Source: a virus. From it: a DNA stretch of 64,000 bases. Location of the stretch: IMG/VR virus record IMGVR_UViG_3300028115_001816, positions 13,864 to 77,863 of that record. The stretch is one strand, 5' to 3'. Position numbers and translations under genes: made by a program. Positions 1 through 64,000 of this stretch are shown here, piece by piece (position 1 is the stretch's first letter; every line of letters begins with the position of its first letter). Below the pieces are notes generated by a model. It was not told where the DNA came from. It did not search any database and saw only the letters and a list, made by a program, of their open reading frames with translations.

Positions 1-308
1 CCGATACTGATCTAATAAAGAGAGATTTGCTAAACCACTTTGCAATACGCAAAGGTGAAAAACTAATGAATGCTGAATTTGGTACAAGCCTAAGAGATCT
101 TATTATGGATCCATTAACAGAAGAAACTAAAGCATTGATAGTTCAGGAAGTTGATGATGTAATAAAAAATGATCCAAGAGTCAGATCAGAGGGAGTTACT
201 ATTGATGAATATGAAGGTGGATTGCGTATTGAAATGGCAGTGAGATATGTCATTAACAATCAAGTAGAAAACCTAATGGTTAAGTTTGATAGGCCTACTG
301 CAGAATAA
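1..308 (+). CDS. gp25: Baseplate wedge subunit, T4 gp25-like (5'-truncated by the window edge)
   Basis: RKGEKLMNAEFGTSLRDLIMDP...NDPRV pattern of the GPW/gp25 family; frame is open back to the window start; directly upstream of a gp6-like gene. Confidence 0.85.
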   Translation, partial: DTDLIKRDLLNHFAIRKGEKLMNAEFGTSLRDLIMDPLTEETKALIVQEVDDVIKNDPRVRSEGVTIDEYEGGLRIEMAVRYVINNQVENLMVKFDRPTAE

Positions 309-336
309 TATACCTATATAATACAGTGAATAAATA
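306..336 (+). promoter_or_regulatory. T4-late-like promoter (TAATATAC...AATAAATA)
   Basis: AATAAATA at 329-336 resembles T4 late TATAAATA; intergenic, upstream of gp6. Confidence 0.55.
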
Positions 337-361
337 CTGCAATAGATAGGAATATTTAATA

Positions 362-3300
362 ATGGCTGCAAGTACAAGACAAGTAAATTTATTCGCTGCT
401 GAAGACTGGAAAAAAGTCTACGAGACTTTTAGAGAAGCAGATTTTCAAAGTTATGATTACGAAACAATTCGTAAAAGTATGGTGGATTATATCCGCACAT
501 ACTATCCTGAAGATTTCAACGATTTTATAGAATCAAGTGAATATATTGCACTTATAGATATGATTGCGTTCTTAGGACAATCATTAAGTTTCCGTGCAGA
601 CTTAAATGCTAGAGAAAACTTTTTAGAAACTGCTCAGCGTAGAGATAGCATCCTTAGATTAGCACGTATGCTAAACTACTATCCTAAACGTCAGCAGATT
701 GCAAGAGGTTTTATAAAAGTTACTAGCGTAAGAACTACAGAAGAAGTTACAGACAGTAATGGCAATAGTTTACGAGATACAGAAATAGTATGGGGAGATC
801 CTACAAACAGTGATTTCTTAGAACAATTCACAACTATTCTAAACAGTGCATTTGTAAGCACACAAAAATTTGGAAACCCTGCACTAAAAAATACTATTGG
901 TGGTATTAATATAGAAGAATATCAATTAAGTCTTAATGCAGGCACAATACCTGTTTATGATTTCAAAACAGTTGTTGGATCACAAAACTTAGAATTTGAA
1001 TTAGTAAATGGAACATACAGTGGTAAAGATTTCTTGTATGAACTACCTCCACAGCCTACCAGCACTACTAATATATTATATAGAAATGATAATAGAGGTT
1101 TTAATAGTGCTAACAATGGTTTCTTTTTCTACTTTAAACAAGGTAGTTTACAGAGTGCAGACTTTACAATAGAGGAAAAATTACCTAATAGAACAGTAGA
1201 AATTGATGTAAACAACATTGATAACAATGATGTTTGGTTATATTCACTAGATGATCAAGGCAACGAAACTACACGTTGGGAAAAAGTGCCTGCTATTTCA
1301 GGTAACAACGTAATTTATAACAGCCTTAGTCAGCAGAATAAAAATTTATTTACTGTGCGTAGTCGTGCAAATGATCAAATAAGTTTGGTTTTTGGTGATG
1401 ACGTATTTGCAAATGTACCAGTAGGTGATTTTCGTGTATATTTTAGAACAGGTGTTGGAACAACATATAAAATATCACCGGACGATATGCAAAATCTTCA
1501 GATTGTTATTCCATATGTAAGTCAAGTAAATCAAATTGAAAATTTAACAGTAAGTTTAAGTTTAACAACAACCGTTGCAAATGCAAGTGGTAGAGAAAAC
1601 TTACGTGATGTAAAAGAGAAAGCACAACAACAATATTATACACAAGATCGTATGATAACTGGAGAAGATTATCAGATCTTGCCGTACACAAAGTTTAGTA
1701 ACATTATCAAATCTAAAGCAATTAATAGAACTGCCAGTGGAATAAGTCGTTATTTAGATGTTCGTGATACTACAGGAAAATATAGTAGTACTAACATAGT
1801 GGCAGAGGACGGTATATTTTATCGTACAGAAGATTTACAAAATTTTCAATTTACTTTTGTAACAGATAGTGATATTAGTAATGTTATATCAACACAAGTA
1901 GAAAGAAATATTCTTAAAAAAGATAGTTTACACTATTATCTCAAAAATTATGGTGGCACAGATGTCACAAGTTTAAATGCAGAATGGAATCTTACTACTA
2001 GTTCAAGTGGAACTTGCACAGGCTATTTTAAGAATGATGCAGATGCTCCTCTCAAAATAGGAGATTTTACAAGTAGTAATTTGAAATTTGCTAAAGTTGG
2101 TGCATTGTTAAAATTTACTGCTCCTGCAGGAAAAGTTTTTGATGTAAACAACAATCTTATTACTGGAACAAGTGGTACAATTAATACAAAAGATTTTATA
2201 TGGGCCAGTATTTCAGCAGTAGTAACTGATGGAACAAATCAAGGTGTTGGAAATTTAGATACAGGACAAGGACCTGTCACACTTACAGAAGTAATACCAA
2301 GTGATGCAGTTTTAGATAAAGTAATTGCAGTTTGGAATACAACTATTACTTCTGCAGTTAGAAATGAAATAATACAGGCGATTGGTGATTATAAAACATT
2401 TGGATTACGTTATGATTTGGATACACAGGCTTGGGTTATTATTACAAATGCTAATTTAAATCAAGCAAATACTTTTAGTTTAGACAATGCAGGAAATACT
2501 AGTAGCACAGGATTAGATAACAGCTGGTTTTTTAAATTTACAAATGATGGAAGCACATACACTGTAAATTATAGATCAACTAGTTATATTTTTGAAAGTA
2601 AACTTGAAACACGCTTTTATTTTGATAAAGATTTAAGTATATTTGACCCTAGAACTGGTAAAACAATCAAGGACAAGATTAATATTCTTAAAGTAAATTC
2701 TTTGCCAGATACAACAGGCAGTCTTGCAGTAGATTATGCCATGCAAGTTGATGATGTAATTACAGAAACAGATGGTTACATTTTAACAAACAGAATAAAA
2801 GTTACATTTCCTGATATAGATAGTGATGGTGTAGTTGACAATCCAGATGTGTTTGATATAATTGTTGCACCGGATGTAAACGCAACAACAAAAGTTGTTT
2901 TTTATGAGACAGATACAAGTAGTGGAGGTTATCTCACTTATTCTGCAGTAGACGCAACTAGTATAGAGCAAAGATATACTACCCAGTCTGCAATAAATGA
3001 AGTAATTGCACAGTTTTCTAACGGACAAGTATTTTATGCAAGTGCTGATGATAAATTTTACATACTAAGTGTTAGTGGAGCAAACGTAAAGAGTATTGCA
3101 CAAACTACTGATTATGTAAAAAGAACTGGACGAGATCAACTATTATTTCAATATACACACAACAGTCCTAATAATAGACGTATTGATCCAAGTCCAAGTA
3201 ATATAACTGACTTGTTTTTACTAACTAGACAATATGACACCGACTATAGAAACTATATAACTGATATTACAGGCTCAGTACCAAAACCTGCTAATCCTAC

Positions 3301-3901
3301 TACTAATGAATTGCGTGATCAATATGGATCACTTGAATCTTATAAAAGTGTTAGTGATACTATAATTTTTAATGGTATTACTTATAGACCACTTTTTGGC
3401 GACAAAGCAGACGAAGAATTACAAGCAACTTTTAAAGTTGTGAAAAATAATAGTACACTAATTAGTGATTCCGAAATTAAAGAAAAAGTTATTGTTGCAA
3501 TTAACAACTACTTTGCAATTGAAAATTGGGATTTTGGAGATGTCTTTTACTTTAGTGAATTGTCTGCATATCTTTATAATGCATTATCTCCTGACGTCCT
3601 TAGTATTTTAATTGTTCCTAAGTTATCTACTAGCAACTTCGGAAGTTTATTTCAGATTCAAAGTCAAAGAGACGAAATACTAATAAGTGCAGCTACAGTC
3701 AATGATGTAGAAGTTATAGACGTTATTACTGCTAATAGCTTACAAGCATCAGGAAATATTGTTAATACTACTTCAACAAATCTAGTAACTGAAAGTGTTA
3801 GTGCAAACAGTACGAGCACTAGTGTAAGCACAACAAGCACTAGTGTAAGTTCATCTACAACTACTGTAAGTTCTAGTTCTAGTGGAGGTTATAGTTACTA
3901 A
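362..3901 (+). CDS. gp6: Baseplate wedge protein, T4 gp6-like (1179 aa)
   Basis: N-terminal DFQSYDYETIRKSMVDY...ENFLETAQRRDSILRLARMLNY; FGDDVF; QDRMITGEDY; follows gp25. Confidence 0.85.
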   Translation: MAASTRQVNLFAAEDWKKVYETFREADFQSYDYETIRKSMVDYIRTYYPEDFNDFIESSEYIALIDMIAFLGQSLSFRADLNARENFLETAQRRDSILRLARMLNYYPKRQQIARGFIKVTSVRTTEEVTDSNGNSLRDTEIVWGDPTNSDFLEQFTTILNSAFVSTQKFGNPALKNTIGGINIEEYQLSLNAGTIPVYDFKTVVGSQNLEFELVNGTYSGKDFLYELPPQPTSTTNILYRNDNRGFNSANNGFFFYFKQGSLQSADFTIEEKLPNRTVEIDVNNIDNNDVWLYSLDDQGNETTRWEKVPAISGNNVIYNSLSQQNKNLFTVRSRANDQISLVFGDDVFANVPVGDFRVYFRTGVGTTYKISPDDMQNLQIVIPYVSQVNQIENLTVSLSLTTTVANASGRENLRDVKEKAQQQYYTQDRMITGEDYQILPYTKFSNIIKSKAINRTASGISRYLDVRDTTGKYSSTNIVAEDGIFYRTEDLQNFQFTFVTDSDISNVISTQVERNILKKDSLHYYLKNYGGTDVTSLNAEWNLTTSSSGTCTGYFKNDADAPLKIGDFTSSNLKFAKVGALLKFTAPAGKVFDVNNNLITGTSGTINTKDFIWASISAVVTDGTNQGVGNLDTGQGPVTLTEVIPSDAVLDKVIAVWNTTITSAVRNEIIQAIGDYKTFGLRYDLDTQAWVIITNANLNQANTFSLDNAGNTSSTGLDNSWFFKFTNDGSTYTVNYRSTSYIFESKLETRFYFDKDLSIFDPRTGKTIKDKINILKVNSLPDTTGSLAVDYAMQVDDVITETDGYILTNRIKVTFPDIDSDGVVDNPDVFDIIVAPDVNATTKVVFYETDTSSGGYLTYSAVDATSIEQRYTTQSAINEVIAQFSNGQVFYASADDKFYILSVSGANVKSIAQTTDYVKRTGRDQLLFQYTHNSPNNRRIDPSPSNITDLFLLTRQYDTDYRNYITDITGSVPKPANPTTNELRDQYGSLESYKSVSDTIIFNGITYRPLFGDKADEELQATFKVVKNNSTLISDSEIKEKVIVAINNYFAIENWDFGDVFYFSELSAYLYNALSPDVLSILIVPKLSTSNFGSLFQIQSQRDEILISAATVNDVEVIDVITANSLQASGNIVNTTSTNLVTESVSANSTSTSVSTTSTSVSSSTTTVSSSSSGGYSY

Positions 3902-6900
3902 TGGCTCTTAAAAAAAGTTCTGTATTATTACCTAGTGTCTTTCAAACGATTAAAAATGAAAAGTTTTTAAATGCTACAGTTGACCAATTAATTAGTGAAC
4001 CTAATTTAAAAAGGTTCAATAGTTTTATAGGTCGTAAATTTGCTCCTAACTTTACAGTTGGTGATGGATATATTCAGGAAGCAAGTGTTGATAGACAAAA
4101 CTATCAATTAGAACCAGCAGTAGTTTCTCGTAATGATGCAAACCAGATAGAACACTTAACTGGATATATAGATTTTGTAAACAAACTAGGTTATAACAAT
4201 GTTGATACTACACGTCATAACGACCTGTTTTCACAACAGTATTATAATTATAGTGGTTTTGTAGATTTTGATAAACTAGTAAATTATGGCGAATACTTTT
4301 GGTTGCCTGCAGGCCCAGACAGTGTACAAGTTTTCAATAGTATAGTTGATACTGAAAAAACATACACAGTATATAGAAGTGGTGATGATATAAGATTTGA
4401 CAGTACTACTGCAGATCCTAATAGAACTATTATACTTGCAAGAGGCGGAACTTATAACTTTGAATTAAGTGAAACAGGAAATCCTTTTTGGATCCAAACT
4501 GAAACTGGAACTAGCGGAATAAGTTCTTACAGTACTGCAACTAGTACTAGAGAAGTACTAGGCGTTTCTAATAATGGTGCTACAACTGGCACTGTAACAT
4601 TTACTGTTCCAGACGTTGATACACAAAATGAAGAAATAAATGCAGTACAAGCAGCAAATCCTGACTTTGCAACAGATTTAACTTATAGACAGATACATAA
4701 TCAGCCCTATAGTACTTTTATTGATACACATGGTGGTATAGACAAACAAACAATTATAGATGGAAAAACTCTTGTATTTGTAAATACATCAACAATTTCT
4801 AGTGATTGGTCTTCAGCTCCCATAACAGAAGGTGGATTTGGCAGTTCTTTTGATGAAACTACAGTAATTGATATAGAAAATAGATATGATGTATACAACA
4901 TAGAAATACAAACTATAGATAGTGTTGATACAATAATACTAACAAGAGTCACAGATTGGCCACAAGGACAAAAAGTAAAAATTAAACAAGGTGATTCTTA
5001 CGGAAGCAGAGAATTTTTTAAAGGTGGTGATTCATTACCAAAATTAATTGCACCCTATACTGCTGGTGCTACTACATTATATTATCAAGATGGTAGTGTT
5101 GAAAATAAGTTTGGAAAAATTACACTAGTTGAGATAGATGAGATTAGTCCAATTGATATAGAAAATGATATTGTTGGAAAAACAGTTTATACAAGTGATA
5201 ATGATGTAACTTTTACTAATGGTTTGAAGGTTGAATTTAACAGTGATGTTACACCTAGTACATATGCAAGTAGAGAATATTTTGTAGAAGGAGTAGGACA
5301 ACCTCAAGGTATAACACTGACTCCTGTTGACGAATTGCTTACTCCCGAAACTTACAGTGTCAGTAGTAGTGATGGGTTTGATACTGTTGCGTATGATGCT
5401 GGCGGATGGGACGGTACACTTAATGCGCCTACTACTCAAGACTATATAGTAATAAATCGTAGTAGTCCAGATAGAAATGCGTGGAGTAGAGGAAATCGCT
5501 GGTTTCATAGAGCAGTGATAGAAGCTACTGCAGGTTATAATGAATATACTGCAGTAATAGATGACAGTGCTAGAGCAAAAAGACCTATAATTGAATTCTA
5601 TGGTGGACTTGAACTTTACAATATGGGTACGACTAGTAAAGCACCGGTCACAGTAGTAGATACTACACAAACAGATGCGTTTAGTAATGTTAATGGTTCA
5701 ACTGGTTATTTTGCTGATGGTATAGATTTACAACAGGATAATACTGTAATTTTTAGTGCAGATACAGATTCAGATGTCAGTAATAAAGTTTATCGTGTAG
5801 ATATTGTAGATCAAGATGCAAATATTTCAACAGATCCAATTATTAATCTTGTGCAAATAGATACAGTTGCAGACGGAGATTGTGTTTTAAGTACACTGGG
5901 TGCTACCAACCAAGGTAAACAGTATTGGTTAGATGGTACTACTTGGCGTACTGCACAACAAAAGACTACTATTAATCAAGATCCATTATTTGATATTTTT
6001 GATCCAGATCATGTTAGTTTTAGTGACCAAACAAAGTATCCTAGTAGTAATTTTGTTGGCAACAAACTTTTTAGTTACAAAAGAAATGGCAATGCTGCAC
6101 CTGATGCAATTTTAAATTTTGGTTTAACCTATAAAAATTTTAGCACACTAGGTGATATTGTTTTTGATAATAATTTTGATACTGATAAGTTTCAATACAC
6201 AAAAAACACAGGCAACGTAAATGTAATTTTAAGAAGTGGTCACGTTCATCAGTTTGACGCTCAAGGTGCCAGATCTTTATATAATGGTTGGACAAAAGTT
6301 CTTGAACAAAGTGTACAATATCAGGTAGTATCATATGATGTTACAGCCAATGAATTATATAGTTTTGAAATAGGTGCAAGTGTAGATACAACTAAAACTA
6401 TTCAACCTTTACGTGTATTTGTAAATGGAAAATTTATTGCACCAAGCAAATATACACACTTAGTACAAAGCGAAAGAGAATATGTTGTTTTTACAAATAA
6501 ACTTGCAGTTGATGATGTAGTTACTATTAAATTTTTTAGTAATACAAAAGCATCAAATAGCTTTTATGAAGTTCCTAGTAATTTAGAAAACAACTCCAGT
6601 AATGCAACTTTTCCTACACTTACACTAGGACAGATGCGTAACCATGTCACAACTTTTAGTACATTTATCCAAGATTTATCGGGTGTTGCTCCGGGTAATA
6701 GTAATATAAGAGATAAAAACTTTAGAGGTTACCCTGGAGATATATTACAACATAGTGCAGGACTAATAACACCAATATATGCACTTACAAACAACGAAGC
6801 AAATGTAATAAAAAGTATAAACTATGTCAAGAACGAATACACAAAATTTAAAAATAGTTTTATAGACAATATAAACAAACTAGATTTAGATTTGACAAAT

Positions 6901-9900
6901 CCTAGTAAGTGTGTTGATGACATTATAACACATATGGTAGGCAAGAAAACTAGTGCATTTCCATTCTATTACAGTGACATGCTTCCATGGGGTTCGCAAA
7001 AAAGTCAAGTAGTATACACAATTGATGATTCTACTGAGGTTGAATTTGAGTTTACAACACAGTTTGATTTGACAAGTATATCTAACAGAGGTGTTCTTGT
7101 TTATAAAAATACCACACTCTTAGTAGAAGGCAAAGATTATACATTTGACACAGTAGAAGCAAAAGTTTTACTTACAACTAATAATCTAGGTACAAGCAAC
7201 ATTGGTTTAGCAGTAAATGATACAATTACTATTGTAGAATATTCAAACAATGAAGGAAGTTTTTGTCCTCCTACTCCTAGTAAACTTGGATTATATTATA
7301 AATTTGAGCCTTACAAGTATACAGACAATACTTATACAACTGCAAAAACAGTAGTACAAGGACATGATGGTAGTACCTGGATAGGATATAATGATATAAG
7401 AGACGATATTGTTTTAGAGTTTGAAAAGCGTGTCTACAATAATATAAAAACACAATACAAGACAAATCTGTTTGATTTTTCAGAAGTAAAACCAGGATAT
7501 TTTAGAAGCTCATTAACAAATCTTAATGAATCTAATAACATAATTAGAAGTTACTTTGGCGAATGGGCTTTAAAAAATAAAGTAAGGCTACAAGAAAATA
7601 CAATAACAGATAACACAAATTTATTTACATGGAACTATACGACTAGTGTAAACACACTAAACAGAGAACGTATACCTGGATATTGGAGAGGTATATATAG
7701 ATGGTTCTATGACACTGATACACCGCATACTACACCTTGGGAAATGCTAGGACTTAGTGTTAAACCTATGTGGTGGGACGATAGATATGGCGAAGCACCT
7801 TATACTAGTGGTAACACAGTATTATGGGAAGACTTGCGTGATGGAAAACTTTACAGTGATGCTACAGGAACTACGTTTACGACTGTAACAAACAGAAAAC
7901 GTCCTGACTTATTAACTATTATTCCAGTTGATCCACAAGGAAATTTAAGAGCACCTGGCGAGTTCTTAACTGAAGGCACAGTAGTTACAAACAACAATGA
8001 GCCTTGGGCATTTAGTGATGGCAGTCCTGCAGAAACTGCTTGGGTTAGAAGTAGTGAGTATCCTTTTGTAATGCAAATACTAGCTGCCAATTTAAGACCT
8101 GCAAAGTACGGTGCATTAATGTTTGATACAAACTTATTAGAATATAATGCAGTATATGATCAAATACTACAAACAGGAAAAAGTTATAGACCTGCACTAA
8201 ATGATTTACAAATGCACGGTACACTACTTACTGATGGTACTGTACAAAAAGCAGAAGGTTATAACCAATTCATAAGTGAATATATCACAAGTACAGGGTT
8301 TAGTATAAATGATACTATTACAAATTTTAAAAACTTAGAACTAAATCTTTGTTATGGTATAGCAGGATTCACTGATAAAAAATATTTAAAAGTAGTAGCA
8401 GAAAGTGTTACACCAAGTAGCGAAAGTGAAAATATTTTTATTCCAGATGAAAATTTAAACATCTTTCTTAAGAAGAGTTTACCATTAGAACGTATTTTGT
8501 ATAGTGGCGTTCAGATTATTAAAAGAACAAATGGTTATGAATTACAAGGTTATGATACAGAAAATCCATTTTTCAAAATTATCCCTAGTGAACGGACTAC
8601 AAATCCTTACGAACATACTGTAGGACAAAATACATATTTTGAGTTTCAACAGTATGAAAACGTGATTGCTAATATTCCATATGGCACAGTAATCACAACA
8701 AAACAACAAGTATTTGACTTTTTAGTAAGTTATCAGAGATATCTTTTAAGTAAAGGATTTGTTTTTGATGGAATCACATCTAGAGGTGATAAAAATGATT
8801 TTGTTACAGGTGGTAAAGAATTTGCTTTTTGGACAGATCAAAATTGGGAAACAAATAGTGTTATAGTTTTGAGTCCATTTAGTGAAGGTCTTAAATTAAA
8901 TAGAGCTCTTGCTACGGTAGATGATATTACAGTAAATGGAAGTCCTAAAGATGCTAATGGAAGTATTATAAATCCAAAATTTTATGATGTTACACGTATT
9001 GATAATTTTGTAGAAATAATTTTAGACAAAGAAAATACACAACTTTATAGTGTACAACTTGATCCAATTCAATATGAACATGCCATAGTTTTAGATAATC
9101 AAACTATTTTCAACGATGTTATTTTCCAACCAGAACTAGGAAATAGACATGATAGATTAAAACTTATTGGTTCTAAAAGTGGAGACTGGAATGGAACACT
9201 ACACGCTCCTGGCTTCTTTTTAAATGAAGATAAAATCAACATTTGGCAATCATACGTAGATTATAAAAAAGGTGATTTAGTAAGTTTTCAAAATAAAACA
9301 TATTCTGCCAAGTATGAGATAACTGGGAGCAACATTTTTAACTTTGATGACTGGAATGTTGTTAACAATATGCAGACTGGCCTAATTAAAAACTTAACTA
9401 ATAAAGCAAGTCAATTTAAAGAATTTTTTGAGATAGACGGACTTAATTTAGAAGATGGCGTTGATAAACTAGGTAAAGGCACAATAGGGTTCAATCAAAA
9501 GGATTATCTTGCAGGATTAGGTTTAGATGATGTGAGTCAGGTAAAGTTTTATCAAGGCATGATAAAACAAAAAGGTACCGGATCTGCAATTAACAAACTT
9601 ATAGATGCTAAACTTACAAATTTAGATCAATCTATAGATTATTTTGAAGAATGGGCGTTTAGAGTTGGTGAATATGGAAGTATTGACAGCAACCAAGTAA
9701 TAGAAGCAATTATTCCGGAAGAAAATGCAACGAATAATCCTGTAGTGATACATTATCATAATAACGGAGAATTAAGTACTCTTACAGATGATGATCATTA
9801 CCATATTCAACAAAAAGATTTATATAAAACACCTAACAATTATACCAGTGATGTTTTCCCAATCAGAGATTCAAATACTGATACTAAAAATGATTTAGAT

Positions 9901-12900
9901 ACTGCAGGATATGCAAGACTAGATGATGTGGATTACACTGCATTTACTGCAGATGAATTAGTTGATTTATCAAATAATTTAGCAGTCATAGGAAAAGGCG
10001 ACAAAATATGGACTGCAACTGATACAAATAATACATGGAGTATACGTAGAGTTGATGAAACTTTAAGTACAATTACTAGTGTACAAAGCACAGGCAATGG
10101 ATATTTAATTTATACAACAGATACTAATCACGGATTAGTAAAAGATGACTTTGTAATTATTAGAGCTCAACAACCAATAGGAAAAGTTGCTAAGATATTT
10201 GAAGTATCTAGTCCAAATAGTTTTACAATTGCTGATACAACAACAGAAGCTGATATACAAAACGTTAGTATCCCAATGTTCAAACTTAGTAATGTAAGAT
10301 TTACACAAGCAAGTGATTTAAGTTCATATACTCCTATAAATGGTTGGAATAATAAAGAAGTCGTATGGGTAGATAAGGATAAAGAAAATAAGTGGAGTGT
10401 ATTACAAAATACTAGACCATGGACAACTACTGGTATTAAATCTACTGCAAGTGTTACTGCAAGTGATAATCTAGGAACAAGTATAACAATTAATGCACAA
10501 GGGACACTAGCAATTGCAGGAGCACCGGAACAAGATGCAGGTGCAATTATTCCATTTAGACGTGCAGAAAGTGGTGCACTAGTAGAAGGCAATATTAGAA
10601 CAGATGCTACAATAGGTGATAGTTTAGATAGATTTGGAGAAGCAGTAGCGGCAGGCATAGATTATATTGCAGTCGGAGCACCAGAAACAGAAACTGGCAC
10701 AGGAGCAGTATTCATTTATTTTGTAGATGTGGCAGGAGACTTAAATAGACGTCCTACTATTAGACCAAGTGGTTTGAGTAGTTCTGCTAATTTTGGTAAA
10801 AGTGTTGTAATGAGTGGCAATGGTAGATACTTATTTGTTGGTGCTCCTGGTGATAACACAATTTACGCATACACCTTAGTAACAATTCCTGAATCTAGTG
10901 TTGCTGTTGATACAATTACAAGTGATACAAGTGCAATATACTCTATTAATTTTACGCCTATAAGTCAAGAAACATTAAATGTAGTTGATCAAAACGGTAA
11001 AGTCTATCTTCCAAACAAAGATTTTACACTAAGTGGTCCAAGCCAGATTACGTTTACTGCAAATCCTGCGAATTTATTACAAATTGTTGTAAGACAACAA
11101 GACTACTTTGCACTAAGTGATACAATAACTCCTTTTGATAGTATGTCTGGGGACAACTATGGTTATTCTATTGATTGTGATTACAGTGGTAGAAATATTG
11201 TAGTAGGTGCTCCTAATGCTAGTGTTGCAGGAACAGACAGTGCAGTTATTGCAGATGCTGGTGAAGTTAGCGTTATTTCACAAGTTGTCCAACAGTTTGC
11301 TGGTGATGGAAGTACAAAAATATTTACTACTCAAGAGACATTACAAACAAAAATCTTTGTAGAAGTAGATGGAATACTACAAACAGAAACAGATAATGCA
11401 GACGTTCCTACAGACAATGATGGAAGTAGTGAAGGATTTTATCTAAGATCTAGCAATACAATTACATTCAAGTATTCACCAGCTTCAGGTGCTAAAATTG
11501 TTGTATACACTGGTACATATTTTGAAAAACAAAAAATAGATCAAAACGTAACAGGACAGACGCCGTCTACTGGAGAGCAATTTGGTTATAGTGTTGCTAT
11601 TGATAGCAGAGGGACAATGATCGCTATTGGTAGTCCTGGTGAAGATGAAATAGATATAGATACAGGTAGTGTGTTTGTTTTTCAAGATAGTGGTAAAAAC
11701 TACGGAACTGTCACAACAAATACACCTCATAATCAAACTTCAGGCGATACATTTTATATAGATAACAGATTGATTACTGTTACAAGTAGTGCAGATAATC
11801 CAAGTAATTTAGCAAGCGATATCAATCTTGCTAGTATTCCAGGTGTTACAGCAAGTGTCAACTCAAATGGTGCAATAGTCATAACATCTACTAATACAGA
11901 GGAATATAATAAACTTACAATTAATCCTGGTACAGGACAGATGTTTGCAAGAGATGATGTATTTGAAATATTTAAATTTACACAAAAAATAAATCATCCT
12001 CAAGGAGCATCAAACGAAAACTTTGGTAGAGCAGTAGCATTTGACAAGTACATCAATAATGTAACACTATTAGGCGGGACAAGAAACTTAGTTGCTAGTA
12101 GTGATAAGGCAAGTACACGACTAAGTGTCAGATTTGATGTTGAATCGAATTCAAATAAAGAAAATTATTTAGATGCTACTACCACATTTGATGCTGAAGG
12201 TACAACATTTACAGACAAGAGAACAGAAAGTGGAGCTGCATATCTATATGAATTGCTAGATGCTCACAGTGCTACTATTGATAATCCAGATAAGTTAGTA
12301 TTTGGCCAACAGTTGACAACAACAAACGTTGCAACTGCTGATCAATTTGGATTCAGTGTAGCCTTTAATGATAATAGAATTTATGTAGGTAGTCCCCAAG
12401 ACACAATAGTTAGAGGTTCTGTAACTTTAACTAACAGCGGAAGTGTATACGAATTTAACAATGATAACAGATTAAGTAGTTGGACTGCTATACGAAATGA
12501 AGACACTAGAATAGATGTAACACAAATTAATCGTGTTGCACTTTATAATAAAAATACAAAAGAAATAAGTGTATTTTTGGATTACATTGATCCAGTAAAA
12601 GGTAAAATTGCAGGTGTTGCAAATGCAGAATTAAGTTATGTTAGTAAAACAGATCCTGCAATGTACGCAAACAGTTTATGGAGTTACAAATACAAGCATA
12701 GACTATGGTGGGATACTAGCACAGTTCACTACTTAAATGCTGAACAAAGCGATTTAGATTATCGTAAAAATTATTGGGGAACAACTTTTCCAGGTAGTAC
12801 AATAGATGTATATGAATGGATTGAAAGTAATGTACCGCCAAGTGAGTATACAGGCGAAGGCACAGTAAAAGATGTAAACTTATTTACTAGTGCTAATGTT

Positions 12901-15900
12901 TACAATAGTTCATCTGATAGCACACAACTTAGATATTATTTTTGGGTAAGTGGCAGAACAGATATCCCAACAGAAGCAGAATTTAGAACAATTAGTGCAG
13001 ATAGTGTACGCAGTCTCATAGAAGATCCAAAAGCTCAAGGTTTGCCTTATGTTACATTTTTAGACAGAGATGCAGTTGCACTTTACAACTGTAAAGATTA
13101 TTTTGCCGATCAAGATACTGTGTTTAGTGTAAACTATGATGTGGTTAAAAACGAAGGTGTACTACACAGCGAGTTTGAATTATTTGGTAAAGGAAACACA
13201 GATCAGGATATTCCAACTAGAATTTACAATAAGTTAGTTGATAGTTTAGCAGGAAGTGATAGTGTTGGTAATATTGTTCCAGATCCTTTTTTAAGTGAAG
13301 TAGAAAAATATGGTGTATTGACACAACCAAGGCAGAGTATGTTTGTTAATAGAGCTAGTGCATTAAAAGTTTTAGTAGAATATTGTAACAAAATATTTAA
13401 AACTGCTCCATTTGCAAAGAATTCAACAATGACAAAGTTATTGAGTAGCGAAAATATTCCTACAGTAAACAGTGGTGAATACAATAAAAGTGTAGATACA
13501 CTAGCAGAAAGAGACTATTTAAACACTGCAATTCTTAGTACAGGTTATAAAGTTTTAGTATTAGAAGACGAAAGTAAAAGCGATTATTGGACAATATATT
13601 CACTAAATGCTGATAAAACTTGGTTGTTAGTGAACATACAAGGATATAACACTGCTGACTATTGGTCTTATGCTACTTACTATGCAACAGGTTACGATAG
13701 TACTACAGTTCCTAATTTTCAAGTACCAACAGAAGCAGACTTACAAACTTTGACTACTGCAGTAGAAGGTGATGTAGCAAAAGTGGTAAGTAATGACTCT
13801 GGTGATATGAGTATGTTTGCGTTAGATAACAACGGAACATGGAATGAAGTTATTACAGAAAAAGGAACAATACAGTTTAATGCTAGTCTTTATTCATTTG
13901 CCACATTAAATTCAAACTTTCAAGCAACTGGTTTTGATAATGATGGATTTGATTTTGGAAGTTTTGATAAAGTACCTACACAAGAAATTAGACAAATTTT
14001 TGATGCACTTACAAATGATATATTTGTAGACACTTATAAAATTAACATGAATGAATTGTTTTTTAGGTTAATGGAATATGCATTAAATGAAACATCATTT
14101 ACTAATGACTGGATTTTTAAAAGTAGTTTTATTAGTGTGGCACATAAATTACGCAGTTTAGATCAATACAATACATTTAAGTATGATAACACTACTTTTA
14201 TTGAAAATTTTATAGAAGAAGTAAAACCTTATAAAACTAAAATAAGAGAGTATATAAGCAAATATGATAAAGTAGATCAATTTGACGGAGATACAACAGA
14301 CTTTGATTTACATCCATTTTACGATAGTGAACTAAGTTTTTTCCGTAGTCCAAGTGGAGATTATAGCGGAGACGAAGTACTTCAGACTCAAGGACTTAAC
14401 AAACCTTGGAGCGAGAATTACGGCTATAGATTAGATAGTATTAGTATTGTAAATGCAGGATCAGGTTATCTTACAGATCCTACAGTAACCATTAGTGCCC
14501 CTCAACTAGCAGGAGGTGTACAAGCAACTGCCACTGCTACAACAAATGGTGATATAATCACAAGTATTACAATGGCAAATAAAGGAAGTGGGTATACTTC
14601 TGAACCAACTGTTACAATAACAGGCAGTGGTACAGGTATACTAGTAAGTCCTAGACTTGTTAATAATACTGTAAGAAGTTTTGATACTACAATTAAGTTT
14701 GATAGAATAACTTATTCTAGTGATATTAAAGACTGGACAGCAAATACTGCTTATACAACAGGTGATATTGTAGCATATCAGAACACTACAACACAAACAC
14801 AAGAAGTTTATACTGTTACTGCAGATTTTACAAGTGGTACAACTTTTAGTGTTGAAGACGCTAGTGGCACAACTGTACTTACAGTAAAAGCAGACGAAGA
14901 TTTCACAAATACTGCAGACAGAATACACGCTTACTATTATCCTTCATCAGGTATGATAGGAGATGATTTAGAATTACTGCAAAAAGGCACAGGCTATTTA
15001 GGAACTAAAGTAACAGGCCCAGGATTTGACCAAAACCCTGGCTTTGATAGTAGTAATTTTGATGTGATAGGTTTTGATAACTTTGAGATTGATGAAGAAG
15101 GACTGGCAGTTCTTGCTGGTGTTGATACAGTTTTTAGAGGAACTGAGTTTGCAGATGACGCAATTGGTAGTGAATACATAGTAAGGGGATATGTTGCTGA
15201 TGGATACACAAGTCGAGTAAGTTTAGGTTTAGACCCTGAAAGTATAATTGTAGACGGAGCAGGGTTTGTTGATACTTATAACAGTCATGCACCTGAAGAA
15301 CTGATACCAGGTAGAGTATATGATACACTAGATATGGAAGTTTATACGCATCCAAGTCATGATTATGAAGTAGATGGAGGGTCTCCACAGATACAACATA
15401 CTTCTTATAGTAACTTGCTTGATAGTTTTTCTGAAGGATTCGTTGAACCTGGATATGTTGAAGGTGATTATGTCTCACTTACCGGCACTACAATTAGTCA
15501 ACGTGATTTTCAATATGGAGATCCTACGAAAAGTTCTGAGGATTATGAGTACTTAATTGTATACCAAAATGACTTGAGAATATACAATTTTACTACAAAT
15601 TACACAGATAAAACTGTTACTTTAACTGATCCTATATTAGCTACAGATTCTATTCATATCTATGCATATAGTCAAGTTGGTGAAAAATTAATTGGTGAGT
15701 ATACAGAAATAGGCGACGGAAGTAGTGTAAATTTCCTTTTAGGAAATACACCAGCACAAACAAAACAAACACTGGTATTTGTAGATGGCGTAGAGACTAG
15801 TGTAACAGTAAGTGAACAGGATGATAGGACGCTTATTGTTTTTAGTTCTCCTCCAAGAAACGGAGCTCATATACATGCGTTTGTGTATAGCCAAGAAACA

Positions 15901-17169
15901 GATAGAGATGCACCAACAAGAATAGCATTACAAACTACAACACTAACTTCAGGTACATTCATATATGCATTAGATAATACAGTAAATTATGCACAACCTT
16001 TTAGTGCAAATACAGTAGTAGAAATAGATAATGTAAGGCTGCGTCCTGCAAACTCTGCATACTATACAGGTGATGGAGCAACAACACAATATAATATTGC
16101 GGGCACTGCAGGTGAATCTACAATTGGAAATATAAATGATATAGGTGTTACAGTTATTTCAAAGTCTACAGGACAAGCACTAAATGGTGTAAGAGATATA
16201 GATTTTACTGTAGCCACAGGAGTAAATTTCATAACACTTACTACTGCACCTGCTGACGGTGATACAATAATTGTGTATAACAATGCAGATGCAGAGTATA
16301 TAATTAGTGCGTCCGGTGAAGAAATTGTAATTAATAGCTCAGTAAGTTTTACAAGTAGTAGTGTAATGCGTGTCAATACTTTTGCAAATCACGATCCTTT
16401 ACGTATACAAACTAAGGTATACGAAGGAGACCCTGGTGGAGGTAGATATCAATTTGATAGAACTATTACTGATACTGCTTATCTTTGGGTAACTTTAGAT
16501 GGACTTAGAATTCATCCAGGAGAATTTAGTGTTGAAAATAATGAAATAGTAATGAGTGAAGTCATTAGTGATACTTTGACTGCTAGTAGTTTAATAGTTG
16601 CTACTCATATAACTGAAAATACAATGGGTCCTAGTACAGGTTTTAGAATATTCCAAGACATGAACGGAAACATAGAATATTTAAGATTGTGTAAAGATAA
16701 CACTACTACTACAGTTTTGCCTGCTCTACCTACAGATACGAAGATATATGTGAACGATGCAAGTGTCCTTCCGTATATAGAACCAACAAGTGAATACCCA
16801 GGTGTAGTGTTTATTGGCGGCGAAAGAATAACTTATTGGGAAGTAAATTTAGAGGAAAATTATATTACAGGATTACGTAGAGCAACAAACGGTACTGCTA
16901 TGGTACAACGTATGACAGAAGGCTTTTTAGTAGTTGATGGAGGAAAAGATCAACTATTGCCTGCTACAAATACGCATACAAATACTTGGTATAATGCAGG
17001 TTCAGGTACTGCAGCAGACGGTTTAGGATTACAACAATCTACTACTACAAATGCAAACTTTTTAAATGCTTGCCAGGCAGAAATTCCTAATTTTAGAGCA
17101 GAATTGAATGCCGGTGAATATATGGTTGACGACTATGTAGTTGATGACTACGTAGAAGTAAGACAATAA
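3901..17169 (+). CDS. Giant virion structural / baseplate-associated protein (4422 aa) with an FG-GAP-like beta-propeller and repeated beta-rich modules
   Basis: Uninterrupted 13.3-kb ORF coupled to gp6; seven FGxSV...VGAP repeats; GSGY..PTVTI and GDGST..F modules typical of large phage structural proteins. Confidence 0.75.
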   Translation: MALKKSSVLLPSVFQTIKNEKFLNATVDQLISEPNLKRFNSFIGRKFAPNFTVGDGYIQEASVDRQNYQLEPAVVSRNDANQIEHLTGYIDFVNKLGYNNVDTTRHNDLFSQQYYNYSGFVDFDKLVNYGEYFWLPAGPDSVQVFNSIVDTEKTYTVYRSGDDIRFDSTTADPNRTIILARGGTYNFELSETGNPFWIQTETGTSGISSYSTATSTREVLGVSNNGATTGTVTFTVPDVDTQNEEINAVQAANPDFATDLTYRQIHNQPYSTFIDTHGGIDKQTIIDGKTLVFVNTSTISSDWSSAPITEGGFGSSFDETTVIDIENRYDVYNIEIQTIDSVDTIILTRVTDWPQGQKVKIKQGDSYGSREFFKGGDSLPKLIAPYTAGATTLYYQDGSVENKFGKITLVEIDEISPIDIENDIVGKTVYTSDNDVTFTNGLKVEFNSDVTPSTYASREYFVEGVGQPQGITLTPVDELLTPETYSVSSSDGFDTVAYDAGGWDGTLNAPTTQDYIVINRSSPDRNAWSRGNRWFHRAVIEATAGYNEYTAVIDDSARAKRPIIEFYGGLELYNMGTTSKAPVTVVDTTQTDAFSNVNGSTGYFADGIDLQQDNTVIFSADTDSDVSNKVYRVDIVDQDANISTDPIINLVQIDTVADGDCVLSTLGATNQGKQYWLDGTTWRTAQQKTTINQDPLFDIFDPDHVSFSDQTKYPSSNFVGNKLFSYKRNGNAAPDAILNFGLTYKNFSTLGDIVFDNNFDTDKFQYTKNTGNVNVILRSGHVHQFDAQGARSLYNGWTKVLEQSVQYQVVSYDVTANELYSFEIGASVDTTKTIQPLRVFVNGKFIAPSKYTHLVQSEREYVVFTNKLAVDDVVTIKFFSNTKASNSFYEVPSNLENNSSNATFPTLTLGQMRNHVTTFSTFIQDLSGVAPGNSNIRDKNFRGYPGDILQHSAGLITPIYALTNNEANVIKSINYVKNEYTKFKNSFIDNINKLDLDLTNPSKCVDDIITHMVGKKTSAFPFYYSDMLPWGSQKSQVVYTIDDSTEVEFEFTTQFDLTSISNRGVLVYKNTTLLVEGKDYTFDTVEAKVLLTTNNLGTSNIGLAVNDTITIVEYSNNEGSFCPPTPSKLGLYYKFEPYKYTDNTYTTAKTVVQGHDGSTWIGYNDIRDDIVLEFEKRVYNNIKTQYKTNLFDFSEVKPGYFRSSLTNLNESNNIIRSYFGEWALKNKVRLQENTITDNTNLFTWNYTTSVNTLNRERIPGYWRGIYRWFYDTDTPHTTPWEMLGLSVKPMWWDDRYGEAPYTSGNTVLWEDLRDGKLYSDATGTTFTTVTNRKRPDLLTIIPVDPQGNLRAPGEFLTEGTVVTNNNEPWAFSDGSPAETAWVRSSEYPFVMQILAANLRPAKYGALMFDTNLLEYNAVYDQILQTGKSYRPALNDLQMHGTLLTDGTVQKAEGYNQFISEYITSTGFSINDTITNFKNLELNLCYGIAGFTDKKYLKVVAESVTPSSESENIFIPDENLNIFLKKSLPLERILYSGVQIIKRTNGYELQGYDTENPFFKIIPSERTTNPYEHTVGQNTYFEFQQYENVIANIPYGTVITTKQQVFDFLVSYQRYLLSKGFVFDGITSRGDKNDFVTGGKEFAFWTDQNWETNSVIVLSPFSEGLKLNRALATVDDITVNGSPKDANGSIINPKFYDVTRIDNFVEIILDKENTQLYSVQLDPIQYEHAIVLDNQTIFNDVIFQPELGNRHDRLKLIGSKSGDWNGTLHAPGFFLNEDKINIWQSYVDYKKGDLVSFQNKTYSAKYEITGSNIFNFDDWNVVNNMQTGLIKNLTNKASQFKEFFEIDGLNLEDGVDKLGKGTIGFNQKDYLAGLGLDDVSQVKFYQGMIKQKGTGSAINKLIDAKLTNLDQSIDYFEEWAFRVGEYGSIDSNQVIEAIIPEENATNNPVVIHYHNNGELSTLTDDDHYHIQQKDLYKTPNNYTSDVFPIRDSNTDTKNDLDTAGYARLDDVDYTAFTADELVDLSNNLAVIGKGDKIWTATDTNNTWSIRRVDETLSTITSVQSTGNGYLIYTTDTNHGLVKDDFVIIRAQQPIGKVAKIFEVSSPNSFTIADTTTEADIQNVSIPMFKLSNVRFTQASDLSSYTPINGWNNKEVVWVDKDKENKWSVLQNTRPWTTTGIKSTASVTASDNLGTSITINAQGTLAIAGAPEQDAGAIIPFRRAESGALVEGNIRTDATIGDSLDRFGEAVAAGIDYIAVGAPETETGTGAVFIYFVDVAGDLNRRPTIRPSGLSSSANFGKSVVMSGNGRYLFVGAPGDNTIYAYTLVTIPESSVAVDTITSDTSAIYSINFTPISQETLNVVDQNGKVYLPNKDFTLSGPSQITFTANPANLLQIVVRQQDYFALSDTITPFDSMSGDNYGYSIDCDYSGRNIVVGAPNASVAGTDSAVIADAGEVSVISQVVQQFAGDGSTKIFTTQETLQTKIFVEVDGILQTETDNADVPTDNDGSSEGFYLRSSNTITFKYSPASGAKIVVYTGTYFEKQKIDQNVTGQTPSTGEQFGYSVAIDSRGTMIAIGSPGEDEIDIDTGSVFVFQDSGKNYGTVTTNTPHNQTSGDTFYIDNRLITVTSSADNPSNLASDINLASIPGVTASVNSNGAIVITSTNTEEYNKLTINPGTGQMFARDDVFEIFKFTQKINHPQGASNENFGRAVAFDKYINNVTLLGGTRNLVASSDKASTRLSVRFDVESNSNKENYLDATTTFDAEGTTFTDKRTESGAAYLYELLDAHSATIDNPDKLVFGQQLTTTNVATADQFGFSVAFNDNRIYVGSPQDTIVRGSVTLTNSGSVYEFNNDNRLSSWTAIRNEDTRIDVTQINRVALYNKNTKEISVFLDYIDPVKGKIAGVANAELSYVSKTDPAMYANSLWSYKYKHRLWWDTSTVHYLNAEQSDLDYRKNYWGTTFPGSTIDVYEWIESNVPPSEYTGEGTVKDVNLFTSANVYNSSSDSTQLRYYFWVSGRTDIPTEAEFRTISADSVRSLIEDPKAQGLPYVTFLDRDAVALYNCKDYFADQDTVFSVNYDVVKNEGVLHSEFELFGKGNTDQDIPTRIYNKLVDSLAGSDSVGNIVPDPFLSEVEKYGVLTQPRQSMFVNRASALKVLVEYCNKIFKTAPFAKNSTMTKLLSSENIPTVNSGEYNKSVDTLAERDYLNTAILSTGYKVLVLEDESKSDYWTIYSLNADKTWLLVNIQGYNTADYWSYATYYATGYDSTTVPNFQVPTEADLQTLTTAVEGDVAKVVSNDSGDMSMFALDNNGTWNEVITEKGTIQFNASLYSFATLNSNFQATGFDNDGFDFGSFDKVPTQEIRQIFDALTNDIFVDTYKINMNELFFRLMEYALNETSFTNDWIFKSSFISVAHKLRSLDQYNTFKYDNTTFIENFIEEVKPYKTKIREYISKYDKVDQFDGDTTDFDLHPFYDSELSFFRSPSGDYSGDEVLQTQGLNKPWSENYGYRLDSISIVNAGSGYLTDPTVTISAPQLAGGVQATATATTNGDIITSITMANKGSGYTSEPTVTITGSGTGILVSPRLVNNTVRSFDTTIKFDRITYSSDIKDWTANTAYTTGDIVAYQNTTTQTQEVYTVTADFTSGTTFSVEDASGTTVLTVKADEDFTNTADRIHAYYYPSSGMIGDDLELLQKGTGYLGTKVTGPGFDQNPGFDSSNFDVIGFDNFEIDEEGLAVLAGVDTVFRGTEFADDAIGSEYIVRGYVADGYTSRVSLGLDPESIIVDGAGFVDTYNSHAPEELIPGRVYDTLDMEVYTHPSHDYEVDGGSPQIQHTSYSNLLDSFSEGFVEPGYVEGDYVSLTGTTISQRDFQYGDPTKSSEDYEYLIVYQNDLRIYNFTTNYTDKTVTLTDPILATDSIHIYAYSQVGEKLIGEYTEIGDGSSVNFLLGNTPAQTKQTLVFVDGVETSVTVSEQDDRTLIVFSSPPRNGAHIHAFVYSQETDRDAPTRIALQTTTLTSGTFIYALDNTVNYAQPFSANTVVEIDNVRLRPANSAYYTGDGATTQYNIAGTAGESTIGNINDIGVTVISKSTGQALNGVRDIDFTVATGVNFITLTTAPADGDTIIVYNNADAEYIISASGEEIVINSSVSFTSSSVMRVNTFANHDPLRIQTKVYEGDPGGGRYQFDRTITDTAYLWVTLDGLRIHPGEFSVENNEIVMSEVISDTLTASSLIVATHITENTMGPSTGFRIFQDMNGNIEYLRLCKDNTTTTVLPALPTDTKIYVNDASVLPYIEPTSEYPGVVFIGGERITYWEVNLEENYITGLRRATNGTAMVQRMTEGFLVVDGGKDQLLPATNTHTNTWYNAGSGTAADGLGLQQSTTTNANFLNACQAEIPNFRAELNAGEYMVDDYVVDDYVEVRQ

Positions 17170-17175
17170 TGTGTT

Positions 17176-17183
17176 GATAAATA
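17176..17183 (+). promoter_or_regulatory. T4-late-like promoter GATAAATA
   Basis: Intergenic, upstream of the GAGG RBS of the fibre gene. Confidence 0.55.
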
Positions 17184-17220
17184 CTCTTATACGCATTGAT
17201 ATACTAAGGATGAGGATAAA

Positions 17221-20028
17221 ATGGCAATAACACTTAGAGGAAATAAAAGTCAAGCACTGACATTTAATGAAATGGACGGTAACTTTACTGACTTGGATGG
17301 AAGAGCTACAACGCTTGAAGGTAGTACTGTACAAACAGTTAATGGATTAAGTCCTACAAGTAATGCAATAACAATAACCACTGCAAACATTACTGAAAAT
17401 ACAAACTTATATTATACTGATGCAAGAGCCAGAGCTAGTATAAGTGTTGTTGATAGTGGAGGTGATGGTAGCATAGGTTACAACAGCAGTACAGGGGCAA
17501 TAACTTATACTGGACCAAGTGCTTCTGAAGTAAGAGCTCACTTTAGTGCAGGTGAAGGCATTGATATATCCTCCGGTACAATATCTGGTGAAGATGCATC
17601 CTCATCAAATAAAGGCATAGCATCCTTCTCTGGATCGGAATTTACAGTGACATCAGGTGATGTTGCAATTAATGACGCAACAACCTCTGCTAAAGGTATT
17701 GCTTCATTTAGTAGTGATCATTTTGACGTATCATCAGGTGCAGTTACAATTAAAGCAGACAGTATTGATGATACTCATATAGACTTTGGTACAGGCACAA
17801 ATCAAGTTAGTACTGCAGATATTCCTGAAGAAACTAATTTATATTATACAAATGCACGTGCCGATTCACGTATTTCTTCTGCAAGTGTTGGGGATTTAAG
17901 TGACGTTGATATAACAACTTCAGCACCAAGTGCAAATGATGTATTAACATGGAACGCAGTGGATGGTGAATTTCAGCCAGCTGCAGCACCTGGTGCGGCA
18001 GGTGGTGAAGCAAACACTGGTAGTAATGTAGGTACAGGAAGTGGATTATTCAAAACTAAAGTAGGTTCTGATTTACAATTCAAAAGTATAATTGGTACAG
18101 ATCCAATTGTTGCAACATCAAATACAAACGATGTAACTTTAACTTGGGATCCTGCAGCAGATCTTGATATTAATTCAAATAAATTAAGAAACGTCACAGA
18201 TCCAACAAGTGCTCAAGATGCTGCAACTAAAGCATATGTAGATAGTCAAGTAAGTTCAGTCAGTACAACTGCAATTAGTCAAGGTAACAGTGATGTTACT
18301 GTAACAGACAGTGGAACTGGACAGGTAGTTACTACTATTGATGGTACTGCAGAATTAACAATAGTAAGTGCAAGTGCAACATTTGGTGGTAACATAATTA
18401 TACCAGATGCAGGCAATATTGGTAGTGCAAGTGATACAGATGCTATAGCAATTGCATCTGATGGAAATGTGACATTCAGTCAAGATGTAACTGTGACTGG
18501 TGATTTAACTGTAAATGGAGACACAACAACTGTCAGTACTACTAATATGGTAGTAAGTGATAACTTAATTGAACTTAATAATGGTGCATCAAGTAACGCA
18601 AACGATAGTGGTATTGTTATTGAAAGAGGAAGTACAGGCGATAATGCATTTATAGGTTGGGATGAATCATCTGATAAATTTATAGTAGGTACAACTACTG
18701 CTACAGGTGCAAGTACAGGTACTCTTGCAATTACAACAGGAACACTAGTAGCAAACGTTGAAGGCAATGTCACTGGTGACGTAACTGGTGATGTAACTGG
18801 AAATGCTGATACTGCTACAAGTGCAGCAACTCTTACTACAGCCAGAGCAATTGCACTAAGTGGTGATGTTGTAGGAACTGCAAACTTTGATGGTAGTGCA
18901 GGAATAAGTATTTCTACTACAATCCAGGCTAATAGTGTTGCATTGGGTACAGATACAACTGGTAGCTATGTAGAATCATTAGTTGCTGGTGCATTAATTG
19001 ATTTACAAAATAACACTGGTGAGGGAGCTACTCCTACTATTGATGTTGACTTGTCGGAACTTACAGACGGTACAGAAGATATCATAGGGTCACAAGACGA
19101 ATTAGTTTATCTGGATAATGGAAGTCAAAAACGTAAACTTATTTCAGAAATATCAATTGGTGAATTTACAACTGCAAATCAAATTGCATTAGGGACTGAT
19201 ACAACCGGAAACTATGTTGCCGCAGGTGCTACAAGCGGTAGTGGTATTAGCGGTAGTGTAAGTAGTGAAGGTGGAACATTTACAGTTACATCAAACGCAA
19301 CTAATGCAAATACCGGTTCAACTATTGTATTCCGTGACGGTAGTGGAAATTTTAGTGCAGGTACTATTACTGCTAATTTAACAGGTAACGTTACAGGAGA
19401 CGTAACAGGTGATCTTACTGGCAATGCTGATACTGCTACAACTGCTACATCTGCAACAAGTGCAACGTCTGCAACAAGTGCAACTACTGCAACTACTGCT
19501 ACTAATGTTACAACAACAGATAATACTGCAAACAATGAAACAGTATACATTACATTTGTAGATGGAACAAGTGGCGGACAAGGTATCGAAGTTGATAGTA
19601 CAGGATTAACATACAATCCAAGTACAAACACATTAACAACAAGTGTTTTTAGTGGAGAAGCAACTGCAGCACAATACGCTGACTTGGCAGAAAAATACAC
19701 AACTGATGAAACATATTTACCAGGAACAGTAATGGCAGTAGGTGGTGATGCAGAAACAACTGCAGCAAGTGCAAGTTCACAATACATAGCAGGTGTTATA
19801 TCAACAGATCCTGCGTATTTAATGAATAGTGGCTCAGATGGACAAGCAATTGCACTAGTTGGTCGTGTACCGGTTAGAGTAGTTGGTAGTGTAACAAAAG
19901 GACAAGCAGTATTTGCAACAGATAATGGTGTAGCAAGTACAGATGGTACAGGCCCAATCGTTGGAATTGCATTAGAAACAAATAGCAATTCAGACGAAAA
20001 GAGTGTAGAATGTATGCTTAAGGTGTAA
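17221..20028 (+). CDS. Tail fibre / fibre-like structural protein (935 aa)
   Basis: G/S/T/A/D-rich; NLYYTxAR, GNVTGDVTG and DAATKAYVD fibre motifs; C-terminal YADLAE domain. Confidence 0.75.
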   Translation: MAITLRGNKSQALTFNEMDGNFTDLDGRATTLEGSTVQTVNGLSPTSNAITITTANITENTNLYYTDARARASISVVDSGGDGSIGYNSSTGAITYTGPSASEVRAHFSAGEGIDISSGTISGEDASSSNKGIASFSGSEFTVTSGDVAINDATTSAKGIASFSSDHFDVSSGAVTIKADSIDDTHIDFGTGTNQVSTADIPEETNLYYTNARADSRISSASVGDLSDVDITTSAPSANDVLTWNAVDGEFQPAAAPGAAGGEANTGSNVGTGSGLFKTKVGSDLQFKSIIGTDPIVATSNTNDVTLTWDPAADLDINSNKLRNVTDPTSAQDAATKAYVDSQVSSVSTTAISQGNSDVTVTDSGTGQVVTTIDGTAELTIVSASATFGGNIIIPDAGNIGSASDTDAIAIASDGNVTFSQDVTVTGDLTVNGDTTTVSTTNMVVSDNLIELNNGASSNANDSGIVIERGSTGDNAFIGWDESSDKFIVGTTTATGASTGTLAITTGTLVANVEGNVTGDVTGDVTGNADTATSAATLTTARAIALSGDVVGTANFDGSAGISISTTIQANSVALGTDTTGSYVESLVAGALIDLQNNTGEGATPTIDVDLSELTDGTEDIIGSQDELVYLDNGSQKRKLISEISIGEFTTANQIALGTDTTGNYVAAGATSGSGISGSVSSEGGTFTVTSNATNANTGSTIVFRDGSGNFSAGTITANLTGNVTGDVTGDLTGNADTATTATSATSATSATSATTATTATNVTTTDNTANNETVYITFVDGTSGGQGIEVDSTGLTYNPSTNTLTTSVFSGEATAAQYADLAEKYTTDETYLPGTVMAVGGDAETTAASASSQYIAGVISTDPAYLMNSGSDGQAIALVGRVPVRVVGSVTKGQAVFATDNGVASTDGTGPIVGIALETNSNSDEKSVECMLKV
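19432..19503 (+). repeat. Degenerate 9-nt tandem repeat encoding (T/S-A-T)n in the tail fibre
   Basis: actgctaca actgctaca tctgcaaca agtgcaacg tctgcaaca agtgcaact actgcaact actgctact. Confidence 0.8.
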
Positions 20029-20030
20029 TA

Positions 20031-20696
20031 ATGAAAGATAACGATATGGAAAAAACGGATATTGAACAACCTCAAGCACCAGAAAGTGCAATTAAAGATA
20101 CTAGCGGTGTAATGATGGAAGGACACATTCGTATTTTTGATCCTGAAACAGGTGAAGATTACGTTAATAAAAGAAATGCTATACACTATGAAAATATGAG
20201 CGAAGCACTTGCATTAAGTATAGCAAACAAAACAACAGGTTTTATACATGAAATGAGTTTTGGTAATGGTGGCACTAGTGTAGATCCTACAGGTGTTATT
20301 ACGTATCTACCAGCAAATAGCAGTGGTAGTAATGCAAACTTATACAACCAAACATATTACAAAGTAGTAGATGATAATAGTAGTTTGAATACAGATACTG
20401 CTAGAAATAAACTTACAATTAGTCATACAACAGGACAAATTTACACTGATATAGTTGTAAGTTGTTTGCTTGATTACGGTGAACCTAATAGTCAAGCGGC
20501 GTTTGATAACACAAGTAATTTTAATGATACATATACATTTGATGAGCTTGGTTTAAGAAGTTGGACAGGTACAGTGAACACAGGTAAACTGTTAACCCAT
20601 GTTGTTTTTCATCCTGTACAAAAAAGTTTGAATAGACTTATACAAATAGATTATACAGTTAGAATACAAACATTGACTAATCTTAGTAGTATATAA
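20031..20696 (+). CDS. Virion structural protein (221 aa)
   Basis: Lies within the tail module; FDELGL...LLTHVVFHPVQKS...IDYTVRI resembles phage tail-collar/fibre-anchor domains. Confidence 0.55.
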   Translation: MKDNDMEKTDIEQPQAPESAIKDTSGVMMEGHIRIFDPETGEDYVNKRNAIHYENMSEALALSIANKTTGFIHEMSFGNGGTSVDPTGVITYLPANSSGSNANLYNQTYYKVVDDNSSLNTDTARNKLTISHTTGQIYTDIVVSCLLDYGEPNSQAAFDNTSNFNDTYTFDELGLRSWTGTVNTGKLLTHVVFHPVQKSLNRLIQIDYTVRIQTLTNLSSI

Positions 20697-20724
20697 TATA
20701 CTATGTTAATTTAGTTGATAAATA
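20694..20724 (+). promoter_or_regulatory. T4-late-like promoter (TAATATAC-N15-GATAAATA)
   Basis: Same two elements and spacing as the site at 306-336. Confidence 0.55.
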
Positions 20725-20753
20725 TTACTAACGAATAGCGGAGCAACTTAAAG

Positions 20754-22208
20754 ATGGCTTATACAGTTAATAAAACCAATGGCACAATCCTTGCTACAGT
20801 AGCAGATGGTACAATTGATACAACAACTGATCTTACACTAATAGGTAAGAACTATGCAGGATACGGTGAATTTTTTAATGAAAATTTGGTAAAATTATTA
20901 GAAAATTTTGCAAATACTAGTGCACCTAGTAGTCCAATTGCTGGTCAAATGTGGTGGGATAGTACAAACAGTTTATTAAAAGTTTACACAGGTACTGCTT
21001 TTAAAACAGTAAGTAGTAGTACTTCAAGTGCAAGTACACCTACTACAAATGTTACTGGTGATTTATGGTGGGACACAACTAACGGACAGTTAAAGGTTTA
21101 CAACGGAACAAGTTTTACAACTATTGGCCCAAGTTTTACAAGTGGCACAGGAACTTCAGGTGCTATTGTTGAAACAGTAACTGACAGTGGTGCAACAGAT
21201 CACGTAGTAGTAAAAATATACACAAACAATACAGTGGTAGCAACAGTATCAAAAGATGCTACATTTACTCCGCAATCAGCTCTTTCAGGATTTGCAACAA
21301 TTAAACCAGGTGTTCAACTTTCAACTGCAGTTTCAAATGCAAAATTCCAAGGTACTGCAACAGATTCAGACCAACTAGGTGGTATTGCTGCAGCAAACTT
21401 TTTACGTAGTGATGCAAGTGATAGTACAAGTGGCGTACTTAGTGTACTTAATGATACAGGAATTGTTGTTGGTGTTGACAGTGACTTTACGGTAGGTGTT
21501 AGCGGAAGTGACATTAGTTTAAGTAATGCAACAAGTGATGGTGATATACTAATTAAAGTGAATGATGGCGGCGTTGTTTCAACTGCTATGACATTTGACG
21601 GTGCTACAAACCGTGTAAGTGTTGCAGGAGCACCAACCGATAGTTTACATATTGCAACAAAAGCATATGTTGATGCTACAGTATCAGGTGCAGGAGCACT
21701 AGCAACCACAGGTGGTACAATGACAGGTGATATACTTGTAAGTGGCACAGTAAACTTTGGTAGTAGCGGAAATAGAGTTAGTACAGTATTTGCAACAACA
21801 TTTAATGGAACTGCTACTGCAGCTGAATATGCTGACTTGGCAGAAAATTTTGTACCAGACAACAATTATGCACCAGGCACAGTAGTTGCACTAGGTGGTG
21901 TAGAAGAAATTACTGCAGTAAATGAAGAATTATCAGATAAAGTGTTTGGTGTTGTAAGTAGTCAACCAGCATATTTAATGAATAGTGCTCAACAAGGCGG
22001 TGCACCAGTTGCGGTAGCCGGAAGAGTGCCTGTAAGAGTTACAGGAAGAATAAATAAAGGTGATAGACTTGTTAGTGCTGGTAACGGACTTGCAAGAGCA
22101 GCAAATACAGAAGAATCAATAAATGCTTTTAATGTAATTGGTAGAGCAATTCAAACTAAAAATACACTAGAAGAAGGCACAGTGGAAGCCTTTGTTACCA
22201 TTAATTAA
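20754..22208 (+). CDS. Short tail fibre / baseplate structural protein (484 aa)
   Basis: LTLIGKNYAGYGE...LLENFA N-terminus; duplicated GxxWWD..N..LKVY.GT; C-terminal YADLAE domain shared with the 935-aa fibre. Confidence 0.7.
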   Translation: MAYTVNKTNGTILATVADGTIDTTTDLTLIGKNYAGYGEFFNENLVKLLENFANTSAPSSPIAGQMWWDSTNSLLKVYTGTAFKTVSSSTSSASTPTTNVTGDLWWDTTNGQLKVYNGTSFTTIGPSFTSGTGTSGAIVETVTDSGATDHVVVKIYTNNTVVATVSKDATFTPQSALSGFATIKPGVQLSTAVSNAKFQGTATDSDQLGGIAAANFLRSDASDSTSGVLSVLNDTGIVVGVDSDFTVGVSGSDISLSNATSDGDILIKVNDGGVVSTAMTFDGATNRVSVAGAPTDSLHIATKAYVDATVSGAGALATTGGTMTGDILVSGTVNFGSSGNRVSTVFATTFNGTATAAEYADLAENFVPDNNYAPGTVVALGGVEEITAVNEELSDKVFGVVSSQPAYLMNSAQQGGAPVAVAGRVPVRVTGRINKGDRLVSAGNGLARAANTEESINAFNVIGRAIQTKNTLEEGTVEAFVTIN

Positions 22209-22221
22209 CGGAGAAATTTAA

Positions 22222-23121
22222 ATGGCTTACACCTCAGGTGATACAATACTAGACAATCATTATAATGATTTTGCAACTTCAGTAAATGCAATATGGGGTT
22301 CAGGATCAGGCGATAAAGGATATGGACAAACTAATACAGTAAGTAGTGTTAGTGCAGGTACAACTGTAACAGCTTCGCAATGGACAACATTACTAGCAAG
22401 AATTACTAGTGCTGCAAACCATCAAAGCTCAAGTATTACTAGTATTAGTAATCCTAGTGCAGGTGATACAATTAGTGCATATGCTGCTTTATCAGGAAAT
22501 ATTAGTACAATTACAACTAACAGATTAAATGTACATGCAAGAGATTCAATTTCAGAATCAAGTTGTAGTACAACAACTACACTTACTGGTACAATTGAAC
22601 AACGTGGTACATGGGCTTGGGGAAGTGAAGCACAAGCAAGATACTTTTTTAATGCTGGCGGAAGACTACGTGTACGTTGGGATTTAACTGGACACACTAG
22701 TGACAGTAAAGCAAATGAATGGAATAACTTAGCAGCAGCTTGTGGTAACTTTTATATCTATGCACAAAGTTCAGGTAAGTCAGGTGGTAGTGGAAGTGCT
22801 AGTACAAATAATGGAAATGCAGGTTGGCACGATATGACAGGTTCTTATGTAACTTATTTTCAACAATATGAAGATACAGGACCATACACTGCAAGTAACA
22901 TTCAACTAGAATATTATAAAACAGGCGGTAGTGTACTATTTAGAAGTAAATGGAACGATGCCGCTGCAGACCAAACTAGTTATAACAAAAACATTTATAA
23001 CGTACTAGACCAAGTTGATGGCACAAAACTCACCTATTTTGGACACGAAGAGCCAACAACAACTTACATTTCAGATACATGGGGCAATGGTCCTTCACAA
23101 ACTGTTAACGCTAACGGTTAA
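22222..23121 (+). CDS. Putative virion structural protein (299 aa)
   Basis: S/T/G-rich; MAYTSGD start; ARYFFNAGG motif; last gene of the tail block. Confidence 0.55.
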   Translation: MAYTSGDTILDNHYNDFATSVNAIWGSGSGDKGYGQTNTVSSVSAGTTVTASQWTTLLARITSAANHQSSSITSISNPSAGDTISAYAALSGNISTITTNRLNVHARDSISESSCSTTTTLTGTIEQRGTWAWGSEAQARYFFNAGGRLRVRWDLTGHTSDSKANEWNNLAAACGNFYIYAQSSGKSGGSGSASTNNGNAGWHDMTGSYVTYFQQYEDTGPYTASNIQLEYYKTGGSVLFRSKWNDAAADQTSYNKNIYNVLDQVDGTKLTYFGHEEPTTTYISDTWGNGPSQTVNANG

Positions 23122-23143
23122 TTGTAAAACAAAATTTTTATAC

Positions 23144-23172
23144 TTGACAGGCGCTACGGCGCCTGTTATAAT
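23144..23172 (+). promoter_or_regulatory. Consensus sigma70 promoter TTGACA-N17-TATAAT
   Basis: TTGACA 23144-23149, TATAAT 23167-23172, exact 17-bp spacer. Confidence 0.85.
23147..23166 (+). terminator. Stable hairpin ACAGGCGC-TACG-GCGCCTGT, possible terminator or RNA 3' stabiliser of the tail transcript
   Basis: Perfect 8-bp stem with a cUACGg tetraloop just after the last structural gene; weak U-tract. Confidence 0.55.
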
Positions 23173-23178
23173 ATCAGC

Positions 23179-23523
23179 ATGACAAATCAAGAAGAATATG
23201 CTCGTGAAAGATTCGAGCTCAATAGACAAAAACAAACACTAAAAGAACAACAACAACAAAGATTGACTGTGCCTTATAATGGAGGACTGTTCAAAGTTGA
23301 TATGACACTGCTAAACTATTTGTACATGAAGTGTGCAAATGCAGGATTATTTCAATCCAGCAGAGAGGATATACTAACTGACAGTTACGATACACCTATA
23401 AAAATAGATGTGCAAGAATTATTAGTACTAGCAGACCAACGTTGGAAAGAAGTTCATAATGATTGGTACAATCAATACCAAGAACTTAAAACAAAACGCA
23501 AAGCAGGTGACGTTGAAGTCTAA
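23179..23523 (+). CDS. Hypothetical protein (114 aa), probably leaderless
   Basis: ATG begins 6 nt after TATAAT; no RBS. Confidence 0.7.
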   Translation: MTNQEEYARERFELNRQKQTLKEQQQQRLTVPYNGGLFKVDMTLLNYLYMKCANAGLFQSSREDILTDSYDTPIKIDVQELLVLADQRWKEVHNDWYNQYQELKTKRKAGDVEV

Positions 23524-24292
23524 AGGTGTACTGTTATTATACAGTGAGAATAGTAAGTTAGATTATGAACGTCTGGCTGAACTTGCAGCACGACTAGCAG
23601 AGCATTATTTAGGTGTTCCTAGTACTATTGTAAAACTAGATGTTGTCCAAGAAAATATTCGTACATTTAGATATGAAGATGGCGTTGAAACTATAGCATG
23701 GAATAACATAGGACGTTATGATGCTTTTAATTTAAGTCCATATGATGAAACCATTCTTATTGATACCGACTATTTCATTCAAAATGATAACCTAGCAAAC
23801 TATTTTGAAACCGATCAAGACTTTTTATGTCATAATAGTAGTTATGATGTAACAGGAAATGAGATATTTAGACACAACCGTTTTTTAGAAAGTGGTGGTA
23901 ATGGATTTGAAATGCGTTGGGCCACAGTAGTATATTTTAAGAAGAGCAAACATGCAAAACAGATCTTTGATACTTGGAGGACTGTTTACGAAAATTATGA
24001 ATATTATGGTAAATTGTTAGGATTTAGACGTACGCCTTTTCGAAATGATTTTGCATTAAGTATTGCTCACAATATTTGTAATGGATATGCAAATACAAAC
24101 ACATTTGTACACAACTTGCCTGCAATAAGCACAACAGACAGTGTAATAGACTATGGAAATAATAATTGGTTAATCAAATATAATATTAGAAATAGTAAAA
24201 ACATAATGCGTTATAAGGGTGATTTACATGTTATGAATAAAAAATGTATTTTACAAACTGACGTATACGATAAACTATGGAATAGTATATGA
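23513..24292 (+). CDS. GT-A (GT8-like) glycosyltransferase-like protein
   Basis: SPYDETILIDTDY DxD motif, WATVVYFKKS, RNDFALSIA; likely TTG start at 23513 after GCAGGTG (track start 23459). Confidence 0.6.
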   Translation: MKSKGVLLLYSENSKLDYERLAELAARLAEHYLGVPSTIVKLDVVQENIRTFRYEDGVETIAWNNIGRYDAFNLSPYDETILIDTDYFIQNDNLANYFETDQDFLCHNSSYDVTGNEIFRHNRFLESGGNGFEMRWATVVYFKKSKHAKQIFDTWRTVYENYEYYGKLLGFRRTPFRNDFALSIAHNICNGYANTNTFVHNLPAISTTDSVIDYGNNNWLIKYNIRNSKNIMRYKGDLHVMNKKCILQTDVYDKLWNSI

Positions 24293-25107
24293 GAGAAAAG
24301 AAATACAACCAAGGATATTTAACTTTTGCTCAAGGCAAACAATATCTAAATTGTGCCTACTTGCTTGCTCTTAGTGTTAAAACTTATTGTAAAATTAATA
24401 AGTTTGCAGTTGTTGTAGACGAAAATACTCCTGTGCCAGAACATATGACTAGAGTTTTTGATGAAGTTATTACAATACCTACTATGGAACCTTTTGCAAA
24501 TGAGTGCCTAGCATGGGAACTTACACCATTTAAAGAAACATTTAAGGTTGAGAGTGATATGCTTATTACAAGTAGTATAGATCACTGGTGGTCAGGGGTT
24601 AGACTCAAAAATATTTGTTTTACTACACAAGTTTGTAACTATAGAGGTGAGTTTGCAGATGATAGTAACTATAGAAAAATGTGGCAAGAAAACAATATGC
24701 TCAATGTTTATAATGGCTTTATGTATTTTAGGCATTGTGTAGAAACAAAGAAGTTTTTTGACGATTGCAAAACTGTATTAAATACATTTAATATATACAA
24801 ATCGAGTATTTTGAAAAATTGCAGACACGAGTACGCAGATACAGATGTGTTTATGAGCATAGTTGCTACTGAAACTGGTAGCGAAGATTTTTATGTGCCG
24901 ACACTAGACTATCCGACATTCACACATATGAAACGTTATATAAATCGATTTGGTACAGATGATTGGCGTGATGCGTGTAGTTGGGCATTAACAGATGATA
25001 AAATATTTTTAGTAAATGGATATGCCCAAACACGCCCTTTCCATTATTATCACAAAGACTTTTGCACAGAGGAGTTAACCAAAAGATATGAGCAGTTCGT
25101 TCTTTGA
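24289..25107 (+). CDS. GT8-like glycosyltransferase-like protein, paralog of the upstream gene
   Basis: YLLALSVK...TPFKETFKVESDM...VYNGFMYF...PFHYYHK. Confidence 0.55.
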   Translation: MREKKYNQGYLTFAQGKQYLNCAYLLALSVKTYCKINKFAVVVDENTPVPEHMTRVFDEVITIPTMEPFANECLAWELTPFKETFKVESDMLITSSIDHWWSGVRLKNICFTTQVCNYRGEFADDSNYRKMWQENNMLNVYNGFMYFRHCVETKKFFDDCKTVLNTFNIYKSSILKNCRHEYADTDVFMSIVATETGSEDFYVPTLDYPTFTHMKRYINRFGTDDWRDACSWALTDDKIFLVNGYAQTRPFHYYHKDFCTEELTKRYEQFVL

Positions 25108-25372
25108 AGCACAACATGTATTCGAGTCTGCACCACCTCCAGAAATACGTTTGTATTATAATCAAGAAGGTGTTATACTTGATAAAAAATATGTAAAAAA
25201 GGATTTATCCGAAAACAAAACTTACATTGTAATTACACAAGAACAGTATGATGCAATCAATTTTGAAAGACATCGTGTAATAGATAAAGAATTAGTTTGG
25301 ATAACGCCTAAAAAAACAAACTGGTTTTTAAAACAGGAAGAATTAGCAAGGAATCCTTATGTCAAAGATTGA
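25088..25372 (+). CDS. Hypothetical protein (94 aa)
   Basis: Overlaps both neighbours in the operon. Confidence 0.6.
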   Translation: MSSSFFEAQHVFESAPPPEIRLYYNQEGVILDKKYVKKDLSENKTYIVITQEQYDAINFERHRVIDKELVWITPKKTNWFLKQEELARNPYVKD

Positions 25373-26270
25373 TGTAGCAGATTTAGATTGTATATATCTA
25401 AGTTATGATGAACCTAAAAAAGAAGAGTTCTGGGCTAAGATACAAAACATGGTACCCTGGGCAAAACGTGTTGACGGCGTTAAAGGATCTGATGCTGCAC
25501 ACAAAGCAGCAGCCAGTGCTAGTGATACTGAGCGTTTTGTACTAATAGATGGCGACAATATGCCTTATCCAGAATTTTTCGATATAACTTTAGATATAAA
25601 ACCTGAACATGAAGACTGTGTATTTCGTTGGAAAGCAGTGAACGCAGTCAACGGACTTATGTATGGTAACGGAGGTATAAGTTGTTGGACACGTGAGTTT
25701 GTAAACAACATGCAGACACATGAAAATAGCAATGGAGCAGATGAAAACGAAGTAGAGTTTTGTTATGATCCAAAATATTTGGCTATGAATAATGTTTATA
25801 GCACCACGCATCCTAATGGTGATGAGTTCCACGCATGGAGAGCAGGATTTAGAGAAGGTGTAAAGATGTGTTTGAAGAAAGGCACAAAGCCTAGTCTGTT
25901 AGAATTTAACGAAATGGTTCATCGCAGTAACTTTGATAGACTAAGCATATGGCACAACATAGGTGCTGACGCAGAATATGGTGATAGTTGTATAGCAGGT
26001 GCTAGATATGGTACTTACAGGACAATGCTTACTGAATGGGATTACACAGAAGTACAAGACTTTTACCATTTAGGCGAAATATACAGTGAATGGAAGACTG
26101 TTGATCAAACAAACATAAACAAGTTATTACAAACACGTTTAGGATTACACATAAGTGAGTTTACAAGTGAACAGAGTAAATTTTTTAAAAAACACTACTA
26201 CAATACCTATACAAAATCAGATCCTATGACATTAGAAATAGATATGCTAAGAAAGTCTGAAGGATGGTAA
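25359..26270 (+). CDS. GT-A fold glycosyltransferase-like protein (SYDE family)
   Basis: YLSYDEP...RVDGVKGSDAAHKAAA...FVLIDGDN (DxD); AWRAGFREGVK; paralog of the C-terminal half of 44405-45646. Confidence 0.6.
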   Translation: MSKIDVADLDCIYLSYDEPKKEEFWAKIQNMVPWAKRVDGVKGSDAAHKAAASASDTERFVLIDGDNMPYPEFFDITLDIKPEHEDCVFRWKAVNAVNGLMYGNGGISCWTREFVNNMQTHENSNGADENEVEFCYDPKYLAMNNVYSTTHPNGDEFHAWRAGFREGVKMCLKKGTKPSLLEFNEMVHRSNFDRLSIWHNIGADAEYGDSCIAGARYGTYRTMLTEWDYTEVQDFYHLGEIYSEWKTVDQTNINKLLQTRLGLHISEFTSEQSKFFKKHYYNTYTKSDPMTLEIDMLRKSEGW

Positions 26271-27238
26271 CAATAGATATTACGCCTTACTGTGGAGCAT
26301 CTAGGAATTGGAATACTGAAATATTAGCCTGTAAGATTGCTCAAAACTCTAATGAAAAAATTATATTAGACCTCAAACATGAGGGTTGGGATATAGTTGA
26401 AAATGGTATAGAACAAAAGGTAAAGATTATTTGTGATGAATTAAAAATACCTTACACACAAATAGAATTTAGAAGTAGTGATAGACTATGCAAAGCAAAA
26501 ACATTCAAACATAAAAATACTATCGAACTTTTAAACTTTTTTGCAAGACTTTTTCAACAAGATATTCAAATAGTTTTGCCTAATAAGTTTCAATATGGAT
26601 TATTCTGTGGTCGTGCAAGCAATGAAAGGTTATATGCCTTTTATCATCACAAAAATTGGAAGTATTCGAATAAAGGCAAAGCAAGTATGCATTTAGATGT
26701 TAATGATGTGCCGGAAGTTACTAGTGATTATGCAGAATTTATCATTGAGTATAACAAAAAATGGAAAGAACTATGTAAAATACTACCATATAGCGATGTA
26801 TCTCATTACATGAAACCTCCATTGCGTAGACAATCTGAAGACAAAAATCTATGGAATAACATTTATAAAGACATAGCAATAGAAATTGTTTGTGAAACAA
26901 ATACAACTCCAGATACTTTTTTCATGACTGAAAAAATTATACGTCCTATTGCATATGGAAAACTTTTTTTAGTAATAGGCAGTCCTAACTTTGAATTAAA
27001 TTTAAAACATATTGGCTTTGACATTTTTGATGATATTATTGACAAAAATTATGATAAAGAAAGTAGTTACATGAGAGTAGATAATGTTTTTCAAAGTTTA
27101 GAAAAGTTTTTAAGTAATCCAATAGATATAGAAGCATTACTGCCACGACTAGAAGCAAACAAAAAAGTTTTAAATAAATTACCAGTGACAATGGCTGGAA
27201 ACAAGATAGCAAAACTATTAGGACTTGATAATGAGTGA
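26264..27238 (+). CDS. Glycosyltransferase-like protein (TEK family, GT10/GT-B-like C-terminus)
   Basis: IEIVCET...FMTEKIIRPI...F...G...L...GF..FDDIID..YD shared with 30633 and 31615. Confidence 0.45.
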   Translation: MVTIDITPYCGASRNWNTEILACKIAQNSNEKIILDLKHEGWDIVENGIEQKVKIICDELKIPYTQIEFRSSDRLCKAKTFKHKNTIELLNFFARLFQQDIQIVLPNKFQYGLFCGRASNERLYAFYHHKNWKYSNKGKASMHLDVNDVPEVTSDYAEFIIEYNKKWKELCKILPYSDVSHYMKPPLRRQSEDKNLWNNIYKDIAIEIVCETNTTPDTFFMTEKIIRPIAYGKLFLVIGSPNFELNLKHIGFDIFDDIIDKNYDKESSYMRVDNVFQSLEKFLSNPIDIEALLPRLEANKKVLNKLPVTMAGNKIAKLLGLDNE

Positions 27239-28589
27239 TTACTATCAAGATGCACTTGTTGCAAAAGATAAATTAGCAAATATAAGTGATAGTTTCTGTT
27301 TGGCTAAATGGAAACAAGTAAGTCTGCATCTTACTACTGGACATACTAATAGTTGTTATCATCCTCCTTTACATAAAATTCCAATTGCACCACTCTGGGA
27401 TAATCCTAGTGCATTACATAATACAGAACACAAAAAACAAAGTCGCCGTGAAATGATGCAAGGCGTAAAATGTACAGATTGTAATTATTGTTGGAATATA
27501 GAAGCACAAGGTAACATAAGTGATAGGCATTATCGTAGTGGTGAGCCTTGGGCAATGGATAGTTTTGATGAAATAGTTGCTAATCCAGATGCAGATATAA
27601 ATCCTAGTTATGTAGAAGTTAATTTTAATAATGTTTGTAATCTTGCATGTAGTTATTGTTCACCACAATTTAGTAGTACATGGACAAAAGAAACTAATTC
27701 ACTAGGTGCATGGCCCACTACTACACCTCATAATGCTCCAGAACACTTTACAGGTGAACGCAGAGCAATACCTAACAGAGAAGAAAATCCATACAGAGAA
27801 GCATTTTGGCGTTGGTGGCCTGACCTATATAAAGATTTAAAACATTTTCGTATGACAGGAGGCGAACCTACTATGGATCCAAACACTTACCGTGTGTTTG
27901 ACTATGTGCTTGAGAATCCCAAAACAGATCTTCATCTAAATACTACAAGTAATTTTAGCGTTGAAGAAAAGATATGGCAAAAGTACAAGTCGTATGTTCA
28001 GCGACTATGTCAAGGTCAACAAATAGAGCATTTTATGCAATTTGTCAGTCTCGATACTTGGGGTTCTCAAGCAGAATACATTAGACATGGTTTAAACTTT
28101 GACCTTGCGATAAATAGATGTGAAGAGTTTGTTAGAGATGTACCATATAGAAGCAGTCTAACATTCATCATCACAATGAACAACCTTAGTATTCTTTCAT
28201 TAAAAAAACTTTTAGAGTATATAGTATACTTGCGTAAAACATATACAGATACGTATCAACGTATTTGGTTCGATACACCGCTTTTGTATACACCAGAATG
28301 GCAAAGTTTACAAATACTTCCTAAAGAATTTAGTATTTTAATGGATGATATAGTGAAGTATATGGAAGATAACTTAGATGAAATGCATGGATTTAAAGAT
28401 TACGAAGTTCTTAAGATGAAGAGAGATAGAGATTGGATGTTAGCAGGTACAGAAAATGTAGAACGTAAAAGAGGTGACTTTTTTAAGTTTTTTAGCGAAC
28501 ATGATCGTCGCAGAGGAACAAACTTTTTAGAAACATTTCCTGAGATGGCAACTTTTTGGCAACAGTGCGAGTATTGGAGTAGTAAATGA
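27225..28589 (+). CDS. Radical SAM protein with N-terminal Twitch/SPASM-like domain
   Basis: CNLACSYC and TGGEP; N-terminal FCLAKW...SCYHP...CNYCW. Confidence 0.9.
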   Translation: MIMSDYYQDALVAKDKLANISDSFCLAKWKQVSLHLTTGHTNSCYHPPLHKIPIAPLWDNPSALHNTEHKKQSRREMMQGVKCTDCNYCWNIEAQGNISDRHYRSGEPWAMDSFDEIVANPDADINPSYVEVNFNNVCNLACSYCSPQFSSTWTKETNSLGAWPTTTPHNAPEHFTGERRAIPNREENPYREAFWRWWPDLYKDLKHFRMTGGEPTMDPNTYRVFDYVLENPKTDLHLNTTSNFSVEEKIWQKYKSYVQRLCQGQQIEHFMQFVSLDTWGSQAEYIRHGLNFDLAINRCEEFVRDVPYRSSLTFIITMNNLSILSLKKLLEYIVYLRKTYTDTYQRIWFDTPLLYTPEWQSLQILPKEFSILMDDIVKYMEDNLDEMHGFKDYEVLKMKRDRDWMLAGTENVERKRGDFFKFFSEHDRRRGTNFLETFPEMATFWQQCEYWSSK

Positions 28590-28963
28590 ATAGAATAAAA
28601 AAACTTAATCCTTCTATAAATCCTATTACGTTTAAGGACGGAAGAGGCATTATACAGACTTACCTGCCAGAAACAGATACAATAAAAGAATGGAACTATA
28701 TTGTTACACTTAAAGGTGCTGTAAGAGGACATCATTATCATAAAGAATTTGATGAATATATTATGTTTGTTGATGGTGAGGGTGTATACACTGAACTAAC
28801 AGATGGCAAAGAGCTAGTAACTCCAGTAGCATCTGGTGATTGTGTATACTTACCCATGCATGTACCACATACATTCTATCCTACTGCTGACTGCAAAATG
28901 ATTGCACTGATTACTAAAAGATGGGATAAATGCCAAGAACCTATAACAAAGGTACAGATATGA
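28586..28963 (+). CDS. Cupin, FdtA/WxcM-like sugar isomerase or epimerase
   Basis: VRGHHYH...E...PHTF cupin motif; adjacent to NDP-sugar SDRs. Confidence 0.65.
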   Translation: MNRIKKLNPSINPITFKDGRGIIQTYLPETDTIKEWNYIVTLKGAVRGHHYHKEFDEYIMFVDGEGVYTELTDGKELVTPVASGDCVYLPMHVPHTFYPTADCKMIALITKRWDKCQEPITKVQI

Positions 28964-29856
28964 AAATAATGATTACAGGTGCATTAGGTTATTTAGGCAC
29001 TCAACTTCTATCACAACTTGTTGATACTGATGTAGAAATAATAGCCATTGACAATAGCACTGAAGCAATATCAAGTCGATTAGGAAGTTTTTTATACAAC
29101 ACTAAATTTTCTTTTTACAATGTAAATGTAACCGATACACAGCGATTAAACGCATTGCCCAAAGTTGATTTAATTGTACATTTAGCCAGTGTGGTAGGAT
29201 ATATTAGTTGTAATATTACTCCTGGACTAGCACATGACACAAACGTAATAGGTACAGAAAATATTGCTAATTTAAATACTCCTGTTATATATCTAAGCAG
29301 TGGAAGTATATACGGTGAAATCGGAGACGTGTGCAATGAGGAAACACAAATTAATCCTAAAAGTCTATATGCCGAACATAAAGTTCTCGGCGAGAAGGCG
29401 GTAAGTCGCGTTTCCAATGTTATACTTAGACCTGCGACATTGTTTGGCTGTAGTTATAAGATCAGAGACGACTTACTGGTACACACACTGATACAAGACG
29501 CAGTTAGAACTAACTATATAGATTTATATCAGCCTTATGCTCGTAGAAGTTTTTATAGCGTCCGTAAAATGGCTAGTCTTTTAAAATATATATGTGAAAA
29601 TTACAGTAAATTTGAAGGTGAAGTAGTGAACGTAGGATGTGAAACCGGAAACCTTACTAAAAGACAGTTATGTGAAATTATTTCAAAATATACTAACACG
29701 GATATTAGAATAGTGCTTGGCCAGGATTTGGATAGTAGAGATTATAACATTGATTATGGAAAACTTAAATCTTTATGGTCAGAGTATGATGAAAATTTTG
29801 AATTACATATACCCAAATTGGTGAGATATTATGAAAATATTAGTAACAGGAAGTAG
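28960..29856 (+). CDS. NAD-dependent epimerase/dehydratase (extended SDR)
   Basis: ITGALGYLG, HLAS, SSGSIYG, YAEHK (YxxxK); start at ATG 28960 overlapping the cupin stop. Confidence 0.9.
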   Translation: MKIMITGALGYLGTQLLSQLVDTDVEIIAIDNSTEAISSRLGSFLYNTKFSFYNVNVTDTQRLNALPKVDLIVHLASVVGYISCNITPGLAHDTNVIGTENIANLNTPVIYLSSGSIYGEIGDVCNEETQINPKSLYAEHKVLGEKAVSRVSNVILRPATLFGCSYKIRDDLLVHTLIQDAVRTNYIDLYQPYARRSFYSVRKMASLLKYICENYSKFEGEVVNVGCETGNLTKRQLCEIISKYTNTDIRIVLGQDLDSRDYNIDYGKLKSLWSEYDENFELHIPKLVRYYENISNRK

Positions 29857-30643
29857 GGGTTTCTTCGGACAAAATTGTGTAAAGTATTTTACACAGCGTG
29901 GGCATAGTGTTACTGCTTGGACAGAAGATGTTAGAATAAGTATGCCTGATGAAAACTATGACGTTTTGATGCCATTTGCTTGTAAGATAGGCGGTCGTAA
30001 AGGTATGGATAACAAGGCCTTGATGATAGCGGGAAATGTTGAAATAGACAGATGCCAATTTTTGTGGGCAGAAAAGCACTGTGGCAGGATAGTATATCCA
30101 GGCAGTAGTAGTGCTTATCCACGTGAAGATTCAATATTCTTAGAGCATAGGGTAGGAAGCGACATTCCGTCGGACGATATATATGGACTTTACAATTATT
30201 TTAGTGAACGAATGCTTGCCCATTGTAGCATTCCTTCTAGCATTGTTAGACCAGTTAATGTATACGGACCTGGACAAAGTTTACACTATCCAATGCCTAG
30301 TATTATTGAACGTACAAAACGTGGAGAATGCAGTGTATGGGGTAGCGGAAAACAAGCACGAGATTGGATACACATTGATGATGTAATGCGTATATTTGAA
30401 TACTGTGCTACTAGCAATGAAAATATTATAGTTAACGCCGGTTGTGGGACGGCAATAACTTTTATAGAACTTGCTGAAACTGTGTATCGTATTATACACG
30501 GGCATACTATACCAGTAATAACAGATCCTTCTCAACCCGAAGGCCCATTATATAGGCAAGCAGATATCACACGATTAGAAAGTTTTGGATTGCTTCCCCT
30601 TATTAGTTTACAAGAAGGTATTAAGGGAATGATTGATGCTTGA
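29831..30643 (+). CDS. NAD-dependent epimerase/dehydratase (extended SDR), atypical catalytic motif
   Basis: VTGSRGFFG, SSSAY, RPVNVYGPG, RDWIHIDD; YxxxK reads YGLYN. Confidence 0.85.
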   Translation: MKILVTGSRGFFGQNCVKYFTQRGHSVTAWTEDVRISMPDENYDVLMPFACKIGGRKGMDNKALMIAGNVEIDRCQFLWAEKHCGRIVYPGSSSAYPREDSIFLEHRVGSDIPSDDIYGLYNYFSERMLAHCSIPSSIVRPVNVYGPGQSLHYPMPSIIERTKRGECSVWGSGKQARDWIHIDDVMRIFEYCATSNENIIVNAGCGTAITFIELAETVYRIIHGHTIPVITDPSQPEGPLYRQADITRLESFGLLPLISLQEGIKGMIDA

Positions 30644-31676
30644 AAAAGTTGGAATTCACTTTCCTAAAGATTGGCAATATGGACCTGAAGAAATACATAT
30701 ATTTGATAGCACTGCAAAACAAGTAGACAAACAGTTTCCTAATGATCGTAATCTAGTTATAAACACTACTTGGTTTGGTCCTCAATTTTCTAATGGCGAA
30801 TGGAAAAAGGCTAACAGTTTTGATCAAGATTTTGATAATCTATTCTTGCTTAGTGTAATAGATCCTTTACACTTGCAAAATGAAGACTTAGATTTGCTAA
30901 TAAAGAAATATAACATAAAAAATGTTTATAGGATAGGAATGTTTGAAGGCAGTGAGCACGAATGGAACTTTCATGCGTTAATCGGCAAGGATCTGATGCC
31001 CAATTATACTGAAGAACAAGTGCTAATGCAAGATCCTACATATATCTATATGCTTTATCAACGTAAACCAAGATATCATAGAATAGAAATAACGGAGATA
31101 CTTAGACAACGTAATTTATTACAAGATGGAATAGTTACATTAGGAGGACCAGATTCTGAAACAAAGTGGGAAGGTCATCATAAAGATTGGGAAGTTTTAA
31201 AAATCGAAGATTATCCAGAGAATTATTTAGGTACAGGAGGTCCAAAAGATGCATTTGGCGGAGTGCCTGATGATTTAGTAACAGTTGGCAGACTAGATTT
31301 ATGGCAATCCCATTTTTTAAATATATCTAGCGAAACAGTGTTTGATGAATGGGAACCGTTATTAGTCACAGAAAAGATGTGGAAACCTATTATTGGGCTA
31401 AGACCTTTCATAGTGCATGGAAACCCTAAAACATATTCTTGGATGAGAAAAAATGGTTTCAAAACATTTAATAATTACTGGAAACATATTGATGTGGAAA
31501 ATCTTGGTGCTCATGATACTGTTTATAGAGTTATAGAATTTCTAAAAACACAAGATCTATCAAAAATGTACATTGACATGTTAGCAGACTTACGCTACAA
31601 TAAAGAACGATTTTATGAGTTTAGTAGCGAGCAAGAATATAAAATGGAGAACATTTTTGAAAATTATAAGCCCTAA
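30633..31676 (+). CDS. Glycosyltransferase-like protein (TEK family)
   Basis: YQRKPRYHR; NISSET...VTEKMWKPIIGLRPF..G.......GFKTF. Confidence 0.45.
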   Translation: MMLEKVGIHFPKDWQYGPEEIHIFDSTAKQVDKQFPNDRNLVINTTWFGPQFSNGEWKKANSFDQDFDNLFLLSVIDPLHLQNEDLDLLIKKYNIKNVYRIGMFEGSEHEWNFHALIGKDLMPNYTEEQVLMQDPTYIYMLYQRKPRYHRIEITEILRQRNLLQDGIVTLGGPDSETKWEGHHKDWEVLKIEDYPENYLGTGGPKDAFGGVPDDLVTVGRLDLWQSHFLNISSETVFDEWEPLLVTEKMWKPIIGLRPFIVHGNPKTYSWMRKNGFKTFNNYWKHIDVENLGAHDTVYRVIEFLKTQDLSKMYIDMLADLRYNKERFYEFSSEQEYKMENIFENYKP

Positions 31677-32757
31677 TATTTTTTTCCCTCGTATGCTTTT
31701 GGAAGAATATAAAGAATATTTTGAAAAAGCACATAGTAAACTAAGTCCTTGTGATAGTATCTTTGTTTGTATGTTCGATGATATAAAAAGTTATGCTTTT
31801 ACCCAAAATAAGGTTATTATATTTTATATAGATACTTTTTTTGATCATAGACAAATTGAAGATTATGTTGAAGTTTTTAATTTACATAAAGATAAACAAT
31901 TTTATGTTTTTTCAGATAAGTTCAATTTACAGTCTGATATGTATGCACCAAATTGTAAACATTTTCAAATAGGATTAGGTGATCAAAGTGTTCTACAATT
32001 AGGCACACATGCTACCGCAGTTGAGGATAAGAATTTTGATAGTGACTGTATTGGTATTTCTTTAAATAGACAACCTAGAAATTTTAGGTTAATGCTTATC
32101 TCTTATTTACTAGGCATAAATTTTAATCAACATTGTAGGATTACTGCACCATTACTACAGACAAGAATTAAAGAAGAGAAAAATATTCTAAATATATGTA
32201 ATTATGATTTTTATGACTACACAGATACTATACTAAAGGGTTGGGAAAAAGCCAAACAAAATGATGGAATAACAGATACAACTGATGCGTGGGAGCCTAT
32301 TAATGTAAAGGAAAAAGTAAAGTCTGATGAGACAGTAAATCCTTTAGAAAATTATAATCTTAGACTAACACCAATGTTTAAAAACAGTTTTGTTGAGGTT
32401 GTGTGTGAAACGAACTACGATTACAATTTTTCCTGTATCACTGAAAAAACAATGCAAAACCAATTAGGAAAAAATTTTCCACTATATATGTGCAATACTG
32501 GGTATGTAAAATACTTACGTGATAATGGTTTTGATTGTTTTGATGATATTATAGACCACTCTTATGATAAAGAGACAGATCCAATTTTGCGAATGGTAAA
32601 AATGATACAAGATAATAAAATGTTGTTTATTGATACAGAAAAAACCAAAAACCTGTGGATTAAAAATAGTAATAGGTTTGATTACAATGTAAAATGCTTA
32701 GTTAAAATATATACTGATATAAGTAATAAAATTAAGAATGTATTAGATGAATTGTGA
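31615..32757 (+). CDS. Glycosyltransferase-like protein (TEK family); true start probably TTG near 31657
   Basis: SLNRQPRNFR; VEVVCET...ITEKT...GFDCFDDIIDHSYD. Confidence 0.45.
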   Translation: MSLVASKNIKWRTFLKIISPNIFFPRMLLEEYKEYFEKAHSKLSPCDSIFVCMFDDIKSYAFTQNKVIIFYIDTFFDHRQIEDYVEVFNLHKDKQFYVFSDKFNLQSDMYAPNCKHFQIGLGDQSVLQLGTHATAVEDKNFDSDCIGISLNRQPRNFRLMLISYLLGINFNQHCRITAPLLQTRIKEEKNILNICNYDFYDYTDTILKGWEKAKQNDGITDTTDAWEPINVKEKVKSDETVNPLENYNLRLTPMFKNSFVEVVCETNYDYNFSCITEKTMQNQLGKNFPLYMCNTGYVKYLRDNGFDCFDDIIDHSYDKETDPILRMVKMIQDNKMLFIDTEKTKNLWIKNSNRFDYNVKCLVKIYTDISNKIKNVLDEL

Positions 32758-34249
32758 TATCTTGTTAATAAATGTTCCAAGGATAAGTTTGGTATATCCT
32801 CCTGCAGGCACAAGTTTACTGAAAGGGGTTGTAGAACAACAAGGATTTACCTGTACTGTAAAGGATGCAAACTTTGAATTATTAGATAGCATTAAAGATC
32901 CAGATGATTTTGAAACAATTACAAATTATTTTACTATCCCTAATGCAGAAATTACTACAAATTGTCAAAATATTATAGACGAATGGTATACTGACCTTGT
33001 AAATTATATACTTAAACTTAATCCTAAACATGTTGGTATAAGTGTTTTTACATTTGAATGTCAGGTTGCTACTCGTGAACTTTGTAAACTTTTAAGGCAA
33101 GTTTATAATGGTAAAATTATAATAGGAGGTGCTGGATTAAGTACTACAGGTATTGCAACACAAGTAAATGACTTTGGAAATAACCTTTTAGAAAATAATC
33201 TAGTAGATTATTACGTTAGAGGTGAAGGAGAACTTGCACTTGTTGATATATTAAAAGAAAATAAAGGTGCAGGCATAAACAATGACAATTATATTCAAAT
33301 TGAAGACCTTAATAGTTTAGCATATCCAAATTATGATGATGTTATCAAGTACAAATACCATTATGCAATAGAGAATATACAACTTCCAATAACAACTAGC
33401 AGAGGTTGTGTAAGACGTTGCAGTTTTTGTGATATACATGCATTTTGGAAAAAGTATACATATAGATCTGGCGAAAATATTGCAAAGGAAATGGTTAGTC
33501 ATTATGAAAAATATGGTGTACGTGACTTTTTCTTTACAGATAGTTTAATTAATGGCAATCTTAAAAGTTTTAGACAATTATGTGATTGCTTGGTGACGTA
33601 TTATGAAGAAAACAATTTGCCAGACAGATTTTTTAGTTGGGGAGGACAATGGATTGTAAGAACAGAAAAACATTTGAGTCCAGATGACTATAAAAATGCT
33701 GCACGTAGTGGTATGAATGGACTTGCAATGGGTGTTGAAAGCCTAAGTGAGCAAGTTCGTAAGGATATGAATAAAGGATTTAAGAACGAAGACATAGATT
33801 ATACACTTGAACAGTTTAGATTACATAGTATTAACTGTTATTTTCTAATGATTGTAGGATATCCAACAGAAACTGAAGAACATCACTTAGAAACAATGCA
33901 GAACTTTGTAAAATATCAAGGATATGCTATAGATGGTACAATATTTGGAGTAAACTTGGGAGGAACACTTAGTATTGACGAAGGAAGTCCTCTACATCAA
34001 GATAGTATACACTTTGGACTAGAACCTACTACAGAAAATGAAGAATTATTTGGATTAGATTGGACAAGCAAAGAAAATCCAAAACTTACACTACTGGAAA
34101 GAATAAATCGACGAATTGACCTACAGGAATTACTTATGGATTTAGGATATACTGTATGGAACGGTGATCACCAATTAAAAAGACTTAAAGCAAGTTATGA
34201 GCGTATTAAACAAAATACCTATCACTTTAAAGATATACTACACTCATAG
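32747..34249 (+). CDS. Cobalamin-binding radical SAM enzyme (class B methyltransferase-like)
   Basis: N-terminal B12-binding fold (PPAG..LLK, VGISVF, IIIGGAG, GEGE); SRGCVRRCSFC; GVESLS; MIVGYPTET. Confidence 0.88.
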   Translation: MNCDILLINVPRISLVYPPAGTSLLKGVVEQQGFTCTVKDANFELLDSIKDPDDFETITNYFTIPNAEITTNCQNIIDEWYTDLVNYILKLNPKHVGISVFTFECQVATRELCKLLRQVYNGKIIIGGAGLSTTGIATQVNDFGNNLLENNLVDYYVRGEGELALVDILKENKGAGINNDNYIQIEDLNSLAYPNYDDVIKYKYHYAIENIQLPITTSRGCVRRCSFCDIHAFWKKYTYRSGENIAKEMVSHYEKYGVRDFFFTDSLINGNLKSFRQLCDCLVTYYEENNLPDRFFSWGGQWIVRTEKHLSPDDYKNAARSGMNGLAMGVESLSEQVRKDMNKGFKNEDIDYTLEQFRLHSINCYFLMIVGYPTETEEHHLETMQNFVKYQGYAIDGTIFGVNLGGTLSIDEGSPLHQDSIHFGLEPTTENEELFGLDWTSKENPKLTLLERINRRIDLQELLMDLGYTVWNGDHQLKRLKASYERIKQNTYHFKDILHS

Positions 34250-34706
34250 TGGACATGAAAATGGCTGGCCACTATGTAGAGTCCTATGGGATAACAAACA
34301 AGTAGCAAACTTTAAAGCAGATGGACAAGAGATTGAATTTACTGTGATGCCTAAACCTAAAGGTACAAGCACACTAATTGTAGAACATTATGGAAAAAAT
34401 GTATATGAAGAACACGATAAATTTATAGAAATAATAGGTATGAGAATAAACAATATTCCTTTAAAGAATATACTATGGGAATCTACACAGTATCCTATTA
34501 CTGCACCATGGGACGAACCTTGGCAAGAAGAAGGAAACTTATATCTAGGTCATAATGGCCATATAGTGTGGCACTTTAGTAATCCAGTTTTACTAGACAT
34601 ACAAAATAGATTAGGTGTTAAGAAGAAACCACAAGAAGGGCAGGAAAGCACTAAGAAAGTTTTACAAGAAATAAAAGAATATTTTAGAAATGAAAAAGAT
34701 AGATAA
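34197..34706 (+). CDS. Hypothetical protein (beta-rich, rSAM-associated)
   Basis: Overlaps the B12-rSAM; YLGHNG..W.F resembles 35325-35630. Confidence 0.6.
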   Translation: MSVLNKIPITLKIYYTHSGHENGWPLCRVLWDNKQVANFKADGQEIEFTVMPKPKGTSTLIVEHYGKNVYEEHDKFIEIIGMRINNIPLKNILWESTQYPITAPWDEPWQEEGNLYLGHNGHIVWHFSNPVLLDIQNRLGVKKKPQEGQESTKKVLQEIKEYFRNEKDR

Positions 34707-35328
34707 TTTTTTTACAGAAAACGATTGTAAGTGGTTTCAATGGTATCATAACGTTTTGCCAGAGTCTAGAGATAACGGACTACGTATACAAACTATGACA
34801 CATTTTGCACAACCATTTTTTGCTAGAAAGTTAAAACAAATACAAAGTTTACTTCCAGATAATGAAGAAGTTACTACATTGAATATAAATTTTGATTATG
34901 GTGCAGGCGGAATACATAGCGATGGATATCTCGAGCATGATAAAAATGATAAAATTGCAAATAGTTATCTAATACCTATTCAAGTCCATCCTACAGACAA
35001 GTATTACACAGTAATTTTCGAACAAACTAGTATGGAAGCAATTACGTTCAATGGTGAACTTGGACTAGGAGATAAAGGTATAACAACTTATAGGCAAGTG
35101 TCTAGGGAAGAATTTGGATTAAGTAACGAACCTTTTGATAAAGATGTTTATAATAAGTATCTTACTCATTTAAATTATGATGCACTAAAAGGTTTGACAG
35201 TTGCACACATTCATGCATGGACACTAGGCAGTGCTATGACTTGGCCCAGACAAAACTTTCATGTTAGTGCAAACTTTATAAACAAGGACACAAGAGCAAG
35301 TGTATTAATTGTTACGAGATATAAATGA
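34690..35328 (+). CDS. 2OG-Fe(II)/cupin-like oxygenase
   Basis: GIHSDG (HxD) plus distal His in RQNFHVS. Confidence 0.5.
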   Translation: MKKIDNFFTENDCKWFQWYHNVLPESRDNGLRIQTMTHFAQPFFARKLKQIQSLLPDNEEVTTLNINFDYGAGGIHSDGYLEHDKNDKIANSYLIPIQVHPTDKYYTVIFEQTSMEAITFNGELGLGDKGITTYRQVSREEFGLSNEPFDKDVYNKYLTHLNYDALKGLTVAHIHAWTLGSAMTWPRQNFHVSANFINKDTRASVLIVTRYK

Positions 35329-35630
35329 TAGAATTCGAATTCGAAAACAACGGTAGTTTAGAATATGAAGTTACACTCACAAACAATGGTGCTAAGATAA
35401 GATTCTTTGGAAAAAATTATAGTACAAATACAGAAGATCATGTTATAATAAAGAATATAATTTATAAAGATTTAATTTTACCAGAACTTTTTGGATACAC
35501 AAAAATGACAACAGACAATAAAGATTATGCTAACTTAACTAATGTAAATTATATTTCATTTAATGGTATATGGGAATTAAAATTTACAGAACAAGATATT
35601 AAAAATATACTAAAGAAGAAACTTACATGA
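35325..35630 (+). CDS. Hypothetical protein (101 aa)
   Basis: ATGA overlaps on both sides; YISFNGIWELKF. Confidence 0.6.
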   Translation: MIEFEFENNGSLEYEVTLTNNGAKIRFFGKNYSTNTEDHVIIKNIIYKDLILPELFGYTKMTTDNKDYANLTNVNYISFNGIWELKFTEQDIKNILKKKLT

Positions 35631-37027
35631 CTGAAGGTAATCCAGAAAATAATTTAGAACGTATTTTACAAAACACATTACCGCCACATGATTTCAAACG
35701 TGAGCATTTGGATACAAGAAGTGCAAGTTTTTGTGGTGCAAAATGGTATAATGCTACAGTATGGCTTGGTAGTGGCATGACAACTAGTTGTCATCATCCA
35801 TTACCACATAAAATAGATGCAGAAGCAGTCAAAACAAATCCTAAACTGTTACACAATACTCCTGAGAAAAAAGAACAACGCAGACAAATGCAGTGTGGCG
35901 AAAGACCTGCAGGATGTGAATACTGCTGGAAAATTGAGGACATGGGTCCTGACCATATAAGTGATAGAATTTATAAAAGTTGGATATATACAGATGAGGA
36001 ACTTACTGATGCATTTACAACAGACTATAAAGAAGATTTTGAACTTAGAAGTCTTGAAATCGCCTTTGATAGAACATGCAATTTTGCTTGCAGTTATTGT
36101 AATCCTGCGTTTTCAAGCACATGGGTAAAAGATATAAACAATAAAGGACCATACCAAAATCTGCAAAGTGATGGTAGAGGACATTTCATACATCCACATG
36201 ATAGTAACCAGTTGTATGGATACGGAGAGTATAATCCATATGTAGAAGCATTCTTTAAATGGTGGGAAAGTGATTTACATAAAACACTAAGGCAATTAAG
36301 AGTAACAGGTGGCGAACCACTAATGAGTGCAGACTTATGGAAACTTATAGAATGGTTTGAAAAGAATGGCGATAAAAGTCAAACAAGTTTAGCAATTAAT
36401 AGTAATTTAGTAGCAAAACCAGAATTAATACAAAGACTTGTTGATGTTAAATCTCACTTGCCAAGTTTAGGTGTTTACAGTAGTTGCGAAGCAGTAGATT
36501 CTAGTGCAGAATATATTCGTGATGGTATGGTATTTGATCAGTGGTGGCAAAACATGCAAAAATTACATGAAGCAGATATTGACACACATTGTATGATGAC
36601 AATAAATGCACTTTGTTTAGAAACGTTGCCTGAACTTGTGGATCGTATAATGCAAAAGCGAAAAGAGTATAATGGTAATAGATTTGCAATAATGAGTTTC
36701 AATATACTAAGATTTCCAAGTTTTCAAAGTCCTTTAGTGCTGAGCAATGAAATAAAAAAATATCATGTAGAGAAACTTACTGAACTTAGAAAAAAGTGGG
36801 CACCTAAGTATCTTAATAGGAGTGATTGTTTTCATGAGTTTGAACTAGGACAGTTGGATAGACTTATAGAATATTTACAAGTAGTAGATAAGCCACACAG
36901 TGAAGGTTTTGATATGCCTAGATTACACAATGACTTCAAACAATTTTACACACAATATGATATTAGACGCAACAAAAATTTTACAAAAACTTTTCCAGAA
37001 TTAGAAGAATGGTATGAGTCGCTCTAA
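35627..37027 (+). CDS. Radical SAM protein with N-terminal Twitch/SPASM-like domain
   Basis: CNFACSYC, TGGEP; FCGAKW...SCHHP...CEYCW; closest paralog of 27225. Confidence 0.9.
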   Translation: MTEGNPENNLERILQNTLPPHDFKREHLDTRSASFCGAKWYNATVWLGSGMTTSCHHPLPHKIDAEAVKTNPKLLHNTPEKKEQRRQMQCGERPAGCEYCWKIEDMGPDHISDRIYKSWIYTDEELTDAFTTDYKEDFELRSLEIAFDRTCNFACSYCNPAFSSTWVKDINNKGPYQNLQSDGRGHFIHPHDSNQLYGYGEYNPYVEAFFKWWESDLHKTLRQLRVTGGEPLMSADLWKLIEWFEKNGDKSQTSLAINSNLVAKPELIQRLVDVKSHLPSLGVYSSCEAVDSSAEYIRDGMVFDQWWQNMQKLHEADIDTHCMMTINALCLETLPELVDRIMQKRKEYNGNRFAIMSFNILRFPSFQSPLVLSNEIKKYHVEKLTELRKKWAPKYLNRSDCFHEFELGQLDRLIEYLQVVDKPHSEGFDMPRLHNDFKQFYTQYDIRRNKNFTKTFPELEEWYESL

Positions 37028-38318
37028 AACAGAAAAATATTACGAAACTTACGACTACAATAGTAGGAGGCCAGTCTTTGTAGAATTAGAATCCTTACGT
37101 GATGATCAACAAAAAAAATTAATTGAAAGTAAGTATTTTTGTATGATTCCTTGGACACATATACACGGATTTCCAACAGGAGAAGCATACCCTTGTTGTT
37201 TAGGTGAGATGAAACACCCTATTGGAAACATGAGAGAAAATACTCTAGAGGAAATATGGAATGGTGAGCAATATACACAAATGCGTACTAATATGCTTGC
37301 AGACAGGCCTTGTAAAGAGTGTACACGTTGTTACGAACAAGAAGAACAAGGATTTTTTAGTATGCGTAATAGCAGTAATAAACATTTCGGACATCATATA
37401 CATAAAGTAGATCAAGGAATTAATCCAAATTTTGAATTAGTCTATTGGGATATACGTTTTAGTAATCAATGTAATTTAAAATGTCGTAGTTGTGGTCCTA
37501 TGTTTAGTAGTTTATGGTATGATGATCATGTAAAAATGCATGGACAACCTCCTAATCATAAACGTATAGAATGGGCCGGGCGTAACAAGAATGATATTTG
37601 GGAACAAATGATCCCACATATAGACCATATAGAGCAAATATATTTTGCAGGTGGTGAACCACTTATAATGCAAGAGCATTACAATATACTTAAAGAATTA
37701 GTAAAAAGAGAAAAGTTTGATGTAAAGTTAATATATAATACAAACTTTAATGAAACATTGTATAAAGATTTAGATGTACTAGATTATTGGGGAATGTTTG
37801 ATAGCGTTAGTGTAGGTGCAAGTTTAGATGCTAGTGGCAATCGTGCAGAACTAATGCGTAAAGGTTGTGACTGGAATAAAATTACTGCTAACAGAGAACG
37901 TATGTTAAAAAAATGTCCAAAAGTAGATTTTTATATTAGTCCTACACTAAGTTTAATGAATGTAGATCATATACCAGACTTTCATAAGGATTGGGTAGAG
38001 CGTGGTTTGTTGAAACCACAAGATTTAAATATAAACATTTTACAGAGTCCAGATTGGTATCGTGTAGATTGTTTACCAGATAATATTAAAAAGGATTTAA
38101 CACATAAATTAAATGAACATATAAACTGGTTAAGTCCTAAAGATAATTTGCAAAGAGCAACAAACGGATTCAAAAGTCTTATAAGTTTTATGAATGCACA
38201 AGATAATACAACTCATTTAGAAAAGTTCAATCAAGTAACAACTCAATTAGACAAAGTAAGGATAGAAAATTTTTATAAAGTCTTTCCAGAGTTAGAAAGT
38301 CTAAAACAGTATGCATAA
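37014..38318 (+). CDS. Radical SAM protein with N-terminal Twitch/SPASM domain
   Basis: FCMIPW...YPCC...IGN....LEEIWNG...CTRC; CNLKCRSC; AGGEP. Confidence 0.9.
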   Translation: MSRSKTEKYYETYDYNSRRPVFVELESLRDDQQKKLIESKYFCMIPWTHIHGFPTGEAYPCCLGEMKHPIGNMRENTLEEIWNGEQYTQMRTNMLADRPCKECTRCYEQEEQGFFSMRNSSNKHFGHHIHKVDQGINPNFELVYWDIRFSNQCNLKCRSCGPMFSSLWYDDHVKMHGQPPNHKRIEWAGRNKNDIWEQMIPHIDHIEQIYFAGGEPLIMQEHYNILKELVKREKFDVKLIYNTNFNETLYKDLDVLDYWGMFDSVSVGASLDASGNRAELMRKGCDWNKITANRERMLKKCPKVDFYISPTLSLMNVDHIPDFHKDWVERGLLKPQDLNINILQSPDWYRVDCLPDNIKKDLTHKLNEHINWLSPKDNLQRATNGFKSLISFMNAQDNTTHLEKFNQVTTQLDKVRIENFYKVFPELESLKQYA

Positions 38319-39480
38319 ATGTATATTACCATGGATTAGTATAGAAGCAACACCTATGGGAACAACAAGACCCTGTTGTTTATATACAGACGAAATACCA
38401 AATATCAATCTTAAAAATAGTACACTAGACGATGCTTTTAATAGTAGAACTATGCGTGATTTAAGACGTAGTTTTAGAAGAGGTGAAAAGCCTGAAGGAT
38501 GTAGGAATTGTTGGCGTGAAGAAGATGCAGGGAAAAAAAGCAAGCGGCAATATATGTTAGATAAGTTTAAACATTTAAATGTTGAATATAAAGACAACAA
38601 GGGTGAGAAACTTCTATTTTTAGACTTAAAATTAGGAAACATTTGTAACTTAAAATGTCGTATTTGTGGAAGCTGGAGTAGTAGTAAATGGGCACAAGAA
38701 GAATGGGATTACACAGGAAAACATAAAGATCATATAGCAAAAAAGTGGCTAAAGGACGGGCAGTGGGTAAGAAAATCGCCTAACTTTTGGAAAAACTTAG
38801 ATGAATTATTACCACAAATAAAATACTTTGAATTTACTGGTGGTGAGCCTTGGATGATAAAACAACATTTTGAATTATTACAACGTGCAGTTGAACAAGG
38901 TTTTGCAAAAGATATTGACATTCATTACAATACAAACACTACACAGTACCCAAAAGATCCAACTATATGGAAATATTTTAAACATGTACAGATTGCGTTT
39001 AGTGTAGACAACACAAAAGAACGTTTTGAGTATGAGCGTTATGGCGCAAAATGGAAAACATCAAATTCTAATATAAAAAAAGTTCATAGGTTGCGTGAAC
39101 AAGGATATCCAATTACTACACAATTGTGTTGTACATGGAACATACAAAATATTTTTTATTTAGATGAAATATTAACTTGGGCATACACAATGGACTTTGA
39201 TAATATACATTTTAATCTTATGCATGATCCTTGGGAATTTAGTTTAAATTGTACCCCAAAAACTGCAAGAGCTCCTCTAATGCTTTATTTGCAAAAACAA
39301 CAGATAAAACATAAGAAATATGCAACAGATATTCATGCTCTTAAACAAATTATTGTTGATAGTACTCACGAATCTAGTGATGATATAACAAAAAGATTAA
39401 GACGTACAGACTTATATCGTAATCAAAATTTTGCAATAAGTCATAGTAAAATTGCAAAGGCTATAAACTATGAACTCTAA
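38311..39480 (+). CDS. Radical SAM protein with N-terminal Twitch/SPASM domain
   Basis: CILPW...RPCC...CRNCW; CNLKCRIC; TGGEP. Confidence 0.9.
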   Translation: MHKCILPWISIEATPMGTTRPCCLYTDEIPNINLKNSTLDDAFNSRTMRDLRRSFRRGEKPEGCRNCWREEDAGKKSKRQYMLDKFKHLNVEYKDNKGEKLLFLDLKLGNICNLKCRICGSWSSSKWAQEEWDYTGKHKDHIAKKWLKDGQWVRKSPNFWKNLDELLPQIKYFEFTGGEPWMIKQHFELLQRAVEQGFAKDIDIHYNTNTTQYPKDPTIWKYFKHVQIAFSVDNTKERFEYERYGAKWKTSNSNIKKVHRLREQGYPITTQLCCTWNIQNIFYLDEILTWAYTMDFDNIHFNLMHDPWEFSLNCTPKTARAPLMLYLQKQQIKHKKYATDIHALKQIIVDSTHESSDDITKRLRRTDLYRNQNFAISHSKIAKAINYEL

Positions 39481-40747
39481 ACCTGAAAATTTATGTATGG
39501 CTCCTTGGACTCATACATATCTTAGTCCACAAACAGAACGCAGACTGTGTTGTGCTAGTCGTGAACCTGCACAAAATTTTAAACAGTATATCGATACTGC
39601 AGAAGGCACAAACGAATATAAACCACAGCCATTAGAAGAATATTGGAACAGTGAAAATATTAGGCGTATTCGTATACAGATGCTAAACAACGAAGTTCCT
39701 CCTGAATGTGTAGTATGTGATAAAAAATTATTAAACCAAGATGTATATAGAGATTATTTTAGTCATTTGTTTGCACACAAATGGCACGAAATAATTCCTA
39801 GCACAGATGAGACAGGCCATACTACTATGAAGCCTGTAAGTTGGGATTACCGTTTTAGCAACTTATGTAATTTTAAATGTAGAATGTGTGGTCCTATGTT
39901 GAGCAGTGCTTGGGAAACAGAAGCACGTAAGCAAGGCAAAATAGAACCTTGGATGGAAAAACCTGTAAAACGTAAAATAGAAGAATTCCAAAAAAACACA
40001 GTTGAACAAGAATTCTCAGATGCAGTTGAAGAACATAGAGTAGAAGAAATTTACTGGGTAGGTGGAGAACCACTTATGTACGAACAACACTGGCGTTATA
40101 TGCAACGTATAATTGAATTAGGAGATGGCCCAGGTTTATATGCACGTTACAATACTAATTTGCATAGGGTAAATTATAAAGGTATTAATCTTTATCAGGA
40201 TATATTGGATAATATTCGTGATTGGCAAATATGTGCAAGTTTAGATGGAACAGGCAAAATTGGAGAGTACATTAGAACAGGTTTAGATTATAATGTATGG
40301 TTAGAAAATTTTAAACAAGGATTAGCACACAGTAGAAACAGACGCATGATGCGTATAGATTTCACTTTAACATTACCGGGTTTATTTGATATAGTAAATA
40401 TATGTAGATTAGCACGTGAACTAGATGTTGATATACTTGCTAAAGTAACTTTTGCATTTACACCAGATATTGCAATGAGTCCACTTTTCCTACCTAAAGA
40501 TATATTACATTCATATATAAATGAATTGTTATTGACAAGTGAAGTGGATAATATTACAATTAGAAATATGCTTGTAAGTTTATTAGAGCGACCTACATTT
40601 GAAGAAGAATTTCCTGATGAATATGCAAAAGCAAGAATCAAAGGCAAATGGCGTATGCAAGCAATGGATAATTTACGTGGTCGTATGAAGTTTGAAGATA
40701 CACTTAAGACGCAACAAGCAAAAGACTTTTGGAATGGAATTTGTTAG
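39470..40747 (+). CDS. Radical SAM protein with N-terminal Twitch/SPASM domain
   Basis: CMAPW...LCC...CVVC; CNFKCRMC; VGGEP. Confidence 0.9.
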   Translation: MNSKPENLCMAPWTHTYLSPQTERRLCCASREPAQNFKQYIDTAEGTNEYKPQPLEEYWNSENIRRIRIQMLNNEVPPECVVCDKKLLNQDVYRDYFSHLFAHKWHEIIPSTDETGHTTMKPVSWDYRFSNLCNFKCRMCGPMLSSAWETEARKQGKIEPWMEKPVKRKIEEFQKNTVEQEFSDAVEEHRVEEIYWVGGEPLMYEQHWRYMQRIIELGDGPGLYARYNTNLHRVNYKGINLYQDILDNIRDWQICASLDGTGKIGEYIRTGLDYNVWLENFKQGLAHSRNRRMMRIDFTLTLPGLFDIVNICRLARELDVDILAKVTFAFTPDIAMSPLFLPKDILHSYINELLLTSEVDNITIRNMLVSLLERPTFEEEFPDEYAKARIKGKWRMQAMDNLRGRMKFEDTLKTQQAKDFWNGIC

Positions 40748-41203
40748 ATGAAAATATTAATATGTGGTTTGCCTGGTAGTGGCAAGAGTACACTTGCAAA
40801 ACCTTTTGCAGAATTGCTAGGCGGTGTATGGATAAACGCAGATCAAGTAAGAGAACAATATGACGATTGGGACTTCTCGCCTGAAGGCAGAATACGCCAA
40901 GCACAACGCATGAGATATTTAAGTGATGGTGTTTTAAGAGCAGGAGGTATTGCAGTTGCTGATTTTGTTTGTCCAACTGAAAAGGCACGTAAAGAGTTTG
41001 ATGCAGATTATGTAGTTTGGATGGATACTATTAAAGAAGGTCGGTTTGAAGACACTAATAAAATGTTTGAAAAGCCAACAGACGTAAATTATCACGTAGC
41101 AGATTGGTTTGATGATACACATGCACAATTACTTGAAGTAGTACAAAATTACATGCGTATGAAAGAAGGATTACCAACCCTACCTATAGGAGTAAAAAAA
41201 TGA
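40748..41203 (+). CDS. Adenylylsulfate (APS) kinase-like P-loop kinase
   Basis: GLPGSGKST; NADQVR; DFSPEGRIRQ; ADFVCP....R; FEKP, all matching the CysC pattern. Confidence 0.75.
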   Translation: MKILICGLPGSGKSTLAKPFAELLGGVWINADQVREQYDDWDFSPEGRIRQAQRMRYLSDGVLRAGGIAVADFVCPTEKARKEFDADYVVWMDTIKEGRFEDTNKMFEKPTDVNYHVADWFDDTHAQLLEVVQNYMRMKEGLPTLPIGVKK

Positions 41204-41616
41204 GTTTTGATTGGAAAAAACCCACAGTACAAATGCTTGGTAGATGGCAACCCTGGCATGAAGGACATACACAATTGTTTGAACGTGCAATAGAGATAAC
41301 AGGACAAGTTTGTATTATGGTTCGTGATGTAGGTGGAATAATTGGCGAAGATGCAGGTGCAGGAAGAACAATAAAACAAGATGATAATCCTTTTGATTTT
41401 GATAAAGTTTCTGAAGATATTGCAGGAAAATTATTTACCAGAGGATATATAATAGGTGAAGAATTTGAAGTAATGCTAGTTCCTAATATTGTAGATATTA
41501 GTTACGGAAGAGGTGTAGGTTATACATTTACAGAACATGACTTAGGAGAACGTGTTCATAATATTAGTGCAACTAAAATAAGAAAAGAAATGAGAGAAAA
41601 TGGTGAATTGGATTAG
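41200..41616 (+). CDS. HxGH nucleotidyltransferase (cytidylyltransferase/NMNAT-like)
   Basis: LGRWQPWHEGH, DNPF, ISATKIR. Confidence 0.8.
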   Translation: MSFDWKKPTVQMLGRWQPWHEGHTQLFERAIEITGQVCIMVRDVGGIIGEDAGAGRTIKQDDNPFDFDKVSEDIAGKLFTRGYIIGEEFEVMLVPNIVDISYGRGVGYTFTEHDLGERVHNISATKIRKEMRENGELD

Positions 41617-41632
41617 AAATATTAAATAAGGT

Positions 41633-42352
41633 ATGTATTACGGAAACGATATTCTAATGTCCTTTGTAGAATATTCTGGCGGAAAATTTGTAAAAAATTG
41701 TATTTGTTTAAGTAAATATTTTTTATTCAATTCTAAAGATAAAGATTTAGAATACCTTATTAATAATCCCGAAGATTATCAATATAAACTCAAATGTATT
41801 TTAAGTACTTTGCCAAAAAAAGAAAATATGAAACATTGGAGGACATACGAATTTGGAGAAATAGATAGGAATAGTACAATTTTTTTGCTTGCTAAGAAAA
41901 AAGGATTTAGATTTGCAAGAACTATGCATAGTTTTAGTAAAGATCTTTTAAATCTTTGCAAAGATGCAGTTATAATTAAACTTATAAATTACGAAAAATT
42001 TAGAGATATTGCTAGTAAACTAAAACATGCAAATTTAAAAGAAACTGACGAATGTGAAAGCAAGTATAAAATAGTAGCAGGTGATGACTGGCCTTCATTT
42101 CAAAAATTACAAAGTTCAGGCTTTAATACAAAATTTTTAGAGATTACAGATCAAAATATATTAGAAGATATTCATAAATATTATCAATTTGGTACCATAG
42201 AAAATAAAATGTTTTTGTATGATAAAGATAAAATTTTTAATATGTCGGATTTTATGAGTCAAATGAAAAAATTATATGAGTATTTAAATCTAGATGATTT
42301 CAACGAGGAGTTGGTTTCGGTGTATTATACAGAATATATGAAATTACATTAG
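41633..42352 (+). CDS. Hypothetical protein, possibly sulfotransferase-like
   Basis: YSGGKFV N-terminal loop similar to 62361-63194; next to the APS kinase. Confidence 0.4.
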   Translation: MYYGNDILMSFVEYSGGKFVKNCICLSKYFLFNSKDKDLEYLINNPEDYQYKLKCILSTLPKKENMKHWRTYEFGEIDRNSTIFLLAKKKGFRFARTMHSFSKDLLNLCKDAVIIKLINYEKFRDIASKLKHANLKETDECESKYKIVAGDDWPSFQKLQSSGFNTKFLEITDQNILEDIHKYYQFGTIENKMFLYDKDKIFNMSDFMSQMKKLYEYLNLDDFNEELVSVYYTEYMKLH

Positions 42353-42363
42353 GAAATAAGAAA

Positions 42364-42468
42364 ATGATAAATTGGGTCAAAAGTATTATTAATAAAATTA
42401 AACTTGAAATACGCTATAGAAAGCGTTTGAAAGAATTAAGAAAAAGGGATCCATTTATATACAAATGA
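42364..42468 (+). CDS. Small protein (34 aa, MINWVKSIINKIKLEIRYRKRLKELRKRDPFIYK), not in the ORF track
   Basis: Translated by hand; AGGA upstream; its TGA overlaps the carbamoyltransferase ATG (ATGA). Confidence 0.75.
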   Translation: MINWVKSIINKIKLEIRYRKRLKELRKRDPFIYK

Positions 42469-43979
42469 TATTAGGACTAAGTGCAGGCTTTCATGATGCT
42501 GGAGCCACGTTAATTGATAAAAGTGGAAATATAAGGTTTGCAGGACATGCAGAACGTTATAGCGGTGTAAAGAATGATGCAAATTTAAACCAACAGCTTG
42601 TTGATGATGCACTAAGTTATGGTAAGCCTACAAGTATTGCTTGGTACGAAAATACATGGCTAAAAAGAACACGTCAACTTTACAGTGGTGAATGGCGAAA
42701 AGCAATTGACTTTAATACAAGTCCTAAAAAACTAGTAATGCCATATTTTAAGCAAACAGGACTTCTTCCAAAAACACAAAAGTTATCTATAAAAAGTTAT
42801 TCACATCACAAATGTCATGCTGCCGCAGGTTTTCAGACAAGTCCATTTAAAGAAGCAATAGCCATAGTAGTAGATGCTATTGGTGAATGGGATACAATTA
42901 GTGTTTGGAAATGTAGTTACAAACCTGTATACTTAGGAAGACCAATTGCACAGTATAAAAAAATATGGCATCAAGTATATCCACACAGTATAGGACTTTA
43001 TTATAGTGCAATTACAAAGTACATAGGACTTAAACCTATGGAAGATGAATATATTACAATGGGTATGGCAGCATATGGAAAGGCATATTTAAAAGCATAT
43101 GAAGATAATTTAAAACTTGTACATGATGAAAAAGAAATACTGTTCACACAAAATATGCACATAGGTTTAGAGGACGACTATTTTGTAGGTACTGGTTGCG
43201 ATAAATTTGATATTGCTTCTGGTGCTCAGAAAGTAGTTGAGCAATTATTAAGAGGATTGTTTGAACGTTTTGCTACAAGGCAAACGAACGTCGTATTCAT
43301 GGGCGGAGTAGCACTTAATTGTGTTGCAAATTCTATGCTAGAAAGTCATTGTAAAGACTTATGGATTATGCCTAATCCTGGAGATTGTGGAAGTAGTTTA
43401 GGTGCGGCAGCTTTGCAATGGGGTAAAAAGTTGCATTGGCGAGGACCATACTTAGGACACAACATACCAGGTGAGTATCCAGTAGATGCTATTATTGGTG
43501 GTTTGATTAGTAATAAAATTGTAGGAGTAGCAAGTGGTAGAGCAGAGTTTGGACCACGTGCATTAGGCACAAGAAGTTTACTAGCAGATCCACGTGGTGA
43601 AGACATAAAAGACAAAGTAAATAGTATAAAGAAAAGACAAAAATTTAGACCATTTGCTCCTATGATTCTTGAAGAACATTTTAAAGATGAATTTGTAGTT
43701 TACAAAAAAGACAAAGAACCTTATATGCAAAGTGTTTACAAATGTAAACATCCGGAGTTATATCCAGCAATAGTACACAAAGATGGAACAAGTAGAGTAC
43801 AAACTGTAGGAAAAAATGATCATCCAGATGTACGAGCATTGTTAGAAAAGTGGTATTTTATGACAGGTTGTCCTATGTTGTTAAACACAAGTTTAAATAT
43901 AAAAGGTGAACCTATGGTAAACAATCGTGCTGATGCAGATAGATTTCAAAAAAAGTATAATGTAAAGGTATATAGTTAA
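42465..43979 (+). CDS. Carbamoyltransferase, NodU/CmcH family
   Basis: FHDAGA, ERYSGVKND, HHKCHAA, DAIGE, MGMAAYG, GGVALNC, EFGPRALG.RS, KRQKFRPFAP, LLNTSLN. Confidence 0.95.
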   Translation: MILGLSAGFHDAGATLIDKSGNIRFAGHAERYSGVKNDANLNQQLVDDALSYGKPTSIAWYENTWLKRTRQLYSGEWRKAIDFNTSPKKLVMPYFKQTGLLPKTQKLSIKSYSHHKCHAAAGFQTSPFKEAIAIVVDAIGEWDTISVWKCSYKPVYLGRPIAQYKKIWHQVYPHSIGLYYSAITKYIGLKPMEDEYITMGMAAYGKAYLKAYEDNLKLVHDEKEILFTQNMHIGLEDDYFVGTGCDKFDIASGAQKVVEQLLRGLFERFATRQTNVVFMGGVALNCVANSMLESHCKDLWIMPNPGDCGSSLGAAALQWGKKLHWRGPYLGHNIPGEYPVDAIIGGLISNKIVGVASGRAEFGPRALGTRSLLADPRGEDIKDKVNSIKKRQKFRPFAPMILEEHFKDEFVVYKKDKEPYMQSVYKCKHPELYPAIVHKDGTSRVQTVGKNDHPDVRALLEKWYFMTGCPMLLNTSLNIKGEPMVNNRADADRFQKKYNVKVYS

Positions 43980-44294
43980 ATGGTAGATGAAAACGAATTA
44001 AGACAAAGAGTAATTGAATCACTACAAACAGTGTACGATCCTGAAATGCCCAGTGTAAGTGTATATGATTTAGGACTTATATATAAAATAGAAATAAAAG
44101 ATGACTGGGTTGGCATAGAACACACACTTACCAGTATGGCTTGTCCTTTTGCTGATCAAATTTGTGCAGACATAGAAAATGCAGTAATGACCACACCTGG
44201 TGTTCGTGCTATTGATAGACAGTTGGTATTTGAACCTACATTTACAATGGAAATGGTTCCTGAAGAAACTAAACTAATTATGGGATGGTACTAA
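43980..44294 (+). CDS. DUF59 / SufT-PaaD-like Fe-S cluster maturation protein
   Basis: VYDPEM..SVYDLGLIY...TLTSMACP. Confidence 0.9.
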   Translation: MVDENELRQRVIESLQTVYDPEMPSVSVYDLGLIYKIEIKDDWVGIEHTLTSMACPFADQICADIENAVMTTPGVRAIDRQLVFEPTFTMEMVPEETKLIMGWY

Positions 44295-44401
44295 TGGATA
44301 CTAGAATGCTATTTGGCTTACTTGCATTACCGTTACTTGCATATATTGGATACTATGTTGGTTTAGAGCTTTGGTGCTATGCATATGGACTTTTGTATTA
44401 A
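44294..44401 (+). CDS. Small membrane peptide (35 aa, MDTRMLFGLLALPLLAYIGYYVGLELWCYAYGLLY), not in the ORF track
   Basis: TAATG overlap with the upstream stop; fills the gap to 44405. Confidence 0.6.
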   Translation: MDTRMLFGLLALPLLAYIGYYVGLELWCYAYGLLY

Positions 44402-44404
44402 TTA

Positions 44405-45646
44405 ATGTTCGATATTTATTGTATGCAAATGGGTGGTAAAACAAGTCTGCCAAAACATACACAATATACCAGATATAATAATACTCATTTAGCAACTATA
44501 AAACGTATAGTTGAAAAAGCTCAGACTGAATACGTATGGGTTGTAAGTGATTTATGTGACTATACAGATTTTGATTTCACATGGCAACCTGTTCCTTGGG
44601 AAGCAGATCAAATACATTGTTGGGCAAGTAACAATCAACAGTATGGTGATACTTTTTTGATACCTGTAAGTGCGTTTAAGCGTCAAGCAGACACCCTAAA
44701 AGTATTAGGCTGGTACAAACATATAAATTGGCATAGTGATGGTGTAAAACGGACTACATTAGGCAACATGTATGACTGGATTCATTATAGTGATGCACGT
44801 TTTGAATTTACTCCTAATTTATGGGAAAAACGCATTCTACATAGTTTTGGAAAGAATGGTAGCGTACTACTAGTGCCTAGAGACTGTAAACAGTATTTTA
44901 GGACACAATATTATGACTATCCCTATATATTGCGTCATACTGACTGGAATGTAAACGAAAAACCACAAGATATAGTGTTCATTAGTTATGACGAAAAAAA
45001 CGCCGATTTAAACTATAATATACTTAAAAAACAGCATTCGAGAACTAAAAGATTACATGGTATAAAAGGTATGGAAAATGCTTTGTATGAAGCAGCTATG
45101 CTAAGTGATACAGATTGGTTTTTTGCAGTATTTGCAAAAACACTTATACATGAAAATTTTGATTTTAGTTACTTGCCTGATAGACTACAAGGCAATAAGC
45201 ATTATATCTTTAATTGTAAAAATACAGTAAACGATTTAGAATATGGACATATGGGGATAATTCTCTATAATAAACAAATGATTATAGAAAGTCATGACTA
45301 TGAAAAGTTAGGCTTAGATTATACTATGAGTCATAGGCATGATGTCGTGCCTGAGGTAAGTTGTTATGGAGTTTTCAACACAAGTGCTTTTGAAACATGG
45401 CGAAGTGCATTTAGAGAAACAATAAAACTTGCACAACAACTAGATGAAAAACCTACAATAGAAACCAGATATAGATTAAAAGTTTGGTGTACAAAAGCAC
45501 AAGGTGACTTTGCAGAATATTGCACTGCAGGTGCTAATCATGGAGTTGAGTTTTATAACCAATATAAAAATGATATGCAAGAATTAAAGAAAACTTTTAG
45601 ATGGGATTGGTTGCAATCTTATTTTGATAACAAGTTTTTAACTTGA
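44405..45646 (+). CDS. Two-domain GT-A glycosyltransferase-like protein (SYDE family)
   Basis: DIVFISYDE...LHGIKG...TWRSAFRETIK; N-terminal half contains a degenerate repeat (EYVWVVSD..DY.DFDF). Confidence 0.55.
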   Translation: MFDIYCMQMGGKTSLPKHTQYTRYNNTHLATIKRIVEKAQTEYVWVVSDLCDYTDFDFTWQPVPWEADQIHCWASNNQQYGDTFLIPVSAFKRQADTLKVLGWYKHINWHSDGVKRTTLGNMYDWIHYSDARFEFTPNLWEKRILHSFGKNGSVLLVPRDCKQYFRTQYYDYPYILRHTDWNVNEKPQDIVFISYDEKNADLNYNILKKQHSRTKRLHGIKGMENALYEAAMLSDTDWFFAVFAKTLIHENFDFSYLPDRLQGNKHYIFNCKNTVNDLEYGHMGIILYNKQMIIESHDYEKLGLDYTMSHRHDVVPEVSCYGVFNTSAFETWRSAFRETIKLAQQLDEKPTIETRYRLKVWCTKAQGDFAEYCTAGANHGVEFYNQYKNDMQELKKTFRWDWLQSYFDNKFLT

Positions 45647-46470
45647 TCAACAGTGTCTGCTACTGCTAATGCACTATTGATATTTGTAGTTGGTTGTTTT
45701 CTGCTTTTAACACAATTTATAAAATGTTCTAATTCGTATTCTAAAGGTGATTTATCATAGTCATAAATGTAAACTGTTGGTGATACGGCTATGGCTCTGT
45801 TGTCTGTAACACGGTTGAGATAGTGTGTAACAGTATTTTGATCTTGGTCCCAAACTATTTGTCCCTTTGTTCCTAGTATAGTTGTCCTACGTATTCTTGT
45901 AGGCGAATACCAACTTACATCAATGTCAAATCGTTCTCCTGAAAACCATACTCTATCAGGATTTGTTTGGCTAGTAAAATTAAACTGCCTTGCCACTGTA
46001 GGTTTAATAGTGCCTATCAATTCTTGCACTATTGAAATATCATGCACTGCTAAACTTAACAGTGGATCTGTTTTTGTTTGATATATCCCCCAATTTGATC
46101 TTTCACTACTAACATGTATGATTTCACCAATGTCAATATTTGTTATCTTTTCCATCTGTGGATGATGTATAAAGATATGTCCAACCATCAGTATATGATT
46201 GTCAACTATTCTTGCTATATGTTCTAATTGTTCTTCTGTTTCTGCCATTGGTTTTTCAACATAAACATCATGACCTCTGCTTAAAAGTTCTACAGTCTGT
46301 TCATAGTGTTGCCATAATGGAGTTGCAAGTATTACTGGGTCAGTGTTTTTGATATCGTCAATTGTTTGTCCATTTTTAATATCAATTATGTTTGTGCTTA
46401 CACCAAGTTTTTGCAAACTTTGGTCAACTTTACTTCCCCAATAACCTGCACCAACTAAATTTACTTTCAT
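45619..46470 (-). CDS. Gfo/Idh/MocA oxidoreductase (WbpB-like sugar dehydrogenase)
   Basis: VGAGYWG, ATP...H, VYVEKPM, MVGH, LAVHD. Confidence 0.9.
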   Translation of the reverse strand: MKVNLVGAGYWGSKVDQSLQKLGVSTNIIDIKNGQTIDDIKNTDPVILATPLWQHYEQTVELLSRGHDVYVEKPMAETEEQLEHIARIVDNHILMVGHIFIHHPQMEKITNIDIGEIIHVSSERSNWGIYQTKTDPLLSLAVHDISIVQELIGTIKPTVARQFNFTSQTNPDRVWFSGERFDIDVSWYSPTRIRRTTILGTKGQIVWDQDQNTVTHYLNRVTDNRAIAVSPTVYIYDYDKSPLEYELEHFINCVKSRKQPTTNINSALAVADTVDQVKNLLSK

Positions 46471-47546
46471 CGTACTTTTATAACCTTTTGTGCTATATAT
46501 TCTACTTGTGAGTCTGTAAGACTTGGATAAACAGGTATACTAAAAATTTCATTACTAAGTTTTTCTGTATTAGGCAAGTTTTTATGCCAGGGAGCAAATG
46601 CTGGTGTAGAGTGTGCAGGGTTTGCATAATGAATATTTGTTTGTATACCGTGTTCTAATAATTCATTTCTTATTCTATCTCTATTTTCATGTTGTAACAC
46701 ATAAACATAATAACTATGTTGTCCCCAACCTAATTCTTGCATTCTAGTATAATAATTTTTAAATTGCTCATTGTAGTATTGTGCAATTTGGTATTTTCGA
46801 TCTAGCCATCCTTGTAAGTAAGGAAGTTTGGCTTGTACTACCTTTGCTTGAATATTATCAATACGAGCATTATAACCTAAGTATTCGTATACGTATTTTG
46901 TATCTCTACCGTGGTTGCTATAGTACCTTGCTAAGTCTACTAAATCCTTGCGACCAGTAACACATCCTGCATCACCTATTGCTCCTAAATTTTTTACAGG
47001 ATTAAAACTAATACACGTCAAATCTGCTAAACTGCCTACTCGTCTATTTTTATATTTGTATCCAAAAGATTGAGCAGCATCCGCAATAGCAAAAATATTG
47101 TGTTTTCTACATAGAGATACTAATGCATCACAATCAGGAGTTTGACCATATAAATCTACCCATAATATTGCTTTAGTTTTATCTGTAATTAAACTTTCTG
47201 CTTGTGCAATATCTATAAGTCCTGTGGTTTCATCTACATCACAAAAAACTGGAGTAGCACCTACTGTGCATACTGCTTCAGGAGTACTTACAAAAGTATG
47301 ACTTACAGTAATTACTTCATCGCCTGGGCCTATTCCACATGCTTTTAAACTTATTTGTAATGCAGTAGTGCCAGAACCACATGCACTACAACCTTCTGCA
47401 CCTGTATATTCAGCAAATATTTTTTCAAACTCTGTAACATCAGGACCTGTAATAAAACTATTATTTTCCAAACAATGTTTTATTGCTTGGTCAATTTCTG
47501 TTTTACATTCTTGATATTCAGATTGTAAATCTGTAAATGTTATCAT
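46467..47546 (-). CDS. DegT/DnrJ/EryC1/StrS sugar aminotransferase
   Basis: SGTTAL, GPGDEVI, DAAQS, SFNPVKNLGAIGDAG (PLP lysine), GYNARID. Confidence 0.95.
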   Translation of the reverse strand: MITFTDLQSEYQECKTEIDQAIKHCLENNSFITGPDVTEFEKIFAEYTGAEGCSACGSGTTALQISLKACGIGPGDEVITVSHTFVSTPEAVCTVGATPVFCDVDETTGLIDIAQAESLITDKTKAILWVDLYGQTPDCDALVSLCRKHNIFAIADAAQSFGYKYKNRRVGSLADLTCISFNPVKNLGAIGDAGCVTGRKDLVDLARYYSNHGRDTKYVYEYLGYNARIDNIQAKVVQAKLPYLQGWLDRKYQIAQYYNEQFKNYYTRMQELGWGQHSYYVYVLQHENRDRIRNELLEHGIQTNIHYANPAHSTPAFAPWHKNLPNTEKLSNEIFSIPVYPSLTDSQVEYIAQKVIKVR

Positions 47547-48415
47547 AGTCTACTTAGAACTTCATCTAATCCTTGTGTCAGAGAAAATTTAGGACTGTAA
47601 CCTAATTCTGTTTTTGCTTTAGTAATATCTAATGTGCCTCTTGTGGGATAATTATCAGGTACTGGTTCAGCAGTATAATTAGGTTTCTTGTTTAGTTTTT
47701 TATACAACATATTTGTAAAATTTTCAAGTGTATGTGCTTCGCTTCTAGTAATATTATAAATTTGATTATTAGCACCGTTTTCACATATTAGTTGTAAGCC
47801 TTGGATAACATCATCCACATGAGTAAAATCAAATAGGTTATCTGCACCTTTTAGTACTATAGGTTGATTGTTCATAATTTTGTTTATAAAAAGTTGCGTA
47901 ACACGTTTACGATTATCACCATAACCATATACTGCACTTGGTCTTACTATTGTATAATTGTTATGGAACTGCTTTACTATGCCTTCTCCTAGTAATTTTA
48001 GTTGTCCATATATATTGTTAGGAGATGCTAAGTCTTTCTCAGACATGGATTCTTTTGTCCAGTTACCGTATACCATACTACTGCTTATGTAAATAAAGTG
48101 ACTGTCTTGATACTGTCTTATGGCTCTGCTTAATCCTTGAGTTCCAGTACGATATGCTTCTTTGGGATTTTGTATAACACTTGCTAGATTTGGTCTAGCT
48201 GCTAAAAAAATAACTGTATCAAATTCTAAGGGTGTATTTGCAATACGATATATTTTGCCTCTTGGAATATCTAAATTTATATTTTGATCACTTAATAAAT
48301 CAAATGTTGAACAATCGTATTTTTCATTGGATAGTTCTATAAAGCGACTGCCTATAAATCCTTCTCCGCCTATTAGTAATATTTTATCCAAAGTATACCT
48401 CATATAATACACCAA
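47543..48415 (-). CDS. NAD-dependent epimerase/dehydratase (extended SDR); true start probably TTG near 48391
   Basis: IGGEGFIG, SSSMVYG, YGQLK, RPSAVYG, DFTHVDD. Confidence 0.9.
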   Translation of the reverse strand: MVYYMRYTLDKILLIGGEGFIGSRFIELSNEKYDCSTFDLLSDQNINLDIPRGKIYRIANTPLEFDTVIFLAARPNLASVIQNPKEAYRTGTQGLSRAIRQYQDSHFIYISSSMVYGNWTKESMSEKDLASPNNIYGQLKLLGEGIVKQFHNNYTIVRPSAVYGYGDNRKRVTQLFINKIMNNQPIVLKGADNLFDFTHVDDVIQGLQLICENGANNQIYNITRSEAHTLENFTNMLYKKLNKKPNYTAEPVPDNYPTRGTLDITKAKTELGYSPKFSLTQGLDEVLSRL

Positions 48416-48476
48416 TTACTACTGCACATATTACACAGTTCAATAAGTGTAGTGCTATATAATCACTAGGTTTCAT
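48384..48476 (-). CDS. Small hydrophobic peptide (30 aa, MKPSDYIALHLLNCVICAVVIGVLYEVYFG)
   Basis: Hand-translated; overlaps both neighbours. Confidence 0.45.
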   Translation of the reverse strand: MKPSDYIALHLLNCVICAVVIGVLYEVYFG

Positions 48477-48618
48477 TTTTATCTCTTGGGAAATATACTA
48501 CTGCCACACTACCACATGTTGCACAACTAAAATTACTTTCTATTACAAACTCAGGATCGTCATCTAAGTCTTGGTCACCACCCCAGATAAGTTCGTCTTG
48601 ACAATGCCAGCAGTTCAC
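48466..48618 (-). CDS. Small Zn-ribbon protein (50 aa, CWHC...CATC)
   Basis: GTG start; two CxxC pairs flanking an acidic loop. Confidence 0.7.
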   Translation of the reverse strand: MNCWHCQDELIWGGDQDLDDDPEFVIESNFSCATCGSVAVVYFPRDKNET

Positions 48619-48619
48619 T

Positions 48620-48730
48620 CTAAAAGAATCCTAATAAAGACATTGCGACTGCCCAACCTATTATTACAATACCAATGTTTGCTATCCACTTATGCCAAAA
48701 GTTTGGATCATTGTCATTTAATTTAAACAT
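48620..48730 (-). CDS. Small membrane peptide (36 aa, MFKLNDNDPNFWHKWIANIGIVIIGWAVAMSLLGFF)
   Basis: Hand-translated; fills the intergenic gap; one TM helix. Confidence 0.55.
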   Translation of the reverse strand: MFKLNDNDPNFWHKWIANIGIVIIGWAVAMSLLGFF

Positions 48731-48940
48731 TTAATTAGCCTCGTTTATATTGTAAGTTTTTATAGTATCCTCAGTCATTATGCCTGTACGAAAGTTTTCT
48801 ATAGCATCTTCTACATAATACATACTTTTGTCACTGTAGTCAACCAAACCTAACATTTTTCCGTCTTGATAAAATTCTACGTATACTTTGTCACCAACAC
48901 GTTTAATTTTAGTATCACGATTTTCCATAATGTCAGTCAT
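48731..48940 (-). CDS. Hypothetical protein (about 69 aa from MTDIMENR)
   Basis: GGAG RBS before this ATG; the track ORF is over-extended to 49036. Confidence 0.6.
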   Translation of the reverse strand: MTDIMENRDTKIKRVGDKVYVEFYQDGKMLGLVDYSDKSMYYVEDAIENFRTGIMTEDTIKTYNINEAN

Positions 48941-49176
48941 TTGTTCTCCTGTATTTTTTTGTAGATTGAATGTAAAATATAAAACCAAACACCATTTATA
49001 GCAGGTTCTACAAGTGCTACTGCACCAGCCTCCCACAAACTTGCTCCAGTCATAACACTTACAACAGTCATAGCAATTAATACATGACCCAGTGTATAGA
49101 TAAGTGCAAGAGTAAGACTGCTGCCTTTGATTACATGTTTAAGAAAATTATAAGCACCTTGTGTAAATTCGGTCAT
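48937..49176 (-). CDS. DUF2061-like small membrane protein
   Basis: Two hydrophobic helices; ALVEP..N..WFYILH. Confidence 0.6.
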   Translation of the reverse strand: MTEFTQGAYNFLKHVIKGSSLTLALIYTLGHVLIAMTVVSVMTGASLWEAGAVALVEPAINGVWFYILHSIYKKIQENK

Positions 49177-49391
49177 TATTCATCTCCGACTAAATCTCTT
49201 TGCTTGTCTTTGTACTCTAAATATTTCTCAAAAACTTGTTCTGGCTGAAGTTCTTTACTTTCCATGTAACGTATTGCATCACCTGCTCGTTTTACAACCC
49301 CCATTCTTACTAAGTATGAACAAGCAATTATAAAATCGTTTTTGCTACAATTTAACTTATTGATTAAATCTGCAGGATGTTTTGCTCCCAT
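49176..49391 (-). CDS. Hypothetical protein (71 aa)
   Basis: AGGAG RBS; coupled to the downstream gene. Confidence 0.65.
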   Translation of the reverse strand: MGAKHPADLINKLNCSKNDFIIACSYLVRMGVVKRAGDAIRYMESKELQPEQVFEKYLEYKDKQRDLVGDE

Positions 49392-49401
49392 ATTTTACTC
49401 C

Positions 49402-50064
49402 TTAAAGAGTTTTTGCTAAAGGAAATATTTCTGCTATTACTTTAGCACATTCATGAGCAATTTCCATATGCTCTTTTTGTGTACCGTTTGCACCACGTAG
49501 TTCTATATAATGGAACCAACTTCTTAGTGTACCATTCATGTATAGTGTTGTAGTTGTAATACCTTCTGGTAATACTTTACGAGCCTGTTCTTTAGCAATG
49601 CCATTACCTATTGCCCAGTCATAGGTTTCTTTGGCAATATCTGCTACTGCTTTTTGTCGTTTATTCCAATTAGCCTGTAAAACCGCATCATCTACTTCTA
49701 TACTATTTTGTCTATTTTTAGTATCTTGTAGTCTTGCTTCACTATATTCAAATAGTTCACCTTGTAAATCTGGATCAGCATAACGTTGACTGAATTCTTG
49801 AAAACTAAAACTTCTGTGTCTTACAATCTGATGTGCAATATCACGAGTTGTTTTTATTTCCAAACATGCACTAACCATTTCTAATGGTGACCAATGTTGA
49901 TGTTTTATTAAGTACCTAATAAGTTTTTCACTTGTTTCTGTATTGATTTGTGCAGTAGGATTACTTACTCTAGCACAGAATGCAATTAATTCCTGTACGT
50001 CATCTATACCTTCTGCTTCATATTCTGAAGCAGGTTTGCTATAACTTACTAATTTTACTTTCAT
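49402..50064 (-). CDS. thyX: FAD-dependent thymidylate synthase
   Basis: HWSPLEM; RHRSFSFQEFSQRY ThyX signature; EQARKVLP. Confidence 0.97.
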   Translation of the reverse strand: MKVKLVSYSKPASEYEAEGIDDVQELIAFCARVSNPTAQINTETSEKLIRYLIKHQHWSPLEMVSACLEIKTTRDIAHQIVRHRSFSFQEFSQRYADPDLQGELFEYSEARLQDTKNRQNSIEVDDAVLQANWNKRQKAVADIAKETYDWAIGNGIAKEQARKVLPEGITTTTLYMNGTLRSWFHYIELRGANGTQKEHMEIAHECAKVIAEIFPLAKTL

Positions 50065-50882
50065 TATAATACACTTTCTAACTTTGTTGCAAATTCTTCA
50101 AAGTAATTTTTATGACTTAATATACCAGGATGTTTGCCATCATTGTTTGTGTCTATTCTATTGTTTCTCATAGAAGTATAAAGATTAAGCCATTTTTTGT
50201 TTTGTATTCCGCCAGCATCTTTATATTGGTTGTGCAGTTTATTATATAGGTTTATGGATTGTTCTTCATTTCTAAGATTTTCATCTATTAAATCTTTTGT
50301 ATAGTCTGTAAAAGATTCAGGTATAATGTTTTCTTGTTTTTCAAAAAAGTTATTATCCCATGGACACATGCCATTCACAAAGTATATTTTAGTATTTTTC
50401 AATTTTGATATTCCATAAAGTATGTTGATATACCTTATTAGTTCTACTATTCTATATTGTTCATGTTCTAAAGTAAAGAATCTATCCTGTCTTTCTTGAA
50501 TATCTTCAGCATAATATGTGCCAGTTATTAAATTATGAGTTAATGCACTTAGACCAGGTTTAGCCATTTGCTTTGTGCTATATAACTCGAATCCTATTTC
50601 ATATTCATGGCGTATTAATTGAGTCCATTGTACAAATACAAAATTATAATCTTTTTCAAGTAACTCTTTAGCAGTCATTTGAAAAATTCTTAAATTTGTA
50701 TTACCTCCAGTTGCAATATTTGTGTATTGGAATTTTGGAAAAAATTTATTATGTACTAGATTTGTCCATATGTATTTAGAGTCTCTACAATCAGTATACA
50801 TAGGTTTATTATCTGGTACTTCTATGGATTCTCCAAATCCTACACCTGAACTATAACTACAACCAGAGTAAAGAACTTTCAT
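50064..50882 (-). CDS. SGNH/GDSL-like hypothetical protein
   Basis: GCSYS...GGNTN...DGKHPG; similar to 61245-62018. Confidence 0.5.
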   Translation of the reverse strand: MKVLYSGCSYSSGVGFGESIEVPDNKPMYTDCRDSKYIWTNLVHNKFFPKFQYTNIATGGNTNLRIFQMTAKELLEKDYNFVFVQWTQLIRHEYEIGFELYSTKQMAKPGLSALTHNLITGTYYAEDIQERQDRFFTLEHEQYRIVELIRYINILYGISKLKNTKIYFVNGMCPWDNNFFEKQENIIPESFTDYTKDLIDENLRNEEQSINLYNKLHNQYKDAGGIQNKKWLNLYTSMRNNRIDTNNDGKHPGILSHKNYFEEFATKLESVL

Positions 50883-51530
50883 TTATGCAGTAGTCTTTGC
50901 TGGTCTTCCACGTCTCTTTTTAGGAGCAAGTTCAGGGTTCAGTTCAGCTGCCTCAGTCATTAGTCTGTTTATTTCACTTTCTAATGATTGCATCTGTACT
51001 TTCATTTGATTCGCTTGTTCTACAAGTTGTTCAGCTAGTACACTATCAGATAAGACACCTGTGTCACTTGGCTTTCCTGCAATTTGTGCTGCGGCTTGAA
51101 CTGCGGCAGCATTTTTATCAGGATCAGCAAGTCCTGCTTGTGCATCTAACTTAGCCATATCTTGTGCGGCTTTACTGCCAGTGTCTAAGTCATTAATAAT
51201 TTTATTAATTTCATCTAAACGTACACCTGGCTGATTAGGACGAGGTAACATAATAATGTCCTGTGTTCTTACTTTTTTCATAAATGCATTTTTATGAATT
51301 GTATTCAGAATAGTATCACCATTAGAACCTTTAATACTATGTAATGCTTCTCCTAAATTACGAGCTTCTTGTCCTTTTGGACTTTGAATAGCATTCATTA
51401 AATCGTCATGTAAATTTTGTTGTAGTTGATCAGGATATACAACTAGTGCCATATGTGATTCATCTGGCACTTCACGAAATATTACAGCGACTCTTTTTTC
51501 GCCTTGTTTTCCAACGTGTTTAAGCATCAT
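50883..51530 (-). CDS. Phage hypothetical protein (215 aa) with coiled coil and basic KKRRGRP tail
   Basis: Full ORF with RBS. Confidence 0.7.
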   Translation of the reverse strand: MMLKHVGKQGEKRVAVIFREVPDESHMALVVYPDQLQQNLHDDLMNAIQSPKGQEARNLGEALHSIKGSNGDTILNTIHKNAFMKKVRTQDIIMLPRPNQPGVRLDEINKIINDLDTGSKAAQDMAKLDAQAGLADPDKNAAAVQAAAQIAGKPSDTGVLSDSVLAEQLVEQANQMKVQMQSLESEINRLMTEAAELNPELAPKKRRGRPAKTTA

Positions 51531-51876
51531 CGTTTCCTTCTTCTGCTATTTCTTCTTCAGTGTCTTCGCCTACAGGTGCATCTTCTGCAACCTGTGCTTC
51601 AGGTGCTTGTACTGCTCCGTTAGCAATTAAAAAATTCATTAAGTTGTTATATAAACTACCAACTGCTGCCATTTCGTTTGCTTTAATTGCACCACGATTG
51701 CTTACAACTTCAATAATGTTAGCCATAAGTTTTAAGTCATTTACACCTAGTTGAGGTGCTGCAGGTGCTGCAGGTGCTTCAGTAGATGCGGCAGCAGGTG
51801 CATCATGTGTATGAGGCTCATTACCACCTTCATGATTATGAGTAGTGCCGTCTTCGTGTGTATGTTCTTCAGACAT
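51520..51876 (-). CDS. Hypothetical protein with His-rich N-terminus and acidic tail
   Basis: MSEEHTHEDGTTHNHEGGNEPHTHD; AGGAG RBS. Confidence 0.75.
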   Translation of the reverse strand: MSEEHTHEDGTTHNHEGGNEPHTHDAPAAASTEAPAAPAAPQLGVNDLKLMANIIEVVSNRGAIKANEMAAVGSLYNNLMNFLIANGAVQAPEAQVAEDAPVGEDTEEEIAEEGNDDA

Positions 51877-51918
51877 TCGAATCTCCTAAGTTAATTGATA
51901 TATCATTGTTATTATTAT

Positions 51919-51947
51919 ATTATATTATATTGTATTGGTGATGTCAA
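51919..51947 (-). promoter_or_regulatory. sigma70 promoter TTGACA-N17-TATAAT within an (ATTAT)n repeat
   Basis: TGTCAA 51942-51947; ATTATA 51919-51924. Confidence 0.75.
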
Positions 51948-51981
51948 TAAAAAATTTATTATATGCTATTATAACTATTTA

Positions 51982-52365
51982 TTATGAATTTTGTTCAGTG
52001 AATAATTTCATATTATCAGCATCTATACCAAACCCAGTACCAAATCCAATCATACAACCTACATCTTTATCAGGTCCTATTTCAGTAATCATCCATTCTT
52101 TCGATATAGCATTCACTGCTAAAAATAAATCTACTCGTTGTGTACCTATATTTTCACTTATTCCTATACCTACACCACTCCAGATAACAATTAATTTTTT
52201 GGTATCAGCAATTTCAATTATTTGATTTATAGGAGCACAAATTATAGGTTTGCTTTTGTAATCTGGCGACCAACCTTTAGGAAGTTGTTGTGCATGTACT
52301 TTCTCAAATAATCCCATTAGGATTATTACTGCTACAACTGCACCTATTCCGTATAACCATTTCAT
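51982..52365 (-). CDS. Secreted or membrane-anchored hypothetical protein (start MKWLYGIG)
   Basis: N-terminal hydrophobic helix ending VHA-Q; the track ORF is over-extended to 52491. Confidence 0.6.
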   Translation of the reverse strand: MKWLYGIGAVVAVIILMGLFEKVHAQQLPKGWSPDYKSKPIICAPINQIIEIADTKKLIVIWSGVGIGISENIGTQRVDLFLAVNAISKEWMITEIGPDKDVGCMIGFGTGFGIDADNMKLFTEQNS

Positions 52366-52369
52366 AATA

Positions 52370-53653
52370 CTATTTAGCCTCATCATAGTAAGCATAATTT
52401 CCAAAAGGAGGCTTAATATCTTGATTACCGTGTATAATAAAAACTGTATCACAGTAGTCTGGATCGCCCCAACTATCCCAAGGATAACCATCTGTAAACA
52501 TTATAAAACGTTCTGGTTGTATTTCATTCTCTTTCATAAACTTCCAGTTAGCATCAAAGTCTGTGCCACCGCCACCAGTAATAGCATAGTTTTCAAACTC
52601 ATCAATATTCTGTTGAGTAAATTCTTGATAGTTGTAGCATTGTGTATCAAAGCACCAAACTTTTACTCTAAAGTCTGTAAACTGCTCCATTATACCACGT
52701 ACTTCACTAAGCATTTCCTTACCCATTGTATCACTAATACTACCACTCATATCCAATGCAAGAGCAATATCTATTGTATCTTCAGGTGTTTGTCCAGGTA
52801 ATGCTACATCACTAAAGTAACCTTTCTTACTTCTTGCCATAAAACTATAGTCACCTTTTTGTGTACTCTGTATACTCATGTTTAAAAGTTCTTGCCAGGG
52901 CATTTTAGGTTCAGTTAAATCTTTAATAATACGTTTTACACCTGCAGGTATTTCACCAGCACCAGCACCTGCGGCACTTTGTAGTAAACTTTCTTTTATC
53001 TGATCACGTATTTCTTGTTTTTGTTCTTTAGTATACTTTGGTCTACTTTTGCTAACAAGGTTACCATTCGCATCTTCTTCTGGTTTTCCACCGCCTTCAC
53101 CTTCTTCACCATCTAGGTGTTCGTCTAATAGTTTGTTTACTAGATCTTCTATGTCTATTTTATCTGCATTTTCATAAAGACTGTCATAAACTTCTTCCAT
53201 GCTCATGCCATCATATTTGTAATCATATAGTGCAGGAACTGTAGTAATAAAAGTACCGATTCTGTTTTCTTTAAGATCTCTATTCACACAATAATCTGCG
53301 GCAATATTTGCAAGAGTAGGATTATGTTTGTTTTGTTTACTTCTACCTAGATGCTCATATACATTGTGTAAAACTTCATGTCCAAACAAAAATATAAGTT
53401 CACCTGGTCTAAGCATGTTGATAAATTTACTATTATAATAGAAATACTTGCCATCTGTAGCGGCAGTTGGTAACCAAGCATCTGCATTTACTAGTGGAAG
53501 CCTAGTAGCCATTGTACCAAACCAACTAGTTTTAAGTAACATTTTTACACGAGCAGTTGTTAGTGCTTCACGTGCCTGCAAATCTTCTTCTTTAACAGTT
53601 TCAAATCCTACTGGAAGATCTATATTTTTAGTATTTGCAGTACCTTTATCCAT
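52370..53653 (-). CDS. VWA-domain protein with N-terminal HExxH metallopeptidase-like domain (DUF2201-like)
   Basis: TAATDG, HEVLH, N.AAD..VN; MIDAS DMSGS...GGGGTDF...FTDG. Confidence 0.9.
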   Translation of the reverse strand: MDKGTANTKNIDLPVGFETVKEEDLQAREALTTARVKMLLKTSWFGTMATRLPLVNADAWLPTAATDGKYFYYNSKFINMLRPGELIFLFGHEVLHNVYEHLGRSKQNKHNPTLANIAADYCVNRDLKENRIGTFITTVPALYDYKYDGMSMEEVYDSLYENADKIDIEDLVNKLLDEHLDGEEGEGGGKPEEDANGNLVSKSRPKYTKEQKQEIRDQIKESLLQSAAGAGAGEIPAGVKRIIKDLTEPKMPWQELLNMSIQSTQKGDYSFMARSKKGYFSDVALPGQTPEDTIDIALALDMSGSISDTMGKEMLSEVRGIMEQFTDFRVKVWCFDTQCYNYQEFTQQNIDEFENYAITGGGGTDFDANWKFMKENEIQPERFIMFTDGYPWDSWGDPDYCDTVFIIHGNQDIKPPFGNYAYYDEAK

Positions 53654-53682
53654 GTATATCTCCTAAACTTTAACTATAATTT

Positions 53683-53710
53683 ATATTAACATTATTATGG
53701 AATTTGTCAA
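53683..53710 (-). promoter_or_regulatory. Early promoter TTGACA-N12-ATGT-TAATAT
   Basis: One of four copies of the motif with a 16-bp spacer. Confidence 0.7.
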
Positions 53711-53713
53711 CCT

Positions 53714-53721
53714 AATAAATA
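53714..53721 (+). promoter_or_regulatory. Late-like promoter AATAAATA
   Basis: Ends 7 nt before the ATG of the only + strand gene in this block. Confidence 0.55.
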
Positions 53722-53728
53722 CAGTACT

Positions 53729-54802
53729 ATGTTATTAAATGAACTATTTGTAAAAGAAGCAAAAACAACTCCTCTAAAGCATGGATCTACTCGTGGACAC
53801 ATGGGAGAATATCTATTAGGCAGTGCAGTTGTTGCAAAACTTATACAAGGTGAGGATATAATATCTGTTGAAGATGTTGTATCAGTCATGAGAACTACAA
53901 GTTCAAATGATAATTTATCTGCAAGTTTTGAAGGTACTTCTGGTGACGAAATACTTTTTATGAATGTTATTAGTAATCCTAAAAATATAGCAGATGCACG
54001 TGATGTAGATGCACTAACTGATGCTATGAAGGATGAACTTGCAGGTGCAGTAAAGTTTGCTAACGGTGATATCTATAGCCGTAAGTGGAGTAAAGTTTTT
54101 GCAGAGAATGGAAAACCAGATAAAGTACTTGTTAAAGCGGCTGGTGAAGAAGATCAAAAAGGCACAAAGGCAGATATATTCTTAATTTATGTAAACCCTG
54201 ATGGTTCAGAAAGAGTAATTAAAGGTTGGAGTTTAAAAACAGGTAGTGGATTAATTGGCCAAGGAAGCCCAAAAACTTTTAAAAACATGGAAGTGTTTTT
54301 TGCTGAACTAGGAATCACACTTAATCCAATAGAAAATTATGAACAAGATCCTGCTGGACATGTTATTAATATAATGAAGCAGGTTGAAAATGATCTTAAA
54401 AAATTAACAACTGGTAATAATACAGAAAATGAAATGCAACTTGTGCAGAATGTTACACGTTTCATGGCTTACCATGTTACACGTAATGATCCTAGAGTAT
54501 ATATTGTTAATTTAGGAAAAGACGATTATAGTGCCCAGACTATGCAAAAGATGCGTCGTAATTTAGAAGCAGTAGATTTAGATGCTACTCTAAGTCTTGA
54601 GAAAAGACCTACCTTAAAAGTACATGAAAAAGGTAACCTTAAACAATGGCTTTTTATGATTAGGTATAGTTACGGTGCTGCAAGAATAGGCTCTGATGGA
54701 AAGCCAAAAGGTGAGAGGCATAAGCTCATCGTAGAAGCAGGGCCTTTATTCAAGACCCTTGCTACTATAAATGTTAATGATGTAGAAAAAGAGAACGTTT
54801 AG
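53729..54802 (+). CDS. Hypothetical protein, possible PD-(D/E)XK nuclease
   Basis: GHMGE...TKADIFL...GWSLKT resembles a restriction-fold active site. Confidence 0.45.
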   Translation: MLLNELFVKEAKTTPLKHGSTRGHMGEYLLGSAVVAKLIQGEDIISVEDVVSVMRTTSSNDNLSASFEGTSGDEILFMNVISNPKNIADARDVDALTDAMKDELAGAVKFANGDIYSRKWSKVFAENGKPDKVLVKAAGEEDQKGTKADIFLIYVNPDGSERVIKGWSLKTGSGLIGQGSPKTFKNMEVFFAELGITLNPIENYEQDPAGHVINIMKQVENDLKKLTTGNNTENEMQLVQNVTRFMAYHVTRNDPRVYIVNLGKDDYSAQTMQKMRRNLEAVDLDATLSLEKRPTLKVHEKGNLKQWLFMIRYSYGAARIGSDGKPKGERHKLIVEAGPLFKTLATINVNDVEKENV

Positions 54803-55311
54803 TTATTTTTTATACTATTTGCATACTCTATTATTTTATCAATATATTCTAAATTATTCATATCATCTATCATATCTGTAATTGTAGCGAATCGTTCTTG
54901 GTCACTATTCGTATTCCCTTTGTTTTCATTAACACGTCTGCTTCTTATACGTAGATTGTCAGGATTATCACTACCACCTTGTTCACGTGGAGTCCAATGA
55001 TCTAAATTAGGTTCATGCATTTTGTCTATTGGAAGAATCTTGTTTTCGCCTGATCCCCAATCATATGCATAAAAAGTATCATCTACATAATACCCTTTAG
55101 ACTTTTCCAAATTATCCTGAATCCATTGTTCAGTTTGTGCATCAGTCCACTTGTATTTTTTCTGATATTTTCCTTTTATTTTTATTTTAAAAAGTATATC
55201 AGGATCGTGATAGTTATCAACCCAGAAGTCATATAACTCCTGGGTATAATATGTACGTTCACAAAAGCCTGTAAAAAGTTTACGATTAGCAATTTGTGTA
55301 TTAATGTCCAT
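54799..55311 (-). CDS. HNH endonuclease
   Basis: LDHWTPREQGGSDNPDNL....RRVNENKGN. Confidence 0.85.
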   Translation of the reverse strand: MDINTQIANRKLFTGFCERTYYTQELYDFWVDNYHDPDILFKIKIKGKYQKKYKWTDAQTEQWIQDNLEKSKGYYVDDTFYAYDWGSGENKILPIDKMHEPNLDHWTPREQGGSDNPDNLRIRSRRVNENKGNTNSDQERFATITDMIDDMNNLEYIDKIIEYANSIKNN

Positions 55312-56543
55312 TATGCAACTTCCTGCACTGGTGGAACACGATACAAATTTAAGTACTCATTTGCAATTACCTTACCAGAGAACTTAATAGGTGCCCAATC
55401 AACATGTGGACTTGTTACCTTAATAATCTTATGCAATCCTGCGGCAATTTTACTTTGTTCTGGAATATTCAGATCTTTTGAAGCAGGATCATCCTTAATT
55501 GCACGTTTTGATTCTTGATGAAACCCATTTCTGTGTCCACCAGCATATCTATGTGATAGTGCATCAATAATGGAATCGTCTACCTCATAGTTATTATTGT
55601 CTAGTACACCCTCTGCTTCTTGTACTTTTATAAATTCACATATCCCCCAAATATTAGGAGTTGCAATAGGTGCTTTATTAAATGCAGTACAATGAATATC
55701 TATTGCACGTTCAAAAATTTCATGACCATAGTCGTCATAATGCCGTGTAAGATTGTAGGCACCAGTACATTCTAATGGTTGAGTTTTTTGTTCACCGCCT
55801 TTTTCTATTAACTTTGCACCAAATCGTGAAAGTATTTGTTTAATGTTGTAAGCAGTTCTAAAAGAACGATCTAACGTTTCAATATCAAAATTTGGATCTT
55901 CTATCATCTTTGCTTCAACAGTCTGAGTCATTGCACGATATTTGTCAAATTCACTAGCAACAAGACTATTTAAATTTACAGCAGTATATTGTGCTACATC
56001 ATCACTTCTTAATTCGCTTTCTTTGTATTCTAATGGAATATCACGAATGCCTAATAATACACAGGCAACAAAACGGTGCTGGGCATCATTTAGGAAATAC
56101 TTATCTGAAACTTTACTATAACGTGCAAGTCCCATAAGAACCCATTCAGGATTAAATTTAAACAGGATATCTTCTACTAGGTGTTGTAATTGTATTCCAC
56201 GTTGTGCCTGATTATTTTTAACAATTTTACTTACAGGTTTAAACATTTCTTCGTTACGAGTAAGCCCTTTTGCTTTAAGTTCCTCAGTTGTAATCCAATC
56301 AAGATCAATACCCTGTAAAGCACGACTACGTTTCAATACACTTAGTACTAAATTACAAACTTGAAATAGAGTTGGATCATCACCAAGCACTGTAGTATCT
56401 ACATACTTAGGGATTTTACGAATAATTTCACGACGTACTATACTTTTTATTGTACGAATGTGTTTACGGTTCATTTTAGGACCAAAAACCTGTGCTAAGT
56501 CCTCTCCAAAAACATTTTTTGGATCTAAGTTTGGTTGTGACAT
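55311..56543 (-). CDS. ParB/Srx-like (DGQHR-type) domain protein
   Basis: AQRGI...F.....YFLNDAQHR; AGGAG RBS; its stop overlaps the HNH start. Confidence 0.6.
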   Translation of the reverse strand: MSQPNLDPKNVFGEDLAQVFGPKMNRKHIRTIKSIVRREIIRKIPKYVDTTVLGDDPTLFQVCNLVLSVLKRSRALQGIDLDWITTEELKAKGLTRNEEMFKPVSKIVKNNQAQRGIQLQHLVEDILFKFNPEWVLMGLARYSKVSDKYFLNDAQHRFVACVLLGIRDIPLEYKESELRSDDVAQYTAVNLNSLVASEFDKYRAMTQTVEAKMIEDPNFDIETLDRSFRTAYNIKQILSRFGAKLIEKGGEQKTQPLECTGAYNLTRHYDDYGHEIFERAIDIHCTAFNKAPIATPNIWGICEFIKVQEAEGVLDNNNYEVDDSIIDALSHRYAGGHRNGFHQESKRAIKDDPASKDLNIPEQSKIAAGLHKIIKVTSPHVDWAPIKFSGKVIANEYLNLYRVPPVQEVA

Positions 56544-56620
56544 TTTAATTCTCCTATGGTAATGTCTGTTTTACTTTTCAAATAATGGTCACTTATGCAT
56601 AAAAGCATGACCATTTTCTT

Positions 56621-56648
56621 ATTGTAACATCTTTAAGGCAGATGTCAA
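56621..56648 (-). promoter_or_regulatory. Early promoter TTGACA-N12-ATGT-TACAAT
   Basis: Shared motif, 16-bp spacer. Confidence 0.75.
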
Positions 56649-56652
56649 GCCT

Positions 56653-56928
56653 TTATCCTATATAATCATATACAGGAAACTCTGCATACTTTGCTCTACG
56701 TTTTCCACTCTCACTCATACCGTGACGGAAACCAACACACTTGCCATTATCTAAAACAACAAAATATTTTACATCTTTTTCTGGTCCAGGCCACGAACGG
56801 TTACCAAGTCCAATTTCAGTAATCATATTTTTTGCATATTTTCTTGCTTCAAAATCTTGGTTCTCATATTTTGGCATATTCCACCATATGCCAAAATCGT
56901 CTTCTAATGTTTGCTTTTTTCTATACAT
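56653..56928 (-). CDS. Hypothetical protein (about 91 aa, start MYRKKQ)
   Basis: GAGG RBS; starts directly after the AAA stop. Confidence 0.6.
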   Translation of the reverse strand: MYRKKQTLEDDFGIWWNMPKYENQDFEARKYAKNMITEIGLGNRSWPGPEKDVKYFVVLDNGKCVGFRHGMSESGKRRAKYAEFPVYDYIG

Positions 56929-56929
56929 A

Positions 56930-58039
56930 TTAGTCCTCATTACTTGCTGCAACATATTTTCCAAACCTACTGTAAAACTCATCAAAGTGTTTTAGTTTAT
57001 CTGGTTGGAAAGGAAGATTGTACTGGTTAATTGCAACCCTACAACCCATAACAGTCATCTCCGTTGGGAAGAAGTCCATCATAAATCTAAAAAAGTTATC
57101 AGCAAGTTTGTGCCAAGCATCACTGTTATCTTTGCCCATAGTCTCAAAAGTACTCTGCAACTCATAACACATACCAATTGTAAGTGCATATTGTGCAGAT
57201 ATCTCTTTTACTTTGCACTCTTTTACTTTACCAGCAAGTATATCAGCTGGAAGAGGAAGATCTTTAGCATACTTTCTGTGTGTCATAAACTTTACTGCAA
57301 TACCTTCTCCTACAGTACCAGCAACTAAGTCTGTAAGTTCTGCATCTGAGATGTCATCATCTTCACAAAATTGACTTACAAAAGTCCAACTTCTAGGAGT
57401 AGCAAAAGCATGACCACTTGCTCTAGGATCAAAGTCAAATAAGTCTGCTTTTGCAAACGAGATGTAACCTACTACATCTTCATGTATTTTGTTTTGTACT
57501 GCCCAGTCTAACCAAGCATCAAAGTCTGCTCTAACTTCAACGTGTACAAATCTGTTTGCTAAAGGAGTAGGCATTCTGTAAGTAACACCTTTATCAGACT
57601 CTCTATTACCTGCAGCAACTAGTTTTACATTTTTAGGTAATACATACTGACCAACTTTTTTGTTAAGTATCAACTGATACAATGCTGCCTGCACACTCTG
57701 TGCAGCACTATTCAACTCATCAAATAGTATAACAATATTATCGTATTCTGCAGCTTCTGCTTCAGTTGGAAAATCCACAGGAGGTAACCAAACCATTCTG
57801 TTATTTGCTAAGTCAGGAGCAGGAAAGCCTCTAACATCTGTAGGATCTAATAATGCAGCTCTAATATCAATTAGTTTAGCATTACCAAGTTCACCACTAT
57901 CTACAATATACTGACATAATTCACTTTTACCAACACCAGGAGGTCCCCAAATAAATGCTGGTCTATCTTTCTTTAGTGCTCTAGTAATTCTGCTAACTGC
58001 TTGTTTTACTGTAATAGTTCTGCTATCTATTGCTGCCAT
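56930..58039 (-). CDS. MoxR-like / AAA_5 ATPase
   Basis: Walker A WGPPGVGKS, Walker B LFDELN, AAGNR, arginine finger ANRF. Confidence 0.92.
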   Translation of the reverse strand: MAAIDSRTITVKQAVSRITRALKKDRPAFIWGPPGVGKSELCQYIVDSGELGNAKLIDIRAALLDPTDVRGFPAPDLANNRMVWLPPVDFPTEAEAAEYDNIVILFDELNSAAQSVQAALYQLILNKKVGQYVLPKNVKLVAAGNRESDKGVTYRMPTPLANRFVHVEVRADFDAWLDWAVQNKIHEDVVGYISFAKADLFDFDPRASGHAFATPRSWTFVSQFCEDDDISDAELTDLVAGTVGEGIAVKFMTHRKYAKDLPLPADILAGKVKECKVKEISAQYALTIGMCYELQSTFETMGKDNSDAWHKLADNFFRFMMDFFPTEMTVMGCRVAINQYNLPFQPDKLKHFDEFYSRFGKYVAASNED

Positions 58040-58067
58040 TTGACTCTCCTTTAATTAACTATAATTA

Positions 58068-58095
58068 AACATAACATATATTTGACATATGTCAA
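58068..58095 (-). promoter_or_regulatory. Early promoter TTGACA-N12-ATGT-TATGTT overlapping a 14-bp palindrome
   Basis: Shared motif; TTGACATATGTCAA at 58082-58095. Confidence 0.65.
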
Positions 58096-58096
58096 C

Positions 58097-58234
58097 CTAT
58101 TTGTCATATTTTCCTGTTCTAACTTTACAACCTAAATTTATGTAATTATTACGTAGAAAAATTACTTGTCTTGGTTTTAAGTATTCCCATACAAGTAACT
58201 CATTATCTGGCATTGCTATTTCTAACCAATACAT
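58097..58234 (-). CDS. Small hypothetical protein (45 aa, MYWLEIAMPDNELLVWEYL...)
   Basis: Hand-translated; fills the gap after 58236-58466. Confidence 0.6.
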   Translation of the reverse strand: MYWLEIAMPDNELLVWEYLKPRQVIFLRNNYINLGCKVRTGKYDK

Positions 58235-58235
58235 A

Positions 58236-58466
58236 TTAACCTACCAATTTCATATTAAATTTAGGATCAAAAGCAACTACTTGAAATGCAATTACTGAAT
58301 TTTTGTTTCCAATATTTTTAAATTTTTTACCTATAACATTTTGATCTGCAAACTTATGTGCATCTTCAATTGTTGCAAAAGACATTGGAATATCACTATT
58401 AGGATTACAAAAAACTTGTTGTACTGTACAATTTTGTAACTTGACTAAACACTTGACCATAAACAT
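58236..58466 (-). CDS. Small early protein (76 aa)
   Basis: AGGAG RBS and its own promoter. Confidence 0.7.
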   Translation of the reverse strand: MFMVKCLVKLQNCTVQQVFCNPNSDIPMSFATIEDAHKFADQNVIGKKFKNIGNKNSVIAFQVVAFDPKFNMKLVG

Positions 58467-58496
58467 TAGACTCTCTCCTATTTCTAATTATTCTTT

Positions 58497-58524
58497 ACAA
58501 TAACATGTATAGAGGATATGTCAA
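58497..58524 (-). promoter_or_regulatory. Early promoter TTGACA-N12-ATGT-TATTGT
   Basis: Shared motif, 16-bp spacer. Confidence 0.7.
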
Positions 58525-58536
58525 CCTATTTTGATC

Positions 58537-58568
58537 AAAAAAAACCGCCTAGTTAATTTAACTAGACG
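58537..58568 (-). terminator. Rho-independent terminator
   Basis: CGUCUAGUUA-AAU-UAACUAGGCG then G and U8 on the - strand. Confidence 0.85.
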
Positions 58569-58616
58569 AACATGTTGGCGCCTTATCCCAACTTGCGAAT
58601 TCTGCTTATACTTTAT

Positions 58617-58874
58617 TTATTCCTTTTCTGGATCAATACTATGAAACATGGTAAATCTAAAGTAATCTTTCGGTTGGCTAAAACGTATGTCTACACCCAA
58701 TGTACTCCACCTAATACTCCAGCGATTACTTGAATCTCCAAATGTTTTAGTCATCCATTCTAAAAACTTTCGCCGTCCATAAGTAGTATCACTATCTACT
58801 TCTGCAGTTACTATCCATTTCCAATGAGTATCTTCTAATTCTTTAGTATACCATTTTTTAAATTTTGTGTGCAT
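58617..58874 (-). CDS. Hypothetical protein (85 aa)
   Basis: Overlapping operon ORF. Confidence 0.65.
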   Translation of the reverse strand: MHTKFKKWYTKELEDTHWKWIVTAEVDSDTTYGRRKFLEWMTKTFGDSSNRWSIRWSTLGVDIRFSQPKDYFRFTMFHSIDPEKE

Positions 58875-59229
58875 TTATAAATTTTTTAAAATCGTTATTA
58901 TACATAGTCAGTGTAAAGTGTGTCTTCTTATCAAACAATACAATACTTTTTATTATGTTTCTAACTATCTTTATATAATACGGTGTTTTTATATATTTGT
59001 CAAGGTCTAAAAGGAATCCAGGTGTATTTGGTATATCTTCTAATTTTATTTCAAAGTACTCAAGTTCCAGTTTATCTATGCAATGCATACAACCCTGTTG
59101 GGTCAATCTAAAACCACCATCACGTCTTTGATTTTGCCACCATATAACATATGCATTTTGAAAATCTATATCACTACTATCTGGGTCGTTTTCTTTAAAT
59201 GCAATTGTATACTCGTCTTTGGTAGGCAT
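58858..59229 (-). CDS. Hypothetical protein (123 aa)
   Basis: WW.N....GFRLT..G; operon ORF. Confidence 0.7.
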   Translation of the reverse strand: MPTKDEYTIAFKENDPDSSDIDFQNAYVIWWQNQRRDGGFRLTQQGCMHCIDKLELEYFEIKLEDIPNTPGFLLDLDKYIKTPYYIKIVRNIIKSIVLFDKKTHFTLTMYNNDFKKFINAHKI

Positions 59230-59230
59230 T

Positions 59231-59518
59231 TTAAGGGTATACTTGTTTACCTTTGTCTAAAATTACAACTGTAAACTTATCTGTATCAAATTGTTTGTTT
59301 AGTTTTTTACAAAGATTTATTGCATGGCCTGGATTACTAAAAGAAACTTTTTTATACTTAGGCCCAGGATAACTTATAAGCATATTGAATGTTTTTAGGT
59401 TAATAGGCTTTTTATCATAATATACTGCCCATATACCTGCACTTGCTAATACTTGCTCTGATTTGTAAGTTTCTTTTTCTACTTTTTCTAGTATTACAGT
59501 AGGTTTAGGTCTACTCAT
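59231..59518 (-). CDS. Phage hypothetical protein (95 aa)
   Basis: MSRPKP...YPGPKYKKVSFSNPGHA; late-like GCTAAATA upstream at 59547-59554. Confidence 0.7.
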   Translation of the reverse strand: MSRPKPTVILEKVEKETYKSEQVLASAGIWAVYYDKKPINLKTFNMLISYPGPKYKKVSFSNPGHAINLCKKLNKQFDTDKFTVVILDKGKQVYP

Positions 59519-59578
59519 TATAATCTCACTAATAATATGCTACTATTATTTAGCAAGAAATATACGTACTTAATTATT

Positions 59579-59791
59579 TTAGAAAGTGCCGTTGTCTACT
59601 TCTACAGTAATTACATCATTAGTTTTTATAGATATTATAGTATCCTGTAACTCTGTTATGTACTCAAGTAACTTTGTGTATTCATTAGCAATAGCTCGAG
59701 CATCCTGTGCATTTATGTTCATACTATCTCGTTTAAGGTTTATACAACCATGTGCTAATCTATCTAATGTTGGAAATTGTGGTTTAGCCAT
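59579..59791 (-). CDS. Hypothetical protein (70 aa)
   Basis: Operon ORF. Confidence 0.6.
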   Translation of the reverse strand: MAKPQFPTLDRLAHGCINLKRDSMNINAQDARAIANEYTKLLEYITELQDTIISIKTNDVITVEVDNGTF

Positions 59792-60251
59792 TTGTTCTTC
59801 TTAGTGTTTCTTGCATTTCTAGTTTTGTTTTAAATGGGCCATCATACGTGTATCTACTTAGTGTAATTAGTTTAGGACAATAAGCAGGACTATGGTTACC
59901 GTCCTCCCAGTGTATTACATAATACCCTGCACAAAAGAAACTTTGGCTATCACTAGTTTTTGTGTATAAAGGAAGTTTTCTTTTTAGATCATAGATGGGA
60001 TTATGAGGTTTTGTTTTACATGCATAACCGTGTACTTCATATTCTTTTGTTTCTTTTTTAACTACTTCTTTGCCTGTAAAATCTACTTTTATTTTTTGTT
60101 TTAGTTCTGACAATGCTTTGAATGTTTGGTTTTTTGTACCAACAGTAAGTGTAACACCATTTTCATTACTACGAATAGTGCCAACTTTTTGTCCATTGTC
60201 TTCTAGTATCCAAAACTTATTGTCTAAAACAGGCTTAGCCACAAACTGCAT
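59784..60251 (-). CDS. Hypothetical protein (start MQFVAKP)
   Basis: GGAG RBS before this ATG; the track ORF extends to 60305. Confidence 0.65.
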   Translation of the reverse strand: MQFVAKPVLDNKFWILEDNGQKVGTIRSNENGVTLTVGTKNQTFKALSELKQKIKVDFTGKEVVKKETKEYEVHGYACKTKPHNPIYDLKRKLPLYTKTSDSQSFFCAGYYVIHWEDGNHSPAYCPKLITLSRYTYDGPFKTKLEMQETLRRTNG

Positions 60252-61245
60252 TATTTGCTCCTTCTGGATAGTTCTTTTGTAGTAGTTCTGCAAACTGTGT
60301 AGCATTTTCTGCTATACGTTGCATATCCCATTTACCACAGAATTTCATAAAATGTGCACCTACCATGGATTTATTTTTTGCTTTCAGGTGAGCATCAATT
60401 ATTTCATCTACATAATCACGTATTTCTTCAGGTTGTGCAGTAAGATCCACTAGTGTAACGTTACGTTCATAGTCATCTAATACTCTGTGTTCCTTACCGT
60501 TGTGATCTGTCCAACGTTGTAACATTAAGTTATTCCAATTGAACCCCTTTGTGTCTTTATCAGCATATGCTTCTAATAAACCTACTTTGTTCTTAGTACC
60601 TTTTTCTCTAACACCAGGATAAGCACTGAATACATTATCACTGCTATCACCTCGCATACACTTTTTAAACAATTGATATTTAGGTGCAGCAGGTACTTTA
60701 TGTTCTTTAGTCTTCTTATCTATTACAGGCTTACCTTTGTCATCATAGACACCATCTAACTTAATAGTTTCTTTTGTAATGCCATTATACTGGTGTACGT
60801 TGTCAGATAATAGTTGTACAAAGTCCGTATCACTGCTTACAATAATATGATTATCATTAGGATGTTTATCTATCCAACGTGCAATAATATCATCTGCTTC
60901 TGCAATATCACATTTTATAGTACTACAATTTGTACGTTCATTTATAAATTTTAGGAAATCATCATATGCTTCAAAAAATGCAACGTCTTCTTCTGCTTCT
61001 TTTGGAGTTAGTGCATCACGTGCAACCTTACGATTTGCTTTATAGGGTTTGTAAAAATCTTTACGCCAGCTACGTCCTTCTAGTGCAAATACTACATGAT
61101 CAGCATCAAATTGTTTGTAACATTTGTTGATTGCATTTAGTGTAACATGTAGTGCCATGCCAACTTTTTCACTTATATCTCCGCGTACAACATGCTTTGC
61201 ACGAAAGAATGTATTCATAGTATCTACTAACAAGTATGTAGCCAT
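60235..61245 (-). CDS. rnh: T4-type RNase H / 5'-3' flap exonuclease
   Basis: LLVD..N, SWRK.....YKANR, EADDII, IVSSDTDFVQL, GDSSDNV. Confidence 0.92.
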   Translation of the reverse strand: MATYLLVDTMNTFFRAKHVVRGDISEKVGMALHVTLNAINKCYKQFDADHVVFALEGRSWRKDFYKPYKANRKVARDALTPKEAEEDVAFFEAYDDFLKFINERTNCSTIKCDIAEADDIIARWIDKHPNDNHIIVSSDTDFVQLLSDNVHQYNGITKETIKLDGVYDDKGKPVIDKKTKEHKVPAAPKYQLFKKCMRGDSSDNVFSAYPGVREKGTKNKVGLLEAYADKDTKGFNWNNLMLQRWTDHNGKEHRVLDDYERNVTLVDLTAQPEEIRDYVDEIIDAHLKAKNKSMVGAHFMKFCGKWDMQRIAENATQFAELLQKNYPEGANNAVCG

Positions 61246-62018
61246 TATTGCCTCATAATTTTCTCTTTAACTTTAGTTAATATACTACGTTTAGGCATAT
61301 CTGTCAACCCAGTTTTCATAACAAATTGATCTTTTACTTTATCTAAAAGATATAAGAAGTATTCATTGTGTGCATCAGCACCATAATGATAACCATTATT
61401 TCTTGTTTTAAATTGTTTATTTTTGCACCAGTAAAAATATGTTTCATCCTGGCTATAAGGATTTAAAAATTGATTATGCCAATCTTTTTGTTTTTCAATT
61501 ATGTCAAAATAAAGATATGTATTAAAAAATAAATGTTTTATATTTTCTTTTCTAAGTTCTAAATGAAAGTCATAAATTTTGTCATGCCATAATTTTGTTT
61601 TTTTATCTAACTCTTTTTCTGTTTGTTCAGAAACCCAGGTTTTATATTTGTTTACATATTCTTCTGGTACACTATCAGTACCACTAGCAGTAACTTGTAT
61701 ATAACCGTCTTTGTACTGCCATTCTTCTCTTTCAAAAGTAGCCCACCCTATAATAATAAACATTTTTTGTTTATTAACAGTTTCAGAAATTGCTTTTCTT
61801 GTGGTTCGTATGATTCTATCATTGCTACTTGCACTTTCAGCATCTAACCAGAATGGTTGGTTAAGAGCATTTGCTAACTTATAGCCGAATGTATAAGGAA
61901 TATTTTCAGGGTGTGGTCTTTTTCCTAGTGCAGTAAACCGCCTATCGTCCTCTGCAAAACAATAATCATTTATTATTTCTGCTCCAGCACTATGGCTATC
62001 ACCGTTTATGTATATCAC
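61245..62018 (-). CDS. SGNH/GDSL-like hypothetical protein
   Basis: INGDSHS, ASSNDRI, HYGADAH. Confidence 0.5.
   Translation of the reverse strand: MIYINGDSHSAGAEIINDYCFAEDDRRFTALGKRPHPENIPYTFGYKLANALNQPFWLDAESASSNDRIIRTTRKAISETVNKQKMFIIIGWATFEREEWQYKDGYIQVTASGTDSVPEEYVNKYKTWVSEQTEKELDKKTKLWHDKIYDFHLELRKENIKHLFFNTYLYFDIIEKQKDWHNQFLNPYSQDETYFYWCKNKQFKTRNNGYHYGADAHNEYFLYLLDKVKDQFVMKTGLTDMPKRSILTKVKEKIMRQ
61279..61307 (-). promoter_or_regulatory. sigma70 promoter TTGACA-N17-TATATT for rnh, inside the upstream gene
   Basis: TGTCAA 61302-61307; AATATA 61279-61284. Confidence 0.65.
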
Positions 62019-62368
62019 TTGTATGCTTTCCTTGCATTATCAATATTTTCAACATTGCTTTGTGCTTGTTCTTTCTCAAAACTTTCTAAAACAATATTAC
62101 GACACACATCTTGAAACCAGTTATCAACAATATCATTATCTGTTTTACCTTGATAACCAGCACGTACAAGTTTAGCAACAAATAGATCATTCCAATCTAA
62201 TTCAAATGCTCCTCTATCTAACGAACCACTTTCTAGTTCCATACTTAGTACACTTACCCAAGGTTCACCTTTTTCAGTTGCTATTTCTTTTTCAGATTTT
62301 TTAGGCTTTGCTTTAGACTTTTTTTCAGGTTCTTTACCTTTTAGCACTTTTTTTATTTTATCAAACAT
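62015..62368 (-). CDS. Phage hypothetical protein (117 aa)
   Basis: ATEKGEPWV...FELDWN..FV..L. Confidence 0.7.
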   Translation of the reverse strand: MFDKIKKVLKGKEPEKKSKAKPKKSEKEIATEKGEPWVSVLSMELESGSLDRGAFELDWNDLFVAKLVRAGYQGKTDNDIVDNWFQDVCRNIVLESFEKEQAQSNVENIDNARKAYK

Positions 62369-63194
62369 ATAATAACTCTCTTAGTTTTGTTGTTGTCCTA
62401 GGCCAGTCATCTAACCCATAACATTTTATTTTATATCCATTTTTCCTAAGTAATCTTTGAATTTGAGATTCGTCAATAATAGTTAAATTAGTCATCTCTA
62501 TTTCTTTATTATTGAGTATTGCGTCAACTATATTATTTACTAACATATCTTTTCCCATATATATCTCGTTTTTACACCAATCTGTATGTAATGTTTTCAA
62601 CTCACTATCTTCTCTTGTATTAGTTGTGTTTAGATATTTAGATAAGTCTTTCATAGTTGTTATAAAGTTGTCTTTTAAGTCTGATGTAGAAATAGTCTTT
62701 ACATTTTCTGTGTCTTTTAGTTTGCTAATTGTTTCTGTTTTTGTCTCAGATAAATGTTGGTCATACAACCATAAACTTAAATGCTCACGTATTTGCCATT
62801 TTTGAGGGTTTTTGTAATTTTCATTAATACTTTGTAGGAATTCTTGATCAACTTCAGTCCATAATTTTTTGTATACTTTGTGTTGTTTATTATTCATTGA
62901 CCATAGAAAATCTTCTTCTTTAGGGTATAATAACACGATTTTATCAAAACTAGATTTCAATTTTACTAATACTTGCTCTAATTTATCATCTTTATGTGTA
63001 ATAGGGTGTAATATAGTATTGTTTATTGGTTTTTTAATGGCTTCATCAACAGTCCTAAATGTTCTTTTCCAATTATGGCTTGTATGTTGATTATCAAAAG
63101 GTCTATAGTTTACGTCATATTTTCCAGCCATCCACTCTAGTGCCCATGCTACAAAGTTTCCATATGATCCTGATGAATAACTAATACAGTACAT
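62361..63194 (-). CDS. Hypothetical protein (277 aa), possibly sulfotransferase-like
   Basis: YSSGSYGNFV N-terminal loop. Confidence 0.45.
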   Translation of the reverse strand: MYCISYSSGSYGNFVAWALEWMAGKYDVNYRPFDNQHTSHNWKRTFRTVDEAIKKPINNTILHPITHKDDKLEQVLVKLKSSFDKIVLLYPKEEDFLWSMNNKQHKVYKKLWTEVDQEFLQSINENYKNPQKWQIREHLSLWLYDQHLSETKTETISKLKDTENVKTISTSDLKDNFITTMKDLSKYLNTTNTREDSELKTLHTDWCKNEIYMGKDMLVNNIVDAILNNKEIEMTNLTIIDESQIQRLLRKNGYKIKCYGLDDWPRTTTKLRELLYV

Positions 63195-63745
63195 TATTGT
63201 ACTTTCTTAAATAATTGTTTTGCTCTTTCCAAGTACTTTTCCCATTCTTCTAATTCTATATCATACTCGAAGTTTTGACTTGTTTCGTTTACTTGTAATT
63301 CTTTTGCACCATTTGCTAAATGAAACTTACGTGCCATATCTGTGAGAGGACTTAGTGTTACTAGTCTATTTAAGTTATTTGATTTCTTAACCATTTTGTA
63401 AACTTCGTTAACAATCTTACGCCCACCACCACGTTTTACTGCCCAAACAGTATATGCAATAGCAATACTACCCTGTTGTCCTGCTTTGTGTACTGATGAT
63501 AGTCTTGCAGATTTACTCATTACATCCATTTCTTCAACGGTAGTAGGCACATCATCGGTAAATGCAAAACACATAATAGCACAAATGTCACCTTCTGGAT
63601 CTCTAAGTCCGTAAATCTTTCTACCTTCACTAGTTCTAAATGCTACATCTAGTTCGGGTCTTACAGGATCTTTTGTACAATCAATATGATCTAATTCTTC
63701 TAATTTATACTTAGATGTCTTAAATAATTTAAGTTCCCCAGGCAT
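63194..63745 (-). CDS. GNAT-fold-like protein (start MPGELK)
   Basis: AIAYTVWA..RGGGRKIV...LVTLSP..DMARKFHL.NGA; the track ORF is over-extended into queE. Confidence 0.5.
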   Translation of the reverse strand: MPGELKLFKTSKYKLEELDHIDCTKDPVRPELDVAFRTSEGRKIYGLRDPEGDICAIMCFAFTDDVPTTVEEMDVMSKSARLSSVHKAGQQGSIAIAYTVWAVKRGGGRKIVNEVYKMVKKSNNLNRLVTLSPLTDMARKFHLANGAKELQVNETSQNFEYDIELEEWEKYLERAKQLFKKVQ

Positions 63746-64000
63746 TGCCAAAGAGCGAGATATGTAATCGTGGAGTGAACCTCCAACCTCTTTCCATGCA
63801 AAGGTTCGCAACTTCTTGGACATTGAGGTTGTATTCTTCTGATCTACCACCCAACGGCATAAGATACACAGGACATTCCAAACCTGCACTACGATATTCA
63901 CTAACAGCTCTGCCAGCTTCATCAATATCGGTCCTGTCAGCGACAACAAACTTGAGGTAAATGTCACTACCGTCCACACTAGCATAATCACAAGCCACTT
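63729..64000 (-). CDS. queE: 7-carboxy-7-deazaguanine synthase, C-terminal part (5' end outside the window)
   Basis: LKFVV....D......VYLMP.G...GWRFTPRLH..LFGN.WGT matches the QueE C-terminus; the CxxxCxxC motif is outside the window. Confidence 0.75.
   Translation of the reverse strand, partial: VACDYASVDGSDIYLKFVVADRTDIDEAGRAVSEYRSAGLECPVYLMPLGGRSEEYNLNVQEVANLCMERGWRFTPRLHISLFGNAWGT

Follow-up and report, generated by a model that had tools for sequence, protein, structure and literature searches.

Five N-Terminal-Twitch Radical SAM Enzymes Form a Conserved Module with a Putative Glycosyltransferase and a Carbamoyltransferase in Uncultured Aquatic Phages

Introduction

The auxiliary-cluster domain of the radical SAM enzymes anSME, BtrN, MoaA, and PqqE lies in its canonical position, C-terminal to the core. 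BtrN, the 2-deoxy-scyllo-inosamine dehydrogenase of butirosin synthesis (PDB 4m7s/4m7t), is the archetypal twitch enzyme; it has about 250 amino acids, acts on a sugar-like substrate, and carries one four-cysteine auxiliary domain. BlsE (cytosylglucuronate decarboxylase; PDB 7vob) is likewise a twitch-type radical SAM enzyme and acts on a sugar acid, and the radical SAM-SPASM enzymes that mature RiPPs come with an RRE/PqqD-like domain and an adjacent precursor gene. Most SPASM/twitch enzymes modify proteins or peptides. A layout with the twitch domain ahead of the radical SAM core is described by the name of NCBIfam entry NF033640 (N_Twi_rSAM), a very large family: of the proteins analyzed here, W3 has at least 7,500 matches and W2 has 4,573 clusters at 50% identity. 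The entry gives a name only; for none of its members did we find a reaction, a substrate, or a structure, and the literature open without subscription yielded no characterized member. N-terminal cysteine sets within the SPASM/twitch megacluster are also noted by RadicalSAM.org (PMC9477430).

Among phages, Nishimura et al. (2017) described a marine T4-like genome with many radical SAM genes and paaD (DUF59) (PMC5332604), and the host-recognition clusters of pelagimyophages hold radical SAM cassettes behind the fiber genes (PMC7029224). These papers give gene counts only, without assigning the genes to a family, sorting them into orthogroups, or proposing a mechanism. The window analyzed here is a stretch of 64,000 nucleotides of IMG/VR record IMGVR_UViG_3300028115_001816 (positions 13,864 to 77,863). 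Its source is an uncultured salt-marsh/marine giant phage, in which the cassette W1 to W5 stands just behind the tail-fiber genes.

Results

Family membership and motifs of W1 to W5

The initial annotation had described five radical SAM open reading frames with a cysteine-rich N-terminal module before CxxxCxxC. All five were recovered at the positions it gave, intact and full length (Table 1), and they match NF033640 end to end (297 to 399 bits against a curated cutoff of 170; profile positions 1-5 to 391-398), a result that a six-frame search of the record reproduced. Each protein contains one CxxxCxxC, at residues 138, 151, 153, 112, and 133 in W1 to W5, respectively, together with GGEP; CxxxCxxC and the GGE SAM-binding motif, which mark the radical SAM superfamily, are invariant in an alignment of 96 sequences and in every ortholog. 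Pfam PF04055 also has a match in each of the five, which exceeds its cutoff in three. The paralogs are 20 to 33% identical over their full length, and thus their likeness is far beyond chance. The viperin-like models NF038283 and TIGR04278 gave scores of 18 to 27 bits against cutoffs of 180 and 450, which places W1 to W5 outside those families, and we found no characterized family with an unrelated substrate into which they would fall.

Two subtypes had been proposed and are real: AKW/SCxHP in W1 and W2 versus PW/CC in W3 to W5, separated by a branch with support of 100. A shared C-terminal D..R...F motif had also been claimed; it is exact in W1 to W4, but W5 has only the loose form DNLRGRMKF, the D of which is not conserved among W5 orthologs.

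Table 1. Features of the cassette and its surroundings (positions in the window)
Feature	Coordinates	Strand	Evidence or remark
Sigma-70 consensus promoter-like site, TTGACA-17-TATAAT with TG	23144..23172	+	12/12 matches; heads co-directional island
ORF303, GT-A-fold putative glycosyltransferase, DGD motif	25359..26270	+	Conserved partner
W1, N-terminal-twitch radical SAM, subtype A (CxAKW...SCxHP...CxxCW)	27225-28589	+	NF033640, 314.8 bits
W1-W2 variable insert	28586..35630	+	Pfam
W2, N-terminal-twitch radical SAM, subtype A	35627-37027	+	NF033640, 308.5 bits
W3, N-terminal-twitch radical SAM, subtype B (CxxPW...CC...CxxC)	37014-38318	+	NF033640, 399.4 bits
W4, N-terminal-twitch radical SAM, subtype B	38311-39480	+	NF033640, 323.9 bits
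W5, N-terminal-twitch radical SAM, subtype B	39470-40747	+	NF033640, 297.1 bits
APS-kinase-like P-loop kinase	40748-41203	+	Pfam AAA_33/APS_kinase; accessory
Small HxGH nucleotidyltransferase-like ORF	41200-41616	+	Weak CTP_transf_like match; accessory
NodU/CmcH-type carbamoyltransferase	42465..43979	+	Pfam Carbam_trans_N and Carbam_trans_C
DUF59 (FeS_assembly_P, SufT/PaaD-like) Fe-S assembly protein	43980..44294	+	Pfam PF01883, E = 1.2e-17
ORF413, distant ORF303 paralog with extra N-terminal region	44405..45646	+	23% identity to ORF303

The N-terminal twitch domain and the predicted structure of W3

In all five proteins the auxiliary-cluster domain occupies residues 4 to 110, ahead of CxxxCxxC at residues 112 to 160, and not the canonical C-terminal position. 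The arrangement had been called rearranged; the twitch domain is N-terminal, but since W1 to W5 are members of NF033640 ("twitch domain-containing radical SAM protein"), this layout is already catalogued. A twitch domain has three or four conserved cysteines on a β-hairpin and helix module homologous to SPASM, and a full SPASM domain has seven or eight conserved cysteines and two auxiliary clusters. Cysteine invariance, SPASM matches, alignment with BtrN, and the W3 model all identify a twitch domain in W1 to W5, whereas a full SPASM domain is not present: no more than four N-terminal cysteines in subtype A, and five in subtype B, are conserved within the orthogroups. Four of them (C25, C44, C86, and C89 in W1 numbering) are invariant across W1 to W5 and in all 21 to 25 orthologs of each. 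The Pfam SPASM model PF13186 matches the N termini of W3 to W5 with E values from 8.8e-14 (W3, residues 43 to 106) to 1.7e-4.

By aligning the N-terminal segment with known structures, we found that it corresponds to the C-terminal twitch domain of BtrN: the pattern C-x17/18-C-x41-44-C-x2-C aligns residue for residue, with the four cysteines falling on BtrN 169, 187, 232, and 235, at a weak similarity (E = 5.6e-4 with a profile and 0.11 with a single sequence). When the N-terminal piece of W3 alone was compared with the PDB, the BtrN twitch segment accounted for the only matches, and the subtype A piece had no PDB match. The AF2 model of W3 (pLDDT 93.7, pTM 0.90) places a hairpin (residues 49 to 59) and a helix (residues 101 to 111) on either side of the twitch cysteines. 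Its C-terminal region is purely helical; BtrN lacks this region of about 100 residues, which carries a D..R..NF..FPE motif. The best folds for the W3 model are cores of the SPASM/twitch clade, led by BlsE (Z = 12.6 over 221 residues), which is tied with CteB, anSME, SkfB, and MoaA (Z = 11.6 to 12.4) and aligns over the barrel only, at 13% identity; W1 to W5 score 13 to 15 bits with TIGR04466, the BlsE model, against a cutoff of 400. Among the best fold neighbors, modifiers of peptides or proteins (SkfB, CteB, anSME, and SuiB) are no fewer than sugar enzymes (BlsE and BtrN), and the Z scores are tied. From the conserved cysteines we infer that each W enzyme would hold a SAM-cleaving [4Fe-4S] cluster on CxxxCxxC and, on the twitch domain preceding the barrel, one auxiliary [4Fe-4S] cluster with all its ligands supplied by the four cysteines.

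Five separately conserved orthogroups

W1 to W5 represent five orthogroups, whose members are 41 to 86% identical, each forming one side of a branch with support of 88 to 100; in the tree they are interleaved with other environmental relatives. We compared 24 related viral loci and scanned genomes with a W3-only alignment. All five genes are present in 20/20 related viral loci uncut by a contig end, as well as in several phage contigs mis-binned in MAGs, and their order is mostly W1 to W5, with W5 preceding W4 in three MAG-binned contigs. Orthologs of W1 (57 to 85% identity, 21 loci) retain cysteines 25/44/86/89 and 138/142/145 in 21/21 cases, and those of W2 (53 to 71%, 22 loci) keep the twitch and core cysteines in 24/24; W4 (41 to 78%, 22 loci) is the fastest evolving of the five, and W5 shows 58 to 82% identity in 22 loci. 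The five orthogroups are ancient, fall into two deep subtypes, and do not stem from a recent expansion. The family had been described as phage-expanded, which is true in that multicopy sets occur mostly on phage contigs, with a single copy in three of four sampled bacterial genomes, but not in the sense of a recent burst, the five orthogroups being old and separately conserved. The single-copy bacterial relatives occur in unrelated contexts, such as beside carotenoid genes or PolA.

Four of the five genes had been called tandem, and W2 to W5 do overlap from start to stop, by 14 nt (W2/W3), 8 nt (W3/W4), and 11 nt (W4/W5). Natural fusions occur as well: W1-W2 (for example P0121; four assemblies), W3-W4 (in frame in L013:9980-12535), and triple fusions. 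They lend a little weight to the earlier suggestion of hetero-oligomers and hint at a physical association within the W1-W2 and W3-W4 pairs. Other relatives are fused to GT2 glycosyltransferase domains (P0125 and P0168, the latter represented by three independent members), and one, P0160, to a subtilase fragment.

Conserved partners and variable neighbors

The conserved module consists of ORF303, W1 to W5, and the NodU-like carbamoyltransferase; neither the five-orthogroup set nor these two partners is part of the definition of NF033640. ORF303 orthologs (59 to 76% identity) occur in 21/24 viral loci, in many of them directly upstream of W1. No sequence match to ORF303 was found in Pfam, NCBIfam, PHROG, or the PDB, a PDB profile search included, and the closest clusters in the ESM Atlas are exclusively viral. 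The AF2 model (pLDDT 86.6, pTM 0.82) has GT-A glycosyltransferases as its top Foldseek matches (RmlT, the PBCV-1 capsid glycosyltransferase A64R, and STIV A197), at low TM values of 0.2 to 0.33. The carbamoyltransferase has both domains of the NodU/CmcH family (Carbam_trans_N, 117.6 bits, E = 1e-33; Carbam_trans_C, 171.7 bits, E = 1e-50), matches phrog_1601 ("Nol-like carbamoyltransferase"), and has orthologs of 51 to 72% identity in 21 loci. It is not NodU itself, because it scores 134 bits with the NodU equivalog against a cutoff of 1000.

The remaining neighbors vary. The insert between W1 and W2 holds a cupin, two SDR epimerase/dehydratases, a B12-binding radical SAM protein (32747-34249), three unknown ORFs, and three small ORFs, and its genes are present in only 0 to 5 of the 24 related loci; in most of these, W1 and W2 are separated by anything from direct adjacency to about 3 kb. 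The island also carries a PseC/DegT-like aminotransferase and a GFO/IDH/MocA oxidoreductase, and the NDP-sugar genes adjoining the cassette are variable and mostly missing from related loci. The APS-kinase-like and HxGH ORFs have subthreshold NCBIfam matches and were found in only 4 to 5 related loci. The DUF59 gene was found in 7. ORF413, which lacks the DxD position, has orthologs in 11 loci and no Pfam or PHROG match. A ThyX gene lies 9 kb from the module.

Genomic setting

The cassette lies directly behind tail-fiber-like genes, and the phage baseplate protein is closest to those of RaK2/Atu_ph07/XaC1-type jumbo phages (33 to 37% identity). The module is conserved in a clade of large, uncultured myoviruses from aquatic habitats, in which it occupies the tail-fiber region. 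Because promoter-like sites overall do not exceed the shuffled expectation, the site listed in Table 1 is a lead only, and no convincing terminator was found within 22.5 to 42.4 kb. Contigs from four RNA libraries match the island at 95% identity or more, mostly at least 99%, and cover 21 to 27 of 30 bins, a weak hint at most, since contigs cannot show transcription. Among cultured phages, megablast found no match to the 13.5-kb stretch, and tblastn of W3 returned only four phage records, all distant. Cultured phages with relatives are Ralstonia phage RsoM2USA (gene 349) and Vibrio phage K566 (genes 0303-0308).

Discussion

According to the above-described analysis, we consider it somewhat probable, at a little better than an even chance, that five nonredundant N_Twi_rSAM enzymes act with a GT-A-fold transferase and a carbamoyltransferase to modify a sugar or glycan step by step through radical C-H chemistry. 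W1 to W5 would carry out stepwise oxidation, epimerization, or a similar reaction, as the twitch enzymes BtrN and BlsE do; the edited product would then be carbamoylated and may end on the virion or on the envelope of the infected cell. A sugar substrate is suggested by the GT2-fused relatives, the GT-A fold of ORF303, and the surrounding NDP-sugar enzymes, which together with the carbamoyltransferase give circumstantial backing to the initial proposal of sugars or a glycoconjugate. The chemistry itself is extrapolated from distant relatives, because no family member with a known reaction was found. Also weighing against this reading are the tied Z scores of peptide-modifying and sugar-acting fold neighbors, the variability of the adjoining NDP-sugar genes, the unrelated surroundings of single-copy bacterial relatives, and the low TM values of the ORF303 matches.

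Modification of a protein or peptide, such as cross-links or epimerizations in tail-fiber or virion proteins or in an unrecognized RiPP precursor, is unlikely in our estimate, and it is the alternative that fares best. It draws on the SkfB, CteB, SuiB, anSME, and StsB enzymes among the top fold and sequence neighbors, on the position of the cassette right behind tail-fiber-like genes, and on the subtilase-joined relative P0160. However, no conserved small ORF occurs in or beside the cassette in the 24 loci, a Ser/Cys-rich tail appears only in antisense frames and is absent from the real ORFs of the window and the loci, W1 to W5 have no PqqD/RRE match in Pfam, and the C-terminal region of the W3 model is helical throughout. 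A precursor peptide may be encoded elsewhere. Also speaking against this alternative are the fusions to GT2 domains and the nature of the constant partners, one a GT-A-fold gene and the other an O-carbamoyltransferase.

Still less probable, we think, is that the module makes or edits a nonglycan small molecule (a lipid, cofactor, or secondary metabolite) in an auxiliary pathway unrelated to surface sugars. The carbamoyltransferases TobZ, NovN, and SxtI serve antibiotic and toxin pathways, so the same enzyme type is known there, some single-copy bacterial relatives lie near carotenoid genes, and there are weak matches to the lipid synthase GDGT-MAS/Tes; but all of these matches are far under the family cutoffs, and the fiber-gene position and the GT-A/GT2 links fit a glycan better. 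Hypermodification of nucleotides or phage DNA, in which radical steps would yield a glycosylated or carbamoylated base, is very improbable: phage carbamoyltransferases and glycosyltransferases act on 5-hydroxymethylcytosine, ThyX lies 9 kb away, and there are weak viperin-like matches, yet these matches stay far below even the 180-bit cutoff, no hydroxymethylase or TET-like gene is among the scanned ORFs, and the module sits in the fiber region, away from replication genes.

Within the glycan reading, a more specific version, of low probability, is that W1 to W5 form a heteromeric assembly, with W1/W2 and W3/W4 pairs, that acts on a glycan after its assembly and edits it at unactivated C-H bonds. 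Epimerization or oxidation would then occur at several positions of a glycan on phage fibers or the infected cell, with the phage-borne DUF59 Fe-S helper in support. If true, this would mean new enzymology and a new phage route to remodel surface sugars in oxic waters.

The phage cassette is the commonest multicopy form of NF033640 that we saw, and it is intact across salt marsh, sea, and fresh water. Solving its product would provide chemistry for thousands of orphan radical SAM genes and maybe reveal new radical carbohydrate reactions, and the culturable relatives make the function of the cassette testable. It would also explain why large aquatic phages spend 6 to 7 kb or more, and an Fe-S helper, on oxygen-sensitive enzymes that adjoin their host-recognition genes.

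A radical SAM quintet of the N_Twi_rSAM family

The initial annotation described five radical SAM ORFs, here W1 to W5, and all of them are present as described, each with one CxxxCxxC and one GGEP motif. The reading frames from W2 to W5 overlap successively by 14, 8 and 11 nt, and as paralogues the five proteins share 20 to 33% pairwise identity. All match NCBIfam NF033640 ("N_Twi_rSAM, twitch domain-containing radical SAM protein") over the full profile with 297 to 399 bits, against a cut-off of 170 bits. The family is already catalogued; our literature search found no characterised NF033640 member.

Coordinates of the radical SAM genes and linked features in the window
Feature	Position	Strand	Remark
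Sigma-70-like site	23144-23172	+	perfect, 12/12 consensus with extended -10; head of island
ORF303 (putative GT-A fold)	25359-26270	+	directly upstream of W1 in many related viral loci
W1	27225-28589	+	subtype A (AKW/SCxHP)
B12-binding radical SAM	32747-34249	+	B12-binding and Radical_SAM domains; inside variable W1-W2 insert
W2	35627-37027	+	subtype A
W3	37014-38318	+	subtype B (PW/CC)
W4	38311-39480	+	subtype B
W5	39470-40747	+	subtype B
NodU/CmcH-type carbamoyltransferase	42465-43979	+	recurrent in viral loci
DUF59 (FeS_assembly_P, SufT/PaaD-like) Fe-S assembly gene	43980-44294	+	directly 3' of carbamoyltransferase; 7/24 related loci
NDP-sugar set (GFO/IDH/MocA oxidoreductase, PseC/DegT-like aminotransferase, SDR epimerase/dehydratase)	45619-48415	-	convergent; abuts island
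ThyX	49402-50064		after convergent NDP-sugar set

The putative auxiliary-cluster module is N-terminal

The auxiliary-cluster module had also been assigned to the N-terminus, and Pfam bears this out by placing a SPASM domain there in W3, W4 and W5. Four N-terminal cysteines are invariant across W1 to W5, in a 96-sequence alignment and in all 21 to 25 distinct orthologues of each gene, and subtype B keeps a fifth, the "CC" pair. In a five-sequence profile, the N-terminal segment aligns with the C-terminal twitch domain of BtrN (E = 5.6e-4), and BtrN was the only match in the whole PDB to the N-terminal piece of W3 alone. The W3 cysteines align to BtrN chain positions 169, 187, 232 and 235, which we take to be its auxiliary-cluster ligands. 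Whereas the twitch domain of BtrN is C-terminal, the aligned segment of W1 to W5 lies at the N-terminus. At the level of sequence, the number of conserved cysteines suits a single auxiliary cluster ligated entirely by Cys, as in a twitch domain, rather than a two-cluster SPASM domain. N-terminal Cys sets have been noted in the SPASM/twitch megacluster by RadicalSAM.org.

AlphaFold models W3 with confidence (pLDDT 93.7, pTM 0.90), as a chain that runs from a hairpin and helix around the cysteines through a linker helix and the barrel to a helical C-terminal region. By Foldseek and VIA-align, the barrel alone was matched, and the best matches are SPASM/twitch-clade enzymes with tied top Z scores (BlsE 12.6, CteB 12.4, anSME 12.2, SkfB 12.0, MoaA 11.6).

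Five ancient lineages travel together

Our scan of viral contigs returned 24 loci, nearly all with four to seven family members. Best hits sort cleanly into five orthogroups (orthologues 41 to 86% identical versus 20 to 33% for paralogues); the order W1-W2-W3-W4-W5 holds in 23/23 close viral loci, and all five genes occur in each of the 20 not cut by a contig end. In the maximum-likelihood tree, a branch with support of 100 splits subtype A from subtype B, each orthogroup forms one side of a branch (support 88 to 100), and further sequences, environmental and bacterial, branch between the orthogroups. W1 to W5 are thus ancient lineages that have stayed together rather than a recent burst.

The same quintet turned up in a scan of species-representative genomes, on contigs that carry MAG labels from many phyla (GC 0.29 to 0.50); in three of these contigs W5 comes before W4. 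Quintet-bearing contigs (L032 and L034 to L038) are filed under MAGs of six phyla. The genomes searched for the phage baseplate wedge gene include those of L032, L034, L036 and L037. L036 and L037, which are contig 1 and contig 3 of one "Haliscomenobacter sp." MAG, carry it 25 to 30 kb from the quintet and are therefore phage DNA; the L032 and L034 genomes have it on other contigs only. The quintet contigs have the appearance of phage DNA wrongly binned into bacterial MAGs. Bacteria have lower copy numbers: three genomes (Cytophagales, Mangrovivirga and one other) hold a single copy above cut-off. A 66-kb Spirochaetaceae MAG contig (contig 13, L042) has three N_Twi_rSAM genes above cut-off, along with several weaker matches to radical SAM proteins; this genome gave no hit to the phage baseplate gene, and the contig may be a bacterial multi-copy island.

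Genomic setting of the island

The window corresponds to positions 13864-77863 of an IMG/VR virus record 77.9 kb long and opens with a gp6-like baseplate wedge gene, followed by a single 4,422-aa ORF (3901-17169) and fibre-like genes. The wedge protein is closest to those of jumbo myoviruses (for example XaC1, Atu_ph07, RaK2 and SCTP-2; 33 to 37% identity). Near-identical DNA occurs in salt-marsh metagenomes, and seawater metagenomes give partial matches. From about 23.2 to 45.6 kb every gene is tightly packed on the + strand, and the part up to 42.4 kb holds no convincing terminator. The site at its head is the sole perfect sigma-70 match in 20 kb, promoter-like sites overall being at chance level. 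RNA-library contigs match the island, although such contigs cannot prove transcription. Further downstream, a 427-aa ORF (52370-53653, -) has a PHROG match to phrog_1314, annotated "HNH endonuclease" (E = 1e-100); the genes around it serve replication and nucleotide metabolism.

A proposed role in glycan or sugar tailoring

The five radical SAM genes, ORF303 and the carbamoyltransferase recur in 21 to 23 of the 24 viral loci. ORF303 matched no sequence family; its predicted structure (pLDDT 86.6) adopts the GT-A fold of glycosyltransferases at low TM scores, nearest to RmlT, the PBCV-1 capsid glycosyltransferase A64R and STIV A197, and the DGD motif is kept. The 7-kb W1-W2 block (cupin, two SDRs, unknown ORFs, B12 radical SAM) is variable and mostly absent from other loci. 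The B12 enzyme best matches C- and P-methyltransferase families in NCBIfam, all below cut-off, and has an orthologue in just one related locus (L011). The product of the DUF59 gene may serve specifically to deliver Fe-S clusters to six cluster-rich enzymes. In the adjoining NDP-sugar set, the aminotransferase scores 210 bits to PseC, below cut-off.

Fusion proteins were taken from representatives of the 4,573 clusters that W2 retrieved at E <= 0.001. P0125 has a GT2 domain at the C-terminus and P0168, with three independent members, a GT2/GT7C domain at the N-terminus; these GT2 fusions connect the family with sugar transfer. Radical SAM modules are also joined to each other: in a 950-aa W1-like plus W2-like protein (P0121, full length in four assemblies), a 1,203-aa triple fusion (P0133), two double fusions (P0140, P0154) and one 851-aa frame at 9980-12535 of locus L013, in which W3 and W4 are both complete. 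These hint that neighbouring paralogues may be in physical contact when working.

We favour, with a modest degree of confidence, a glycan- or sugar-tailoring pathway, in which every one of the five distinct twitch radical SAM enzymes would carry out a C-H-directed step and the product would then be carbamoylated. The main alternative, that the enzymes modify a peptide or protein (possibly a fibre protein), draws on the peptide modifiers that make up half of the nearest folds and on the position of the cassette behind fibre genes, but we consider it improbable, since we found no conserved small ORF in the 24 viral loci, no RRE match in W1 to W5 and no Ser/Cys-tailed protein in the window and related loci. 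We give less weight to a role in making a small molecule or in modifying DNA.

Marine T4-like genomes with many radical SAM genes and paaD (PMC5332604) and pelagimyophage host-recognition clusters with radical SAM cassettes (PMC7029224) have been reported in passing. Culturable relatives are Ralstonia phage RsoM2USA, whose gene 349 belongs to subtype A (296 bits against the five-sequence profile), and Vibrio phage K566, which carries four diverged subtype B-like genes in a single cluster.
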